A program made the position numbers and the translations under genes. 62,006 nt of DNA from a virus (Duplodnaviria; Caudoviricetes). Each line of letters starts with the position of its first letter. Position 1 is the stretch's first letter. The notes under the pieces are model-generated. The model was not told the origin of the DNA. It saw only the letters and a program-made list of their open reading frames with translations, and did no database searches. Where the stretch lies: the IMG/VR virus record IMGVR_UViG_3300033182_000774, positions 1 to 62,006 of that record; one strand, given 5' to 3'. Below, one piece after another: positions 1 through 62,006 of this stretch.

Positions 1-602
1 AACAATCTATGAAGGATTGTCAGGAAGGACATTAACTTTATCGGTAAGCAACGCAACCGATACGATTGATGTTAAATACTACGAAAGCGGTACGCTGTTA
101 GCGACTGACACAAACATAACAGTAACAAGTGGTTCTGCGACTTCAACTGTTCCTTCTGCGGTTTATGGGCAGACTGCTGGGGATACGATTTCGATTCAGG
201 TGTTTAACGTGGATGGAACGCCTTCGTCTAATAATATAGATAAAACAGTCTTAGCATTACCTTCTGGTGGAACCAAAACAACTTCAGGTAATTACCACAT
301 ACACACCTTTACTACATCAGGAACCTTTACTGTCCCATCTAACCTTACTCTGAGTAACGTCGAGTATCTTGTTATTGCGGGTGGAGGTGGTGGTGGCGGT
401 TCTACTGCTGGAGGAGGAGGTGCTGGAGGTTATCGTTGTTCTGTTGCGGGTGAAACCTCTGGAGGTGGAGCAAGTGCAGAATCGACGCTTTCATTATCAA
501 CAGGTAGCTACACTGTTACTGTAGGCGGGGGTGGAGCAGGTTCACGGAGGGGTGACGCTGGCTCCCCTAACAACACTAGCGGAGTCTCCAGTGTATTTGG
601 CA
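1..602 (+). repeat. Terminal overlap, copy 1 (matches 61405-62006)
   Basis: Direct comparison: 1-132 and 464-602 identical; about 23 substitutions between 133 and 463. Confidence 0.97.
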
Positions 603-1123
603 CTATTACTTCCATAGGTGGAGGTAGGGGGTATAGTGGAAGCTCCTATGGCAGCGTCGTTGCTGCGTCCGGTGGCTCAGGAGGGGGAGGGGGTAGTTAT
701 GCCTCAAACGCCTCTCCTAACCGAAGTGATGGAGGCTCAGGCACTTCTGGACAAGGCTTCGCAGGCGGTGATGGTTTTAACCCATCTACACCCACTTACT
801 GGGGCGGTGGAGGAGGAGGAGGTGCTGGGGCCGTAGGCTCTGCTCATGTAGTGAACAATGCTAGTAGAACAGGCGGTGCAGGGCAAACATCTTCAATAAC
901 TGGGACAGCAGTTACCAGAGCAGGTGGTGGTGGCGGGGGTTGCACTACCAGTGGGACATCAGCAGGCGGTTCAGGTGGTGGAGGAAACGGCGCAGATCAG
1001 TCGGCGGGAGCAGGTTCAGATAACACAGGTGGAGGCGGTGGCGGTGGAGGCTGGTATCAAAATGGTAATGGTGGAGGAAACGGTGGTTCTGGCATCGTAA
1101 TTGTCCGCTACCAACTTCCATAG
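2..1123 (+). CDS. Glycine-rich tail fibre protein, C-terminal part (continues the ORF starting at 60665)
   Basis: HTFTTSGTF..EYLVIAGGGGGG..GGSGIVIVRY glycine-rich domain typical of phage tail proteins; in frame with the 60665 ORF through the overlap. Confidence 0.85.
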   Translation, partial: TIYEGLSGRTLTLSVSNATDTIDVKYYESGTLLATDTNITVTSGSATSTVPSAVYGQTAGDTISIQVFNVDGTPSSNNIDKTVLALPSGGTKTTSGNYHIHTFTTSGTFTVPSNLTLSNVEYLVIAGGGGGGGSTAGGGGAGGYRCSVAGETSGGGASAESTLSLSTGSYTVTVGGGGAGSRRGDAGSPNNTSGVSSVFGTITSIGGGRGYSGSSYGSVVAASGGSGGGGGSYASNASPNRSDGGSGTSGQGFAGGDGFNPSTPTYWGGGGGGGAGAVGSAHVVNNASRTGGAGQTSSITGTAVTRAGGGGGGCTTSGTSAGGSGGGGNGADQSAGAGSDNTGGGGGGGGWYQNGNGGGNGGSGIVIVRYQLP

Positions 1124-1137
1124 AGAGGATCAACTAA

Positions 1138-1527
1138 ATGTCACATTACGCAAAAGTGGAAGACGGAATTGTAACAAAAGTGATTGTTGCAGAAGCAGAG
1201 TTTTTTGATACCTACGTTGATGATACCCCCGGCGAGTGGGTGAAAACCTCATATAACATGGGAGGTGGCGTTTACTATATAAATAATGTACCAGCCGAGG
1301 ATCAATCGGTTATCGAAGGAGATGAAGCAAGACAACGGAAGAACTATGCAGGGATAGGTTACTCATACGACAAAGAGCGTGATGCCTTTATTCCCCCAAA
1401 ACCATTTCCAAGCTGGGTTATTAACGAAGACACTTGCTTATGGGATGCCCCAATCGAATACCCAGACGATGGGAATATGTATCGATGGAACGAAGAAACA
1501 CAAACTTGGGATCAGATAAATGCCTGA
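1138..1527 (+). CDS. Conserved phage protein next to tail fibres (possible fibre assembly protein)
   Basis: MSHYAKVEDGIV..RKNYAGIGYSYD..DAFIPPKPFPSW..W pattern; GAGGA RBS. Confidence 0.7.
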   Translation: MSHYAKVEDGIVTKVIVAEAEFFDTYVDDTPGEWVKTSYNMGGGVYYINNVPAEDQSVIEGDEARQRKNYAGIGYSYDKERDAFIPPKPFPSWVINEDTCLWDAPIEYPDDGNMYRWNEETQTWDQINA

Positions 1528-3343
1528 AACACGAGCCAGATTCTTATCAAACCTGATAGGTGCTACCAGCACCGACAATGACTTCACTCTGCCTGATACT
1601 GCGGTATCTGGGACGGATAACAAGGTTCTGACTTCTCAGGGTGATGGGACAGTTACTTGGGAAGAAACAACTGTTGCGCCCACGATTACTTCTCTTACTT
1701 ACCCAACTCAAAACGGAGTACAAGCAACAGCATTAGCCGCTACTGGGGCGCAAGACGATACAGCAGAAACTTTATTAATTAACGGTCAAAACTTAGGTGG
1801 TGCTTCTGTTCCACCCACAGTTGAAATACAGGTTTCAGGAAATTATGTACCTTTTGCAGGAACAGTTACTTGCAATTCTAATGGTACAATTGTTACTTGT
1901 TCAAGCGTAACAAAACGTGCTGCTGCTGATGGATATAATGTTAGATTAACTCATGGGAGTAATAATTTAACTGCATTAACTAATGTCAATTTTAGTGCTG
2001 ATCCTTCTTTTACAACTGCATCTGATTTAGGTCACATATATGAGGCACAATCGTTATCTAAGACAATTGTTGCAACGGGGGATGGAACAGTTAGTTATAG
2101 TGAGGGTACTACCACGCTACCAAGTTGGATTACATTAACAGGAGCAACTGGTGCATTAACTGGAACTGCTCCAAGCGTATCAAGTACAACTCAACAAAAT
2201 TTTGATATTATAGCTCAAGATTCCCAAAACCAAACGCATACAAGAAATTTCACAATCACAACATTAGACACTAATGTAAGTTTTGGTTCTCTTTATTCTT
2301 TTGCTAAAGCTCTAAGTACAACATCTAATCAAACAACACCAACCAACAAAGGTACTCTTACAATAAATAGTGTCAGTCTTGGTAATTATGGTTATGTAAA
2401 GTATGGGTCAGACACGACAATTAGTAGTTTTAGTAATAGTGATTGGTTTGCAGGAACCGCAGACACATACAGTTCATGGGTTATTGTTGATGGAAATCTT
2501 ACAATTAATTCAGGCCAAATATTAAGGCCCAGTGATAGAAAGTTGTTCACTGTACTTTATGTTACTGGGAATTTAACTGTTAATGGTGAAATTTCTATGA
2601 CAATGAGAGGGGCCAACCATAGTGGTACTGGTAATAGTGTTGGTTCAACTACAGCCGGTAATATTCGTATTATAGATGGTACATACGGATCATACACAAA
2701 CCCCACAATTCCTGCTACTGGAGGCACTGGAGCAAGTAGCTGGCAACATGGCACCACCCGCCCAACAGTAGGCACAACGCCAAATTTTGGAACAGGGGGT
2801 GGAGGTAATGGGGGTGCAGCAGAACAAACTGGAACTGCTTCGGGTGGAGGAGGAGCAAACGGAACTTCATTTACTGGTGGTAGTGCTGGTGGTGCATCTT
2901 ATATTGCGAATCCAGATGGTAATATAACAATATCTGGAGGTGATGCTGTAGCTAATGGAGGTGCTGGAGGTACTGGTAATAGTGGTGGATACTATGGGGC
3001 ATCTGGAGGTGCAGGGAACCCAGCAGGATCAAGTCAAAATGGTACTTATGGTTCAATCACTTCAGTTACAACTGGAACTGGTGGTGTTCTTGTGATTTTT
3101 GTTAAAGGTACATATTCAGGAAGTGGTTCAGTTTCCGCTAATGGTGGCCCGGGAAATTCAGGAAGCGGAGAATCCTATGTATCAGGAGAAGGTTCAGGAG
3201 GAGGTATGGCTACTGTATTTTGTGGCACAAATAGCTCTGGGCCTTCACCAACTGCAACTGCTGGTAATCATGGTAATAACTCATCAAATCCTAAATCTTC
3301 TGGTGATGGGTTTACGGCAATAATTGCAGGAACTTTACCATAA
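1520..3343 (+). CDS. Tail fibre or receptor-binding protein with Ig-like and glycine-rich domains
   Basis: NKVLTSQGDGTVTW fibre motif; LPSWITL..GALTGT Ig-like (He_PIG-type) motif; Gly/Thr/Ser-rich C-terminus. Confidence 0.8.
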   Translation: MPETRARFLSNLIGATSTDNDFTLPDTAVSGTDNKVLTSQGDGTVTWEETTVAPTITSLTYPTQNGVQATALAATGAQDDTAETLLINGQNLGGASVPPTVEIQVSGNYVPFAGTVTCNSNGTIVTCSSVTKRAAADGYNVRLTHGSNNLTALTNVNFSADPSFTTASDLGHIYEAQSLSKTIVATGDGTVSYSEGTTTLPSWITLTGATGALTGTAPSVSSTTQQNFDIIAQDSQNQTHTRNFTITTLDTNVSFGSLYSFAKALSTTSNQTTPTNKGTLTINSVSLGNYGYVKYGSDTTISSFSNSDWFAGTADTYSSWVIVDGNLTINSGQILRPSDRKLFTVLYVTGNLTVNGEISMTMRGANHSGTGNSVGSTTAGNIRIIDGTYGSYTNPTIPATGGTGASSWQHGTTRPTVGTTPNFGTGGGGNGGAAEQTGTASGGGGANGTSFTGGSAGGASYIANPDGNITISGGDAVANGGAGGTGNSGGYYGASGGAGNPAGSSQNGTYGSITSVTTGTGGVLVIFVKGTYSGSGSVSANGGPGNSGSGESYVSGEGSGGGMATVFCGTNSSGPSPTATAGNHGNNSSNPKSSGDGFTAIIAGTLP

Positions 3344-3594
3344 GAATACAAAGATATAAACATGAGTGGACATAGCCCAAACCTAGTAGCCTTCGCATGA
3401 GTGGCTACCCTAAAATAAAATACGGCTATCTTTTAGATTATGAAAGTTTCTTAAAATAATCCTGCTTATGTTACCGAAACAGATTTCGGAAACACTCACA
3501 CTAAGTGTGACACCCAGTCATATAGAAATTCCCGCTTTTTATGTGGGATTTTAGATATGAAAGGCTCTAACACCAGAAGTGAAAGAAGAATGAA

Positions 3595-3993
3595 ATGAAG
3601 TACATAAAACCGATTAGCACGGCGGTGCTGATCGTGTTGTTTGGCGTTGGGGTCATGACCATGATCGTGGCTCTAACGGGATGCAGCACGTCCCAGCCTC
3701 CAGCCCACAAACCACATCCCTATTCCGGGGACCACAAAGTCTCCCAGCTTCGAGGCATGTTCTCTGTCTGCCTACAGACAAGGATGAGAGCATTGCCTGG
3801 ATTCCCAGGTGCGATCCACTTTTCTCACTGCGACTGCGTCGTGGACAAGTCAAGGGAGCAATATAGCTCTAGCGACTACAGCACTGTAAGCAGTACTGAA
3901 CTGGAGATTTTCTTCAGGGACGCTTCTATTGAGTGCGACGTTGAGAGAAAAATGTTGGAAACAAAGACCAAGCCTGACCCAGCTACGCTATGA
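3595..3993 (+). CDS. Predicted lipoprotein in the lysis region
   Basis: Basic N-terminus, hydrophobic stretch, LTGC lipobox; Cys-containing mature part. Confidence 0.65.
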   Translation: MKYIKPISTAVLIVLFGVGVMTMIVALTGCSTSQPPAHKPHPYSGDHKVSQLRGMFSVCLQTRMRALPGFPGAIHFSHCDCVVDKSREQYSSSDYSTVSSTELEIFFRDASIECDVERKMLETKTKPDPATL

Positions 3994-4319
3994 ACCCCGC
4001 CGACCAGGAGTACTACAACTATGCACATAAACCAGAGGCAGTTATGGAAATAGAAACGTTAGTCAGCCTAGTTGAAAGAATTGGGCTGCCAGCGGTGATT
4101 ATCGCCGCCGCTTTTTGGTATATCAGGTATTCGACTGATTTGGCGAAGCGTGAGAGGGAAGAAATGTGGAAAAAGGACTCATCTAATGATGAACGTCTAA
4201 TGCGCCTCGTCGAAACCACAACGGCCGTGATGCAGGAAATGAAGGCGGCACTTAATGCAAACACAGAAACCATGAAGGAACTCCTCATGGAATTCCGACT
4301 CACAGCAAGTAAGAAATAA
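3990..4319 (+). CDS. Holin-like membrane protein (one TM helix plus coiled coil)
   Basis: RIGLPAVIIAAAFWYI TM helix followed by heptads; upstream of the endolysin. Confidence 0.55.
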   Translation: MNPADQEYYNYAHKPEAVMEIETLVSLVERIGLPAVIIAAAFWYIRYSTDLAKREREEMWKKDSSNDERLMRLVETTTAVMQEMKAALNANTETMKELLMEFRLTASKK

Positions 4320-4678
4320 TGGAAACGATAACAGAAAAGACAACAGTTAAGGGTAAACCTGAAAAAATTAAAGTTGCTGCACCAGTTTATACAGTAACAG
4401 AAAAGATCGTTTTAAGACGGGCATCGTTTAGGTTTTTACTGGCCATACTAATCTTGGGGATATACGCATTTACCATATATAGTTTGATGTACACATCACC
4501 AACTTTAGATCCGAGTATGAATACGCTTCTTGTAAGTACGATAGGAGCGCTGACGGTGTTAATTTCGCAGATCGGATCGTTTATGTACGGCGACCCAAAA
4601 AGCGATACTAGCGACGGGAATGGTGATGATAAAAACGGCAAATCTGAAAAGAAGCCAGAAGAATCTGTAAACATTTAA
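4319..4678 (+). CDS. Two-TM membrane protein (holin candidate)
   Basis: Two hydrophobic segments, charged tail, translationally coupled. Confidence 0.55.
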   Translation: METITEKTTVKGKPEKIKVAAPVYTVTEKIVLRRASFRFLLAILILGIYAFTIYSLMYTSPTLDPSMNTLLVSTIGALTVLISQIGSFMYGDPKSDTSDGNGDDKNGKSEKKPEESVNI

Positions 4679-4691
4679 TAAAGGGGAAAAC

Positions 4692-4880
4692 ATGTTAGTT
4701 GGAATGTTGATGAACGCGATTCAAGGGCTGGTCGCAGACCAGGCTCAAAGTTTGATGAAGGAGCATGTGCTTGGGAAATTAGAAGAACACTTAACCGATG
4801 ATGCAAAAAAAGAACTGGACGAACATATCGACCAGATGACCGATAACGGGTTTAAATCAATAAAGGATATGTTTGGATAA
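4692..4880 (+). CDS. Hypothetical protein
   Basis: AAGGGG RBS; coherent operon position. Confidence 0.6.
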   Translation: MLVGMLMNAIQGLVADQAQSLMKEHVLGKLEEHLTDDAKKELDEHIDQMTDNGFKSIKDMFG

Positions 4881-4882
4881 AA

Positions 4883-4969
4883 ATGCTTATTTGTCCTAAA
4901 TGCCTATCATACCCATGCGCGTGTGATGACAATATAACCAGGAGAAAGGTTGGCAAACAAAAAAGATGA
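4883..4969 (+). CDS. 28-aa Cys-rich peptide (not in ORF track)
   Basis: MLICPKCLSYPCACDD..., fills the gap between genes. Confidence 0.4.
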   Translation: MLICPKCLSYPCACDDNITRRKVGKQKR

Positions 4970-5165
4970 GTATGAACTTTACCATAGTTCTACTCGCATG
5001 AAAAAAGAGCGGGCTATGCGTAATAAAGCCCGCAGAAAAATGAAACGAAAACATGGGTTTTTAGATCGGCTGTCTGAAGTTGATCACATCGATGGCAACC
5101 CAAACAACAACAGCGACAAAAACTTGCGTTTAATTAGTCGCAGTAAAAACAGAAAAAAACAATGA
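4950..5165 (+). CDS. Small HNH-motif protein
   Basis: EVDHIDGNPNNNSDKNLRLISRSKN HNH motif; GGAG RBS with TTG start. Confidence 0.75.
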   Translation: MANKKDEYELYHSSTRMKKERAMRNKARRKMKRKHGFLDRLSEVDHIDGNPNNNSDKNLRLISRSKNRKKQ

Positions 5166-5257
5166 AATATGGTGAGGGGTTTCTAGACCGGCTTTACAAA
5201 AAGAAAAAGAAAAAGAAGGTTAGAACCCCGCAACCTAATTACGGAGTAAAAGGGTGA
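5162..5257 (+). CDS. 31-aa lysine-rich peptide (not in ORF track)
   Basis: MKYGEGFLDRLYKKKKKKKVRTPQPNYGVKG; ATGA and GTGA coupling at both ends. Confidence 0.5.
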   Translation: MKYGEGFLDRLYKKKKKKKVRTPQPNYGVKG

Positions 5258-5739
5258 AAGTAAGCGAACACTTTACAAAACGAGAATTTGAGAAATCAGG
5301 CACCGCACTGCGACTGGGGATTGACAACACGATATCCGACCCAGAACACCTAATGAACTTATCATCCCTTTGTGCAACGGTCCTTGAACCGATACGGGAG
5401 AAGTGGGGGCCAATGTCTATTTCGAGCGGGTACCGGGACGCTCGTGTTTCGGAGGCGGTGGGAAGCTCCAGCAAGAGCAGTCACTGTTTCGCCATGGCGG
5501 CAGATTTTGAATGTTTCCAAAGCCCCAGCAACCTCACTGTTTTCAATTGGATTATCAAGGAATCAGGGATCTCGTTTGACCAATGCATTGCCGAGTATTT
5601 TTCACTTCAGGAGGGGGTCGGAGAACCTTTTGACGGCTGGATTCATATTTCTAGCCAGCGTGATAAATCCAAGAACAGGAACGATATTTTACTTGCCGTT
5701 AAGAACGATGGCAAAACCGCATACGAGAGGATTAGTTAA
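5254..5739 (+). CDS. Endolysin, peptidase M15 family
   Basis: SEHFT..EF, ISSGYR, SSHC..MAAD and WIHIS zinc-peptidase motifs. Confidence 0.9.
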   Translation: MKVSEHFTKREFEKSGTALRLGIDNTISDPEHLMNLSSLCATVLEPIREKWGPMSISSGYRDARVSEAVGSSSKSSHCFAMAADFECFQSPSNLTVFNWIIKESGISFDQCIAEYFSLQEGVGEPFDGWIHISSQRDKSKNRNDILLAVKNDGKTAYERIS

Positions 5740-6617
5740 TGGCACGGACACTCAAGTGTGATGCGATCCAAGACCCAGATGGAAGCACACCGAATATATC
5801 ACTGACAGACGCTGTCACTTCCTTTGGCACCCTGCCTGTTGACATCAACGACGGGAACATCGATGGGTGTACGATCAACACCAGCGACATCACTGTTGGC
5901 CTTAATAAGACCCTTAATGTCCAGGCAGGGACGTTGACGACCAGTGAGACACAAAAAAATGACATACTGGACGGCTCCTCTGCACTTGCTTTGACAAATA
6001 TTGATACCAGCACAAATTACGCTGACGTTGAGGTGACTGGGGACCTGAAAGTTACTGGCAACAATATTAAAGATTCAGGTGGGGGTAACACCATTACAAT
6101 GGACGGGAGTAACAATGTCACAGTTTTAGGCGACCTCACTGTGACTGGCAACGATATATCTACCGCCTCAACAATGAATTTTAAGCCTGGGGGCACATCA
6201 AAGATGGAACTTCAGACAGACGGTGACCTTGTGGTAACTGGTGATGTTACTGCATTTGGGACGTTGTCTGACAAAAATATGAAACAAAACATAAAAACCC
6301 TTGAAGGTGAGGCCATGCAGAAGGTCAACAAAATCAGGGTTGTTCAGTTTCAATTTAAGCCTGAATTTCAGAATCATGAAGTTAGACAAGGAACCCAGAT
6401 CGGTTTGATTGCCCAGGAAGTGGAAGAAATCTATCCAGAGTGTGTCAAAACTAAGGATGACGGTACAAAAACAATTCAGTATGAACAACTTTGTGCTTTG
6501 CTCATAAAAGCATTGCAGGAAATCTATACACGGGGAGTCCCGCAACAAACATCGTTTGACTGGAACACCGTTCACCAGAACTCTGAAACTGGTTCAACCA
6601 CCGCTACTACAGAATAG
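5739..6617 (+). CDS. Tail fibre protein with C-terminal peptidase S74 intramolecular chaperone
   Basis: GDVTAF..SDKNMKQNI..GLIAQEVEEIYPECV..LLIKALQE. Confidence 0.85.
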   Translation: MARTLKCDAIQDPDGSTPNISLTDAVTSFGTLPVDINDGNIDGCTINTSDITVGLNKTLNVQAGTLTTSETQKNDILDGSSALALTNIDTSTNYADVEVTGDLKVTGNNIKDSGGGNTITMDGSNNVTVLGDLTVTGNDISTASTMNFKPGGTSKMELQTDGDLVVTGDVTAFGTLSDKNMKQNIKTLEGEAMQKVNKIRVVQFQFKPEFQNHEVRQGTQIGLIAQEVEEIYPECVKTKDDGTKTIQYEQLCALLIKALQEIYTRGVPQQTSFDWNTVHQNSETGSTTATTE

Positions 6618-6619
6618 TT

Positions 6620-8140
6620 ATGAGTTTCCCGAATAGTGGTGCAGTCTCATTAAACGCATTCGCAGATGAAGTAGGAGATTCGGATAATATTCACTCAATG
6701 AGTGAGTTTTATCGAAAAGCCGCTGGCCCTGTTTATGACATTGGGGACAACTCTGATATTCCTACCTCTGGCGCAATTTCATTCTCCCAACTCCGGGGCG
6801 CATCTGCTGTTGTTAAAAGAAACACAAGTGATGGGGTCCTTGATAATTCGTTTGGTGCAACCAGCCTTGCTGGCTACTTTAATGCTACGGAAAAAGCAAA
6901 TAAGGTCTGTCATCTTACAGTAGACACTGTGATTGGTGGTAACGCACTTCCTCAAGCAGGCAGTGTCAACACTGGAGCGTTCAATTCAGGTGATCCAGTT
7001 TATGTAGACATAACCTCAAATGGGGGCATTCATGGGGGTAATGGGGCGCCTGGAAGTGCTGGTAACGTAAACATGAACGGCAATGGAAATAACGATAACA
7101 CCCAGACAACCAATAACCCCAATAATGGTGGACCAGGAGGAACGGGTCTAGTTTTCGCCAGCAACCCCACCACAGGTGCGGAACAACAGGTAATACTTAC
7201 TCCCGGTTCTGATGCAAGAATTCTAGGTGGGGGAGGTGGCGGCGGGGGCGCAGGCATCTGGAACCCCGGGACAAGAGGAAATGGTCAGGTTAGGAACAAC
7301 CCCACCGCAGCAAAAGCTAATGAAGTTTATATTGTCCCGCCACATTGGCCATTAAAATTTAACAATAACCCCACAACCATTCATGTAACCACTAACTGGA
7401 ATGCATACGCCCCTTTAACTGTCAATTGGGATGCAAGACCAGCAGTAGAAGGTGGAGAATATTCCACACCTTATTCTAGCCGAAATAATGGTAATAAGCC
7501 TAATTGGGCATCTAATAATGCCTCTAGTGTAGGTAGCAATAACGGGAACGCTGGAGCCGCTGGTCAGCCCGGCAATGCTGGGAACCCAGGCACTGGAGTT
7601 GCTCCAGGGTCAGGTAACAATGGGAACCCTGGACATCCTGGGGTCATTACCCCACCAACTATAGATCCCAATAATTTCCCTACTGTCACAGTCCAAGACA
7701 TAACAAATACCCCACTTCATAGTGCCCCCAATACAGGGTGGGGTATTATGTCGAGTGGTCCTGTGGTTCAAGGTAGTGCTGGAAACCCTAACTACTACAC
7801 CCAATATCAACTTCACGCAATGGTTCACTCTTCTACTGGTAACTACCCTGGCATAGGGAGTGTGTGTATTTTTGGAAGGCATCAGAATGTTTCTTACGGC
7901 GTAGGTCAAGGCTGGGGGAATTACTACAGGACTTGGCCAGTAAATAGCTACCATTGGCAGATTTATGGAGGTGGAGTAAACACAGGTAGTGTTGGGAACG
8001 TCAACGCAGAAGCAAACAGCGGCAATCCAGGCACCTTAATTGGTGTTGGGAATGGTGGTCCAGCGGGGGCAAAATATATTAATGGGAACACACATCCTAG
8101 TATTAATTTTGGCGATTTAGACCCTGGTACTACTCCATGA
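6620..8140 (+). CDS. Gly/Asn/Pro-rich tail fibre or adhesin
   Basis: SGAVSL..SMSEFYR..IPTSGAISFSQLRG N-terminal motif common in phage adhesins; short collagen-like G-X-Y runs. Confidence 0.75.
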   Translation: MSFPNSGAVSLNAFADEVGDSDNIHSMSEFYRKAAGPVYDIGDNSDIPTSGAISFSQLRGASAVVKRNTSDGVLDNSFGATSLAGYFNATEKANKVCHLTVDTVIGGNALPQAGSVNTGAFNSGDPVYVDITSNGGIHGGNGAPGSAGNVNMNGNGNNDNTQTTNNPNNGGPGGTGLVFASNPTTGAEQQVILTPGSDARILGGGGGGGGAGIWNPGTRGNGQVRNNPTAAKANEVYIVPPHWPLKFNNNPTTIHVTTNWNAYAPLTVNWDARPAVEGGEYSTPYSSRNNGNKPNWASNNASSVGSNNGNAGAAGQPGNAGNPGTGVAPGSGNNGNPGHPGVITPPTIDPNNFPTVTVQDITNTPLHSAPNTGWGIMSSGPVVQGSAGNPNYYTQYQLHAMVHSSTGNYPGIGSVCIFGRHQNVSYGVGQGWGNYYRTWPVNSYHWQIYGGGVNTGSVGNVNAEANSGNPGTLIGVGNGGPAGAKYINGNTHPSINFGDLDPGTTP

Positions 8141-8709
8141 TTCTACACGGGATGGCCATAACAGAACAGCTTTGCGCTGACTGGATTCAACATTTTGACA
8201 GGTCTTTAGAAGAAGCCGAAGTTGGTGGGGAGGGTGAGTCCCGCATCGACAAAGGTGTACGCAGAAGCAATATCAGGTTTTTTGGGAGAAGGCATGGAGC
8301 TTATGACCATGTCGTCTTCTCAGTCCTACAAATTTTACAGGACCTCACTTTTGAAATTAATTCAAAGATGGGTTTCGACTTAGATCCTGTGTTTAATTTT
8401 CAGTTCACAAAATATACCGACGATGAGGAACAAACCTATGACTGGCACAACGATACAGAATTTTTTACACCAGAGGTAAGGCCAAGAAAGTTAAGTATTG
8501 CTATTCCGCTAAACCAATCAGGAGTCCATTACAAGGGTGGTGAATTTGAAATTAAAAATTGTTTAGGGAGTAACGACACAGAGCAGTATATGTTAGGCGC
8601 TGGGGAGTTTATAGCATTTCCTAGTTTCATGTTCCACAGAGTGGCCCCCGTCAAGGAAGGGGTTAGGTATTCAATAGTTACATGGTTTAGAGGACCTAAA
8701 TGGAGATAA
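8137..8709 (+). CDS. 2OG-Fe(II) oxygenase (prolyl-hydroxylase-like)
   Basis: YDWHND, RKLS, YKGGEF, FPSFMFHRVAPVKEGVRYSIVTW. Confidence 0.92.
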   Translation: MILHGMAITEQLCADWIQHFDRSLEEAEVGGEGESRIDKGVRRSNIRFFGRRHGAYDHVVFSVLQILQDLTFEINSKMGFDLDPVFNFQFTKYTDDEEQTYDWHNDTEFFTPEVRPRKLSIAIPLNQSGVHYKGGEFEIKNCLGSNDTEQYMLGAGEFIAFPSFMFHRVAPVKEGVRYSIVTWFRGPKWR

Positions 8710-9278
8710 ATGATTTTATTGGTGTTTACGAAAAACAAATAGACAGCCGAATTTGTGAAAATTTAATTAAGCATTTTAAACACTTTAAGCACTTACCTGG
8801 GTTTAGGGAGGACTCGGGAGAAAATAAAGGTTTAAACAGAAGGGATGAAGCGGTTTTCTTTGAAGAGGCGACTCTAAAAAACAGGCAGTTTGGCTCTGCT
8901 TCAGGAGACATTGGGAAATTCAATGAAAGGCTTCAAAAGTGTTTCATGGAATATACTACTCAATATGGCTTGGATTTTATGAGGGTTTCATCATTTGTGG
9001 TCAAGATGCATCATGTAAAACCGCATGAGGGATACCACGCATTTCATCCTGAAGTATCCAGCCTAGAGAGTTCCGATAGGTGTTTAGTTTGGTTGTGTTA
9101 TTTAAACGATGTCGAAAACGGAGGGGAAACGGAGTTTTTATTCCAAGGCAGAAAAATAAAACCTGAAATGGGGAAATTTTTAATTTGGCCTGCCCAGTGG
9201 ACACATACCCACAGGGGCAACCCAATTTACAAGGGTGAAAAATACTACGCAACTGGATGGTTTAATTACACACAATGA
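8700..9278 (+). CDS. 2OG-Fe(II) oxygenase (HxE variant)
   Basis: GYHAFHPE, YLNDVENGGETEF, IWPAQWTHTHRGNP..KYYATGW. Confidence 0.9.
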   Translation: MEINDFIGVYEKQIDSRICENLIKHFKHFKHLPGFREDSGENKGLNRRDEAVFFEEATLKNRQFGSASGDIGKFNERLQKCFMEYTTQYGLDFMRVSSFVVKMHHVKPHEGYHAFHPEVSSLESSDRCLVWLCYLNDVENGGETEFLFQGRKIKPEMGKFLIWPAQWTHTHRGNPIYKGEKYYATGWFNYTQ

Positions 9279-11959
9279 TTGAAACCCAGAACCAATTTGA
9301 CGGTGGTATTAATACCCGCCTGCCAGCAAACAGGATCGCACAGAACCAAGTGGTTTCTGCGTCCAATGTCGATTTTTCCCATGGCGATATCCGTGGAGAA
9401 TTCGGCATGGTTGGGGGTAGTAATAGAGACTTTTATTATGAGTCAGGCAACACCTGGATTTCAGAAGAGGGAGCGCAAGGGGCAACTACTATCTATGACT
9501 GGCCAGATAACACTGGGAACACGGCATGGGTAGCAGACACAAACAGCATCTACTCATTATCAGGGGGTAGTAATAGTGTCCTTAGTACTACAGCAACAGA
9601 ACTTAATCTTTTTACAGGCACAATCCCCGACAACACAGAATTTATAGTCGGCAATAGTAATTCAACGGATTTCACTGTTACCATCCACGATGTAACCCGT
9701 GGCATCCATGGCGCAAATAGTTACGTTGAGTTTAATAATGACCTCTACATTTCGAGGTCACAGTTTACTATTACTGGCACCTGGAGTAGTGGCGTAAAAA
9801 CGATTAATGTGGGGGCAGATTCCTACAAGATCCAGGTCGGTGATGTATTAACTGCGACCAACTTAGTTGCTGGTGTGATTGTTGTGGATATCGACACAGC
9901 AGCAGACACTATCACGTTATCAGAAAACACCACTGGCACTGGCTCAGGCGCGACAATCATTGTCGATCCAATTATCTCAAAGTATGTAGACGGTGACATA
10001 ACAACCTCATTCCGAGTAGGCGCACAGTCACCCATCCCCACGATTTCTTTTACACAAACAGCAGGAACAAGTACAAACACTGCCCGTAATAACAGCCATA
10101 GTGCTGGCTGGTTTTCTACACCTATTCTAATTCCGTTTCAATACGCACTTTCGTTTTATGACGAAACAGGTGTTGAATCAAAAGTAAGCGAGTTTAGTTC
10201 ACTGCCATTTGGTACAACTAACTTTAGTGCTTCTTACCTAAATACACCCCAGTACATCAACATTACTAATGTCACTAGGGCAAATGCCACAAGCACTAGG
10301 AACGGGAGATATGCCCTCTATAGGGTTGGAGGAACAAGTGCGGTTACAAAAAGATGTGCAAATTTATATTTAGATACCGCCTTGAGTGTCGCAACAACAT
10401 TACAGACAACAAGTTCGTCTAACGATACTGTCAGGGTTACACTTACTGGCACACAGTCTAGCCATAAATACGCTGTTCGCTGGTTCTCCTACAACGGGCA
10501 TAATTACGATTATAGTGCGACAAATTACAGTGGTGCCATCTCTGGGATTACTGACTTCAAGCAGGGTGGTCCACTCACATTTGACTTAGTTAGAAACGCA
10601 GGCTCATCCCATGAATTAGACATCCAGGTGGTTATGACCATCCCCGGTGAGACTGTGTCAAGGGAGTACATTTGCAGGACCTTAAACCACCATGGTGCCA
10701 CAGTAACAGATGGCGGTTCAGGTCTAACTGATACACATGATTTCATCGATTGGCTAACTCCATCAGCCTTAACAGACATTCAACCGATTGAAGACGATAA
10801 AACACCTGTACGATCTCTTACATCACTTATAGAGAGTAATAACCTGTTTTTTGCAGTCAAAAATAACAGGGTCCACTGTTCTTCCTATGGAAATCCTAAC
10901 GAATGGCCACAGTATGGTTATTTAGATTTTGACCAGCCTGTAACTGGACTGGGAAAGCTTACTGGGGAGTTGGTTGTATTTACAGAATATGGGATCTACA
11001 GGGTTTATGGAAGTGATCCGCTTAACCTCAGAAAGGTTGAAATCCCGACAGTAGAGGGTGTGCCTGCAGGACTGGAAAAATGCATCAGCCGTTTTGCTGG
11101 TGGTGTGATGTTTGTCTCACACAATGGAATCTGTTTTTACGATGGTGCAAACGTCAATGTCGTAACACAAAATCTGTTAGATTCTTTTGGCCCGCCAAGC
11201 AGCACCTTGGCCAACAATTCTGCCGGGGTGTACGACAATACTTATCATCTTTTAGGGACCAGCAGCACAGGAATTAAATTAGATTTTAAGACTGGTGCGC
11301 CAAGGATTACCAACACGACAATGACCGCCAGCCAGTTGTACTACCGGGGTAAGGTCAACACCCTACACGGCTATGATACCGTCAGCAGTAGTGTGACTTT
11401 AGACTATTTAAACGCATCTTCTTCTGCATCACGACAAAACTATTCCATAAAAACCAGAGAGTTTGATGGTGGGGATATTAATTCTGAAAAGATGTTTTAC
11501 GCCTTCAGTCTTTCTGGTGTTAGTTTTACTGGAACCGCAAAGCTTTTTGTGGATGGAACCGAGACAGATTCCTTCACTGTAAGTAGTACAGAAACAGACT
11601 TTAACAGGACGTTCTATGCTACCTCTCCAAGGACAGGGAATGCTGCAAATGTAGAGATCACCAATGGTGCTGGACAGGTCGAAAAGATTAGCGTTAGGAG
11701 TGATTTAAAAAGTTCATTAAAGAAGATGCTTTTTTCCAGTGTAACCATTGTCTACACGGGCACCCCTGCCATAACTGTAGACGTTGACGGGGTTAATAAG
11801 ATAACGGCGACCACACTTTCAGCACCCACAGGCAATGCTGGAGAGGCAACACTTTATTTTCCTGCAATGACAACGGGGGTGGTCCCGCATCTTAGGGAGA
11901 CAGGCGATGAGGCAAATGGCAGGGTTGTGAGCTTCCAGTATTCTGCTACGGATGTGTAA
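9275..11959 (+). CDS. Tail nozzle or tubular protein (podovirus-type)
   Basis: FDGGIN N-terminus, beta-propeller-like LFFAV..VHCS..PNEWP region, 894 aa, located before internal virion genes. Confidence 0.7.
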   Translation: MIETQNQFDGGINTRLPANRIAQNQVVSASNVDFSHGDIRGEFGMVGGSNRDFYYESGNTWISEEGAQGATTIYDWPDNTGNTAWVADTNSIYSLSGGSNSVLSTTATELNLFTGTIPDNTEFIVGNSNSTDFTVTIHDVTRGIHGANSYVEFNNDLYISRSQFTITGTWSSGVKTINVGADSYKIQVGDVLTATNLVAGVIVVDIDTAADTITLSENTTGTGSGATIIVDPIISKYVDGDITTSFRVGAQSPIPTISFTQTAGTSTNTARNNSHSAGWFSTPILIPFQYALSFYDETGVESKVSEFSSLPFGTTNFSASYLNTPQYINITNVTRANATSTRNGRYALYRVGGTSAVTKRCANLYLDTALSVATTLQTTSSSNDTVRVTLTGTQSSHKYAVRWFSYNGHNYDYSATNYSGAISGITDFKQGGPLTFDLVRNAGSSHELDIQVVMTIPGETVSREYICRTLNHHGATVTDGGSGLTDTHDFIDWLTPSALTDIQPIEDDKTPVRSLTSLIESNNLFFAVKNNRVHCSSYGNPNEWPQYGYLDFDQPVTGLGKLTGELVVFTEYGIYRVYGSDPLNLRKVEIPTVEGVPAGLEKCISRFAGGVMFVSHNGICFYDGANVNVVTQNLLDSFGPPSSTLANNSAGVYDNTYHLLGTSSTGIKLDFKTGAPRITNTTMTASQLYYRGKVNTLHGYDTVSSSVTLDYLNASSSASRQNYSIKTREFDGGDINSEKMFYAFSLSGVSFTGTAKLFVDGTETDSFTVSSTETDFNRTFYATSPRTGNAANVEITNGAGQVEKISVRSDLKSSLKKMLFSSVTIVYTGTPAITVDVDGVNKITATTLSAPTGNAGEATLYFPAMTTGVVPHLRETGDEANGRVVSFQYSATDV

Positions 11960-12132
11960 TGGCAGAAAAAAACCCTGAGTATGATGGCTATCTCGATTTA
12001 ACAGATCGAAGAACAAGGGAGGCATTTAAGCAAGTTTCTGAAAATTTAAGGACTGTAATTGACAAGATAACCAGCCTAGAAAACGAAATTGTAACGATAA
12101 AACAAAGACTGGATTCCTTAGAGGCGACTTAA
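11959..12132 (+). CDS. 57-aa coiled-coil virion protein (not in ORF track)
   Basis: MAEKNPEY...LENEIVTIKQRLDSLEAT; TAATG coupling at both ends. Confidence 0.65.
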   Translation: MAEKNPEYDGYLDLTDRRTREAFKQVSENLRTVIDKITSLENEIVTIKQRLDSLEAT

Positions 12133-12908
12133 TGGCACGTTCAGTATTCCACGCAGTAAATCTACGTTACGAGGGGCAGCCCACCATAAGTGTCACTGTT
12201 GACGGGTCTGCGATTGTGACCAACCAGCTACTCCCTAACCACACCATCTTAAAACAAAGAAGGATCGAACTCCCGGCTGGGGCAGTCGGATACACCCCAC
12301 AAATCCAAAGTTCGTTTTCAGATCCTCTAGGAGTGGAGTTTGAGGGGGTGCCTGAACGAAGCTACGCAAACCAGCAACTTTTTCATTTTTTTGAGGTGCA
12401 GTTTTCCGGGACCGTTGAATTGGAGTTGTATGCTGATGAGGTAAGAAAAACCATCAACAACACCGATGACACCAGTATCACCCTTACCGCAAGAGACAGC
12501 AGGAAGCAGGATATACGTCGTGTATACTTCCCGCCTTTGACCTATGGGTGGGTTCCACAACTGAAACATGTTGTGGATAGTACGGAGGACGGACAAGTTC
12601 TAAATAGTCAACTGCGTTCCCTGCCTGCACGTTTCAGTAGAGGCGAGAAAGAACACACTGAAATCCAAGTTACGCACCAAGGTGATGTTGTGATCGATGT
12701 CATCCTTGATGGTGAAACAATAGACACATACCAATTAGATGCCGATCCATACAGCCCAGACGCATTTGTTACAGAAAAAGAATACATATCAAGTGGTGCA
12801 AGGGGCCACGTTTTACAGTGGATACAGACATCAGGCAACGGAGAAGTAGCATTGTTTGAAACAGATACAACATTGACTGACAGAGATCAGCCACAACAGG
12901 AGGTGTAA
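12132..12908 (+). CDS. Virion structural protein with repeated beta modules
   Basis: Three units resembling the C-terminal module of the 9275 gene (V..Y.G.P.I.V.VDG...YFP....G.VP.L). Confidence 0.65.
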   Translation: MARSVFHAVNLRYEGQPTISVTVDGSAIVTNQLLPNHTILKQRRIELPAGAVGYTPQIQSSFSDPLGVEFEGVPERSYANQQLFHFFEVQFSGTVELELYADEVRKTINNTDDTSITLTARDSRKQDIRRVYFPPLTYGWVPQLKHVVDSTEDGQVLNSQLRSLPARFSRGEKEHTEIQVTHQGDVVIDVILDGETIDTYQLDADPYSPDAFVTEKEYISSGARGHVLQWIQTSGNGEVALFETDTTLTDRDQPQQEV

Positions 12909-14866
12909 TGCCAGGGTATAAAATGATTAAGGGCCAGCCACACGGCCTTGCCTACATGACTAAGCAAGAGATGGAGGCAATGAACGAACTTAGGCGTGAA
13001 CCTGGGTTGCGTGGGCGTTTGGCAAGGAAGGGGGCTAAAAAGGAATTTTCGTTTGTTGACGGCATCCCATCGTTTGATACAGAGGTGGAAACAGATCGGG
13101 AAAAAGACGCCAGAGATTTTCATGGGCAACAACAAAGTGAAGCACGTTCACAACAGGCATATAGAGATGCGGTTGCGGCTCAACGAGCAGGAAACTTTGG
13201 CGGGAGTAGTAACAACGACGGGAGGAGTAGAAGAAGTGGCAGTGGTTTTGATCAAGGTCGCTACAACGCCTTAAAAAAGGAATTTGACGACTACAAGGCT
13301 GGCGAAGAAGGAAGAAACAAGGAAGCCGCAGAGAAAAGATTAGAGGAATATCGTGGAGAAAGAAGGCAACAGCTAACCGATGAGTTTGGGGATTACAAGC
13401 AGGATTATAAAGACCTTCGAGATAAAACAGACTTTTCAAGTTTTAGAGATAAGTTTTCTGGGTATGGCGCAGAGTCTGACAGGCTTAGAGGCGAAGCCGC
13501 AGGAAAGTATGGCGGGTATGAATCCCAGATAAATCAAATGGCCGATTATGGTGGCAAGGTCGGTCAGCTTGGTGACCAAATTGGCGGTGCCCGTGCGGGA
13601 TATGCTGGGCTTGGATCTGAGCTTCAAGGAATGCAGGGTCAGGTTGGAAGTCAGGTTAGTAGAACCCAAGGACAAATGGACCAATACCGGGGTGATATCG
13701 GCTCTGCTCAGAGTGATGTAAAAAACATCCAAGGCCAGATGGGTAATTTAGCGGCTCAGGCTCAGGACCCTAATTACTTAATGAGGAATCGAGGTCTTTT
13801 TGCTGGTCAGTTGGAGGCTCAGAGAAAAGGCGCAGAAGAAGGGAATCTCGCAAACATCAGGCGTTCAATGGCGGCCTCTGGGGCAAGCCCACAAGAGATA
13901 GCAAGGGCTGAGTCAGAAGCAAGAAAAGGCGGGGCGCAGGCTGGTCGTGAGGATGCACTTAGGGCATCACAGATGGCGTTGCAGTCAGGCCAGAGCATGT
14001 TGGGTCAGGCTGGCGGGTTTATGGGGAGTCAGGCAAATCTTGCAGGGCAAAGAGCCGCAATGAGTGGACAGCAGGCTGGCATGGCCATGCAGGGAGGGCA
14101 AATGGGTCTTCAAGGCATAGGCCAGCAAGCAGGAATGGTCGGCCAACGTGGCAACATGATCGGTGCAAATATTGGGGCTATGGGCGCTCAAGCAGGAATG
14201 TACGGCAACGCGCAAAACCTTGGCTTAGGTCAGATTCAAGCTGGCGCAAACATGTATGGTGCTGGGTTGGGCGCACAGCAAAACATGATGGGTTTTGGTG
14301 CTGGAATGGCAGGCCAGGGACAGTCTTCACTTGGAAGTGAACTTGCTATGAAAGGTGGGTTTACAGGCAATATGTCTGGAATGACCGAAGCACAATTACA
14401 GGACGTAGTCGCCCAGCAGAACCAAGCTTTTGAAAAGGAGATGGCTGAGAAAGGGTACGCATACCAGCGTGATGCCGCAAATGCGATGAGGCCACGATCG
14501 CCATCGATGATGGATCAGTTAACAGGTTTTGCTACAGCTGTGGCTCCTATAGCAATCGCTAGTATGTCTGACAAAAACGTCAAAAAGAATATTAGATCAG
14601 CAAAAGATAAAGACCTGATGACTCCAAAAGAGATTGACGGATTTCTGAATTCTTTATACGCACACCAGTACAACTACAAAAACCCAAAACACGGCAAAGG
14701 TAAGCAAGTTGGAATCATGGCTCAAGACGTTGAGAAAACCCAGCTTGGTAAACAAATGGTAGAAGACACGCCAGAAGGCAAGCAGATTAATGCTGCTAAG
14801 GGCCTTGGATTGGTAATGGCTTCACAAGCTCGCTTGAACGAGCGTCTAAACGCAATAGGAGCATAA
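12908..14866 (+). CDS. Internal virion (ejection or pilot) protein with C-terminal S74-like domain
   Basis: GQPHGLAYMT..GIPSF N-terminus, G/Q/A/M-rich helical region, SDKNVKKNI..GIMAQDVEK. Confidence 0.7.
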   Translation: MPGYKMIKGQPHGLAYMTKQEMEAMNELRREPGLRGRLARKGAKKEFSFVDGIPSFDTEVETDREKDARDFHGQQQSEARSQQAYRDAVAAQRAGNFGGSSNNDGRSRRSGSGFDQGRYNALKKEFDDYKAGEEGRNKEAAEKRLEEYRGERRQQLTDEFGDYKQDYKDLRDKTDFSSFRDKFSGYGAESDRLRGEAAGKYGGYESQINQMADYGGKVGQLGDQIGGARAGYAGLGSELQGMQGQVGSQVSRTQGQMDQYRGDIGSAQSDVKNIQGQMGNLAAQAQDPNYLMRNRGLFAGQLEAQRKGAEEGNLANIRRSMAASGASPQEIARAESEARKGGAQAGREDALRASQMALQSGQSMLGQAGGFMGSQANLAGQRAAMSGQQAGMAMQGGQMGLQGIGQQAGMVGQRGNMIGANIGAMGAQAGMYGNAQNLGLGQIQAGANMYGAGLGAQQNMMGFGAGMAGQGQSSLGSELAMKGGFTGNMSGMTEAQLQDVVAQQNQAFEKEMAEKGYAYQRDAANAMRPRSPSMMDQLTGFATAVAPIAIASMSDKNVKKNIRSAKDKDLMTPKEIDGFLNSLYAHQYNYKNPKHGKGKQVGIMAQDVEKTQLGKQMVEDTPEGKQINAAKGLGLVMASQARLNERLNAIGA

Positions 14867-14867
14867 T

Positions 14868-15815
14868 ATGGCTGTAAATTATGATGCAGGCAGGGGTGGC
14901 AGAGGAGCCTACGCAAATTTAGCTAGGGCACTCCAGATGAAACTGGAGGCTGAAAACTCCCGGAGGGCTGAAGACATCCGAAGGCAGGGGCTTTTTGGTA
15001 CAGGGATTACGCAGGAAAACTTGAGCAGTCTTGCGAACACTGGATTGTCAATTGCCCAGTTTGGTCAGGATCGGATGGACAAGCAAATGGCTTCAGCCAC
15101 TGATTCCTTCAATAGGCGTATGGAGCGGAATCAAAAACTCTATGATCGTTATGCGAGTTCCACAGATCCTAATGATCAAAAGAAAGCAGACATGCTTTTG
15201 ATGAACATGAATCGGGAACAGGACCGATTTGAAGATGCCATGCGAGAGTATGGAAAATCTGGGATGTTTGGCACTGGGTTTGGTTCGGATGTGGTCGATT
15301 ATGATGTTGATGAATCAGGCTTCCTCCAAAACCTTGTAGATAGGGTCAATGCGAAACCAGCAACAGCATCCTCAAAAAGAAGAAGTTCTGTCCGGGGAGG
15401 AAGGGCTTTTGGGGCCAACCGCGTAACCCCTCAAAACCAGCAATACCAGGGAAGCGGTCAAACTCCTAACGCAAGCCCAGTTGCTACAAATGCACCACAA
15501 GACGATGAATTTGGCGGTAGAGGGACGACACCATTAATGAGTCAAAGGGTGATGCCTGACAGAGGCATGGAAGGAAATACTGGGCAACAATCAATGATGG
15601 TCCCCACCACTGCGACCATGACTGGAGAAGCACTTGGGCCTAAGAATTATGAGGACTACTTAAAGACTGCTGATCCAATGCCTTTCCCCCCGTTAAATGA
15701 AGCAGGCACACATGATCAGAGGATGTATCCATCGTGGAGGGAGGAAGAAGACCGAAGACAGTTGATGAAAAAAACAAAACGCTTCTATGACCCCGCGCAA
15801 TTCACCACAAGGTAA
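14868..15815 (+). CDS. Putative internal virion protein
   Basis: Helical and low-complexity; position in ejection cluster. Confidence 0.55.
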   Translation: MAVNYDAGRGGRGAYANLARALQMKLEAENSRRAEDIRRQGLFGTGITQENLSSLANTGLSIAQFGQDRMDKQMASATDSFNRRMERNQKLYDRYASSTDPNDQKKADMLLMNMNREQDRFEDAMREYGKSGMFGTGFGSDVVDYDVDESGFLQNLVDRVNAKPATASSKRRSSVRGGRAFGANRVTPQNQQYQGSGQTPNASPVATNAPQDDEFGGRGTTPLMSQRVMPDRGMEGNTGQQSMMVPTTATMTGEALGPKNYEDYLKTADPMPFPPLNEAGTHDQRMYPSWREEEDRRQLMKKTKRFYDPAQFTTR

Positions 15816-15817
15816 TA

Positions 15818-18328
15818 ATGGCACTCAAAAGCGACGAAAACATAACTGCAAGAGAACTGCTTGAACTCCAAAGGCAAGGGTTCATAAGTTCAAGCAAACT
15901 GCTTGAAGAGTTAAAAAAGTCTAAAAGAAAAGAGGGATCTAGCGTTCTACAGCAAGCATTGGCTTCTGCACCAAAAGCACAAATGGCAGATCCTAGCGCG
16001 GTAGATGTTGGCACAGTGCCAAAGGTTAGAACACCAGAGGCAGGGCCTACTTCTAGACGTGGCCTTGACAAAATATATTTACCAAAAGCGGCTGAAGGCA
16101 TGGCTAGAGACCGGAATATGTACGACATGGAGCCAGATCCCATAATTGGGAAGCCAGACGAAATGCTTGCTAAGGCCGCCTACATGAAGCAAGTAAATCA
16201 GGAACGCCAAGCAGAGAAAAACATGGTTGACATGGAAAACAGGCGCAACCAGCAGTTGGCAAATATTGCAAAGGATGATTCGTTTGCCAAGACAGGCAAA
16301 TCCCTATCTTACAATCAATTCCTTGAAGACAATGTTAGTGGGGATCTAAAGGCAAAAAAACCGTCTGGTTTAATTGAAGAAATCTTAATGTCAGACACTT
16401 CACCGAAACTGCTGGAAGAATCGACAATCCGTGGCGACGATCCAGTTAATTGGCTTACTGAAGACATTGTTCAGACATCTTCACAAGCTGCTCAGGCTGA
16501 CATCGATGCAGGCTTAGAACAGGAAGATGATCGTTTTGCACAAGCCCAAAAGCGAAGCGGGATAATGAATGATCCAAGTCAGATGCGCGTACCTCAAAGT
16601 GAGGACGAAGCAAAATATGGTCTTGGTACAGAAACCACTGAAACGCCACTTGAGGGTGCTGGGCCGAATCTTTTTGAAGAGCAAACCATAAAGCCAGACG
16701 ACCCGCCTGAAGTCATGGAGATGAAGCAACTCCAGATAGACGCACAAAAGAAAAAACCGGGTGCAATCAAGGCTAGAAAAGAAATGTTTGCTGGACTCCC
16801 CCGGGAGGCTAAAGCCATGGCAAAGGAAGAACTTGGGAACTACTACGTCGATCCAAATTCTGGACTTGCAATCAACCTGACAGAACTTGATGCAAGTGCT
16901 AATAGACGAGCTCACATGATGCTTTTGCAGGAAGTCCCAAAGCATCAAAGAACAACAATGCTTGCTAATTGGGGATACATTGACAAAGAAGATGTGGAGA
17001 ACCTTCCAGAAGATCCTCAAATTCAAAAAGCAAAGATTGAGGCCGCCAATAGACTTGCGGTCGCAGCCCTTCAGGATAAGGGCGCAACAACTAGGACGGG
17101 GATGCAAACAAGTGCAAATTTAGCCATAGCGAATTTGCAGGACGACACAGCAAGGACTTTAGGGGTTAGGAAACTCGATTTACAGGAAGCCAGAGACAAG
17201 GTTGCAGACCGAATTGCAACTGGTGAATTGACCATTAAACAAGCGGCTCAGGAATTAGCCCGGACTCTTGGGGTTAGGCAGGAGGATCGGTTGCAGGACA
17301 TGATGGAACGAGAATTCGCATTTAAGTATGAAGAGATGGAAGGGATGGATGCCTTCAGAAATGCCCAACTGTCACAGCAGAACACTCAATGGACTGCTGA
17401 TTTTATGCGGAGAGGTAAGAACGAACAAAGAGCCTGGTTGTTAAACAAACATAAACAGGCGATGAGTGATATTAAATGGGCAATGGAGAATTACCAGTTT
17501 GATTCTGCGGCTGTTTTTGCGTCAGAAAATGGTATTAATCTGGTCCCAAACATTGAAATGAAAATGAAGCGGGATGCTGCCAAATTAGCCAAGAAGGATC
17601 TTGCTACAGGATCTGTTGCCGCATTGGCTAGACAACATCTGAAGGTAACACCCGGTGCTAAGACAAGTGATGTAAATAAATTCCTAAACAACTACCATCA
17701 GTCCAGAGTCAACATTGTAAAAGAATTAAGTAAAACGAGGGTAGATGAGGGCACTGGGTTAACACCGCTTGATGCAGCATTTGAGCAGTACGGGATTGTT
17801 CCTTTTGAGTCATTACCACCAGATAGCCAGAAGAAATTTACAAGCCCAGCGCATTATAAAATTGCTATGACTCAACAGGTCATCGAACAAAAGATGACTG
17901 AGGCACACGGCCCTTTTCACGCAAAATATAAGGATCTTGAGATGCAGATCCAGCGCGATGGTGGAGAAGACAAGGGGGGGACGACTAGCAAAAAAGAAAC
18001 AACACCTAAGACCGGCAAGGGGAAGGAAACTCCAAAACCTTTAGACACATCCATATTTGAAAGTGACGATGAACTTGCCATGGGTGCTTTACTCCCAGGG
18101 GAGATGGATAATGAACTTTCTATGGGGGCTGGCGTAACACCCCAGCAGTTATCTGAACCTGAAAAAGAAGAATGGGAAGCATTGAAGAAACGACAAAAAG
18201 AAGAGTATGAATCTGCTGCTAAACCGCGCAAAGGTAAGCAGGCAGGATCTGAATTATTCGTGGCGATAAAAAACTTTTTTGAAAGGATTAGATACAAATA
18301 TAGAGAGGGGAGAGAAAAACTGAATTAA
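15818..18328 (+). CDS. Putative internal virion protein
   Basis: 836 aa, helical and charged; precedes the giant protein. Confidence 0.55.
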   Translation: MALKSDENITARELLELQRQGFISSSKLLEELKKSKRKEGSSVLQQALASAPKAQMADPSAVDVGTVPKVRTPEAGPTSRRGLDKIYLPKAAEGMARDRNMYDMEPDPIIGKPDEMLAKAAYMKQVNQERQAEKNMVDMENRRNQQLANIAKDDSFAKTGKSLSYNQFLEDNVSGDLKAKKPSGLIEEILMSDTSPKLLEESTIRGDDPVNWLTEDIVQTSSQAAQADIDAGLEQEDDRFAQAQKRSGIMNDPSQMRVPQSEDEAKYGLGTETTETPLEGAGPNLFEEQTIKPDDPPEVMEMKQLQIDAQKKKPGAIKARKEMFAGLPREAKAMAKEELGNYYVDPNSGLAINLTELDASANRRAHMMLLQEVPKHQRTTMLANWGYIDKEDVENLPEDPQIQKAKIEAANRLAVAALQDKGATTRTGMQTSANLAIANLQDDTARTLGVRKLDLQEARDKVADRIATGELTIKQAAQELARTLGVRQEDRLQDMMEREFAFKYEEMEGMDAFRNAQLSQQNTQWTADFMRRGKNEQRAWLLNKHKQAMSDIKWAMENYQFDSAAVFASENGINLVPNIEMKMKRDAAKLAKKDLATGSVAALARQHLKVTPGAKTSDVNKFLNNYHQSRVNIVKELSKTRVDEGTGLTPLDAAFEQYGIVPFESLPPDSQKKFTSPAHYKIAMTQQVIEQKMTEAHGPFHAKYKDLEMQIQRDGGEDKGGTTSKKETTPKTGKGKETPKPLDTSIFESDDELAMGALLPGEMDNELSMGAGVTPQQLSEPEKEEWEALKKRQKEEYESAAKPRKGKQAGSELFVAIKNFFERIRYKYREGREKLN

Positions 18329-21300
18329 TGAGCAACCAAAGCGATTTCCAGCAATGGAAGCTTTGGAATAGTATCCCTGGCGAGAGTGAAGAAGACGCAG
18401 TAGAAAGGTTTTCCAGAAGGTTTGGTTTAGATGCTGCGGAAGCTCAAGAACTTAAGGATGCTAATCCAAGTCTTCCAACGCAACAATATGTTCAGCAGGA
18501 AGAACCAGGATTCGGCACCCAACTAGAGGCTGGATTATATGAAACTCAGAAGGGTTTTGGAGAAGCCATTGAGGGTACTGCTGCTGGTTTTCTTGACGAC
18601 ATGGGCCTTAGTGGCCTGTCTGATTATGCTGAACAGTATGGCCGCGAATTATCTGCGGATGCGCGTCAGGAACTTCAAAGATTCCCAGATCCCCAAACCC
18701 GCCAAGAATTAGAAGAGTCAGGCACCCTGATGGGTGCGTTCTATAGGGACTTTGTTCCTGAAGGAATTATGTCTCCGCAGGAACTTGGCCGTAGTGTCGC
18801 TCCATCATTGGCCCCAGCTGGAGTAGCCCTTGGGGCTGGCCTTATTGCTGCTCTTGCTGCTCCCAAGTTCATCCCTGCCGCCCTTACCTATGGTGGCATC
18901 AAAGCAACATCTATTTTCACTGGGGCAACCTCTGCCGCAGTCGGTAACCTCACTGGATCTTTTATGGTTTCTGGGGAGGAATACGAATCTGGTAAAGAGA
19001 ATCCTGAAATCCGTAATGCGCTTGGCATCGATGCCAACGTACCCTTCAAAAACTTATCACCACAAGAACAGCAAGCTGTTGCTGAGTCAGCCCAGAATGT
19101 CGCCAAAGACACGATGGTCGAAAGGCTCTACACCAGTGGCGCATTAGAGTCCCTTGCCTTCATCCCCTATGGTCCGCTTGCCATAAGATACCTTGCAGAT
19201 GTTGCACTCGGTGCAACCTCTGAGGAACTAGACCGCAGACTTGGTGCATCCAATGTTGTGGATGAGCTTGTCAGGCTTGGTGTTGACCGGGAAGAGATTC
19301 CAGAATTGAAGGAGCGTGTGCTGGCCTTGAGGCCATCGATGCGGGATACCCTGCTCAATGCTGCGTTAATGGAGGGGATTGCAGGGGCACCAGTAGCAAT
19401 TACGGAGAGTGTTGCATCAAGGGTGCTGGACCCACGGGTAGACAAGACTGCATCAGACAGCAAGCTGATGGCTGAGATGAAACAGAAGGCACGACTGGAG
19501 TCTGAGAAGCAGGGCTTGATTGAGATGCGGGAACGAAACCGCGCAGAGAAAGAAGCAAGGCAGGAAGAGGAAAGACAACGGGCCAACGAAATTAAGGAAC
19601 GTCAGGCGGCAGAGAAAAGCGCACTTAACATCCTGAAGATTGAAGACCAGAAAATCAGGAACCAAAAGTCTGCGCTGGAGTTAAAGAATGCTGAAGGCCA
19701 GACCACAGGTTTTCAGGATCAAATCCTTCCGTCACAAAAGCGATCACTGCGGGACAGGATCAAGGGTGTACAGCCTAAAACAGATCGTCCAACAGAGCCT
19801 GAAACTGCATTACAAAAACTACAGAGGCAGGCACAAGCTGGTGGTGAGGCAAGGCTGGCAAAGGAGACAAGACAACAGTTTGAAGCAACCACTGAGGAAC
19901 GTGTCACAGAACAGGAATGGGCAAAATCAGAACAACGTGAAGCAGAATCGTTTGAGGACCAGACTGCTCAGAGTTTACAGGAGGATCGGTATCTAAGACA
20001 GGTTGCTCAGGAAAATAAAGAGTTTGCTGATTCAGCAAGAAGGGAAGAGGAAGCCCAACTAAAAAAATATCAGAGTATGGGGCTGAAGTCCTGGAGTAAG
20101 CGTGGTGACTATGTAGACGGGGAAACACCGTTGATGTCTGCTGGGCAAGCAAAGTCAGTCCTAAAAACAATCCAAAGCTACTTCCCAAAGGCAAAATTCA
20201 AAATTGCCGCAAAGAGTCTCAAAGGGAATCTGCTTGATCCTAATTCCAAGGAAATTTTAGCAACTGGTGAGGAGGTTAATTCTGAAGGATTCGTCCTTAA
20301 CGAGATGGGGGACCAGACTCCAGTTTATCTGGTGCCAGAAAATCTAACGAAAGAATACCTTGGCGATGATGTTAATAGTGCGGTTGATCGTATGGTTGAG
20401 GTCGCTTTTCATGAGTACCTTGGACACTACGGACTCAGAAGGATGTTCAATGCAGGAAAATTTAATCCTGAAAAAGGAGAGTTTTCTGGCTCACGCTACA
20501 ATAAATTTATTAAAAAATTTGAACTTAAAAACCGCAGAAAAATCAATGCTTGGGCGAAAGGTGACCAGTATGGGGATGCTTCCCAGTTTGTTAAGGCGGA
20601 AGAATACATCGCGCGGAACTTTGCGGAAAAGGGTGTTCCAGAATTAAGCTTCTTCAGGTCGCTGGCTGTTGACATCAGGAATGCAATCCCCGGAGGCCAG
20701 TTCAGGCTCACGGAGGATCAGGTCATCAAGGTGCTTCAGGATGTGCAGAAGCAGTATGCTGGCTCTGACAGAAGCATTCTGGCAGGCACCAGCGCAACCG
20801 CAGAGGTTGGGAAGGATCAGGAAGAGGCACCAAAGATCAGTGCTTCCATGCGGATGATGCCAAAGACCAAGAGTTTCAAGAATTGGTTTGGGGAGTCAAA
20901 GATGGTTGATGAAGGGGGGAAGCCTCAAGTTTTCTACCATGGCACCCGTAGTAAAGATTTTGAATTCTTTAGCAAGGATGCCGCTAAGGAAAGAGGTGGG
21001 CTTTTGGCTTTTTTCGCTGAAGATCCAATGATGACCATGGAATTTAGTGGTGAAAAGGGACAAGTCATTCCTGCTTACATTAAGTCTGACAATCCATTTG
21101 ACATATCGAATAAAGAACATAGAAAAGCCTTAACAGACTACATGCTTGAGGAGGGGAGAGAGATTCCCCGCAGTCTTCAAAAAACAATTAAAAATTTATC
21201 TCCAGACCTTGTTGGTTCAGAAGAACTTTCAGCTTTGAGAGATTTTGGTAACTGGAATGATGTTTGGCCTGAACTCAGAAAAACTATTTTGAAAAATGTG

Positions 21301-24300
21301 TTTCAGGATTTAGATACGAGTTTAGTGAATTGGAGGGTACTGGAAGACCCTTTTGTGGTGAAAGCAATAAAAGGGTTTGGCCACGATGGTATTTACGTTA
21401 ATGAGTCGATGTTTTTTGAGCCAGGTCAATACAAAAATAATGAACGCGCTTTTAGTAAAGATTTTAAAAACATAGCTGTATTTGAACCAAACCAAATCAA
21501 ATCCACCTTCAACCGAGGGACATTCAGTAAAGACACTCCAAACATTTCCCAGTCCCGCAGACCAACAGATTTTGACCGCTTTGTTTCCTTTGGCGGGAAG
21601 GCCCCATTAAGACAATACGACAAGAAGAAATTTGATCCTGCTAGGGCACCAAAGAAGACCGCAGAAGACGCAGAGCGTTACGTTGATGCGACCATACTGG
21701 AGGCGATGAAAAACAAAGTCTGGCCTGAGCGATTGGTCAAGGACCTGATGGACTTTGACAGGTTCCCAAAAGTGTTTCAGGACTCCTTCAGAAAATCCCT
21801 GAAATCTGGACTCAGGAAGCGGGAACAGGAACTGGCTAATGCGGTCCTGATGAAAGGCCGTGAAGCATATCTCCAGAAAAAGAAGGGAAATGTCACACCT
21901 AGTGTTACAGCACCCAAGGGTTTTGAGTCTGGTGGTGCCAGATGGAAGGAGTTGGTTGACGATGTTCCGAAGTGGGCGAGGACTACGCCTGAGATTCAGA
22001 GGGCGATGAGGAAGTCAAACATATCTTCTTCCTTACGGCCAGTAGACGCAGACCCAGATCGGTTCAAGCTAGATCCACGGGTGCAGAAGATCAACGAGGA
22101 TCTTGCATCTGGGAAGATCGACAAGGCAACCCAGACTGTCCGGGTGAACAAAATTCTTGGGGAGATCAAACCTTTTAAGGCGGTGCCAGAGCCATCCACC
22201 ATTAACCAGATCAAGGATGCACTTGGCAAAAAGTGGGAGAGGAAATTCATTATTGGCGACAAGGGTCAGAACATCGAGCAGGGTCGCAGGACCTCTGCAC
22301 GTCTGGACATCAACGCATACAAGTTTAAGAACACCTGGGTGCCAACCATTCATGATCCTGAAAACAATAACCAAGTCATTGCCTATGGTCCGACTGCACA
22401 TTTGAAGAATGTCGAATTCCATGGACGAGGAAGTCTGGAAGCTTATGTCGGTAAGGCGTTGAAGGTCGGGTTGACTGGTGCGAAGAACCCGTTTGCGATG
22501 TATGACGGGGACTGGCAACAACACGATGTAAATGCCCTCACAGAGCGCGCAAAAAGCCTCATGAACGACAAAGAATGGACTCAGGTAGGAATGAATCCAT
22601 ACCGACATTCTTTCTTCTATGACCGATCTGGAGGACAGCGAAATGGGCGACCTGTAGTCGGTGCTGATGAGGTGATCCAGATTGGCGGAATGTTGCTGGC
22701 AAAGAACGTCAAATACGGAAACACAGGCGACTTCAAAACCAAGTTCAAGGGCAAAAATATTTCGTTTTCCAAGAGGCTGAAAAAGGCTTCAGATGAAATG
22801 GCCAGCAACCCTGATTTCCAGAAATGGTTCAAAAAATCAAAAATCGTGAATGACGATGGAACCCCAAAAGTGGTCTACCATGGCACAATGTCTGAGAACG
22901 ATTTTAAGACATTCACCGACGAAGAGGCTGGCATGTACCGCGGTGGGCTACTGGCATTTTTCAGTGAAGACCCAACCTTCGCAGATATCTACGCCGGCGG
23001 AGATCCGATCAAGGGTGATGTCAGACCAGAATTAGGCAGAATCCTTCCTGCATTCATCCGTTCAGAAAAACCCTTTGACTACCTCGATGCAAGAGCAGTG
23101 AAGAAGGTGGTAAAGAGCTATCTGAAGGAAGGGCAAGTTTCCAAAAACCAGGCAGATAAAATTGAGTACCTAGACAACGAGGGGGTGATCAGTCTGGGAC
23201 CAAAGTACGCAAACAAGGCAATCACACCATCGGTAGTCAACGAAGAAATACTAACTGAGGCGGTATCCAGTGGCGCATGGGAAGTGATTGAGGATGCATC
23301 CTTCGTTGAGCATGTCCGTGACATGGGATACGACTCAGTCTATGTATCGGAAGAAGGCTCCCGCAACCTAGCGGTGTTTGAGCCACAGCAAATCAAATCT
23401 GTCTTCAATAGGAAGCCGACTGACTCCCCACTGATCAGCCAATCCATCCGTCCGGGGAAAGTTGTTTCTGAGGGTGCGTTTAACCCAATCACTGCAAGAA
23501 TCCTGAGCCGATCTTTGAGGCCAGAAGTCTTGGCAGAGATCAAGGATGGCAAGTACATTAGGATCGCAAGTGATCGATTTGCAACTGGCACCTATAAGCC
23601 AATCGATCCAAACAACCCCTACCTAAAAGATTTCTACATGCGCGGTGGCGTGGGCTACACCATGATCCCAGAAAACCGGGAGGCTGGCGCAATGTGGGCA
23701 TCCGACGACGAAGGAATCCAGCAGGACATTATAAACAAGATTCTTAATGGGGTGCGGTACGGACTGACCTACCTAATGAATCCTGATTCCCATCTCAGCA
23801 ACCGCGCATTTTGGAAAATCTACGAAGGCGAAACACAGTATGCGCTGGACAAGGGTGAGATCGATGCTGACCGGCTGAATGCAAGAATACAAGAGATCCT
23901 AGACAGCACAGCAAAAAAGTGGGCGGACAAGAAGGACGCACCAGGATTAAAAACCATGATCTCAAAAGCGAAGGGTGCGACAAACTGGGATAAGGTTAAA
24001 AGTGTCATCCCTGACAGCACATTTGAGCAACGCAAGGACCTAGTCAAGTGGCTGGGTGGAGATCCTTTCAAGAGCGGGAATTCTAAACGTGCTGCGGATC
24101 TGGCGCAGGGTGCATTTGACGAAGGCAAGCGTACTACAGTCTACGGGGCCGACACCAAAGAACTGTATAAGCGGACCACACAAAATGAAGCCGTGAGGAA
24201 CGCCCCATACGGCGCAGTGATGTCGATTGCGGAATTCTTTCCTGACTTCAAGGGCAAGATGCTCAGTAAGGAATTCGGAAAAAATCTGACAGCAAAGGAC

Positions 24301-27273
24301 TTTGGAGTCACAGAGCATGAAGCCTATAAATACATCCTCCCCGGAAAAGACATTGCGGTGTTTGAGGAACCAATCGCAATGGACGAAGCATTTGATGAGT
24401 GGCTGGTCGTCAGGAAGCAGATTGCTAGAAGAGCAATCAAGCAATATGCAGATCGATATGACCTAAATAAAAATGATGTGAAGGATGTTTCCAAAGCAAT
24501 GGAGAAGATTGAGAAATCCCCACTGCACAGCAACACCGATATTGCTGACAAGGAAGCAAAAATCTTCAGGGGGCACTTCAATGCTATCAAGGCAGAGAAG
24601 GCAAGCGAGATGGCCAGAGCATTGTACCTCGGCGGTCAAGCATTCACGCCACGGACTGAAGTCCTGAACAAGGCTACCCAAGTCCCGCCCGTTGACGACC
24701 CTGGATACCTGAGCAATCCAATTGTCCAAAACTTCATATCCGCGTCACTGAGGCGCAGTGCCAGAACTAGCACTCTCCCTCCCCGCCCCACCGGGGTGCT
24801 AGGTGGCCTGCGCTCTCTGGTTGGCAGAATGGAGCCGCTAACCGATATAAAAAACAGGGAACTATTTCTGACACTCCGCAGGCTGGCAAAGGGGGAGATT
24901 TTCCGTGCAGAGGAAGTTGGAAAGAAAGTCTACGATGCACTGAAGGCCAGCACCGACACCGCAAACCTGTACAAGTATTTTACGACTAAGGGCCAATCTC
25001 CATCGATCATAAAAAATCCGAAAGAGCGTCAGATGGCAATTGACGCAAAGAAGATGATTGAGGATGTGGGGAATGCATTGGTTAAAGCAAAACTACTGAA
25101 GCAATCCACACTGGATGCGATGGAGGGTGAATATCTGCCAAGAGTTTACCTGAAGCATTTACTGAACGAGGGTGACAACAGGCGACTCGCTCAGGGAATG
25201 AAAGCAGACTTATCATACCTCAAGCAACGTAAGGATATCCCCCCAGCTGTAAGGGATCTGATCCTTGGAGAAATTAAGACCCAGGAGGGGGCACCCGCCT
25301 ATTTAGCCTCACGCGCCATCATGCAACCCGCGCGTGACATTGCGTTGCTAAATTTCCTGGGCAAGATCGCAACTGAATCGATGACAAAGAGGCTGGACTG
25401 GGTCCTGCCTCAGAGTCTGGTAGAATTCAACACACTGGATGAGTTGAAGAATATCGCCAAAGGCGAGAAGGACTTGAACCAGTTTCTCAAGGATCTGGAT
25501 CTTGATGACGACTTCAGTGGTGTAGGTAAAATGGTAACGCCTCATTTCCTAGAATCAGAGGCTGACCGAATCCAAAAACAGATATTCCCTGTCTTAAAAG
25601 ATAAGAAACTCAAACTGGCAAACAAGCTGGTCGCAAGGATGCGGGAGGTTGCCGATAGCGGTGTGGATCTCGCAGACCAAGAAAGAGTTTCCATCTCAGC
25701 AGAATATAAACAAATTCCGAAACAACCCCGTTACGGTGCCCTTGGGGGCATGTATGTCAAAAAATCCATCTACGATGACGTGGTGGGTGGATTCAATATG
25801 ATTCGCACTGGCGACGAATCCTGGGCTGAAAGAGTCCTTGGAAACACTGGAGCCATGGGAACCTTTTCCCGCTACTGGAAGTGGGCGAAGGTTTCTGCGA
25901 ATCCGCCATCTCACGTCAGAAACTTTATCTCAAACCTTATACTTATGAATCTGGGCGGGATGCCTTTTTACAAGATGCCCGGATTATTTTACCGCGCTAT
26001 CCAAGACATGCGTGGCGATACCGGCTCCTACGCCATAGCGAAGGATATGGGGCTGACTGCGACCACGTTTTCCAATGTCGAGTTGGGAAGGATAGAAAGG
26101 GAATTTAAGGATCTTCAAGTCCGAATGAAGAAAGGAGGTGATCAGAGTCCACTCAAAATCTACGGAATGGTTCGTCACGTCCTTGGGACTGGAATGGATA
26201 AAGTCGGAGACATGTATGGTTTCATCGATGCCCTTGGTAAAACGATGATGCTGAAACATGAGATGGATAATAACGGGTTGACACAAGAGGAGGCGGCTGG
26301 ACAAGCGGATAAATGGCTGTTTGACTATTCGTTGGTCCGCCCCTCGGTCAAGTATGCCAGAAACACTTCTCTCGCACCGTTCCTGACTTTCCAGACGAAG
26401 GTGTTGCCTCTGCTGTTAGAGACTGCATTGACGAAGCCGTGGAAATTCGCACCATACTATGCACTGTCTTGGGGGTTGGCCAAGATGTTTAAGGAAAACC
26501 ACGATCTGGAGGATGAACAATATGAAGCACTACTGGAAACACTGCCTGAATATCTTAGAGAGAAGGCTAAGGTTCTGATGATTCCGGGGACTGACATCCC
26601 CATTATTCCGAGTAACGTGGTTGCCCTTCCATGGTTGGATGAGCGCGGGAAGATCCAGTTTCATGATCTCAGCTATCTTTTTCCATGGGGTATGTATAGT
26701 GAGCTCGCCTCTGAATTGTCTCAGGGACAGATTGGCGATGCGATTCAAACTGTAGGTATTATGGGTGGGCCTGCGATCAATATTGCGACTGCAATACAAA
26801 CCAATACTGACCCGTTTACAAGGCGGGAAATTGTTAATCAATTTGACACACCAACTGAAAAAGCGGCCAGCGTAGTTAAGTACGCATACAATTTAAGTGC
26901 GCCTCCATTTGCACACCTAGATTTTGGTGCAGTGAAGCGCGCACTTGAAGGGTGGCTGGAAGTTAAAACCAGAGAGGGGGAGGTAAGATTTACCCCATTT
27001 CAGGGTGCGTTGAGGCTGGTTGGTCAGAACATTACTCCGATTGCTCCGATTGAAGCACGTCGAAAAAATCTAAGGTTCATGCAATCTAGACTGGCGAAGC
27101 TGATTGCTGAAAGAAACAGGACCTTGCGTGACATGCGAAAAATGGAAAAATCGAGGGAGGATATAAATGAAGAAAGACAGGCTTATGGAGAGAAGATCCA
27201 GAAGCTAAGGAAAGAGATTAACGAATACAGGAAAAACTCAAAGGTGCCTTCCAAATTCAGGGTGGCGAGCTAA
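18328..27273 (+). CDS. Giant polyvalent virion or ejection protein (zincin metallopeptidase plus two ADP-ribosyltransferase-like domains)
   Basis: HEYLGHYGLR..AEE zincin motif; two F.NWF..SK.V...G.P.V.YHGT...QIKS.FN domains of ART-PolyVal type; helical C-terminus. Confidence 0.8.
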   Translation: MSNQSDFQQWKLWNSIPGESEEDAVERFSRRFGLDAAEAQELKDANPSLPTQQYVQQEEPGFGTQLEAGLYETQKGFGEAIEGTAAGFLDDMGLSGLSDYAEQYGRELSADARQELQRFPDPQTRQELEESGTLMGAFYRDFVPEGIMSPQELGRSVAPSLAPAGVALGAGLIAALAAPKFIPAALTYGGIKATSIFTGATSAAVGNLTGSFMVSGEEYESGKENPEIRNALGIDANVPFKNLSPQEQQAVAESAQNVAKDTMVERLYTSGALESLAFIPYGPLAIRYLADVALGATSEELDRRLGASNVVDELVRLGVDREEIPELKERVLALRPSMRDTLLNAALMEGIAGAPVAITESVASRVLDPRVDKTASDSKLMAEMKQKARLESEKQGLIEMRERNRAEKEARQEEERQRANEIKERQAAEKSALNILKIEDQKIRNQKSALELKNAEGQTTGFQDQILPSQKRSLRDRIKGVQPKTDRPTEPETALQKLQRQAQAGGEARLAKETRQQFEATTEERVTEQEWAKSEQREAESFEDQTAQSLQEDRYLRQVAQENKEFADSARREEEAQLKKYQSMGLKSWSKRGDYVDGETPLMSAGQAKSVLKTIQSYFPKAKFKIAAKSLKGNLLDPNSKEILATGEEVNSEGFVLNEMGDQTPVYLVPENLTKEYLGDDVNSAVDRMVEVAFHEYLGHYGLRRMFNAGKFNPEKGEFSGSRYNKFIKKFELKNRRKINAWAKGDQYGDASQFVKAEEYIARNFAEKGVPELSFFRSLAVDIRNAIPGGQFRLTEDQVIKVLQDVQKQYAGSDRSILAGTSATAEVGKDQEEAPKISASMRMMPKTKSFKNWFGESKMVDEGGKPQVFYHGTRSKDFEFFSKDAAKERGGLLAFFAEDPMMTMEFSGEKGQVIPAYIKSDNPFDISNKEHRKALTDYMLEEGREIPRSLQKTIKNLSPDLVGSEELSALRDFGNWNDVWPELRKTILKNVFQDLDTSLVNWRVLEDPFVVKAIKGFGHDGIYVNESMFFEPGQYKNNERAFSKDFKNIAVFEPNQIKSTFNRGTFSKDTPNISQSRRPTDFDRFVSFGGKAPLRQYDKKKFDPARAPKKTAEDAERYVDATILEAMKNKVWPERLVKDLMDFDRFPKVFQDSFRKSLKSGLRKREQELANAVLMKGREAYLQKKKGNVTPSVTAPKGFESGGARWKELVDDVPKWARTTPEIQRAMRKSNISSSLRPVDADPDRFKLDPRVQKINEDLASGKIDKATQTVRVNKILGEIKPFKAVPEPSTINQIKDALGKKWERKFIIGDKGQNIEQGRRTSARLDINAYKFKNTWVPTIHDPENNNQVIAYGPTAHLKNVEFHGRGSLEAYVGKALKVGLTGAKNPFAMYDGDWQQHDVNALTERAKSLMNDKEWTQVGMNPYRHSFFYDRSGGQRNGRPVVGADEVIQIGGMLLAKNVKYGNTGDFKTKFKGKNISFSKRLKKASDEMASNPDFQKWFKKSKIVNDDGTPKVVYHGTMSENDFKTFTDEEAGMYRGGLLAFFSEDPTFADIYAGGDPIKGDVRPELGRILPAFIRSEKPFDYLDARAVKKVVKSYLKEGQVSKNQADKIEYLDNEGVISLGPKYANKAITPSVVNEEILTEAVSSGAWEVIEDASFVEHVRDMGYDSVYVSEEGSRNLAVFEPQQIKSVFNRKPTDSPLISQSIRPGKVVSEGAFNPITARILSRSLRPEVLAEIKDGKYIRIASDRFATGTYKPIDPNNPYLKDFYMRGGVGYTMIPENREAGAMWASDDEGIQQDIINKILNGVRYGLTYLMNPDSHLSNRAFWKIYEGETQYALDKGEIDADRLNARIQEILDSTAKKWADKKDAPGLKTMISKAKGATNWDKVKSVIPDSTFEQRKDLVKWLGGDPFKSGNSKRAADLAQGAFDEGKRTTVYGADTKELYKRTTQNEAVRNAPYGAVMSIAEFFPDFKGKMLSKEFGKNLTAKDFGVTEHEAYKYILPGKDIAVFEEPIAMDEAFDEWLVVRKQIARRAIKQYADRYDLNKNDVKDVSKAMEKIEKSPLHSNTDIADKEAKIFRGHFNAIKAEKASEMARALYLGGQAFTPRTEVLNKATQVPPVDDPGYLSNPIVQNFISASLRRSARTSTLPPRPTGVLGGLRSLVGRMEPLTDIKNRELFLTLRRLAKGEIFRAEEVGKKVYDALKASTDTANLYKYFTTKGQSPSIIKNPKERQMAIDAKKMIEDVGNALVKAKLLKQSTLDAMEGEYLPRVYLKHLLNEGDNRRLAQGMKADLSYLKQRKDIPPAVRDLILGEIKTQEGAPAYLASRAIMQPARDIALLNFLGKIATESMTKRLDWVLPQSLVEFNTLDELKNIAKGEKDLNQFLKDLDLDDDFSGVGKMVTPHFLESEADRIQKQIFPVLKDKKLKLANKLVARMREVADSGVDLADQERVSISAEYKQIPKQPRYGALGGMYVKKSIYDDVVGGFNMIRTGDESWAERVLGNTGAMGTFSRYWKWAKVSANPPSHVRNFISNLILMNLGGMPFYKMPGLFYRAIQDMRGDTGSYAIAKDMGLTATTFSNVELGRIEREFKDLQVRMKKGGDQSPLKIYGMVRHVLGTGMDKVGDMYGFIDALGKTMMLKHEMDNNGLTQEEAAGQADKWLFDYSLVRPSVKYARNTSLAPFLTFQTKVLPLLLETALTKPWKFAPYYALSWGLAKMFKENHDLEDEQYEALLETLPEYLREKAKVLMIPGTDIPIIPSNVVALPWLDERGKIQFHDLSYLFPWGMYSELASELSQGQIGDAIQTVGIMGGPAINIATAIQTNTDPFTRREIVNQFDTPTEKAASVVKYAYNLSAPPFAHLDFGAVKRALEGWLEVKTREGEVRFTPFQGALRLVGQNITPIAPIEARRKNLRFMQSRLAKLIAERNRTLRDMRKMEKSREDINEERQAYGEKIQKLRKEINEYRKNSKVPSKFRVAS

Positions 27274-27315
27274 CGGAATTATTTGTTCTCCTTTGTTCTC
27301 CGTTCAAGATCGAAG

Positions 27316-27418
27316 AATCATCAATAAAATCAATGCTATGTGGAGTCACTCGGTGATTAGAAGTCAGTTGCTCTATCCAGTTGAGCTACGGGCGCAGTTA
27401 CTGATATTATTGATGATT
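27316..27418. other. Predicted attP
   Basis: tRNA fragment flanked by 16/17 inverted repeats AATCATCAATA(A/T)ATCA at 27316-27332 and 27402-27418, directly after the integrase stop. Confidence 0.8.
27354..27395 (-). pseudogene. 5' half of tRNA-Arg(TCT), the attP identity block
   Basis: GCGCCCG TA GCTC AACTGGATA GAGC A ACTGA CTTCTAA TCA: acceptor 5' strand, D-arm and anticodon loop; no T-arm or 3' acceptor strand follows. Confidence 0.88.
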
Positions 27419-27443
27419 TTACTAAAACCTCATGCAGAAACAA
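27416..27443 (-). promoter_or_regulatory. Possible sigma70 promoter reading into the tRNA fragment
   Basis: TTGTTT-N16-TAAAAT, ending 20 nt before tRNA position 1. Confidence 0.35.
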
Positions 27444-27474
27444 CTTCTGAATGGAGAACACGTTCTCCTTTGAA

Positions 27475-28581
27475 TTAGAGAACACTTGCTGCTTTTGATC
27501 CACTTCTGCGTCTTTTTGCACGGTAATATTTCTCAGTAGTTGAGATGTTATGGTGACCACTGTGATCATGCACTTCTGCCATTGTTGCACCAGCTTCTAC
27601 CATCAAAGTAATACCTGTTCTTCTCAGCGTTTGTAAAGGGGCATATTTAGGTAATCCAGCCCTGTCTCTAATGTCACCGAATCTTTCGGTAAGATGTCCG
27701 TATCTTTCATAATCACGCTCACCATTCCCCTTATCCAAAAACCATTTTCTGTTGCTGGAACCATCACCCAGATCCTTGATTAAAAAATCTGTGAGTGTTT
27801 GATTGTGTAATTCATTTTCTCTTGGCTTACCCATCTTTGGCAACCAGTCTAAATCTTCAACTTTTTTTATGACAATTCGTGGCGGTTCAGTGTTCATTAT
27901 GATCTGATCCAAAGGGAGTGTCCAAACCTCGGACATCCTCATGATGTTATAGTAACAGAGCATGAAAGTCCTGTTCAAATTTATATCACCCTGAGCAAAA
28001 GTTGCCTCCTTGTAAATCTCGATCTGTTTTCTGGTGAATGTCTCAATGAGTTTTTCGGATTTTGAGACTTTGGGGGGCTTGATCAGATGCTTCAGTTTCC
28101 CTGTCGAGTGGCACCATGTGATGAAGATCTGGAACTGACGTTGATGGCAGTTCACTCCTTCATCCGTGATCCTCGGTAACGACCAGAGGAATTTCTCGAA
28201 AGTGGAGGCGTGTTCCCATGAGTATTCGTCTAGATCATGGTCGCCAATAGCTTCCAGATAGAGATCCGTGGTTCTCTTATAGAAATCCAGTGTCTTCTGT
28301 TTCTTGTTGGATCTTCTTGAGGATGGGCATCCATGCTCATGCCACTGGATGATTGCACTAGAAATAGGATTCTTGATATCTGGTAAGATCCCCCGCTCCT
28401 TTTTCAACTCCTCGTTCTTTTTCTCCCACAACTGATTGATGACGAAGTTGGGAAGACTCTCGTCTTTGGTGAGAAGCTTGATCGGGGCACGGGACTCTCC
28501 GGGGAGTCTCGCATCATGGAAACGTCCCCAGAACCCTTCACGATTCTCAAGTGCGAAGATCTTGATCTTCTTGTTGGCCAT
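27475..28581 (-). CDS. int: Tyrosine integrase
   Basis: IMRMSE (R), PKMGK (K), LQTLRR, SGH..STTEKYY (H, Y); likely start MANKKIK at 28581, coupled to the upstream TGA. Confidence 0.9.
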   Translation of the reverse strand: MANKKIKIFALENREGFWGRFHDARLPGESRAPIKLLTKDESLPNFVINQLWEKKNEELKKERGILPDIKNPISSAIIQWHEHGCPSSRRSNKKQKTLDFYKRTTDLYLEAIGDHDLDEYSWEHASTFEKFLWSLPRITDEGVNCHQRQFQIFITWCHSTGKLKHLIKPPKVSKSEKLIETFTRKQIEIYKEATFAQGDINLNRTFMLCYYNIMRMSEVWTLPLDQIIMNTEPPRIVIKKVEDLDWLPKMGKPRENELHNQTLTDFLIKDLGDGSSNRKWFLDKGNGERDYERYGHLTERFGDIRDRAGLPKYAPLQTLRRTGITLMVEAGATMAEVHDHSGHHNISTTEKYYRAKRRRSGSKAASVL

Positions 28582-28886
28582 CAGGCGGCCAATGCAGCAT
28601 CTATGACATCTTTTGCTTTCTTTTTGCCTACATCTTGAGCCTTGACGCATTTTTCCACCAAACCCTTTGACAGAAAATACTCGCACAACTCATCTCTTGC
28701 ATTATAAAGCGAAATATCTTCAGACATCCCAACTTCGACATCACAACGCTTTTTATCTTCAAACCATTTTCTGTTTGAAAAAGACACTCCGTATTTTTGA
28801 CAGATATTATCGATATCTTTCTCGCAAGACTTCCATGTCTCAAAATCTCCTGCTACCAATTCAAATGACATATCCAGTTTCATCAC
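28581..28886 (-). CDS. Hypothetical protein in the immunity operon
   Basis: GGAG RBS; between repressor and integrase. Confidence 0.65.
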   Translation of the reverse strand: MMKLDMSFELVAGDFETWKSCEKDIDNICQKYGVSFSNRKWFEDKKRCDVEVGMSEDISLYNARDELCEYFLSKGLVEKCVKAQDVGKKKAKDVIDAALAA

Positions 28887-28891
28887 GCTCC

Positions 28892-29266
28892 TTAATTACT
28901 CAGTTCTCTTCTAGCAAATTCCAACGCCATTTTCTGTGCATCTACAGTCTGCTGTAGATACTCGTTTTCTTTTTTTGCAGATGCCAATTCTGCCTTGAGC
29001 TTCTCAATTTCAGCCTGCATCTCCCCTTCAGAGGGCTGTTCGACTGCATACATCTGGCCCTTGCCGTAGAGCAGCCAGTCTGCATTGATTGAATAAGACT
29101 CATTGAGAGTGTTTAAAATATTTGCACTGAATTCCGATTCATTCCGCTCCAGGCGGGATACCTTGCGCTGATCATAGCCAAGCAGATCCGCAAGATGCTT
29201 CTGACTCAGTCGTTCCTTTTTGCGGAAGTCTTTTAAACGACTCCCGGGGGTTTGTTCTAAATCCAT
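28892..29266 (-). CDS. CI-like XRE helix-turn-helix repressor
   Basis: RLKDFRKKERLSQKHLADLLG..VSRLE..INADWLLYGKGQM; C-terminal coiled coil. Confidence 0.88.
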   Translation of the reverse strand: MDLEQTPGSRLKDFRKKERLSQKHLADLLGYDQRKVSRLERNESEFSANILNTLNESYSINADWLLYGKGQMYAVEQPSEGEMQAEIEKLKAELASAKKENEYLQQTVDAQKMALEFARRELSN

Positions 29267-29328
29267 ATTGATTTTGGGTTTTCAGATTTTGTTTTTTCTA
29301 AACATAACGCCCTTTCTGAAAAAAAAGT

Positions 29329-29356
29329 TTGACATAGGCATAGAATGCACTATTTT
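29329..29356 (+). promoter_or_regulatory. Rightward lytic promoter, divergent from the repressor
   Basis: TTGACA-N16-TATTTT preceded by an A-tract. Confidence 0.55.
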
Positions 29357-29413
29357 AAGGCATCCTGATTACATATTTGCCTACTGATTGTCGCTGATTG
29401 CGAAGGATTCAAG

Positions 29414-29779
29414 ATGACCGAAGCGTGGTTCGAGATGCAAGATAAAAAAACCGATTTTGAAAAAGCACTGTTCCATGCCAACGCCATCTTCAGCAATCCG
29501 TTGCGGTTCATAGGATCACGGGACAGAAATAATTTCACGTTTCAGCCTTGGGGACTGCGGACCAAGATCAACGTGCGCTTCATCAGGGACGAAGACGGGA
29601 ACCTGATTGAGTTCGTTGAGGTAAGAACTAGGCGGATGAGGCTGGCAATTGATGTCAGACCCGTCCGAATTCACATCGGTCTGAGCAAGAAGGAGAAGGA
29701 ACGCACCATTTATGTCCCATATTACGAACTTCCACACTACTGGAAAAGTATAGAGGCAGAAAATGTTACAGCCGACTAA
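29414..29779 (+). CDS. Hypothetical protein
   Basis: AAGGA RBS; first gene of the rightward operon. Confidence 0.6.
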   Translation: MTEAWFEMQDKKTDFEKALFHANAIFSNPLRFIGSRDRNNFTFQPWGLRTKINVRFIRDEDGNLIEFVEVRTRRMRLAIDVRPVRIHIGLSKKEKERTIYVPYYELPHYWKSIEAENVTAD

Positions 29780-30575
29780 CACTAAGGTGATTCGTCTTGG
29801 CTACACAAACTCCAACGACATGGAGGATTGTGGCAGGAAGCTTTATTACAAGAAGGTTCTGAAACTCCCAGACCCACCATCTCATCCCATGGTTTCCGGG
29901 TACATCATTGAGGCCGGGACAGAGGCGCACTGCACTAATTTAATGACAGGGATCTTTGGTTGTGATGTCCGGGAAGCCATGCAGGAGGAAATGGACCAGC
30001 ACTACCTTGCCTTGAACGAAGGCGACCAGAAGCTGGTGTTTGAAGAGTTTGAAGACAACGTGAAGTCAGTGAATCTCTACACCGATATGATCGATTTTGA
30101 ACCGATTGCCATGCAGGAGTGGACGAACTTCAAGCTTGACGGAATTGAAAGGCCAGGATCTGGGAAGCTGGATTTAAGGGCCATGCGGAACGGACGCATG
30201 GGGATCATTGACTGGAAGAGGGTGAAGACTAAATCAAAGCCTCAAGCCAAGCCTGCCTACAAGCTTCAGTTGGCTCTGTACGCTCTTCACACGATGAAAA
30301 AATACAACCTGGAAGAGATCCCCTGGACAGAGAATCACATTTTTTATGCGGGTGGCAAGCCCCCGGTCATCATCCGCCAAGAGATCACAGCAGAAGATAT
30401 TTACGAGGCTGTGTATCGACAGAGAATCCTCCACCAGAAGCTGGAAATGGGCTTTTTCCCCATGAACCGCCAATCCTTCTTATGTAAACCGACATTCTGT
30501 GCCTATTACGACAAATGTCATTTCGAGAATTTTGAAACCCTAGACGAGTTGTTAGATGGAATCCAAATACAGTGA
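29763..30575 (+). CDS. PD-(D/E)XK exonuclease (Cas4/RecB-like)
   Basis: DCGRKLYY, GKLD, IIDWK, QLALY and C..C....C motifs. Confidence 0.85.
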   Translation: MLQPTNTKVIRLGYTNSNDMEDCGRKLYYKKVLKLPDPPSHPMVSGYIIEAGTEAHCTNLMTGIFGCDVREAMQEEMDQHYLALNEGDQKLVFEEFEDNVKSVNLYTDMIDFEPIAMQEWTNFKLDGIERPGSGKLDLRAMRNGRMGIIDWKRVKTKSKPQAKPAYKLQLALYALHTMKKYNLEEIPWTENHIFYAGGKPPVIIRQEITAEDIYEAVYRQRILHQKLEMGFFPMNRQSFLCKPTFCAYYDKCHFENFETLDELLDGIQIQ

Positions 30576-30659
30576 GCCTAAAGCTTTGCGGTATTTGCTC
30601 AACATGGTGAGTGGCAATTGCCTGGAAACAGATCAACAGATTGATAAAGCGAGGACCAA

Positions 30660-30845
30660 ATGCCTGAAGAAATCCAAAAACAAATAACACTGATCATTGA
30701 GTACGCAAAAAGAGCAGATTCAGCGGTTGATGAGGCAGACTACGGAAGTGCTAAATCCTTCCTCTTCAACGTCATCGCCAGCGGAGAGTCCGCAAAACTT
30801 CTCTTGGAAGAAGCGACCAAAAAGCGCATCGACATCAAGGTCTGA
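30660..30845 (+). CDS. Hypothetical protein
   Basis: GAGG RBS; helical sequence. Confidence 0.6.
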   Translation: MPEEIQKQITLIIEYAKRADSAVDEADYGSAKSFLFNVIASGESAKLLLEEATKKRIDIKV

Positions 30846-31119
30846 GGTCAGGTGGAGCAATGAGCAGATCAGTAACAGGAAGCGTGACAAGAAAATCAGG
30901 GAACGTCTTATACTTCATGGTTATATACCTGATGGGAATACCTACCCATGTCTGTGCGGTAAGTATGACGAGCCAACTGTCTGGTGGCTCTCTGGAAACA
31001 GGAAACGCCCCAATCACCTTTTCTGCTTCAGATGCACCAAGCGGGTGCTGGAAATCGACATATCCAAAGCAATCAAGGAATGGAAAGAACTGAATGGAAA
31101 AGTGGGCGAACAGATTTAG
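30697..31119 (+). CDS. Zn-ribbon protein, possibly Lar-like (start uncertain)
   Basis: PCLCG..FCFRC..KAIKEW pattern in the C-terminal half. Confidence 0.4.
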   Translation: MSTQKEQIQRLMRQTTEVLNPSSSTSSPAESPQNFSWKKRPKSASTSRSEVRWSNEQISNRKRDKKIRERLILHGYIPDGNTYPCLCGKYDEPTVWWLSGNRKRPNHLFCFRCTKRVLEIDISKAIKEWKELNGKVGEQI

Positions 31120-31273
31120 TTTCGGTCCCCTCACTGTTAGCTACAGCACCTTCGCCCAAGGGTGGGAGGTTGTGGAGAAGCACGGGGATCGTGAGGTAGC
31201 CTTCCGCTGGTTCCCGTCATTAAAGAAGGCGGAGGCGTTTGCATACAGCAGACTTAACAAGGGAACCATTTAA
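31094..31273 (+). CDS. 59-aa hypothetical protein (not in ORF track)
   Basis: MEKWANRF...FPSLKKAEAFAY; fills the gap before the ATPase. Confidence 0.5.
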   Translation: MEKWANRFSFGPLTVSYSTFAQGWEVVEKHGDREVAFRWFPSLKKAEAFAYSRLNKGTI

Positions 31274-31294
31274 CCTTAGTGAAGGAGGCCATGG

Positions 31295-32137
31295 ATGGCT
31301 TTAAAAGACAATTTCAGAACGGAGGCAATTGTGCTTCCGCCTAAATGGGGCGTGTATGGAAAACACGGCTCTGGAAAATCAACACTCGCACTCTCAAGCG
31401 GGAAAAAGACAGTGGTCCTGAATACGGACAACGGGATTGAAGAAGTCCTGCAACAAACAAAAGGCGACATCTGGGTTCAGGATTTCATTCCTGAAGTCAA
31501 GGAAGCAAAAGGTGCGAACCAAGTCAGTCATGAAACCAACAGCAAGATGTGGCTGGGCTTACTCGACACTCTCAGGGATCTCGCACGTGAAAAGCATGAC
31601 CGACAAGTCCTGGTCATAGATTCTTTAGATGCGGCGGACACGCTGGCACATAGCCACAGCTGTCATGAACTGGGTGTGGCTGCTATCGACGAAGTAGGTT
31701 TCGGCAAAGGGTGGGGACGCTTGCGCGGGAACATGCAAGTTCTCCTGAATGCTCTTTCCTACCTTAACCGGGAGAAACAGATGGAGATCATCGTCGTTGG
31801 CCATGCCCAGGTTCGTCAGGTCAAAGATCCGACGATGGAAAGCTTTGACAGCTTTACCTTAAAGCTGAACAAGCACTCTGCTCAGGACGTGCCTGAATGG
31901 CTGGATGCCCTGTTCTTTCTCGCATACAAGTCCATCATCCAGTCAACGGATGCTGGTTTTGGAAGGAAGGACAAGCGGGAGATCAATACTGGTGAGCGGG
32001 TTCTCTACACTGGCGGAACCAGTGGGGCTGAAACCAAGAACCGGTTCAATCTGCCACCGGAAATGCCTGCGGACTACCATGAGCTGCACAAACTCATCAA
32101 TGAGTCCAGAGCAAGCTCTATGAAGGAGGCCGCATGA
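31295..32137 (+). CDS. AAA_24 / Sak4-like ssDNA-annealing ATPase
   Basis: VYGKHGSGKST Walker A, LVIDSLD Walker B, GFGKGW, KNRF. Confidence 0.88.
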   Translation: MALKDNFRTEAIVLPPKWGVYGKHGSGKSTLALSSGKKTVVLNTDNGIEEVLQQTKGDIWVQDFIPEVKEAKGANQVSHETNSKMWLGLLDTLRDLAREKHDRQVLVIDSLDAADTLAHSHSCHELGVAAIDEVGFGKGWGRLRGNMQVLLNALSYLNREKQMEIIVVGHAQVRQVKDPTMESFDSFTLKLNKHSAQDVPEWLDALFFLAYKSIIQSTDAGFGRKDKREINTGERVLYTGGTSGAETKNRFNLPPEMPADYHELHKLINESRASSMKEAA

Positions 32138-32658
32138 GCTTTGAAGATTTCCAGGGAGGATTCGTCATTGACGATATTGAGGAAGAGGCTTCTGTTCCTG
32201 AACAGTCAATAGAGCGGGAGAAGATCACTGTTCCTCCTGGGACTGGCTACAACGTCAGAATCAAGCCAGTCAATTTTGCAAAGGCTGTCCAAAAGAACGG
32301 GTTCTGGAAGGCGACCATGGTGCTGGAACTGATCGATGGCCCCTACGCAGGCGGAGCGTTGTATATCAACCTCTGGCACAACAATGGTTCCACGCCCAAA
32401 GGGAAACAGCGTGATGCGATGGCCAAGCGTGAGGTCGCACAAATCGCAAAGGCGGTTGGTGTGGTTGGAAGGCTTGACAACATTAGCGATCAACTGGCAG
32501 GCAAGACCCTGACCTGTGATTACATCAAGGCTGAAAAATCAGAATGGTGTAACGCTAAAAACTTCAGGCCACTTGGTTCTTTAAAGAGTGAGCCTGCACC
32601 TAAGCCAAAGCCCCAGACTGAGGGGCCGACTGAGCCGTCAGACGACATTCCGTTTTGA
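32134..32658 (+). CDS. ssDNA-binding protein (DUF669-like)
   Basis: VPPG.Y.V.I, DGPYAG, C-terminal DDIPF; follows the Sak4-like gene. Confidence 0.75.
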   Translation: MSFEDFQGGFVIDDIEEEASVPEQSIEREKITVPPGTGYNVRIKPVNFAKAVQKNGFWKATMVLELIDGPYAGGALYINLWHNNGSTPKGKQRDAMAKREVAQIAKAVGVVGRLDNISDQLAGKTLTCDYIKAEKSEWCNAKNFRPLGSLKSEPAPKPKPQTEGPTEPSDDIPF

Positions 32659-33068
32659 CGAAAATTGAGCGGAGGCTCCCGTGGCCTCCGAGTGTCAACA
32701 CCATGTACCGGTGCTGGCAGGGAAGAAACATTCTTTCCAAAAAAGGACGGGAATACAAAAAGACCTGTGCCGGTCTATTAAAGAAGGAAAAGATTATTTT
32801 TCCTACAGAACGATTAAGGCTGACAATCAGACTGTATGCTCCAAACAGACGCAAATACGACATCAGTAACAGAATTAAAGCAGTGGAGGATGAATTGATT
32901 GGTCGGCTGATTACAGACGATGAGCAAATCGATGATGAGCGCATCGTCAGGTGTGAGCTAGACCCTGAAAAACAGGGTTATGCAATCTTGGAATTGGAGG
33001 CCATTGAATCAGAGATACACCTACAAGGATGCGGACGGACGGGAGCTATATCAAGTAGTCAGGATTAA
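32655..33068 (+). CDS. rusA: Holliday junction resolvase RusA
   Basis: LPWPPSVN..D..N..K...D..DD.QI. Confidence 0.9.
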   Translation: MTKIERRLPWPPSVNTMYRCWQGRNILSKKGREYKKTCAGLLKKEKIIFPTERLRLTIRLYAPNRRKYDISNRIKAVEDELIGRLITDDEQIDDERIVRCELDPEKQGYAILELEAIESEIHLQGCGRTGAISSSQD

Positions 33069-35319
33069 AAGGCCAGACGGGACAAAAACCTTCTATCGTT
33101 GTCACCACGACGAGAATGGAAACGAAGTCAAAGGCTGGAACGGACTACAGCAAGTCCCCTACCGACTGGAAACCTTTAGAGAGAATAACACTGGAGGCTT
33201 TATTTTCTGCGAAGGCGAGAAAGACGTAGACCGATTAATAAGTTTAGGACTGCCTGCGACTGGCGTTGCTGGAGGGGCGAATGGAATCACCCCGTTGCTG
33301 AAGAAACAACCCATGTTCTTCAACGACTACTTCAGTAGTTTCAAGGGTGCGATTGTTATCCCGGATAATGATGACCCAGGCCGCGAATACGCCAATCAGG
33401 TATCCAGCGAACTGAGTAAGCTGGGAATCGATGTTGTGCAGTCCATGCTCCCCGGATTACCCCATGGAGGGGATGTTTCAGACTGGCTGGATGCCAATCC
33501 GGGGGCAACCCCAAACCAACTTCTGGATGCACTTGACCAGAATGCTGTCGAGTGGGAAGAGCCAGAGCCTGAGCCTTCCAAGATCCCCTTCAGCATCGAT
33601 GTCGAACAGGAACTCAAAGGTGTTGAGCGGGGCGGTGGCGAAAACAAGATTGAAGACACTTTCCTAGACATCGCCCAGGCATGTCAGAACAAGAAATTCG
33701 TCAGCGATAACCAGTTCAACGGACTCTGTCCTGCTCACGACGATAGACAGGCTTCGCTGACTGTCACCCTTGATAAAGACAATATCCTGATGCGGTGCCA
33801 TGCGGGATGCTCATTCTCCAGCATCGTGTCCGCATTCGGAATCAAGCAGTCTCAAACCTTCCGACATCGACGCGCGGAACTGGAATACAGGCAGGCACAG
33901 CAACTCCCGGGGCCAAGCGCAGACGAAATCAAGGAACTCGCAAAGTCCCTGCTGGAGAAGTCTGAGCCTGAAGAATTCAACCATTCCCTGCTACCGCCCA
34001 TCATTCAGGAATATGTGGCGGACGCAGCCGAGCTTACCACGGCCAGTCCCATTATTATTCTAAGCACCTTGTTGGCCTCTATTGGTGCTGGGGCTGGTCG
34101 AAATCTATCTGTGCAGGACCCTGACTACTATGTCGCCCTTTACCCAAATCTCTGGGCATTGTCGATCATGGGATCTGGGTCCTACAAATCAACTGCACTC
34201 AATATCGGCGCACGATGCCTCTTGGACGACGAAAAATTCGTCATGGGCAAGGTCAAGGACGAAGAGGACCGCATCAGAACCCTGCGGGATGCCGGTACCG
34301 ATCCAGAGGATGAGGAACTTCAGCAATGCCTGAAGGATGTCGAATTTTTTCAGGCACAGCGCAAGATCCTTCCAGCCAAATCCACCTGGGAAGCCTGCAT
34401 CAACCGCATCGATCAAACGGGCGGGGGGCTGTGGCTTCTATCCGAATTCGGTGGCTGGCTTGCTGGCCTTGAATCCAAACACAACAACAGTAGCGGATTC
34501 AAACACGCCATAACAGAAATCTACGATGTTCCCGATTTCTACGAACACAGTACAGTAGGACGGGGTTCCCGGATTCTCAGGAATCCATTTGTCGGAATTG
34601 CTGGAGTCAGCACCCTCCCCTTCCTAGAGGGGCTTCTCTCTAAAGACGATGCGGCCACAGGGTTTCTCGCCCGTTTCATGCTGTTTCGTCCGCCTGAAAA
34701 AAAGGAAATTCCAGAGGCATTGCCAAACCCTGATCAGGCCAAGATGCGGGACAAGCCTGCCTACGGGCTGGTCTACGAGATTCTGGAAAACCTGAAGTTG
34801 ATGACAGTCCCGCTGGAATACACGCTGACACCCAAGGCGAAGCAAATCTTCACGGAGTTTCATAACGGGATCTTCAAAAGACTCCATGACAGCCCAGACG
34901 TGCTGAAGGAAGTGATCGATCCCTTCTGCAAACGCTGGTCACCGGGTGCCATTAAAGTCGCAATGATCAACCAGTATCTGCTGGACTCCAAGTCTACTCA
35001 GATCGGAGAACACGCCATGGCTGGTGCTATCTCTGTCATCAACTATGCAGAGAAATCAACGCGGTTCCTGTTCAGCAACAACCTTGGAACCTCTGCACAT
35101 CATCAGAAACAACAAAAGATTCTGGACTATCTCGCAAGACGAGGCGGGACCACGACCAGAGGAAAACTTCATGCCAGTAAAATTCTGGGAGGAGGCGCAA
35201 AAGACTATGACTACGTTCTGGAATCCTTAGAAACAGCCTGTGAGATCGCTATGGAACGAAGCGAAGGTAAGCTTACTCCAGGCACCAAAATTATGCTTTC
35301 TTCAGGTGGATCTAAATGA
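32980..35319 (+). CDS. Primase-helicase (TOPRIM, Zn-binding domain, DUF3987/YfjI-like NTPase)
   Basis: CEGEKD, PDND, GGDVSDWL; CPAHDD..CHAGC; YPNLW..SGSYKS, GFLARF; possible TTG start at 33004. Confidence 0.85.
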   Translation: MQSWNWRPLNQRYTYKDADGRELYQVVRIKRPDGTKTFYRCHHDENGNEVKGWNGLQQVPYRLETFRENNTGGFIFCEGEKDVDRLISLGLPATGVAGGANGITPLLKKQPMFFNDYFSSFKGAIVIPDNDDPGREYANQVSSELSKLGIDVVQSMLPGLPHGGDVSDWLDANPGATPNQLLDALDQNAVEWEEPEPEPSKIPFSIDVEQELKGVERGGGENKIEDTFLDIAQACQNKKFVSDNQFNGLCPAHDDRQASLTVTLDKDNILMRCHAGCSFSSIVSAFGIKQSQTFRHRRAELEYRQAQQLPGPSADEIKELAKSLLEKSEPEEFNHSLLPPIIQEYVADAAELTTASPIIILSTLLASIGAGAGRNLSVQDPDYYVALYPNLWALSIMGSGSYKSTALNIGARCLLDDEKFVMGKVKDEEDRIRTLRDAGTDPEDEELQQCLKDVEFFQAQRKILPAKSTWEACINRIDQTGGGLWLLSEFGGWLAGLESKHNNSSGFKHAITEIYDVPDFYEHSTVGRGSRILRNPFVGIAGVSTLPFLEGLLSKDDAATGFLARFMLFRPPEKKEIPEALPNPDQAKMRDKPAYGLVYEILENLKLMTVPLEYTLTPKAKQIFTEFHNGIFKRLHDSPDVLKEVIDPFCKRWSPGAIKVAMINQYLLDSKSTQIGEHAMAGAISVINYAEKSTRFLFSNNLGTSAHHQKQQKILDYLARRGGTTTRGKLHASKILGGGAKDYDYVLESLETACEIAMERSEGKLTPGTKIMLSSGGSK

Positions 35320-35591
35320 CTACCACAAAGGTCCACCACACATCACGCTCAGGCCAAGAGCCGTCACTGACAGCCGTAACGGGTGAAATACACCATCGTG
35401 GGGATGATGGAGCAAGTGTCAGTCAGGTTGAATATTCCTGCTTACTAGCGGTTCAAAACGATGTAGGCCCCCTGAAAAAGCCTGAAAGTTGTCTGAGCGG
35501 GATGCCTCTCTTGAGATGGAAGCGGGAGATCCGCACCAATCAAAAAGGGGAGGAATTCTATCACTATTACATCAAAGGAGTGCCTAGATGA
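35316..35591 (+). CDS. Hypothetical protein
   Basis: Operon position; overlaps the primase stop. Confidence 0.45.
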   Translation: MTTTKVHHTSRSGQEPSLTAVTGEIHHRGDDGASVSQVEYSCLLAVQNDVGPLKKPESCLSGMPLLRWKREIRTNQKGEEFYHYYIKGVPR

Positions 35592-35911
35592 AATCAAACT
35601 ACAACCACCAAATGATCATCTTCTTCCAGCATGAGCCATGGAAGAAAACCATGAACCCACGGATCTACATCAGCCCGTGCGGAAACTACAGAATCAAGCG
35701 GTCAGCTGGCAGGCTGTATTCTGGCAAGGACAACAGAACCGAATTGTTTACGCTGGATAAAAACGAAAATTGGCAACACGTCGGTTATTACGCCGACACC
35801 CCGGAAGCCAAATCCGCTGCTGGCTACAAAGAGAAATATGTCAGCGCATCTGGCGTTGCACTCAACGATGCCGGCATTAAGGAATATCTCGCGCGTAAGG
35901 AGGCGGCATGA
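35588..35911 (+). CDS. Hypothetical protein
   Basis: AAGGAG RBS; ends KEAA, coupled to the next gene. Confidence 0.6.
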   Translation: MKSNYNHQMIIFFQHEPWKKTMNPRIYISPCGNYRIKRSAGRLYSGKDNRTELFTLDKNENWQHVGYYADTPEAKSAAGYKEKYVSASGVALNDAGIKEYLARKEAA

Positions 35912-36135
35912 GGGAGTATAAGGGAGTATGGGGGAGTAAAAGGTTGTCTAAAAGTTTGATCACCCCATTAGAACAACTCGAACTGGACAACTTCCACCTC
36001 CGGGAAAAAGACGAACCACGGAACCGATGTAGTTTTTGTCGGAACGACTCCCTAGTGGAAGCACATGGACACCACCATTGCACCTATTGCGGTCAGGCAA
36101 ACTTCGTCTGCTGTGATGGGGAGATGGCTGGTTAA
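35908..36135 (+). CDS. Small Zn-finger protein
   Basis: CSFC..HGHHHCTYC..CCDG; AGGAGG RBS. Confidence 0.65.
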   Translation: MREYKGVWGSKRLSKSLITPLEQLELDNFHLREKDEPRNRCSFCRNDSLVEAHGHHHCTYCGQANFVCCDGEMAG

Positions 36136-36138
36136 CGA

Positions 36139-36347
36139 ATTGGCAGGGTGGCCCCATCCGTAAGGACGGGCTGGCTAACTGAAGCATATTTTAGTCAACA
36201 GACCGACTGCAATAATGCGGAAGGCTGATTTTAAAAACATTAGCGGTGAGGCTCCGAAGGCTGTAGACCCGCAAAGATTGTTTTTTGCGACAAATAATAT
36301 GGCTGGTTGCTTGTTACTTCACGTTAGTTCTTCAACACCCTGCTAAT
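36139..36347 (+). ncRNA. Predicted structured ncRNA (about 209 nt)
   Basis: 12-bp closing stem ATTGGCAGGGTG/CACCCTGCTAAT (G-U pair valid only on +); GTAA-capped hairpin; GCTAACTGAAG/CTTCACGTTAGT inner helix. Confidence 0.55.
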
Positions 36348-36353
36348 GATCAC

Positions 36354-36423
36354 GCCCCGTGTATGGCCTGTGGTTTAACTTAGGTTGAGCTCGCCACAGA
36401 TCACCATAGTGGAGCCACGGGGC
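36354..36423 (+). ncRNA. Second structured element (nested stem-loop)
   Basis: GCCCCGTG/CACGGGGC, TATGG/CCATA, CTGTGG/CCACAG and GTTTAAC/GTTGAGC nested helices. Confidence 0.5.
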
Positions 36424-36457
36424 ACCTACCCGGACACTTTAAAGACACTTTTAAGAC

Positions 36458-36925
36458 ATGTATGAAAACAGGCTTACCTTTGTGAAATTCAGCCACTTTG
36501 TTGAATACAAGCAGAAAGGAAAGTTCGTTCAAAAGATTCCACATGATGTCTATCAATGTTCATGTGGAAACCAGAAAACCATTGAACGATACAAGGTCAA
36601 AAACGGAAGGACGCGGTCCTGTGGCTGTCTCGCAAAAGAGGTTCATTCCAAGCGGATGAAATCTGAAGAGATGGTCAAACACCGCAGGGTTGGTGGAAAC
36701 GAAGGCAATAAATACGGAGCAGGACCTAAAAAAGGGAATGTGCCGTTCAACAAGGGGAAAGTGTTCATGCCTGACCGACCAGGGAGGTTTGGAAGCACTG
36801 GATATTACGTTACGCCAGAAAGGGCGGATGCCATCTATTATGACCTCGAAGGTGAGGTTCATTCGGCAAGAGTTAAGGTTGCCCACAACAAAGGGAAAAA
36901 ATTCAAAGACGGGAAATACATATGA
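36458..36925 (+). CDS. Protein derived from homing-endonuclease DNA-binding modules
   Basis: CSCGN..GRTRSCGC Zn module plus two NUMOD3-like (P/A)(F/H)NKGK motifs; no HNH catalytic motif seen. Confidence 0.6.
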   Translation: MYENRLTFVKFSHFVEYKQKGKFVQKIPHDVYQCSCGNQKTIERYKVKNGRTRSCGCLAKEVHSKRMKSEEMVKHRRVGGNEGNKYGAGPKKGNVPFNKGKVFMPDRPGRFGSTGYYVTPERADAIYYDLEGEVHSARVKVAHNKGKKFKDGKYI

Positions 36926-37104
36926 ATGATTTTGAAAGACTGGTCAAAGAAATGCGGGAAGCACAAAAACGATTCTTCGCCGCGAAAAAATCCGGGGAGT
37001 CGAAGGCTTTGCTGTCAGCCAAATTGGATGCGGCTGTCACCCTAGAAGATAAAGTGGATACCCATCTGATGGGTCAGATGACTATGAAATTCGATCTGGA
37101 TTAA
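36922..37104 (+). CDS. Hypothetical protein
   Basis: F..LV.EMREAQK.FF..LE.KVD small phage protein pattern; ATGA coupling. Confidence 0.6.
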   Translation: MNDFERLVKEMREAQKRFFAAKKSGESKALLSAKLDAAVTLEDKVDTHLMGQMTMKFDLD

Positions 37105-37106
37105 TT

Positions 37107-37559
37107 ATGTTTCAAAATCACCAGGATGGTGTGATTTGCGAATTGGAAGCCAGGAAAGAATTTAATAAATTTGGCTGGTACACCTATGATGCTGACAGCC
37201 AGTTTTGTCCCGATGATTTTGTGGCTCGATCTGGGGACCAGATGTATTCTGTGTCCGTTAAAAAAGCCACTTTTGAAAGAAATGTTGAAGGATCGATGGC
37301 AATTCAACTCGCATCAAATCCACCACATAATGTGCCATTTTCTAAATGCCACTACGACATTGTCGCTGGGGTCAGCCTGGAATTGGGTAAGACGTTTTTA
37401 ATCAGAAAATGCGATACCGATGTCGAAACCTATATCACATTAAGATTTAATCGGGATTTGAGGAAATCCGGTGGTCGTCACTCCCATGATCCTGACATCT
37501 TTTTCCGACCTGATTGGTTCACCAAACAAGACTTCTCCCTTCCGCTCCACGTCGGTTAG
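37107..37559 (+). CDS. PD-(D/E)XK endonuclease-like protein
   Basis: G..CE..A, PDDFV, SVSVK motifs. Confidence 0.65.
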   Translation: MFQNHQDGVICELEARKEFNKFGWYTYDADSQFCPDDFVARSGDQMYSVSVKKATFERNVEGSMAIQLASNPPHNVPFSKCHYDIVAGVSLELGKTFLIRKCDTDVETYITLRFNRDLRKSGGRHSHDPDIFFRPDWFTKQDFSLPLHVG

Positions 37560-37880
37560 TCAAGATTTGAGTAATCTTGACCAATTTACCCAAGCCGTAA
37601 AGCATTGAAAATATTAAAGAAAGGGCCGAAAATCGGCATTTCTTGAATTTTTGAGTAGGTTAACGTGTATAGACATAGGTATATGGGTGTGGGGGTAAAA
37701 ACACGTTAGGTTACTCAAAAGTTCAAGAATATATATAAGATATATATAAATATATAAATATATATAATAAATACAGTAGTTTAGTGTAGTGAATTTCTCT
37801 GACTAAATCACTCAAAACTACTCAAAATTAGTCAGAGAATTCAAGAAATCGGGGATTTGGGGCCGAAATCGACCCCGAGG
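37559..37880. other. Probable replication origin
   Basis: Three inverted-repeat sets, TACTCAAAA-like repeats and a 45-nt pure A/T tract, at the junction of convergent operons. Confidence 0.55.
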
Positions 37881-37955
37881 GAGGGTGTACACCAATGTGT
37901 GTACGTTAAATTACTCCAAGTGACTTATCATCACTACCTAAAATAACGCTCCACG

Positions 37956-38309
37956 TTAATTTAACTTAACGCTGTTGATTTCCATCCAATGTCTTCGAAA
38001 TATCTCCAGCAGAATATCGAATTGCAGGAAAGTGTCTTTCTGATCAATCATGTGGAAAGTTTCGACTAAGGATGAGCGTAACCCACCCAAGGCCAGCCAG
38101 CCTTCCTGAACCTTGAGCTCGTCATTTGACATGATCTTGTCGGTGCAGTCTGCGATCATCCACCAGATGCTGGGGATCTTCACATTATCCTTCTCTGCTT
38201 GATCATGATTCTTTTCGTCCAGGATGTTTAGTCCTCTCGCCATTTCCGTTTCTTTCAAGGCGATTTCCTTGACTGCATCGATGGCTTTTTTTGATGTTGC
38301 TAGTTGCAT
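37956..38309 (-). CDS. Hypothetical protein
   Basis: AAGGA RBS; follows the recombinase. Confidence 0.6.
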   Translation of the reverse strand: MQLATSKKAIDAVKEIALKETEMARGLNILDEKNHDQAEKDNVKIPSIWWMIADCTDKIMSNDELKVQEGWLALGGLRSSLVETFHMIDQKDTFLQFDILLEIFRRHWMEINSVKLN

Positions 38310-38311
38310 AA

Positions 38312-38989
38312 TTATCCTTCCAAAAGGCGTTTGATTTGTGGGGCTGCGAGTGGCTTCCCAGACTCTTGGGAAAACCCTTCATGAAAGAGAGCAGAAGCTA
38401 TGTCACGATAAGAAAGCAGAAGTTTTGACCCTTTGCCTTGCTTTCGGAGTTTCTTTGCTCTGGTGAAGATTTTGCGACCATACCTTTCCTCTAGGGACTT
38501 CCTTCCTTCACACTTTCCTGTCTCTGCTTTGACACGATCTCTGGCTACTTTTAACTGCTGGACTGTGCTGTCCTTTTGATATTCGGCAATGACTCCCAAG
38601 ATTTGGCGAATCATCTTCATGGAGGGACTACCATCAGAGAAATAATTCGGAGCATCGGCTGGAATGATGTGAATCCCAAGACTTTTGAGATCCTGAAATC
38701 CTAATTCCTGAACCACGACATCTCTGGAAAACCGGTCAGCCCTTTCACAGATAATCGTGTCAATGGAATGTTCCTCACAGTATTTTATCAATGCTGACAT
38801 CCCCTGCCTAGATCTGACTGGATCTGTTCCAGAAACTGCCTCATCCCAAGCACTTATCACTACTTCGTATCCATATGCCTTAGCATATGCATGAATCGCC
38901 TCCTGCTGGCGTTTTTCGGAATCACCCTCCACGTTAGTTGCGGAGGATGTTCTTAGATAGCCTACAGCCTTTTTAAGAGGTTTTGACAT
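38312..38989 (-). CDS. Serine recombinase (resolvase/invertase family)
   Basis: AVGYLRTSS catalytic Ser, DEAVSG..R, DRFSR, GRK; likely start MSKPLKK. Confidence 0.9.
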   Translation of the reverse strand: MSKPLKKAVGYLRTSSATNVEGDSEKRQQEAIHAYAKAYGYEVVISAWDEAVSGTDPVRSRQGMSALIKYCEEHSIDTIICERADRFSRDVVVQELGFQDLKSLGIHIIPADAPNYFSDGSPSMKMIRQILGVIAEYQKDSTVQQLKVARDRVKAETGKCEGRKSLEERYGRKIFTRAKKLRKQGKGSKLLLSYRDIASALFHEGFSQESGKPLAAPQIKRLLEG

Positions 38990-39374
38990 TAGGTTCCTTT
39001 CCAAATTGTTTTGCGACATCTAACCAATTGTGAAACTCCCGATCAACATCATCTAAAATTTCTTCTAATATCCCCCACGCCCAATCATTTAAGTTTTCTA
39101 CTGAAAGAACATCAGATCCTTCATATTCGTAAACACATGGGAAAACTACTTGAGGTGTGTCGTAATCTATATCCCATACATCATTGTCATCATAACCATG
39201 CTCTTCAGGGTCAAAGTAGAACTGAAGTATGGTAGGGTCTTCATTGTTTCTTTCACGTTCATAACATGCAGCTTTTGCATCTGTATTCTTTTCAAAATAA
39301 TCACTTAGTTCGATCATGTTGGTCATTCCAAGCAACATAATCAACTCTTGAGGGTTGTCTATAATTATTTTCAT
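38973..39374 (-). CDS. Highly acidic small protein
   Basis: D/E-rich, 133 aa. Confidence 0.6.
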   Translation of the reverse strand: MKIIIDNPQELIMLLGMTNMIELSDYFEKNTDAKAACYERERNNEDPTILQFYFDPEEHGYDDNDVWDIDYDTPQVVFPCVYEYEGSDVLSVENLNDWAWGILEEILDDVDREFHNWLDVAKQFGKEPNVKTS

Positions 39375-39778
39375 AATTCCCTCCTATTTTTTATTGCCTT
39401 TATTTCTTCAAAAACAGAAAACTCCAATCCGTAAAGACTATTAAGAGCATCTACAAAAGTTAATGTAGGTTCGCCCTCTTCTTCCCAACCCATTTCAATA
39501 CACCTTGAAACAATATCGTCTAGGTTTACCTTTATGTCTCTTTTGATTTGATTTGGTGGTATGGGTTTCTTTATAAATGCAATGACTTGCATATCCTCAT
39601 CTAAACCATCAATCCAATCCGTTTCATTGTACGCTGTAAAAAAGTCAGAGCAGTCTGCTGGTTCATTTATCATTTCAAGGATACTTTCTACGTCTAAGTA
39701 AGATGCTTCCTGAACACCATAATGAGACATAACTGCACCTTTGAATTCTGATGATCTGTTTGCGTTGATAAATTTCAT
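39371..39778 (-). CDS. Acidic hypothetical protein
   Basis: ATGA-coupled; AAGGA RBS. Confidence 0.6.
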   Translation of the reverse strand: MKFINANRSSEFKGAVMSHYGVQEASYLDVESILEMINEPADCSDFFTAYNETDWIDGLDEDMQVIAFIKKPIPPNQIKRDIKVNLDDIVSRCIEMGWEEEGEPTLTFVDALNSLYGLEFSVFEEIKAIKNRREL

Positions 39779-40242
39779 AATTCCTTCACATATCGTTGTT
39801 TTCTGCCAGTTGGCAATTTAGTGGATCTTGGTCTAGAGGGACACGACCATTTTCCACCATTGGTTAACCCATCAAAATCCCATCCACATGCCTTCATTGC
39901 CGTTGCTTTTTCGTTCAGCAAAAAGTAAGTGTAGATCTTTTTAAATCCACGCCTTTTTGCTTCACGACATGCCCAACCATAAAATTTGGAATTTGCGTTG
40001 AAGGTATAATGTTTTGGGATATCTGTTCGAACACATGATCGGTTGACCTCCAGAGTAGATCCATCGTCCAATGCTCTGGCTACTGGTCTACCGACCATGA
40101 TGACACCGACCATGATCTGGTCCTGAAACCAGACCGATGCACCAAACTTCCATCCATGCGGAGGATTTGGTAAGTGTCGGTGATGCTGGCGAATAAAATC
40201 CTTCGCCAGCGATTGCTTAACAGGCTGGATAACTAAAGCCAT
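39775..40242 (-). CDS. XF1762-like protein (GNAT or Mom-related)
   Basis: FIRQHHRH..GWKF..VGRPVARALDDG.TLEVNR.C...K.R. Confidence 0.7.
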   Translation of the reverse strand: MALVIQPVKQSLAKDFIRQHHRHLPNPPHGWKFGASVWFQDQIMVGVIMVGRPVARALDDGSTLEVNRSCVRTDIPKHYTFNANSKFYGWACREAKRRGFKKIYTYFLLNEKATAMKACGWDFDGLTNGGKWSCPSRPRSTKLPTGRKQRYVKEL

Positions 40243-40611
40243 TTAGTTAACTACTCTATTCGTTTTCTTAATGGCTTGTTCACGATTACTTACTTCCTTT
40301 AACACGGAGCGTGAAATAGAAAGTAAAGTTGAGACAGTTTCCTGATCTGCATTTTCCTGCAAGGCCAGCACTTGACCTTGAGGTTCATCCATCGGAATAC
40401 CGCCGTTTTTAATGATGCGTTTCGCTTTAAGGAAACGCTTACGAGAATTCTCGCCATTTAAACAAACACGCTGACCATCGGTTCGTTCAAATAAATATAC
40501 AGCTGGGTCACCATTATCGTTAATAACGTGTTGTCCAGGTTGTATATGTTCTGCGTTTTTAACCTGAGTTTTGGTTAATCTTTTTTGATAGGAAGTTCTT
40601 GATTTAGCCAT
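40243..40611 (-). CDS. Hypothetical protein
   Basis: AAGGA RBS; abuts the next gene. Confidence 0.6.
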   Translation of the reverse strand: MAKSRTSYQKRLTKTQVKNAEHIQPGQHVINDNGDPAVYLFERTDGQRVCLNGENSRKRFLKAKRIIKNGGIPMDEPQGQVLALQENADQETVSTLLSISRSVLKEVSNREQAIKKTNRVVN

Positions 40612-40801
40612 AGGTTTTATCCTTTGTGATGATTTGTGAAACAGTTACTTTAGGGACGTACCGATACTCAACTAACATTCTCTGACCACATCCATTACCT
40701 TCGTCATCTTCACAGTAGAGTTTCATATCTCCGCAAAGATCATTCTTGTAAGGAATTCTGATTGAGATTTGTTCGCTACAATGAGGACATGTTATGAACA
40801 T
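40604..40801 (-). CDS. Zn-ribbon protein
   Basis: MFITCPHC..C......GCG; AGGA RBS (shorter than the ORF-track call). Confidence 0.6.
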   Translation of the reverse strand: MFITCPHCSEQISIRIPYKNDLCGDMKLYCEDDEGNGCGQRMLVEYRYVPKVTVSQIITKDKTYG

Positions 40802-40802
40802 A

Positions 40803-41444
40803 TTACTTTCCTGTTTCTGGTTCCATTCCACGCATGGTCTTCCACACATGTAAATCAACATGTGCAGTAGCCCAACCCCTGAAATGTAAATCAAATAATC
40901 TCAATGCTTGGTGTTCAAAATAGCCATAGGCAATTTTCGTTGTTGGAGTGTTTTGAGGAGCATTCACGCCATATATTCTTAGCCATCTCAATATGTGTAC
41001 ATCCAATGGAACACATTCAGCGTTTTCACGACTGTGCAGAATAAAGAAACGTGAAGTTTTCTTGCCAAGAAGCTTTTCTATTTCTTCAACTGGAGCAGTT
41101 CTTAGCCATTCAGTTTCTGGGAATCTTTTGATAGCCCCAGCGATTCGGTTGTACTGACCAGTTTTGTACAACTTCAGTAAAGATTTTAACGGACCTAGTT
41201 CATATCGTTTTAATGCAGTCATGATCCCCTCTTTATTCTGGAACCAATGTGCCTCAACGATTCGGTTGGTTATGTCAGCCATGCGATGTGCTGGCTTGTT
41301 TGCTGTTAACAAAGAAAACAAACAAAACGCCTCCAGTTCGAAGTCATTTCGCTCAAAATTTGTCACAGTATCTGGACAAACTACTGGTGGCTTTTCCCCT
41401 GGATTGACTAATTCTTGGAATGATTTCATTGCGAGTTCTGTCAT
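40803..41444 (-). CDS. HhH-GPD DNA glycosylase-like protein (OGG-like)
   Basis: F.LLTAN, GKKTSRFF (Lys), PLDVHILRWL (Asp), DLHVW. Confidence 0.7.
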   Translation of the reverse strand: MTELAMKSFQELVNPGEKPPVVCPDTVTNFERNDFELEAFCLFSLLTANKPAHRMADITNRIVEAHWFQNKEGIMTALKRYELGPLKSLLKLYKTGQYNRIAGAIKRFPETEWLRTAPVEEIEKLLGKKTSRFFILHSRENAECVPLDVHILRWLRIYGVNAPQNTPTTKIAYGYFEHQALRLFDLHFRGWATAHVDLHVWKTMRGMEPETGK

Positions 41445-41445
41445 A

Positions 41446-41622
41446 TTAATTTCCTTGTACTAAGATTGAAGTTAAGCCTGCTTCGTCGCAGGATTTAGCA
41501 CCACATTCACTACACTCGTTTATGTGCAAATACCACTGACCAAATGGGAATTGATATAGGCCATCATGATCACCCTCAATATTCCCACAAGACATGCAAT
41601 GCACCTCATACTGTTCAGCCAT
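41446..41622 (-). CDS. 58-aa Zn-finger protein (not in ORF track)
   Basis: MAEQYEVHCMSC...ECSECG; GGAG RBS within the repeat motif. Confidence 0.6.
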   Translation of the reverse strand: MAEQYEVHCMSCGNIEGDHDGLYQFPFGQWYLHINECSECGAKSCDEAGLTSILVQGN

Positions 41623-41642
41623 TATTGCTCCACGTTAGTTAG

Positions 41643-41846
41643 TTATTGTCCACAAACAAAACACACATTATTTTTATAATTGGGTGTTTCTGCTCCGCAA
41701 TCAAAGCATTCAGAAAACTCAATTAAATCATCAATGTTATTTTGTTTATTATGGTTGTTTATTTTGTTAACCAAATCATAAACCTTGCTTGGTCCATCAC
41801 TACAATAAACAACATAAAGAATATGTTGTAATGTCTTTTGATCCAT
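41643..41846 (-). CDS. Small Zn-finger protein
   Basis: CFDC...CFVCG; GGAG RBS within the repeat motif. Confidence 0.6.
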   Translation of the reverse strand: MDQKTLQHILYVVYCSDGPSKVYDLVNKINNHNKQNNIDDLIEFSECFDCGAETPNYKNNVCFVCGQ

Positions 41847-41848
41847 AA

Positions 41849-41989
41849 TCACTCCACGTTAGTTGTTGATACTTTGTTTAGTTTCCGTTGTTTCTTTCCG
41901 TAAACCTTTCCAGACTTTTTAGTCTTTTGTTTGAATCGTTTAAACCAGTTGTCCCAAAGTATTCCCTTCTCCACGTTTATCTTGTCCAT
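41849..41989 (-). CDS. 46-aa lysine-rich peptide (not in ORF track)
   Basis: MDKINVEKGILWDNWFKRFKQK...TTNVE; GGAG RBS. Confidence 0.5.
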   Translation of the reverse strand: MDKINVEKGILWDNWFKRFKQKTKKSGKVYGKKQRKLNKVSTTNVE

Positions 41990-42021
41990 ACTATGCTCCA
42001 CGTTTACTTATCATCATTGCC

Positions 42022-42058
42022 AAAAAAAAGGGATGTAGCCCAAAGGACTACACCCCTT
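42022..42058 (-). terminator. Rho-independent terminator after the methyltransferase
   Basis: GGGGTGTAGTCC-TTTG-GGCTACATCCC stem followed by T8. Confidence 0.85.
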
Positions 42059-42062
42059 CCAG

Positions 42063-43478
42063 TTAACTAAATAATGGTTTTAATTGGTTACCAATCCACT
42101 CAATCACATTGACTGTAACCGCATTGCCCATCTGGCGATATCGTTGACTGTCAGATATCGGAACGACTTCACCCTTGTCGTTTATTCCTTGAGCGTTCCA
42201 ATCGTCAGGAAACCCCTGTAAACGACATGTTTCTACAGGGGTGAGCCTTCTGATCACGATATCGTCTTTCCTTTGCACCAGAGGCGTATTATTGCCTCCT
42301 GTGCCCCATCTCTGGGCTATTGTAGGACAGACTTCTTTCGGTCCAGTTATGCGTGAATCATTTGGATGGGATTCGTAGAGTTCCTGCTGAACCAAATGCA
42401 TATCTCCACGATATTTATTTTCACCACATTGGATGGTTGCAGATACGTCAGATTCAACGTATCTGTAATGGGACAAGGGACTGTAGGCTACAAGATCAGT
42501 ATGATCTTTATAGTCCCTTGCTTTGAGGGTTGATGCTGTTTCATCATTGGTATATTCACCACTACCAAATCGTTGTAATCTGAAACCAACTGGTTCCATT
42601 ACATTAGTTTCATAATCACCACGTTTTGTAGTTGCTTGTAATGTCGGAGAAACTCCCTGACCATAGTCAGTTAATTTCCCATGCTTTCTTAATTCTGCTC
42701 TCTGGAATGCTACTGCAGGAGGGGCACCACCTCTGGTCGATCCTACTTTCAATGCTCCACTAAATTCTTCCGTGTAGCATCCACCCATTGAACCACCAGT
42801 TGATGGGAAACTTATAGTTCTGAATCGACTATCTTTTCCAAGTTTACTTTCAACTGCTCTGGGATCACTTTCCCTTTGTTCTTTGCCCTTCTCAATATCC
42901 CAGCACATGCTTTTGCTGAGAGTTTGTATTTGTTCGCAGAATCCCTCTGCAAAATCTCTGTCAGTCTCACGGAAGGAGAAGATAAAAATCCTCTTCCTTC
43001 GTTGAGGGACCCCAAAGAACTGACTATCAATTGTGATCCAGAAGGTCGCAGAATACCCGATTTCGGAAAGTTGGTTGAGGACATATTGGAAACTTTCATA
43101 GTGTCTTTTTGATGTAAGGTTAGCTACGTTTTCTGCAATTGCTACTCTTGGTTGAGTCGCATTAATAATTCTGATTGCTTCATCAAATAATGATGATCTT
43201 TCTCCATGTAATATTCCCTTTTGCTTTCCTGCCAAACTAATGTCCTGACATGGGAAACCATAAGTGAATATATCAACATAAGGTAGTTTGGTTTCATCAA
43301 CTAATGAAACATCAGAATGCAATTCTGTTTCTGGAAAACGATAACGTAAAACATTCTGACAATGTTTATCCCATTCAATGGAATATTTATGCTCCACATT
43401 AGTTGATCCAAAGGCATACATTAAACCTAATGGGAAACCACCTACTCCTTCAAATGCTCCACCAATTTTAATTTTCAT
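42063..43478 (-). CDS. dcm: DNA cytosine-5 methyltransferase with expanded variable region
   Basis: FEGVGG (I), GFPCQDIS (IV), ENV (VI), PQRRKR (VIII), RRLTP.E..RLQGFP (IX), YRQMGNAV (X). Confidence 0.93.
   Translation of the reverse strand: MKIKIGGAFEGVGGFPLGLMYAFGSTNVEHKYSIEWDKHCQNVLRYRFPETELHSDVSLVDETKLPYVDIFTYGFPCQDISLAGKQKGILHGERSSLFDEAIRIINATQPRVAIAENVANLTSKRHYESFQYVLNQLSEIGYSATFWITIDSQFFGVPQRRKRIFIFSFRETDRDFAEGFCEQIQTLSKSMCWDIEKGKEQRESDPRAVESKLGKDSRFRTISFPSTGGSMGGCYTEEFSGALKVGSTRGGAPPAVAFQRAELRKHGKLTDYGQGVSPTLQATTKRGDYETNVMEPVGFRLQRFGSGEYTNDETASTLKARDYKDHTDLVAYSPLSHYRYVESDVSATIQCGENKYRGDMHLVQQELYESHPNDSRITGPKEVCPTIAQRWGTGGNNTPLVQRKDDIVIRRLTPVETCRLQGFPDDWNAQGINDKGEVVPISDSQRYRQMGNAVTVNVIEWIGNQLKPLFS
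42812..43099 (-). CDS. Overlapping alternative-frame protein inside dcm
   Basis: FPKSG..RLTEILQ....KYKLSAKACAGILRRA..KGK.IP..L resembles the small polypeptides found beside or within C5-MTase genes. Confidence 0.6.
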   Translation of the reverse strand: MKVSNMSSTNFPKSGILRPSGSQLIVSSLGSLNEGRGFLSSPSVRLTEILQRDSANKYKLSAKACAGILRRAKNKGKVIPEQLKVNLEKIVDSEL

Positions 43479-43587
43479 TTGGCTTACTCCAGAAAAGTTT
43501 AAAAGCTATTTCTTTTGCTTCGTATTCATCACAACCTTCGTCAAGCAATGCTTGATATAAATCTTCCAATACCTTTTGGTTATCCAT
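43468..43587 (-). CDS. 39-aa peptide (not in ORF track)
   Basis: MDNQKVLEDLYQALLDEGCDEYEAKEIAF; GAGG RBS. Confidence 0.5.
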   Translation of the reverse strand: MDNQKVLEDLYQALLDEGCDEYEAKEIAFKLFWSKPNEN

Positions 43588-43831
43588 AGTTCCTCACTAA
43601 ATGAGAGTTTCCTTCAATTAACAAAATTACATCTTCCAAAACATCACAACATCCCTGCTGAAAATGCATTTCTTCAGCGTCATCAGAATCAAGATCTGAT
43701 GAACTAAAATTCAATTCATGAATATTCTTTCTAAGGCATGTGTCCCATTGAATGTCATTCATGATTTCCTGCTTTAAATGCAGTTGTCTTTTTAAGTAAG
43801 CGATCACTTTAAGTTTGTATTTATGTTCCAT
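43580..43831 (-). CDS. Hypothetical protein
   Basis: Preceded by a motif variant. Confidence 0.55.
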   Translation of the reverse strand: MEHKYKLKVIAYLKRQLHLKQEIMNDIQWDTCLRKNIHELNFSSSDLDSDDAEEMHFQQGCCDVLEDVILLIEGNSHLVRNYG

Positions 43832-43865
43832 TTTAAACTCGAAGTTAATGGTTGCGGGTAACCAG

Positions 43866-44084
43866 TTAGTTCTGATACTTGAGTGTTAATTCAAGCTCTT
43901 TTCTAGACCATATGTTGCTCTTCTCTAATGGCACAGTATCTGTGAATGGAACCAAGATTAAACTGGCTCCAGCCTCTGCTTTGAAATACATAGAATCAGA
44001 TCCATTCAAAGCCTCATTAATAACTGAAGCTATAGTTTCGCTATCGTTTACTTTCCAAAGGATTGGTGGATTGAATTTATACAT
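43866..44084 (-). CDS. Hypothetical protein
   Basis: Preceded by CAATCAACTTGGAG. Confidence 0.6.
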   Translation of the reverse strand: MYKFNPPILWKVNDSETIASVINEALNGSDSMYFKAEAGASLILVPFTDTVPLEKSNIWSRKELELTLKYQN

Positions 44085-44103
44085 AAATACTCCAAGTTGA
44101 TTG

Positions 44104-44403
44104 TTAATAAACTACTTTGAAAAGTTTCCCATCATATCTATCTCCTGCTAAATGCTGATCGCATAGATCACAAATACAATTGGAGAAGTATGATTGTATT
44201 TCTTCATCATCTGGCTCACTATCTGGTGGACAAAAAACTAATCCTTTTTTAGTTAATTGATCTGCTCCATGTTCTACTCTTTCAATGGTTTCTTCTTCAT
44301 CGTCATGTAGTGCTAAATAGGACATGTCACCAGATACTTGGAATACAAAACAATCACTACAAATGCGTACATCATCATGAAATTTATATGTTGGTATTTT
44401 CAT
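44104..44403 (-). CDS. Acidic Zn-binding protein
   Basis: ICSDC...FS..ICDLC....GDRY. Confidence 0.6.
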   Translation of the reverse strand: MKIPTYKFHDDVRICSDCFVFQVSGDMSYLALHDDEEETIERVEHGADQLTKKGLVFCPPDSEPDDEEIQSYFSNCICDLCDQHLAGDRYDGKLFKVVY

Positions 44404-44407
44404 ATTG

Positions 44408-44578
44408 TTATCCTAATTGAGATTGAACCGATTCAAGAATGTCTTCTGGTACACCAGCCAGCCATCCGATTAATAAAATATTTTGTCTTTCTTTCTCATA
44501 TTCCATTTCAATATAATGAAGTTCTTTTGCTTCATATTCACCTATAGTTTCATCCCAACATCTTTCTCTAAATTTCAT
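44408..44578 (-). CDS. 56-aa acidic protein (not in ORF track)
   Basis: MKFRERCWDETIGEYE...; TTAACTTGGAG RBS. Confidence 0.55.
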   Translation of the reverse strand: MKFRERCWDETIGEYEAKELHYIEMEYEKERQNILLIGWLAGVPEDILESVQSQLG

Positions 44579-44937
44579 TTAATACTCCAAGTTAATGTTT
44601 GCGACATTACAGTTTTAATATGGTCAGCGTATCTGTCTTTCCTTCTGATCTTTCCTCTGGATGCAGGATGAACACATGGAATGAAACTAATGCCCATATC
44701 AGTTAATGCTTTTTGTACTTTCTTGCCCATTGCAATGATGGGCATTTGGTTAACAAAGGAAGGAATTAATTCTGGAGTTTCAAATACATTCAAGAATGTA
44801 TAGTCTGATGGTTCGTAACCATTGGTCCGTAATGCATCAAACAATTGCTTTCCAGCCAATCGACCATCTTCCCATCTAACATTCATCTCAATGGCTTTTT
44901 GAGATCTTTCCTCACCAACAAATAATGCTTTGTACAT
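44575..44937 (-). CDS. Minimal uracil-DNA-glycosylase-superfamily-like protein
   Basis: LFVGE, F.NVF, IIAMGK...AL and HPASR motifs; start MYKALF after the GGAG RBS. Confidence 0.55.
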   Translation of the reverse strand: MYKALFVGEERSQKAIEMNVRWEDGRLAGKQLFDALRTNGYEPSDYTFLNVFETPELIPSFVNQMPIIAMGKKVQKALTDMGISFIPCVHPASRGKIRRKDRYADHIKTVMSQTLTWSIK

Positions 44938-44950
44938 AGAATTCTCCATG

Positions 44951-45013
44951 TTAGTTATTGACAACAAAACTATCGTTTACTTTCCAAAGGATTGGTGGAT
45001 TGAATTTATACAT
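44951..45013 (-). other. 20-codon chimeric mini-ORF
   Basis: MYKFNPPILWKVNDS (start of the 44084 gene) joined to FVVNN-stop (end of the 46104 gene). Confidence 0.8.
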
Positions 45014-45033
45014 AAATACTCCAAGTTGATTGG
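44970..45033 (+). repeat. About 63-bp direct repeat of 44041-44103
   Basis: ctatcgtttactttccaaaggattggtggattgaatttatacataaatactccaagttgattg occurs twice. Confidence 0.92.
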
Positions 45034-45345
45034 TTAAGTTAAGTATGCAACAACATCATATGGATATTGTTTTTTCCCATCAGATTTATACCAAGACATT
45101 GATAATTGATACTTGCAGAATTCATCAATATTGATTGGTGCTATTTGGAAAATGGCATTACCTTCCCTACCACAAAGTAAACATTCCAAATTGGTGAGAT
45201 CTTCATTGACTAATCGGTAGCCATACAATTTAAGGATGGTATCAATCTCACTGATTGGGATATCTTTAAACCATCCACCATTACCAATTGAAGACATTAA
45301 ACTATTAATAGCTTTACCAATTTTGTTTCTTTCTTTTGCTTTCAT
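45034..45345 (-). CDS. Hypothetical protein
   Basis: IP..EI..IL..YG...L.MSWYK..Y.VVAYL pattern; GGAG RBS. Confidence 0.6.
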   Translation of the reverse strand: MKAKERNKIGKAINSLMSSIGNGGWFKDIPISEIDTILKLYGYRLVNEDLTNLECLLCGREGNAIFQIAPINIDEFCKYQLSMSWYKSDGKKQYPYDVVAYLT

Positions 45346-45366
45346 TTAAAACTCCAAATTGATTGA

Positions 45367-46104
45367 TTAATTATTGACAACAAAACCAGACACATCCTGC
45401 TTTGCTTTACCTTTTGCTACTAGACCAACAATGGATGATCTAACATCAGTAAAACGTAAATCATGCTTGTCACCATTAATGACAGGCATGTCTTGCCAAG
45501 ATGGATTTAAATCAGAAGAGAAAACAACAGCGACATTTCCACCTAATGAAACTATTTTTTTAATGTCGTTAATGTCCGTAGTTTCATCTCTGGAAAATGT
45601 GAGATGGTAGTTTACTGGTAGTTCGTCATTGACAAACTTGAACATCCTACGTTTATTCTTTGTATAATCGTAGAAGGTAACATTGGGATTGTTAGTAATG
45701 ATGGATTCATTACTGTTTGGGAGTTTAATATTCTCCCATGGAATATCTGAGGAACCATTAAGCCTAACTGCTGGCTTTAAACCTTTCTTTTTGCACTTCT
45801 TTACAAATGCTTTTATCTCATCATCTAGTTGATTTAAAAATGCTTCACGTTGATTGACAAAGAATAAGGTTTTTTTAATCCTTGCGTCCTTAATACTTTG
45901 CTGATGCCAGACTCTGCCAGCAAACTCACCTAAACAGGCATTTCGACAACCATCAGAAGCATGTCCACAAAGATTTGCACCACCATGAGGAACAGAAATA
46001 TCGGAAGGAGATAAATAAATAATTGCAGTTAAATACTCACCTAAGGCATCAGATTTTGATGTCTTTGCATTGTTGTCTACACCAAGGATTTTTTGCTGTG
46101 CCAT
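45367..46104 (-). CDS. GP88-like protein (radical-SAM-related Cys cluster)
   Basis: NAKT.K, LC..AS.GC...CL, AVRLNG.SD, FYDYTK, YHLTFS, GD..DLRF.D, GL.AKG. Confidence 0.75.
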   Translation of the reverse strand: MAQQKILGVDNNAKTSKSDALGEYLTAIIYLSPSDISVPHGGANLCGHASDGCRNACLGEFAGRVWHQQSIKDARIKKTLFFVNQREAFLNQLDDEIKAFVKKCKKKGLKPAVRLNGSSDIPWENIKLPNSNESIITNNPNVTFYDYTKNKRRMFKFVNDELPVNYHLTFSRDETTDINDIKKIVSLGGNVAVVFSSDLNPSWQDMPVINGDKHDLRFTDVRSSIVGLVAKGKAKQDVSGFVVNN

Positions 46105-46244
46105 ATATTACCTTTAAATGGATGATCTAGGACTATGCTGGCTGAATTGCCAGAATTGCCTTAGAATCAGTCAAAAAATGAAAAATAAAAAACAAGATAG
46201 CGTTTTATTCTCCTAAAATCTAGGCATAATTTAATTAATTTCAT

Positions 46245-46811
46245 ATGTGGTTGAAATCTTTAGCGAAAAAACAGCTGATCTTGCCTAAAGAATGGGCAAA
46301 AAAGGTAGGAATATCTGAAACTACAGCGAAATCTTGGTTATTGGCTGGATCTGTCCCAAGGCCCAATCATTGGCCTAAGATTGCCAAGTATCTTGGAATG
46401 TCATTCAATGAAGTTTCATTTAACTTCATGAACCAATTGGAAGAAGAGAATAGAATCAAAGAATGTATTGTTTGTGATGAGATGATAATCTTATGGCAAC
46501 CACATATAAAACTCTGCAATTCTAAATCATGCAGAATGCAATATGATAGAGACAGGAAAAGACATGCTAGGATGATGAATAGACCATCGAACTATAAGCC
46601 AAACAAACGTAGGTTTTTGGGCAATGTAAGCAACCTAGATGTTAATAGTATGTCTTCGAAAGTAAATAGAGAAACGATTAACCATGCAACGGCAGAGTAT
46701 TTAGCTAATGGAGGAAAGATCACTAAATTAGATGATGGAATCGCTGATGGATCAGATCAGTTTAGTCTTGAAATGATGGATGCAGGAATAGAATTAATTG
46801 AGATGGATTGA
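46245..46811 (+). CDS. Transcriptional regulator: HTH, Zn finger and SutA-like motif
   Basis: WAKKVGISETTAKSW..P HTH; CIVC..LC...SC; TAEYLANGGKITKL. Confidence 0.65.
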   Translation: MWLKSLAKKQLILPKEWAKKVGISETTAKSWLLAGSVPRPNHWPKIAKYLGMSFNEVSFNFMNQLEEENRIKECIVCDEMIILWQPHIKLCNSKSCRMQYDRDRKRHARMMNRPSNYKPNKRRFLGNVSNLDVNSMSSKVNRETINHATAEYLANGGKITKLDDGIADGSDQFSLEMMDAGIELIEMD

Positions 46812-46814
46812 TTA

Positions 46815-47270
46815 ATGGCAGGACAAAAGAAAAACGACAATGGATTAACAGTAAAACAGAATGTATTTGCTTGTAGATATGCTGAAACAGGAAATGGGAA
46901 ACAATCTGCCATCGATGCTGGTTATTCATCAAATGGTGCTGATGTTACTGCTGTTAGATTATTAGCCAATAATAGTGTAAAGAGAGAAGTTGATAGACAA
47001 ATAAAATATTTGGCAGATGCATCCACATGGACAGCACAAAGAGTGCTTGCAGAATTAGGTGATCTTTATTTGCAAGCAAAAGCAGAGAATGCACATGGTC
47101 CAGCCAAAGACATTCTGAAGTTATTAGGACAGCATAATGGTATGTTTAAAGAGCAGAAATCAATTGAACATACGCATACCATGCAGTTTGAACGAATGCT
47201 GGAAGATAGCAGGAAAACTAAAGATATTACGCCAAGCATTCCTGCAATTGCAATGAATGAATCAACATAG
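46815..47270 (+). CDS. terS: Terminase small subunit
   Basis: LTVKQ..F...Y....NG.QSAI.AGYS...A...RLL; LKLLG.H.GMF. Confidence 0.88.
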   Translation: MAGQKKNDNGLTVKQNVFACRYAETGNGKQSAIDAGYSSNGADVTAVRLLANNSVKREVDRQIKYLADASTWTAQRVLAELGDLYLQAKAENAHGPAKDILKLLGQHNGMFKEQKSIEHTHTMQFERMLEDSRKTKDITPSIPAIAMNEST

Positions 47271-47312
47271 TTGTAACAATATCTGAAGATTGTGTAACAA
47301 ATGGAGGAAAGT

Positions 47313-47447
47313 ATGCTTCAAACTTATCATCATTTGTCATCGATTTTAAACGGCATAGACCCACCTGGCGAGCCCAAAACTAAACGCCAGCAGCGATTAA
47401 CCCCCCGGGGGGCGGACGGCCCCCCTACCCTATATTACATAAAGTAG
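47313..47447 (+). CDS. 44-aa ORF spanning the GC palindrome
   Basis: GGAGG RBS; coding status uncertain. Confidence 0.3.
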   Translation: MLQTYHHLSSILNGIDPPGEPKTKRQQRLTPRGADGPPTLYYIK

Positions 47448-47498
47448 TTAGAGGCATTTATGCCCAACCCCCTCTAGAAACAGCCCAAAAAACACAAT

Positions 47499-48023
47499 AT
47501 GCGAACCACAGTGGGGCTTTGCGCCCTATTGTTGTCCCTTGCTGGGATAACTACACCCTTCAGTCAGGCCAGCGCACCAGTAAACACCCTCCGCTTGGAG
47601 TATCGCCTGCCTCCCGCAGCCAGAATCCCCGATGAAGTGGAGTGTCTGGCCAAGAATATCTACTTTGAGGCTCGCTCAGAGCCGAATCGAGGAAAAATCG
47701 GTGTGGCATTGGTCACCCTAAACCGCGTAAAAAGCCCCAAATTCCCTTCCACAGTGTGCGCAGTGGTCTATCAACCCTCCAACATCCCCCGCAAACGTAA
47801 TTTATGTCAATTTTCATGGTTCTGTGACGGGAAAAGTGACGTAATTCGGAACAAAGCGCGTTATAATGAGTGCGTGAAAATAGCAAAACACATATTAAGC
47901 TATCGTCGCAAAGATATTACGAAGGGGGCCACCCATTATCATGCAGATTATGTTCGTCCATGGTGGGCAAAAAAGTTGGAGAAAACAGTGAAGATTGGGA
48001 ATCACATATTCTACAGAATGTAA
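47499..48023 (+). CDS. SleB-like cell wall hydrolase with signal peptide
   Basis: CLAKNIYFEARSE..V..V.LNRV..FP.TVC.VVYQ..CQFSW..ATHYHA..IGNHIFY. Confidence 0.92.
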   Translation: MRTTVGLCALLLSLAGITTPFSQASAPVNTLRLEYRLPPAARIPDEVECLAKNIYFEARSEPNRGKIGVALVTLNRVKSPKFPSTVCAVVYQPSNIPRKRNLCQFSWFCDGKSDVIRNKARYNECVKIAKHILSYRRKDITKGATHYHADYVRPWWAKKLEKTVKIGNHIFYRM

Positions 48024-48059
48024 TGATTAAAAAGTCACTAAAACAGAAGGAGCAATGGG

Positions 48060-48329
48060 ATGGCTACCACAGAGATGTTAAGGAGAAAGATGAAAAAGAA
48101 AGAATGGAACAAAATACAAGAAAGCATATCCAGCCAGGAGCCGATGACAGAGTCGCAGGGATTTGAAAATGTCCAAATAGAGATGACTGATGAAATGTTT
48201 ATGTCTTTGGCGTTAGAAGCACATAACAAAGACATGAAACTCAATGATTTTCTTGTATCTTTGCTAGAAGGGATTATCAAAGAGGAAGGATATAATCTTG
48301 AAGTCAAAAAGGTAGTGAATGATGGCTGA
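48060..48329 (+). CDS. Ribbon-helix-helix-like hypothetical protein
   Basis: IEMTDE.F..LALEAH.KDMKLN. Confidence 0.55.
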   Translation: MATTEMLRRKMKKKEWNKIQESISSQEPMTESQGFENVQIEMTDEMFMSLALEAHNKDMKLNDFLVSLLEGIIKEEGYNLEVKKVVNDG

Positions 48330-48690
48330 TTATAATCAAGACCAAACAAAAAGGACTGAAAAAATGGCCCGTGAAATTGCAATTGGACAACAAAGGCTTA
48401 ATGAACAAAATCCTCAGTACGATCCTGATTTAAGGTACGACGATGTTTTAAAATGGGCGGATAATGTCAACCACCCAGCGCACTATACGAAGGGGAGTAT
48501 TGAGTGCTTGGATGCAATCAAAGCATCGATGTCAAAAGAGCAGTACAGTGGTTATCTCAAGGGTGCAATTTTGAAATACATTTGGAGAATGGACTACAAG
48601 GGTAAGGCTGTAGAGGATTTAAAGAAGGCCGCTTTTTATTTAGAGCGATTAATTAAGGAAAGGGTGATGGAATGTTCGACGCAATCCTAA
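48322..48690 (+). CDS. DUF3310 family protein
   Basis: DNVNHPAHY..G.IEC.DAI..KY.WR..KG..EDL.KA.FYL. Confidence 0.9.
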   Translation: MADYNQDQTKRTEKMAREIAIGQQRLNEQNPQYDPDLRYDDVLKWADNVNHPAHYTKGSIECLDAIKASMSKEQYSGYLKGAILKYIWRMDYKGKAVEDLKKAAFYLERLIKERVMECSTQS

Positions 48691-48749
48691 TCGGCATAGC
48701 AATGTTTTTTACATGCCTGTACTACTTTCTAGTGCTTTGGCATTTATAG
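48672..48749 (+). CDS. 25-aa TM peptide (not in ORF track)
   Basis: MFDAILIGIAMFFTCLYYFLVLWHL. Confidence 0.4.
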   Translation: MFDAILIGIAMFFTCLYYFLVLWHL

Positions 48750-48884
48750 ATGTTTGATCTAAAAACGATACTATTACTGTCATTTTTTGCCTTGGGTTTA
48801 GTCACAATGCTTGCCCACCGGGAGATGACGAAGCCTAAGAAGCCACCGCGGGTGGAGTACAAGTTCATGAACCTCAATATTTAA
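48750..48884 (+). CDS. 44-aa TM peptide (not in ORF track)
   Basis: MFDLKTILLLSFFALGLV...; TAATG-coupled to TerL. Confidence 0.45.
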   Translation: MFDLKTILLLSFFALGLVTMLAHREMTKPKKPPRVEYKFMNLNI

Positions 48885-50665
48885 TGGCCCAGTACACTCA
48901 GGAAGACCTCAAGAGGCTGGTCCTGCGCCTTCAGGAAGATCCGCTTTTCTATTTTGAACACTGTCTGAAGATTCAGGAGTTTGGAAGCGGTGAGCTCGTC
49001 CCTTTTAAGTTGAATGAAGTGCAGATGATCCTGCACCACATGATGCAACGCCAGTTGGAGCGTGAGAACCATGTGCGGATGATCGTGCTGAAGGCTAGGC
49101 GTTTTGGTGTGTCCACTTATGTGCAGGGGCGGTTCTTCAGGCACTCCGCCATGAACAAGAACAAGGTAGTGCAGATCACTACCCACAGTAAGGCGGCCAC
49201 AGACGTGATGTTTGGGATGAGCCGCATATTTGAGCAGAATCTACCTAAAGAATTTAAGCCCCAGCTGAAGTACAGCGGGAAGCGTGAGTTGCATTGGGGG
49301 AGTGAGGAAGGCGGTCTGAACAGCCAGTTTAGTTTATCAACGGTTGGCGGACGTGAGGTTCGCGGTAGCAAGATCGACTATCTTCACTGCTCTGAGGTCG
49401 CATCCTGGGGCGAGGGGGGAGAGGATTACTTGCTTGGGTTGCTGAACTGTGTGGTTCAAGGGTTTTCCACGGAGGCGGTAATCGAAAGTACGGCGCAGGG
49501 TGTTGGAGGGGTTTTTCATGACATGTACTGGGATGCCCACAATGGCGACTCTGGGTGGGAGGCCGTGTTTTTTCCGTGGTATGTGTACAGTGAGTACACC
49601 AAGCCTTTTGAGTCGGAGGAAGAGAAGGAGGAGTTGGAGGCGAGCATAGGCAAGGACCCGCGCTACGGGGGTGAGGAGGAGGCGATGCTTCTTGGCACGG
49701 AAACATCCTATGACATTGGCCTAGATGAACCGCTTACCTTCAAGGTCACCTTAGAGAAGCTGAACTGGAGGCGGTTCTGCATCAGGACCCAGACCCAGAA
49801 TGACCTGAAGAAGTTTGATCAGGAGTTTCCGCATTCGCCACGGAGCGCGTTTGTCAGCACGGGGCGTGGAGTGTTTGATTCGCAGTGTCTGAACGAACAG
49901 GTGTTGGCTTCGCAGAAGCGGATGCGTGAGCGTCCTTCTGAGGGTTTCAGCATACCCGTAAGAACCTGGCGTAAAGGAAGCCAGGAAAAGTATTTTATTG
50001 AGTCCATGGATGACGGGGAGCTACAGGTGTGGGAGCGTCCAGTCGCAAACCGGGAGTACCGCATAGGCGTTGATGTGTCTGAAGGGCTGGAGATAGGCCG
50101 TGACACGGACTGGAGCGTTGCGGTGGTGCTGGATGCGTCGAACTATCAGGAAGTCGCAATGCTCAGGACCAAGATTGATCCTGACTTGTTTGCTTGGCAA
50201 TTAGTCTCATTAGGGAGGTGGTATGGAGGAGTCAGAAATCCCGCACAACTGTTTGTGGAACGGAACAATCACGGACTGGTCACCCTCAAATTTCTTAGCG
50301 AAGTCCACACCTATCCCAATATATACTCAGAGAAAATTCTCGATGAGCGAAGTAGTCGGAGCGCAAGGAAGATTGGTTTTCATACAACAGTCAAAAGCAA
50401 ACCTCTCATCATTGACTACCTACGGGAGCTTATACGGGAGAGGGATATCACTATACATTCCCCCAAACTGCTTGACGAACTCCAAACTTTTGTAAATTTC
50501 CCTAATGGTAAGATGGGGGCGCAATCAGGCTCCCATGATGACTGTGTAATGGCGTTGGCCATTGCGTGTTTCGGTTGCAAAATGTACCCTCCGTCCCCTC
50601 CCCAGGCCCCCCGGGGCTACAGGCGGAAGCCTGTTCTTCAACTCTATAATCCCAGCGCATTATGA
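48884..50665 (+). CDS. terL: Terminase large subunit
   Basis: LKARRFGVST Walker A, LHCSE Walker B, IESTA, IGVDVSEG, HDDCVMA. Confidence 0.95.
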   Translation: MAQYTQEDLKRLVLRLQEDPLFYFEHCLKIQEFGSGELVPFKLNEVQMILHHMMQRQLERENHVRMIVLKARRFGVSTYVQGRFFRHSAMNKNKVVQITTHSKAATDVMFGMSRIFEQNLPKEFKPQLKYSGKRELHWGSEEGGLNSQFSLSTVGGREVRGSKIDYLHCSEVASWGEGGEDYLLGLLNCVVQGFSTEAVIESTAQGVGGVFHDMYWDAHNGDSGWEAVFFPWYVYSEYTKPFESEEEKEELEASIGKDPRYGGEEEAMLLGTETSYDIGLDEPLTFKVTLEKLNWRRFCIRTQTQNDLKKFDQEFPHSPRSAFVSTGRGVFDSQCLNEQVLASQKRMRERPSEGFSIPVRTWRKGSQEKYFIESMDDGELQVWERPVANREYRIGVDVSEGLEIGRDTDWSVAVVLDASNYQEVAMLRTKIDPDLFAWQLVSLGRWYGGVRNPAQLFVERNNHGLVTLKFLSEVHTYPNIYSEKILDERSSRSARKIGFHTTVKSKPLIIDYLRELIRERDITIHSPKLLDELQTFVNFPNGKMGAQSGSHDDCVMALAIACFGCKMYPPSPPQAPRGYRRKPVLQLYNPSAL

Positions 50666-50874
50666 AGGATAACGTAATACACGCAGATTTTAGTTCTGAT
50701 CAGGAGGCGTTTGTTTCAGACATGGAGGACGCGGTCAACGGGATGGTTGATGTGATCTACGACTATTATGATGAGGAGATTGCCTGTGAACTGGCTAGGG
50801 GCATAGGCGAAGCGTTGACTCAGGTTGCAGAGAAGATCAACGATAATTTAGGTAAGAAGCAAGTTTCTGATTGA
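50662..50874 (+). CDS. Hypothetical protein
   Basis: ATGA-coupled to TerL. Confidence 0.6.
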   Translation: MKDNVIHADFSSDQEAFVSDMEDAVNGMVDVIYDYYDEEIACELARGIGEALTQVAEKINDNLGKKQVSD

Positions 50875-50925
50875 AAATGTAGCCAGGGACGTTTCTTTTG
50901 TCGCCTGTAACACCACAAACAGGCG

Positions 50926-53181
50926 ATGGCAGAAGAAATACAAGACGAACAGATTGCGGCAGTTGAGGTAAAGTCCTATTCAGCACCGTTAGATGACTTT
51001 GCCAATATAGTCAGGCAGAAGTTTGAAGAGAGCCGTGAATACAGGCGCGACCATGAAGTCCACTGGCAGGAGGCTTATGATGCCTACCGAGCCAAATACC
51101 CCTCCCGTATAAATAAGGCAAACGAGCTTGCCACGGAGCGTGGCATTTTTGTCAACCAGACAAGGCGTAAGATCAACAGTGCCAAGATCAAGATCGGCAC
51201 GTTGCTGTTTGAGGATGGAAAGATCCCGTTTTCGATCACGCCTTCCCGCAACCCCCGCTTTTATCCGCCAGATATTCAGGCTCCGCCTGATCGCCCGGAC
51301 ATTCTGGAAGACCAGATTCTCAAGCGTTCCAAGAAGATGGAGGAGAAGATTAGGGATATCCTTGACCGCACTGCATACAACGACGAGGTCCAATATGCGA
51401 TTCATGAAATGTGTCTCTATGGTACAGGATGTACTAAAGGGGTTTCTCTTGAATACAAAGACTATCCTGTCTACCGCTCAGTCCAAGATCCTGACACCAA
51501 CATGCTTGAAGTTGAGTCAATGCTGGAAAGTGAGTTGGTCCCTACTTGTAAGCACGTCAGTATTTGGAATATTTTTCCAAGTCCAGAGGCTTCTAGCGCG
51601 GAAGACGCAGACTACATCGTCCAGCGATCCTTCGTTTCCCCGATACAGCTTCGTAAGCTGGCCGAATCAAATGACGGGTTCATCATGGAAGCAGTGGATG
51701 AAGTCATTGAGGCAGGGATTGGCCAGAACCTGGGATACGACGAAAGCCAGCATCCACGCAAGTATGACGAATCTACGTCGAACCAACTCAAAAAAATAGA
51801 GGTACTGGAGTTCTGGGGCCGGTTGGATGCCAAGGATCTTTCTATGGTTCTGCCATTGGAAGAAGGCGATATGCACGGTGCCATACCGATTGTGATCACT
51901 GTGGTTGGAAACAAGGTGATCAAGATTATGGAGAACCCGTTTGACGGGCAAATGCCTTTTCACTTCTGTCACTGGCAGCGTAACCCTGAGTCAATCTGGG
52001 GAGATGGGATCTACTATGCGATCCGTGACGTGCAGGCGTTGATGAATTTCTGTATGGCCATGATGGTGGAGGGCAAGAGCCTTTCTGCCGCCCCGCTCAG
52101 TGTCATCGATCCCAACAGCTTTGAGGCTGGAACCGACATGGAGAGCATTTATCCGGGCAAGCAGTACCGCGTGAAACCGGGGGCTTCTGTCAGGGACGCA
52201 TTCATGGCAATCCAGATACCAGATGTCACCAATGGCTTGTTGCAGTTAGTGCAAACACTGGAAAGGGAAGCGGATCTGGATTCTGGCCAGACAGCCATAG
52301 GATATGGGGATATGTCGCCCAGCCAGACGAAGACTGCAACTGGGATGAGCATTCTAAACTCCAATGCCAATCGGCAAACAGCCGATGTGGTGCGTAGCGT
52401 GAGTGGCATGATCACACGCAATATAAACGCAATATATCGTTGGTTGATGGTTGACAATCCAGATCCTGCGATCAAGGGGGACTACGAGGCGATCTCAACG
52501 GGATACGAGCAATATGTTGCGCGCGAAGTTCACAACACGCAGTTGATTAATTTCCTGCAAGTTGTTGGTCAGCTTCCTCAGTTACAGCAGTACCTCAAGT
52601 ATGAGGCATTCAGTAGGCCATTGCTTAGGGCGTTTAACCTGGAGCCTGACAAGGTGCTGAAGACTGAGGAACAGGTAACCATGGAGATGCAACAGGCCAC
52701 ACAGGCCCAGCAACAGGCGGTTCAGCAACAAGCCCAGGCACAACAGCAGGCGATGCTGGCCCAAATGCAGGCACAGACGCAGGCATCGATTGCAATCGAG
52801 CAGAACAAGGCCACCTTGGATGAGAAGCAATCCATTGGGGAAGACCAGCGCAAACTAGAGATGCAGGAGCGCCTAGAGTTGCTAAAACAGGGAAATATAT
52901 TGCACCCAGTTAACTTGGAAAATACTTCTGTATTACTCCGGGAGCAAATGCAGGCGGAGCAGGCTCAGGCGATGCAACAACAGATGATGCTTGAGCAACA
53001 ACAGGCACAGGAAGTAATGGCCCAACAGCAACAGCAGATGGAGCCACCGCCACAACAGGGAGGAGGAGAGATGCCTGATTTAGAGCAGGCAGACAGAGAG
53101 GCACAGCAGCGTCTTGAGGGAGGACCGACTGCGAGAGAGATCCAGATGGAGCAATTAAGGGAGAATGCCCCAGCGGCCTGA
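50926..53181 (+). CDS. Portal protein with Gln-rich C-terminal extension
   Basis: LYGTG, NIFP.P, EFWG, WGDGI, KTATGMSIL; position after TerL. Confidence 0.88.
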   Translation: MAEEIQDEQIAAVEVKSYSAPLDDFANIVRQKFEESREYRRDHEVHWQEAYDAYRAKYPSRINKANELATERGIFVNQTRRKINSAKIKIGTLLFEDGKIPFSITPSRNPRFYPPDIQAPPDRPDILEDQILKRSKKMEEKIRDILDRTAYNDEVQYAIHEMCLYGTGCTKGVSLEYKDYPVYRSVQDPDTNMLEVESMLESELVPTCKHVSIWNIFPSPEASSAEDADYIVQRSFVSPIQLRKLAESNDGFIMEAVDEVIEAGIGQNLGYDESQHPRKYDESTSNQLKKIEVLEFWGRLDAKDLSMVLPLEEGDMHGAIPIVITVVGNKVIKIMENPFDGQMPFHFCHWQRNPESIWGDGIYYAIRDVQALMNFCMAMMVEGKSLSAAPLSVIDPNSFEAGTDMESIYPGKQYRVKPGASVRDAFMAIQIPDVTNGLLQLVQTLEREADLDSGQTAIGYGDMSPSQTKTATGMSILNSNANRQTADVVRSVSGMITRNINAIYRWLMVDNPDPAIKGDYEAISTGYEQYVAREVHNTQLINFLQVVGQLPQLQQYLKYEAFSRPLLRAFNLEPDKVLKTEEQVTMEMQQATQAQQQAVQQQAQAQQQAMLAQMQAQTQASIAIEQNKATLDEKQSIGEDQRKLEMQERLELLKQGNILHPVNLENTSVLLREQMQAEQAQAMQQQMMLEQQQAQEVMAQQQQQMEPPPQQGGGEMPDLEQADREAQQRLEGGPTAREIQMEQLRENAPAA

Positions 53182-53389
53182 AACGAAACAGGACCTCATA
53201 GCAATGCTTAATGGGAACCCTGGATGGGAGGCCCTGAAAGAAGTTTTTGAGGCAAAGATAGAAGAGCAGTTGGATCTGGTAACAACCACCCATCTGCACG
53301 ACCAGAAATCTGTGGGGAGGCACAATGCGTCTCTCGGAAAGATTGAAGCCTACAGAGAGATTCTGAGGTTTCCAAAGTCTTTTAACTAG
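53165..53389 (+). CDS. Small protein between portal and scaffold
   Basis: NPGW..LK...G.IEA...L.FP pattern. Confidence 0.65.
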   Translation: MPQRPETKQDLIAMLNGNPGWEALKEVFEAKIEEQLDLVTTTHLHDQKSVGRHNASLGKIEAYREILRFPKSFN

Positions 53390-53450
53390 GTCTTCACCCG
53401 CAAGGAAGGACCATCCACCAATCTAACCCGCAAGGGCACCTAGACTGGTG
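53389..53450 (+). ncRNA. Twin GCAA-tetraloop hairpins in the scaffold/capsid leader
   Basis: GGTCTTCACCC-GCAA-GGAAGGACC and CACCAATCTAACCC-GCAA-GGGCACCTAGACTGGTG. Confidence 0.55.
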
Positions 53451-53532
53451 ATTTTTCTTAATTCAGTTAAAGGGCAGAGCAATCGTTTTTTACCAGTTGA
53501 AGAAGCGGATGCTGTGACCTTGAAGGAGTTCA

Positions 53533-54465
53533 TTGGCAACAGAGAGTGTAGAAGCTCAACCCCAGGAAGACCCTGGTACTGTAGAGCTATCTGACGAAGA
53601 GCTTTGGGACCAGGCCCCAGAGGATGGAGAGGAAGAACCTCAAGATTCTGAAGAGCCTGTAGAAGAGGAAAAGGAAGAAGTCGCAGACGAAGATGTTGAG
53701 GAGGAGGCAGAGGACAAAGGAACCGATGAACCTCAACACGATTACGAAAAGCGATACCGCGATTTAGAGCGTGAATTTCATCGTAGGAATGAAGATTCTG
53801 CTCAAATGCGTCAGGAATTTCAGGACCTACGCCTGAGACTACTGGAGCAAGAGAAGGAACTGGAGAGAGCGAAGACAACTCCGAAGGAGTCTTCCAAGAC
53901 CCCAAATCCATTGGATGAGGAGGACTGGTTTTCTAAGGAAGACCGGCAAACCATGGAAGAGTTTGGTGAGTTAACTTCGACGTTCCGCAAAATTGTTCAG
54001 CATGAACTGGCAAAGAACGCACAGCCTCAAAATGAGACTGTAGCTCAGGCCCAGCGAAGGCTTGAACAGATTGAACAGGTAGTTCAACAGCAGAACCACT
54101 CTCAGTTTTTAAGGTCACATGAGGCCCACATGACATCGGAAGTGGGTGATGATTACAGGGATATAGACCGAGATCCCGGATTCCAGAGTTTTGTGCTGGC
54201 AAGCCCAGCCTTAACGAAGATGATGACAGAATCGGTTGATCCTGTAGACCACGCCAGCGTCATGAATCTGTGGTTGGACACAACCCAGGAAGGGAAAGCA
54301 TATAGACCAGATCCAGTACCTAAAGCATCGCCTCAGAAGAAAGAAGCTCGCAGAAGAGCCGCCTCATCTTTGGTAAAGAACTCCGCACCACAAATAACAA
54401 AGAACCCCGATGATATGAGTTTGGAAGAACTCTGGGATTCTATCCCTGAAGGGGATGAAAAATAA
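53533..54465 (+). CDS. Capsid scaffolding protein
   Basis: Acidic N-terminus, YEKRY.DL coiled coil, directly before the capsid gene; AAGGAG RBS with TTG start. Confidence 0.8.
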   Translation: MATESVEAQPQEDPGTVELSDEELWDQAPEDGEEEPQDSEEPVEEEKEEVADEDVEEEAEDKGTDEPQHDYEKRYRDLEREFHRRNEDSAQMRQEFQDLRLRLLEQEKELERAKTTPKESSKTPNPLDEEDWFSKEDRQTMEEFGELTSTFRKIVQHELAKNAQPQNETVAQAQRRLEQIEQVVQQQNHSQFLRSHEAHMTSEVGDDYRDIDRDPGFQSFVLASPALTKMMTESVDPVDHASVMNLWLDTTQEGKAYRPDPVPKASPQKKEARRRAASSLVKNSAPQITKNPDDMSLEELWDSIPEGDEK

Positions 54466-54486
54466 CCAGTTAGATAGGAGTTTAAC

Positions 54487-55602
54487 ATGGCAGCTTATGG
54501 CGGAACTGGCTCATTAAGCGGAAGTTCTTACGGGGACTTGTCGGCTAATGACGCGTTCACTATTCAGAAAAAAATGCTTCCCATTGCGAAGCGATTGTTA
54601 ACTTTTGGCAAGTTCGCCCAAAAGGAAACCAAGCCCCAGAAACAGGGTTTGGAGATCAGACACAGACGATATGAGCGTTTCCCGATTGTGGATTCGCCTT
54701 TAGCAGAGGGTGTAACCCCTGACTTCGTCAGCCTTGAGCATACAACTTTGATGCACACATTGAAGCAGTATGGCTCATATGTGAACACCACGGACGTGAT
54801 GATGGCAGCATCACACGACCCAATTTTGTCCACCATCGTTGAGCGTCAGAGTCAGCAGGCTGGAGAAACTCTCGATTTTCTCGCCTACAAAGTCTTCCGT
54901 GCTGGAACACAGGTAAAGTACGGAACTGGCAGTAGCTCACCGGGTAGAAGTGTGGTCAACCACACAGTAGGTGGAGTGCAACCTATTTCAGGGACCGCAG
55001 TCAACGCCAGCGCAACTTCAAAGTTGTTTGACACCGCAATCAGAAAGCTGGAGTCCAATGACGCGAAGAAGATGCGTAACATGTTGCGCGCTTCCGTTGG
55101 AATCGACACATCCCCGATCAGGGAATCCTACATTGGGATCTGTCACCCTGACCTTCGTCAGGACTTGGAAAATTTGTCTGACTTCATCCCAGTAGAAAAA
55201 TATTCTGAGGCTGGACAGGCAATCGAAGGTGAGATTGGAACAGTCAAAGGTGTTCGCATCATCACCACCACACAGGCAACCCCGTTTGCCGATGCTGGTG
55301 GATCAGTTGCAGCGAATACTGATGGTTCTGGAGAGGCACAGTACGCTAAGACCACCAGTGGAACAGCTGGCTCTAGCGGGAATGCTGATGTTTATCCAAT
55401 CATCATCATTGCACAGGATTTTGGAGGATGTGCAACCTTGGGTGGAATGGATTCACTCCGCTCAAAAGTGGTACTACCGAAACCTGGACCCGGTGACCCA
55501 CTTGGTCAACGTGGAACTGTTGCATGGGATACTTTTTATTCCTGCATCATCCTTCAGGACCTTTATATGTACAGGATTGAGGTAGTAGCATCGGCTCTAT
55601 AA
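54487..55602 (+). CDS. Major capsid protein, N4-gp56 family
   Basis: FAQ...P..G..I..RRY, L.EGVTP, L.QYG, CHPD, GEIG.V..VR, DPLGQRG.V.W. Confidence 0.92.
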   Translation: MAAYGGTGSLSGSSYGDLSANDAFTIQKKMLPIAKRLLTFGKFAQKETKPQKQGLEIRHRRYERFPIVDSPLAEGVTPDFVSLEHTTLMHTLKQYGSYVNTTDVMMAASHDPILSTIVERQSQQAGETLDFLAYKVFRAGTQVKYGTGSSSPGRSVVNHTVGGVQPISGTAVNASATSKLFDTAIRKLESNDAKKMRNMLRASVGIDTSPIRESYIGICHPDLRQDLENLSDFIPVEKYSEAGQAIEGEIGTVKGVRIITTTQATPFADAGGSVAANTDGSGEAQYAKTTSGTAGSSGNADVYPIIIIAQDFGGCATLGGMDSLRSKVVLPKPGPGDPLGQRGTVAWDTFYSCIILQDLYMYRIEVVASAL

Positions 55603-55631
55603 TCATTCTGTTACTTTTTAATTAAAACGCT

Positions 55632-55673
55632 CTCCGCTGCGGGAATCAGCCCCCGCAGTGCGGGGGTTCTTTC
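55632..55673 (+). terminator. Hairpin or terminator after the capsid gene
   Basis: CTCCGCTGCGGG..CCCGCAGTGCGGGG followed by TTCTTTC. Confidence 0.6.
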
Positions 55674-55703
55674 GCTCAAAATTCCGCTTACAGGAGAATA
55701 ATT

Positions 55704-56258
55704 ATGGAATCGATTTTAACTAGAATGACCAATGTCCCCCAGCAGTCGGGGATTGATTTTGTGAACTTCGCAGATGGCTCAACTTGGTCTGCGGCAACCT
55801 ACAAGAGGGTGATTTTCCTTCCTCTTGGTGCCCGTGTTTCTGGGATTTGTGTGGCTGTTAGTGATGCAGTGACCACTACAACCGGGAACAACACTTTTAC
55901 TGTAGGGCATGACGGGGGAGGAGTTCTTCAGTCTGACACAGGCATGGTCAATGTCGCAGTCGCTGAAGATGTAGATGCTTACTGCACCTCTGTAAACCTT
56001 GAGGCGGCTGGGTTCTCTGGCCCTGAAGGGAATGCCGGTGTAGAGATTATGGGCAAGCCCCCAACCACAACAAGTTCTGCGGAATACACCTTTGCACCTG
56101 GCACTAATGGCAAAAAACAGTGGTCTGAGTCTGGGGAAAAGGTTGTTCCTGTTGTTGGGTATATTGTTTTGGGTGATGCCCAAACTGCTGGTGCATTCCA
56201 CTGGTGGGTCAACTACACATTTGATCCTAACATCGTCTGGAATCAATCAGACTTATAA
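55704..56258 (+). CDS. Capsid decoration or cement protein
   Basis: LP.GARV..I...V jelly-roll-like pattern; directly after the capsid gene. Confidence 0.6.
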   Translation: MESILTRMTNVPQQSGIDFVNFADGSTWSAATYKRVIFLPLGARVSGICVAVSDAVTTTTGNNTFTVGHDGGGVLQSDTGMVNVAVAEDVDAYCTSVNLEAAGFSGPEGNAGVEIMGKPPTTTSSAEYTFAPGTNGKKQWSESGEKVVPVVGYIVLGDAQTAGAFHWWVNYTFDPNIVWNQSDL

Positions 56259-56303
56259 TTTAAAGCGGGGCTTAGGCCCCGCCAACCTTAACCGAGGGAG
56301 TTT

Positions 56304-56786
56304 ATGTCAATAGCTGGAGGCTTGTTACCAAGCAAGCAATTGCCAGAGCAAAATCTGCATGATGCCTATGTGCAGGCTGGGGAAGGAAAGTTTGTTGTCA
56401 TCCAAGAAGGGATGCGACTGGCTGCTGAGTTCAAGGACGGAAATGATGTCCCTGAAGGTTATTGCGTTATCAATATAGAATACGGAAGGGATGTGGCAGA
56501 CACAGGCCCTGTGCCGGTAACGCTTGGTGAGGATACATTGGTAATTCCGAGGGGCACAGACAGAATTGTGCCGTTGGGCTTTGTCAATGTTCTCAATGAC
56601 GCGGTTACAACAGAATACTTCCAGAGAGACTTGATGAGCAGTCTGACATCAAGGTCTACCCGGAGATTTGATTTCCGTGTCAAAAAGTGGCCTAAAACTG
56701 GAAGTCACCAGGGAGCCATCATCACCAAGGAAGATCTAGAAGATAGCGTAAAGCGACATGAAGTAATCGAACTAGATCAAGACTAA
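56304..56786 (+). CDS. Virion-associated protein
   Basis: PV.V...I.RG...VP..V.VL.DAV pattern, usual near N4-gp56-type capsid genes. Confidence 0.55.
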   Translation: MSIAGGLLPSKQLPEQNLHDAYVQAGEGKFVVIQEGMRLAAEFKDGNDVPEGYCVINIEYGRDVADTGPVPVTLGEDTLVIPRGTDRIVPLGFVNVLNDAVTTEYFQRDLMSSLTSRSTRRFDFRVKKWPKTGSHQGAIITKEDLEDSVKRHEVIELDQD

Positions 56787-57820
56787 TGAATCGAAAACAG
56801 ATCCGTGAGCGCGTCGAAATCGCATTGCAGGATGTTGAGAATCGGCACTGGACGGATCGTGAGATCAATCAGTTCATAGATGATGCGCTTGTTGAATTCA
56901 CAAGGATTGCGCGATACCCACAAGTTGAAGGAACTGCCACCAACCCGGGTGGTACGACTACACTTGGGGAGGCGACACAGACCGCCACGCTTTCGGTAGA
57001 TGGCAAGACTGCCACTCTATCAAATTTTGGAGGATCTTCTGCTGCTCATGGTTATTCTGACAATGATGTTTTGTTGGTTTCTGGTGCCTCACCAGATGAG
57101 TATAACGGGTCTTTCAACGTCCTTGCGGCAACCACAACCACAGTCACCTACCAAGTTGATTTTGGGAACGCGGTAACGGATGCATCAGTCAGTGTCTTCA
57201 GGATAGGCCCTGTCTTTACGAAACCGTCTACTGTTGCCGAAATCACTTCAGTCTCTATTGGTGGGCGTGAGCTCGCCATTTACACAGAGTCGGAACTCAA
57301 CGCTGCCGCCTCCAGCAGGGGCTACAGGCATTATATGTTGGAATCTTCAATGGGCTTCCACCCTAATGCATTTTCGGTAGCACTCAACTCAGTAGACAAC
57401 ACCCCTCGATGGCGGGAGCAGAATGGCCCGATAGAAGCAGTCATTTTCAATAACCGCACGTCAGACACCTTCCGCATCTACCCGCTTCCCAAAGAGGACA
57501 GGGACATATATATAGACAAGGACGCTACGGCAAAAGTCTTTAAGACAATAAAGGTGAGGGGGGTTCCAGCTGACACCAGCTTATCATCAGACACCAGTAC
57601 CCCCACAGTTAATTCTTACTGGCATGAGGCATTGGTTTTCGGTGCGCTGGAAAGGTGCTGGCTCAAGGATTCCAAGGTGCAGAACATTGAGAAGAGTCAG
57701 ATGTACCGCGCGAAGTTCTTAGAGCAAGCATCACAAGCACAGAGAATGGAAGGCATGACCAGCGGTGCGTTGTCAGAAGGAAGAAACCAGGGTGGTTTCA
57801 GGATTAATAGAAATCTGTAA
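56786..57820 (+). CDS. Head-tail adaptor with an inserted beta domain
   Basis: LQD....WTD.EIN.FI.DA, IYP.P, HEALV.GA; insert AHGY..ND...VSGA..YNG.F.V. Confidence 0.7.
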   Translation: MNRKQIRERVEIALQDVENRHWTDREINQFIDDALVEFTRIARYPQVEGTATNPGGTTTLGEATQTATLSVDGKTATLSNFGGSSAAHGYSDNDVLLVSGASPDEYNGSFNVLAATTTTVTYQVDFGNAVTDASVSVFRIGPVFTKPSTVAEITSVSIGGRELAIYTESELNAAASSRGYRHYMLESSMGFHPNAFSVALNSVDNTPRWREQNGPIEAVIFNNRTSDTFRIYPLPKEDRDIYIDKDATAKVFKTIKVRGVPADTSLSSDTSTPTVNSYWHEALVFGALERCWLKDSKVQNIEKSQMYRAKFLEQASQAQRMEGMTSGALSEGRNQGGFRINRNL

Positions 57821-57831
57821 TGAAGGAACCC

Positions 57832-57906
57832 ATGCACGGGAAAAAGAAAACAAAAAAGTCTAAGCCAAAGAAGAAAGGAATCCTGCAAAGTCAGGGTTAC
57901 TATTAA
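57832..57906 (+). CDS. 24-aa basic peptide (not in ORF track)
   Basis: MHGKKKTKKSKPKKKGILQSQGYY; AAGGA RBS; TAATG coupling. Confidence 0.5.
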   Translation: MHGKKKTKKSKPKKKGILQSQGYY

Positions 57907-58208
57907 TGGCTACAGGAATACTGGAACGCAGGGGTTTGACCAAGAAGAAAAGGTCGCCTGCATGGACTCGCAAGGAAGGACAAAATGAAAAAGGAGGGCT
58001 GAATGCTAAGGGTAGAGCAAGTTATAAGCGTCAAACTGGGGGGACGCTGAAACCGCCGGCACCAAACCCCAAAACCAAAAAGGACAAGGGCAGGCGCAAA
58101 AGTTTTTGCGCTCGGATGAAGGGGATGAAGAGCAAGTTAACCAGCAGTAAAACCGCTAACGATCCGAATAGTCGGATAAACAAAAGCCTACGGGCTTGGA
58201 AGTGCTAA
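57906..58208 (+). CDS. Conserved basic phage protein
   Basis: PAW.RKEG...GGLN.KGR.SY..RRKSFCARM.GM..SRINKSLR.W.C. Confidence 0.75.
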   Translation: MATGILERRGLTKKKRSPAWTRKEGQNEKGGLNAKGRASYKRQTGGTLKPPAPNPKTKKDKGRRKSFCARMKGMKSKLTSSKTANDPNSRINKSLRAWKC

Positions 58209-58217
58209 AGGAGAATA

Positions 58218-58412
58218 ATGGCTAAACGTGGACTTTACGAAAATATCCACCGAAAGCGAAAAAGAATAGCCCAGGGGAGTGGAGAAAAAATGAGATCGCC
58301 GGGGGACAAGGGCGCTCCATCAGCCAAAGACTTCGCCAACAGTGCCAAGACCGCCAAGCCTTACAAGAAGAAAAAGAAAAAAGTGGGAATGCTTGAGTCG
58401 AGAGGAATGTAA
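58218..58412 (+). CDS. Conserved small basic phage protein
   Basis: GLY.NIH.KRKRI..GSGEKMR.PG.KGAP....F..SAKTAK. Confidence 0.75.
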   Translation: MAKRGLYENIHRKRKRIAQGSGEKMRSPGDKGAPSAKDFANSAKTAKPYKKKKKKVGMLESRGM

Positions 58413-58774
58413 TGGCCGCAGGGCGTTATGACATCACCATTGAGCAGGGTGCGACCTTCAGCCTGCCTATAAGCTACAAGGACAGCAATGACGCTGTCAT
58501 TGATTTGTCATCTGGATATACAGCCAGGATGAAGATCAAGGAATCTGCTGGTGGGACTGTCATTGCGTCTACAGAGTCTGCGGATTCACCAAAGAACACA
58601 TTATCAATCGCCTTAGCCGCTTCTGGGAACAACATCACAGTTTCAATGTCAGCAACAAACACAGCCACAATGGACTTTGATAATGCTGTTTATGATTTAG
58701 AGATTGTCAGCGGTGCCGAGGTTACAAGGGTCCTTGAGGGGAAGGTTAAACTGTCTAGGGAGATCACTGTATGA
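58412..58774 (+). CDS. Tail or baseplate adaptor beta-sandwich protein
   Basis: I.IEQGATF..IDL..YTARM.I..YDLEI..VTRVLEG.V. Confidence 0.7.
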   Translation: MAAGRYDITIEQGATFSLPISYKDSNDAVIDLSSGYTARMKIKESAGGTVIASTESADSPKNTLSIALAASGNNITVSMSATNTATMDFDNAVYDLEIVSGAEVTRVLEGKVKLSREITV

Positions 58775-60321
58775 GTGTAACCATTTCTCCCACCCAGCAT
58801 CAGGTCACTGTCAATCCCACGACCAATGTTGTCACTGTCAATGCCGCAGCCAATGTGGTCACTGTCACAGCACCTGGGCCAGTTGGTCCTCAAGGTGGTG
58901 CTGGCGAAATAATGTCTGCAACCGCAACTGTGTCTGAAGTTGCAGTTGATAGTAATGGGAATTCTCAAGACCCGACGGTAGCAATATCACTTGGAGGCAC
59001 AACTACGCAGAGAACCATGGCGTTCTCTTTTGGTGTGCCGACGGGGAAAAGCGGGGTCATTCAGTCTGTTGCCGTAACTGGCTCAGACGGTATTCAGGTT
59101 GATTCAGGCTCTCCCATCACGACTGCTACTGGGACTATTGCCCTTGGCGTGGATGCTTCTGCACTTAGGACACACATTAATGTGGAGGATGGGGCAACCG
59201 GGGACCAGACCAACGCAGAAATCCGTGCAGCAGTTGAAGCCGCAACAGACTCGAATGTATTTACTGACGCAGACCACACAAAACTGAACGGCATTGAGAC
59301 TGGTGCAACCGCAGACCAAACAGGTGCGGAGATAAAAACCGCCTACGAGAATGAATCTGACACCAACGCATTTACGGATGCCGAAAAAACGAAATTAGCA
59401 GGTATTGCCACAGGGGCCGAGGTCAATGTTCAATCTGACTTTAATGCTGTTTCTGGTGATGCGTTTATTCTTAACAAGCCTGTTGTTGGTGATGGTGGAC
59501 TTACTCAGAACAATTTCACTGATGCGCTCAAAACAAAACTGGATGGGATTGAGGCAAGTGCGGATGTAACGGATGCCACCAATGTTGATGCTGCTGGCGC
59601 AGTGATGAATAGTGACACCACAACCGCATCAATGAGTTTTGTCATCGATGATGACACGATGGGCACCGCAAGTGACACGAAACTTTCAACAAGTGAAAGT
59701 ATTAAGGCATATGTTGACGCTTCTGTTGTGGGGCTTCTTGAATATCAGGGTGGATATAACGCAAACACTGACACACCAAATATAGAAGCTTCTCCATCTG
59801 GTATTAATAAAGGGGATGTCTACGCTGTCACCCATGCTGGTTCATTTCACAGTATTGACCTTGAGGTAGGGGATGTGCTTCTTGCAGAAGAAGACAACCC
59901 AAATGCACAGTCTAAATGGACTGTAATTAACAAAGATTTAAACGCTGGTTCGATCAAAACTTCATACGAAAGTAATAGTAACACCAACGCCTTCACGGAT
60001 GCGCTTTTAACAAAACTCAACGGCATTGAAACAAGTGCCACGGCTGACCAAACAGCTAGTGAAATAAAAACAGCATACGAGTCAAATAACGATACTAACG
60101 CTTTTACAGATGCGCTGTTAACCAAACTAAACTCTGTAGAATCTTCAGCGGATGTAACTGATACAGCAAACGTCAACTCCGCTGGTGCTTTCATGCACAC
60201 AGACATCCCAGATTCTGATACTGGGTTCATCAAAAGGACAGGCTCAGAGACTTACGATATTGACACCAGCACATACGATCTTGAAGGAACTGGGGTTGCT
60301 ATGAGCATTGCCCTTGGCTGA
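58771..60321 (+). CDS. Tail fibre protein with internal repeats
   Basis: GPVGPQG collagen stub; five FTDA..TKL.GI repeats; ends AMSIALG. Confidence 0.8.
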   Translation: MSVTISPTQHQVTVNPTTNVVTVNAAANVVTVTAPGPVGPQGGAGEIMSATATVSEVAVDSNGNSQDPTVAISLGGTTTQRTMAFSFGVPTGKSGVIQSVAVTGSDGIQVDSGSPITTATGTIALGVDASALRTHINVEDGATGDQTNAEIRAAVEAATDSNVFTDADHTKLNGIETGATADQTGAEIKTAYENESDTNAFTDAEKTKLAGIATGAEVNVQSDFNAVSGDAFILNKPVVGDGGLTQNNFTDALKTKLDGIEASADVTDATNVDAAGAVMNSDTTTASMSFVIDDDTMGTASDTKLSTSESIKAYVDASVVGLLEYQGGYNANTDTPNIEASPSGINKGDVYAVTHAGSFHSIDLEVGDVLLAEEDNPNAQSKWTVINKDLNAGSIKTSYESNSNTNAFTDALLTKLNGIETSATADQTASEIKTAYESNNDTNAFTDALLTKLNSVESSADVTDTANVNSAGAFMHTDIPDSDTGFIKRTGSETYDIDTSTYDLEGTGVAMSIALG

Positions 60322-60329
60322 GATAAATT

Positions 60330-60668
60330 ATGGCTAACACATTTAAAAGCAGGCACATATCGAGTGTGAGCAATAGCTCCGCTGAAACTATAATCACCGC
60401 CCCATTATCAAGTCAGGTAATTGTCATTGGTTTGCAACTGGCAAACAAGGGTGCAAGTGAGATCAAGGCAACTGTAACCATAGGTAATAGTGCAGACTCG
60501 GACACTGGTGACATCACTGTTCTTCATCAGGTTGCAGTGCCGAAAAACTCGATGGTCAGTGTTTTTGTCGGGGACAAGATTGTTATGGAGCAAAGCGACA
60601 CGTTAAAGGTCTTATCTGACACAGCAACAGCCCTGGATGCTACAGCTTCTTACTTAGAAATTACATGA
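60330..60668 (+). CDS. Conserved tail-associated protein
   Basis: MANTFK...IG...AN...KIVM...D.LKV.SD...D...SYLEIT. Confidence 0.7.
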   Translation: MANTFKSRHISSVSNSSAETIITAPLSSQVIVIGLQLANKGASEIKATVTIGNSADSDTGDITVLHQVAVPKNSMVSVFVGDKIVMEQSDTLKVLSDTATALDATASYLEIT

Positions 60669-62006
60669 GAGTAGTTGGGACCAGAATCCCTACTGTAGGG
60701 GAAGATAGAAAATTTTACTCAACGGCTGATTCAACCGCTACGGCTGGGCAGACGGTATTTGCTGTCAACTATGACGAAGGCAAAGTTGCAGTATGGCTGA
60801 ACGGAATTCGTCTGGTACAGGGACAGGACTTCACCTACACCGCTTCTGGGGTAGGGAGTCAGATCACACTTTCTTCTGGGATTGTTGCAAATGACTATGT
60901 TGAAGTCGTTGGGTATCAAGGCATCTACTCTGGCAACGCTCTTGTGGAGGACCGCTTTGTCGTTGGGACAAGTTCGACTGGCAGTGGTGGTGCTTACACT
61001 AACAGCACTACCGTTTTTCCTGTTGCTAGTAACGCTGGTGATCTTGTTTGTGTTTATCGCAACGGCATCAAGCTTGTGCATACGACTGATTTTACGGTTG
61101 ATGCATCGGCTTCAACAGTCACTCTCCAAAGCGCATCAAACACCGCAGACGAAATAACAGTCCACGTTATTGGGATACTGCAACACAGCAACTTTGTATC
61201 TGTAACTGGGGGGACGTTTACAGGGGATGTGGTATTTAACAGTACAGGCGCAATCACTGTCCCTGCTGGGACTACCGCACAACGTCCGGGTACGCCTTCT
61301 ACTGGGGACACACGCTTTAATACAACGACAGGCTCTCTTGAGTTTTACGATGGAACAAACTGGGTTTCCACCAACTTAATCCCAAGCATTAACTCAATTA
61401 CTGGAACAATCTATGAAGGATTGTCAGGAAGGACATTAACTTTATCGGTAAGCAACGCAACCGATACGATTGATGTTAAATACTACGAAAGCGGTACGCT
61501 GTTAGCGACTGACACAAACATAACAGTAACAAGTGGATCTGCGACTTCAACTGTTCCTTCTGCGGTATATGGACAAACTGCTGGGGATACGATTTCGATT
61601 CAGGTGTTTAACCAAGACAGAACACCTTCGTCTAACAGTATAGATAAAACAGTTTCAGCGCTACCTTCTGGTGGTACTAAAACAACTTCAGGTAATTACC
61701 ACATACACACCTTTACTACATCTGGAACCTTTACTGTCCCATCTAACCTTACTCTGAGTAGCGTTGAGTATCTTGTTATTGCGGGTGGAGGTGGCGGTGG
61801 CGGTTCTACTGCTGGAGGAGGAGGTGCTGGAGGTTATCGTTGTTCTGTTGCGGGTGAAACCTCTGGGGGTGGAGCAAGTGCAGAATCGACGCTTTCATTA
61901 TCAACAGGTAGCTACACTGTTACTGTAGGCGGGGGTGGAGCAGGTTCACGGAGGGGTGACGCTGGCTCCCCTAACAACACTAGCGGAGTCTCCAGTGTAT
62001 TTGGCA
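60665..62006 (+). CDS. Tail fibre protein, N-terminal part (runs off the end, continues at 2-1123; not in ORF track)
   Basis: ATG at 60665 (ATGA coupling); ATAGQTVF..V.LNG..L repeats; VPAGTTAQRP..RFNTT..EFYDGT.W motif; no stop before 62006. Confidence 0.85.
   Translation, partial: MRVVGTRIPTVGEDRKFYSTADSTATAGQTVFAVNYDEGKVAVWLNGIRLVQGQDFTYTASGVGSQITLSSGIVANDYVEVVGYQGIYSGNALVEDRFVVGTSSTGSGGAYTNSTTVFPVASNAGDLVCVYRNGIKLVHTTDFTVDASASTVTLQSASNTADEITVHVIGILQHSNFVSVTGGTFTGDVVFNSTGAITVPAGTTAQRPGTPSTGDTRFNTTTGSLEFYDGTNWVSTNLIPSINSITGTIYEGLSGRTLTLSVSNATDTIDVKYYESGTLLATDTNITVTSGSATSTVPSAVYGQTAGDTISIQVFNQDRTPSSNSIDKTVSALPSGGTKTTSGNYHIHTFTTSGTFTVPSNLTLSSVEYLVIAGGGGGGGSTAGGGGAGGYRCSVAGETSGGGASAESTLSLSTGSYTVTVGGGGAGSRRGDAGSPNNTSGVSSVFG
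61405..62006 (+). repeat. Terminal overlap, copy 2 (matches 1-602)
   Basis: Direct comparison, about 96% identity. Confidence 0.97.

Follow-up and report, generated by a model that had tools for sequence, protein, structure and literature searches.

A strand-specific 13-nt repeat resembling start-associated sequences, and its reversed copy in a structured spacer, in an uncultured marine temperate phage

The P1 c4 and P4 CI antisense RNAs are encoded by temperate phages and are complementary to ribosome-site sequence, a sense-like copy of which is part of the same transcript. Stoperators are 13-bp asymmetric DNA sites bound by a repressor; they are present in many copies, are oriented with transcription and also occur at the early promoter. 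The stoperators of Cluster A mycobacteriophages are mentioned in Pope et al. (2011; PMC3203893), a study whose sections on Cluster K describe the start-associated sequences (SAS), 13-bp asymmetric motifs with a Shine-Dalgarno core that are located 3-9 bp 5' of 11-19 start codons in the non-structural arm. The function of SAS is described as unknown in the pertinent passages of that study and of two later ones (PMC11373665; PMC12699233). In Adephagia, late transcription is reported, in the part of the literature that deals with it, to start in the gp92-gp93 spacer. The PeSLs of T4-type phages are presented, in the relevant parts of Arbiol et al. (2010; PMC2839356), as composites of a sigma-70 promoter and a terminator stem-loop. 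Here we compare with these systems a repeat family and a structured spacer of a phage that is temperate, tailed, marine and uncultured.

The window, that is the whole stretch of 62,006 bp that was analyzed, is a complete IMG/VR viral record, parts of which are contained in marine metagenome runs. The early-right (replication) operon on the + strand starts after the integrase and repressor genes and encodes, along with the primase-helicase, an exonuclease-like protein, a Sak4-like annealing protein and RusA (Table 1). A minus-strand array (37,956-46,104) of approximately 19 mostly small genes, the products of which include a DNA methyltransferase, a Mom-like protein and a serine recombinase, has a GC content of 34-41% in 2-kb bins, compared to 43-51% elsewhere; the genes for the small and large terminase subunits, the portal and the major head protein begin at 46.8 kb. 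Two non-coding gaps exceed all others of the genome in length: 36136-36457 (322 nt), where the structured element discussed below is located, and 37560-37955 (396 nt). No tRNA or tmRNA was found. An ORF of 2,981 aa (18328-27273) is located after the tail genes. The record ends, 1-300 and 61405-61704, are repeats of each other with 94% identity over 300 nt, which may reflect an imperfect overlap from a mixed-strain assembly or two paralogous gene starts.

Table 1. Positions in the window of the spacer element, the motif copies and the neighboring genes
Feature	Position	Strand	Remarks
Integrase	27475-28686	-	
HTH repressor	28892-29266	-	
Primase-helicase, 779 aa	32980-35319	+	
Spacer element, predicted multi-branch domain closed by two long-range helices	36139-36347 (209 nt)	+	fold
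Closing helix, 12 pairs, one G-U	36139-36150 with 36336-36347	+	pair probability 1.0
Sense-like arm ('mimic', GGCTAAC-TGAAG)	36173-36184	+	predicted to pair with 36317-36329; probabilities 0.90-0.91
8-bp hairpin	36270-36289	+	
Spacer copy AACTAACGTGAAG, 1 mismatch; 'anti-motif' in + RNA	36317-36329	-	
85-nt module	36348-36432	.	lost in one related strain (run X1, joint 36347>36433)
Tandem 11-nt GACAC-type repeats	36433-36459	+	directly 5' of the HNH start
HNH endonuclease-like ORF	36458-36925	+	phrog_374, E 1.3e-07
Weaker copy AACCGACGTGGAG, 2 mismatches, exact 8-mer core	37545-37557	-	antisense to the 3' end of + ORF 37107-37559
Orphan copy	37949-37961	-	end of array; TAA is the stop of ORF 37956-38309
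Exact copy in serine recombinase coding sequence	38927-38939	-	codons T-N-V-E
Exact copy	41628-41640	-	5 nt 5' of ATG of 58-aa ORF 41446-41622
Exact copy	41852-41864	-	5 nt 5' of ATG 41846; encodes C-terminal T-N-V-E of upstream 50-aa ORF
8-mer core ACGTGGAG	41996-42003	-	6 nt 5' of ATG, after terminator-like hairpin with T-run
Copy, 1 mismatch, in DNA methyltransferase coding sequence	43392-43404	-	T-N-V-E frame
Copy, 1 mismatch	44944-44956	-	6 nt 5' of ATG of 120-aa ORF 44575-44937

An earlier note on this DNA had proposed that an RNA of about 209 nt from the replication operon acts as a switchable small RNA which pairs with the Shine-Dalgarno-containing motif AACTAACGTGGAG in front of several minus-strand genes and silences these genes as a set; this interpretation is partly supported by the present analysis. 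The motif joins a possible stop codon (TAA) to a Shine-Dalgarno core (GGAG) and is not palindromic. The genome contains three exact copies, seven copies at one mismatch or fewer, where only 0.06 are expected, and nine at two or fewer (0.93 expected), so that chance, for which the earlier note had left room, does not explain the match. All copies are on the minus strand, whatever the direction of the local genes, and span 36.3-45.0 kb; the 8-mer core is found seven times on the minus strand and never on the + strand. Thus described, AACTAACGTGGAG is a lineage-specific and strand-specific repeat of the low-GC accessory array (37.9-46.1 kb). Three of the seven copies lie 5-6 nt 5' of an ATG, two are in coding sequence, one is an orphan and one is in the spacer. 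The putative targets are thus a mixed set, and the match is better regarded as belonging to a strand-specific DNA repeat family. That the motif stands before several minus-strand genes, as the earlier note had it, is too strong: exact copies precede the starts at 41622 and 41846, the third is inside the recombinase gene, and the 13-mer accompanies only 3 of the 19 array starts. A shorter relative of the motif, AAYTTGGAG, precedes the starts of three further array genes.

The copies at 38927, 41852 and 43392 share the T-N-V-E reading frame, which at 41628 comes after a stop codon. Given that the recombinase peptide ATN(V/L)(E/D)G is retained with different codons in six relatives, coding constraint partly explains the copy at 38927. 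The spacer copy is homologous to the remaining copies over the 13 nt only, and not in the flanks. The segment 36317-36329 is complementary to the motif because the spacer contains one more copy of this strand-specific repeat, in a region that is transcribed in the opposite direction. Another repeat, the 10-mer GATGATAAGT, is present five times, always on the minus strand (5357, 11240, 37923, 42006 and 47322); at 42006 it is located between the terminator-like hairpin and the motif-core ribosome site and at 37923 directly after the orphan motif. The AT-rich non-coding region 37560-37955 separates the convergent + strand operon from the minus-strand array. Inverted repeats are nested in it (37623-37649 with 37838-37864), and it also contains TA-rich repeats in a row, a palindrome at 37625-37637 that resembles a bidirectional terminator, and a hairpin (37639-37730) with a stem of about 28 bp and TAACGTG on both arms; a terminator zone and an origin are possible roles of this region.

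Strain variation was followed in related-strain contigs from four marine DNA runs of four studies, aligned at 80% identity or higher. Related strains differ by single small genes, exactly at the motif. The joints 41444>41621 (run X5) and 41448>41852 plus three letters (runs X10 and X8) result in the motif being followed by a 7-nt spacer and the ATG of the gene 40803-41444, and in X5 and X8 an extra 261-269 letters are present immediately downstream of the orphan copy (insertions at 37936-37946). The copy at 44944 adjoins a perfect 63-nt direct repeat (44041-44103 and 44970-45032) which duplicates the ribosome site and the first 15 codons of the gene 43866-44084 and yields a truncated 20-codon ORF ending at the TAA of this motif copy; the DNA between the 63-nt repeats has little or no cover in three of the four runs. 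From these joints, insertions and the duplication, the motif behaves as a junction of modular exchange, at which genes are gained and lost among strains. As far as the description of PeSLs by Arbiol et al. extends, the two systems are alike in that short conserved repeats populate a hyperplastic accessory region and that strains gain, lose or replace small genes exactly at the repeats; unlike the PeSLs, the 13-mer comes without promoter and without terminator and is a junction of stop codon and ribosome site. An invertible segment for the serine recombinase was also considered and rejected as unsupported, since the motif copies are without exception in direct orientation and no pair of long inverted repeats was detected.

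The structured element lies between the + strand ORF 35908-36135 and the HNH ORF, that is, inside the + strand operon, and to this extent the location assigned to it in the earlier note stands. The + strand of 36139-36347 folds at -71.4 kcal/mol (z -3.33, with none of 200 shuffles as good) versus -59.9 kcal/mol for the minus strand (z -2.35, 1 of 200 shuffles as good); the multi-helix character and + strand preference noticed previously are thus reproduced, and the ends that had been given to the element coincide exactly with the closing helix. Inside this helix, 36173-36184 and 36317-36329 are predicted to form a second helix of 12 bp. In each of four transcript contexts, ranging from 209 nt to a 1.3-kb operon transcript, the pairs of both long-range helices are predicted with probabilities of 0.90-1.0. 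The helices contain three non-Watson-Crick pairs, each of which is G-U on the + strand, in agreement with the strand assignment made before. The proposal that the complementary segment is masked by a sense-like mimic holds as well in the predicted fold, the mean unpaired probability of 36317-36329 being 0.13. The sense-like arm is a poor copy of the motif, with three mismatches and a deletion; the two arms are inverted relative to each other and separated by about 145 bp, and GAAG is present in both helix arms, the consensus being GGAG. According to these predictions, the + strand domain is robustly folded, with one reversed copy of the motif paired in it.

The complementarity of the segment to AACTAACGTGGAG at 13 of 13 positions, with one G-U, is confirmed, three exact copies being available as partners, two of them at ribosome sites. 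The longer match that had been pointed out, in which GTTACTTCACGTTAGTT at 36313-36329 pairs at 17 of 17 positions with 41848-41864 (three G-U), is present in this sequence, but its 4-nt extension does not persist among strains: 36312-36315 is altered in two to three of the four runs (36313-36315 in X1 and X5), and these changes disrupt a weak A-U helix, with no compensation among the differences listed. Of the other population changes within it, 36276 G>A replaces a G-U pair of the 36270-36289 hairpin by A-U, and 36307 T>C is at a loop position. The strain differences inside the element are taken from the differences listed, with at least 726 further variant positions in existence, so that the absence of listed variants in the long helices is no evidence of conservation.

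On the 3' side of the element, the HNH ORF is replaced or missing in related strains (joints 36447>36911 and 36486>36916). Within the element, some related-strain contigs align at 36228-36294 only, runs X1 and X8 having loose contig ends at these positions; X8 also contains a 1,479-nt contig with ~89% identity. GACAC(T)-TTTWAA repeats with 96% identity over 29 nt also precede unrelated genes in two distant relatives (L027, 3171-3199; L022, ~205-240), and the GACAC-type repeats look like a shared promoter or operator. Two other candidates for the content of the spacer were rejected: the 43-aa + strand ORF 36215-36346 is unlikely to be a gene, having no ribosome site and showing the strain changes R>K and LL>YP, and a group I intron or HNH-associated RNA family found no match in Rfam.

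An Rfam search of the whole window at the gathering score yielded no matches, C4 included, and a search of 35500-38100 at E<=10 yielded none in 36139-36347, only chance-level matches of miRNA models to the 37639-37730 hairpin. The Rfam check recommended in the earlier note thus assigns the element to no family, and its C4-type precedent is not backed by a C4 match. Simple scans of both strands of 36136-36457 detected neither a sigma-70-like promoter nor an intrinsic terminator with a U-tract; at the motif copies, no sigma-70-like promoter was found and a terminator-like hairpin was seen before the 42003 variant only. When the element was compared with all 45-nt windows in a hybridization-only scan, the motif sites were not above background, with none of them among the 25 best windows and random windows reaching -42 to -46 kcal/mol. 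The 24 runs listed for the phage include no RNA runs. With no promoter or terminator in these scans, a seed that is predicted to be paired and no Rfam match, the analysis does not uphold the switchable, discrete small RNA.

Close relatives of the phage are represented by primase proteins with 99%, 86% and 74% identity. IMG/VR scans for such relatives, using the primase and three DNA patterns from the element, retrieved 0 loci; a blastn search with the spacer against 50,697 phage records gave no match, a tblastn search with the primase gave matches below 60% identity only, and a metagenome scan with generic TOPRIM patterns gave only distant proteins, with at most 42% identity. Distant relatives, comprising 43 IMG/VR loci with about 44% primase identity, share the replication genes and have no spacer element and no obvious repeated start motif; in the whole records of five of them the 13-mer occurs at the control level. 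A k-mer neighbor count for two complete relatives was dominated by low-complexity words.

We also analyzed the SAS of Cluster K. In Anaya, SAS are present in 16 copies on the + strand and in one copy, with one mismatch, on the minus strand, the latter in the 385-nt gp96-gp97 spacer (L125, 39683-40067). The fold of this spacer has a z of -5.96 on the + strand and -2.86 on the minus strand, and in the MFE fold the reversed SAS occupies the apical loop and upper stem of a hairpin. The arrangement is the same in the gp92-gp93 spacer of Adephagia (L140, 1948-2379); the structured spacers of these K1 mycobacteriophages, 385-432 nt in length, begin with a terminator-like hairpin. The Anaya spacer matches 182 mycobacteriophage records. 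Among 15 matching records that were examined, six have the reversed copy at one mismatch or fewer and one has it at two mismatches, four possess the hairpin with a diverged, pyrimidine-rich loop, and a simple search finds none in the remaining four. In an alignment of 11 Cluster K hairpin sequences, compensatory changes are found in 5 of the 16 predicted pairs, and the consensus fold retains the loop.

The repeat family of the marine phage resembles SAS in several respects: it is an asymmetric repeat of about 13 bp with a Shine-Dalgarno core that occurs far above chance (7 versus 0.06), some of its copies are located a few nucleotides 5' of non-structural gene starts, sometimes including the upstream stop codon, and it is confined to one orientation and to the non-structural region, reversed copies being rare (here those at 36317 and 37545, antisense to the local genes). 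Moreover, in both cases a long structured spacer contains one reversed copy that has one mismatch and is not associated with a gene start. Unlike SAS, however, AACTAACGTGGAG belongs to an unrelated phage lineage (marine, not Actinobacteria), and it is unrelated to the Cluster K consensus GGGATAGGAGCCC, which makes it an analogue rather than a member by descent. There are seven copies here compared to 11-19 in Cluster K; virtually all SAS are at starts, whereas here three of the seven copies are start-associated and two are in coding sequence; and the reversed copy is in a helix here but in an apical loop in Cluster K. ESAS-like 17-bp inverted repeats were not noticed in the window. By analogy, the Cluster K parallel raises the prior for an anti-motif RNA, without being a test of this window. 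Our literature search retrieved no paper that combines 'start-associated sequence' with 'antisense RNA'.

Considering these results, we tentatively favor a scenario in which the motif belongs to a SAS-like family of junction motifs, the spacer copy is sequestered in a cis RNA structure, and the complementarity stems from family membership and not from regulation. Under this scenario, the element would act in cis, as an RNA structure within the transcript of the early-right operon, where it would mark a boundary, direct processing or affect stability at the point where the conserved replication genes meet the mobile HNH cassette, and would not be a free multi-target small RNA. The motif would act in a SAS-like manner, as a unit of translation start and gene junction, and could serve as microhomology for cassette exchange; its complementarity to ribosome sites would be a consequence of repeat membership, with no regulatory use. 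Several observations speak against this reading. The GAAG shared by both arms, together with the G-U pairs on the + strand, suggests selection on a + strand RNA in which the motif copy takes part; the operon has another, weaker reversed copy at its 3' end; no terminator with a U-tract was found in the spacer; and the reversed SAS of Cluster K, which is located in a conserved structured spacer, would by analogy render a functional anti-motif more plausible.

Three other explanations have to be weighed. It is improbable, in our estimate, that the motif is primarily a DNA-level site, where a phage protein would bind the 13-mer or its core TAACGTG, the inverted pair in the spacer would be an operator, a looping or a replication element, and the RNA complementarity would be irrelevant. 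That the copies ignore coding status (coding, ribosome site, orphan and spacer) and keep to one DNA strand regardless of the local gene direction is what such a site would lead one to see, as are the TAACGTG cores carried by each arm of the 37639-37730 hairpin in the AT-rich region of 396 nt and the inverted arrangement of the two spacer arms; the motif is also like the stoperators in being 13 bp long, asymmetric, repeated and oriented with transcription. Unlike stoperators, it has no copy at two mismatches or fewer in the gap between the repressor and early genes (29267-29413), which argues against a repressor site of this type, and it has GGAG at ribosome-site distance from ATGs, which points to a role at the RNA level; furthermore, it lacks the symmetry of a palindrome, the left arm is a degenerate copy, and no candidate binding protein was identified. 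We are equally doubtful that the spacer copy is a relic, namely an orphan junction from a past cassette exchange or inversion with an incidental fold. The copy at 37949 indeed shows that junction motifs outlive their genes, and the spacer belongs to a mosaic hot spot, with its variable HNH gene, 85-nt indel and contigs that match an internal segment only, but the fold is well beyond shuffled sequences (z -3.33) with robust helices, no junction homology extends beyond 13 nt, and a pairing partner arm requires a further coincidence. Given that the helix keeps its pairing, with GAAG in both arms and the G-U pairs on the + strand, a neutral relic is not expected.

An anti-motif riboregulator appears rather unlikely as well. 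In this case, a + strand RNA, either the transcript of the operon or a fragment processed from it, would pair through the unmasked segment 36317-36329 with the motifs in minus-strand mRNAs, resulting in a ribosome block at the 41622, 41846 and 44937 starts or in cleavage at the coding-sequence copies. The full 13-nt pairing, which chance does not explain at 0.06 copies expected per genome, is consistent with such a role, and so are the location between + strand genes, owing to which it is the complement that is transcribed, and the preference of the fold and of its G-U pairs for the + strand. The second, partial anti-motif at 37545-37557 is in the same operon, and among the variant target copies, of which there are three, two carry a C>T change that would preserve pairing as G-U. 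In Cluster K, the reversed SAS lies in the predicted apical loop of a hairpin with compensatory changes in 5 of 16 pairs, and its spacer is where late transcription of Adephagia is reported to start. However, the seed is predicted to be paired here, the RNA is delimited by neither promoter nor terminator in our scans, the 17-nt extension is not conserved, the 13-mer is found at few array starts, the G>A change in the variant target at 44949 would create an A-C mismatch, and hybridization does not single out the motif sites. The comparison with P1 c4 and P4 CI is similarly divided: a temperate phage, complementarity to ribosome sites and a sense-like copy in one transcript are common to all, but the putative targets here are on the opposite strand, 1.6-8.6 kb away and outside the operon of the element, the fold predicts a complementary segment that is paired rather than exposed, and the element matches neither C4 nor another Rfam family.

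This uncultured marine temperate phage provides an independent, unrelated example of a SAS-like system. It is conceivable, if not likely, that in two temperate phage lineages without relation to each other, SAS-type motifs are accompanied by a dedicated 'anti-SAS' RNA: in both, a single reverse copy would be found in the most structured long spacer of the genome, in the sense of the major operon transcript. If this is the case, the anti-SAS RNA would pair with the mRNAs that contain the motif, would thereby turn an entire class of accessory or early genes off (or on) at a defined stage, and would account for the purpose of the start-associated sequences, a question that has been open since 2011 and, to judge from the passages on SAS in papers of 2024 and 2025 (PMC11373665; PMC12699233), still is. 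An anti-motif RNA is therefore a concrete, testable hypothesis for both systems, including the tractable phages of Mycobacterium smegmatis. Should the reversed copies prove inert, the repeat would still be a clear case of motif-mediated modular shuffling.
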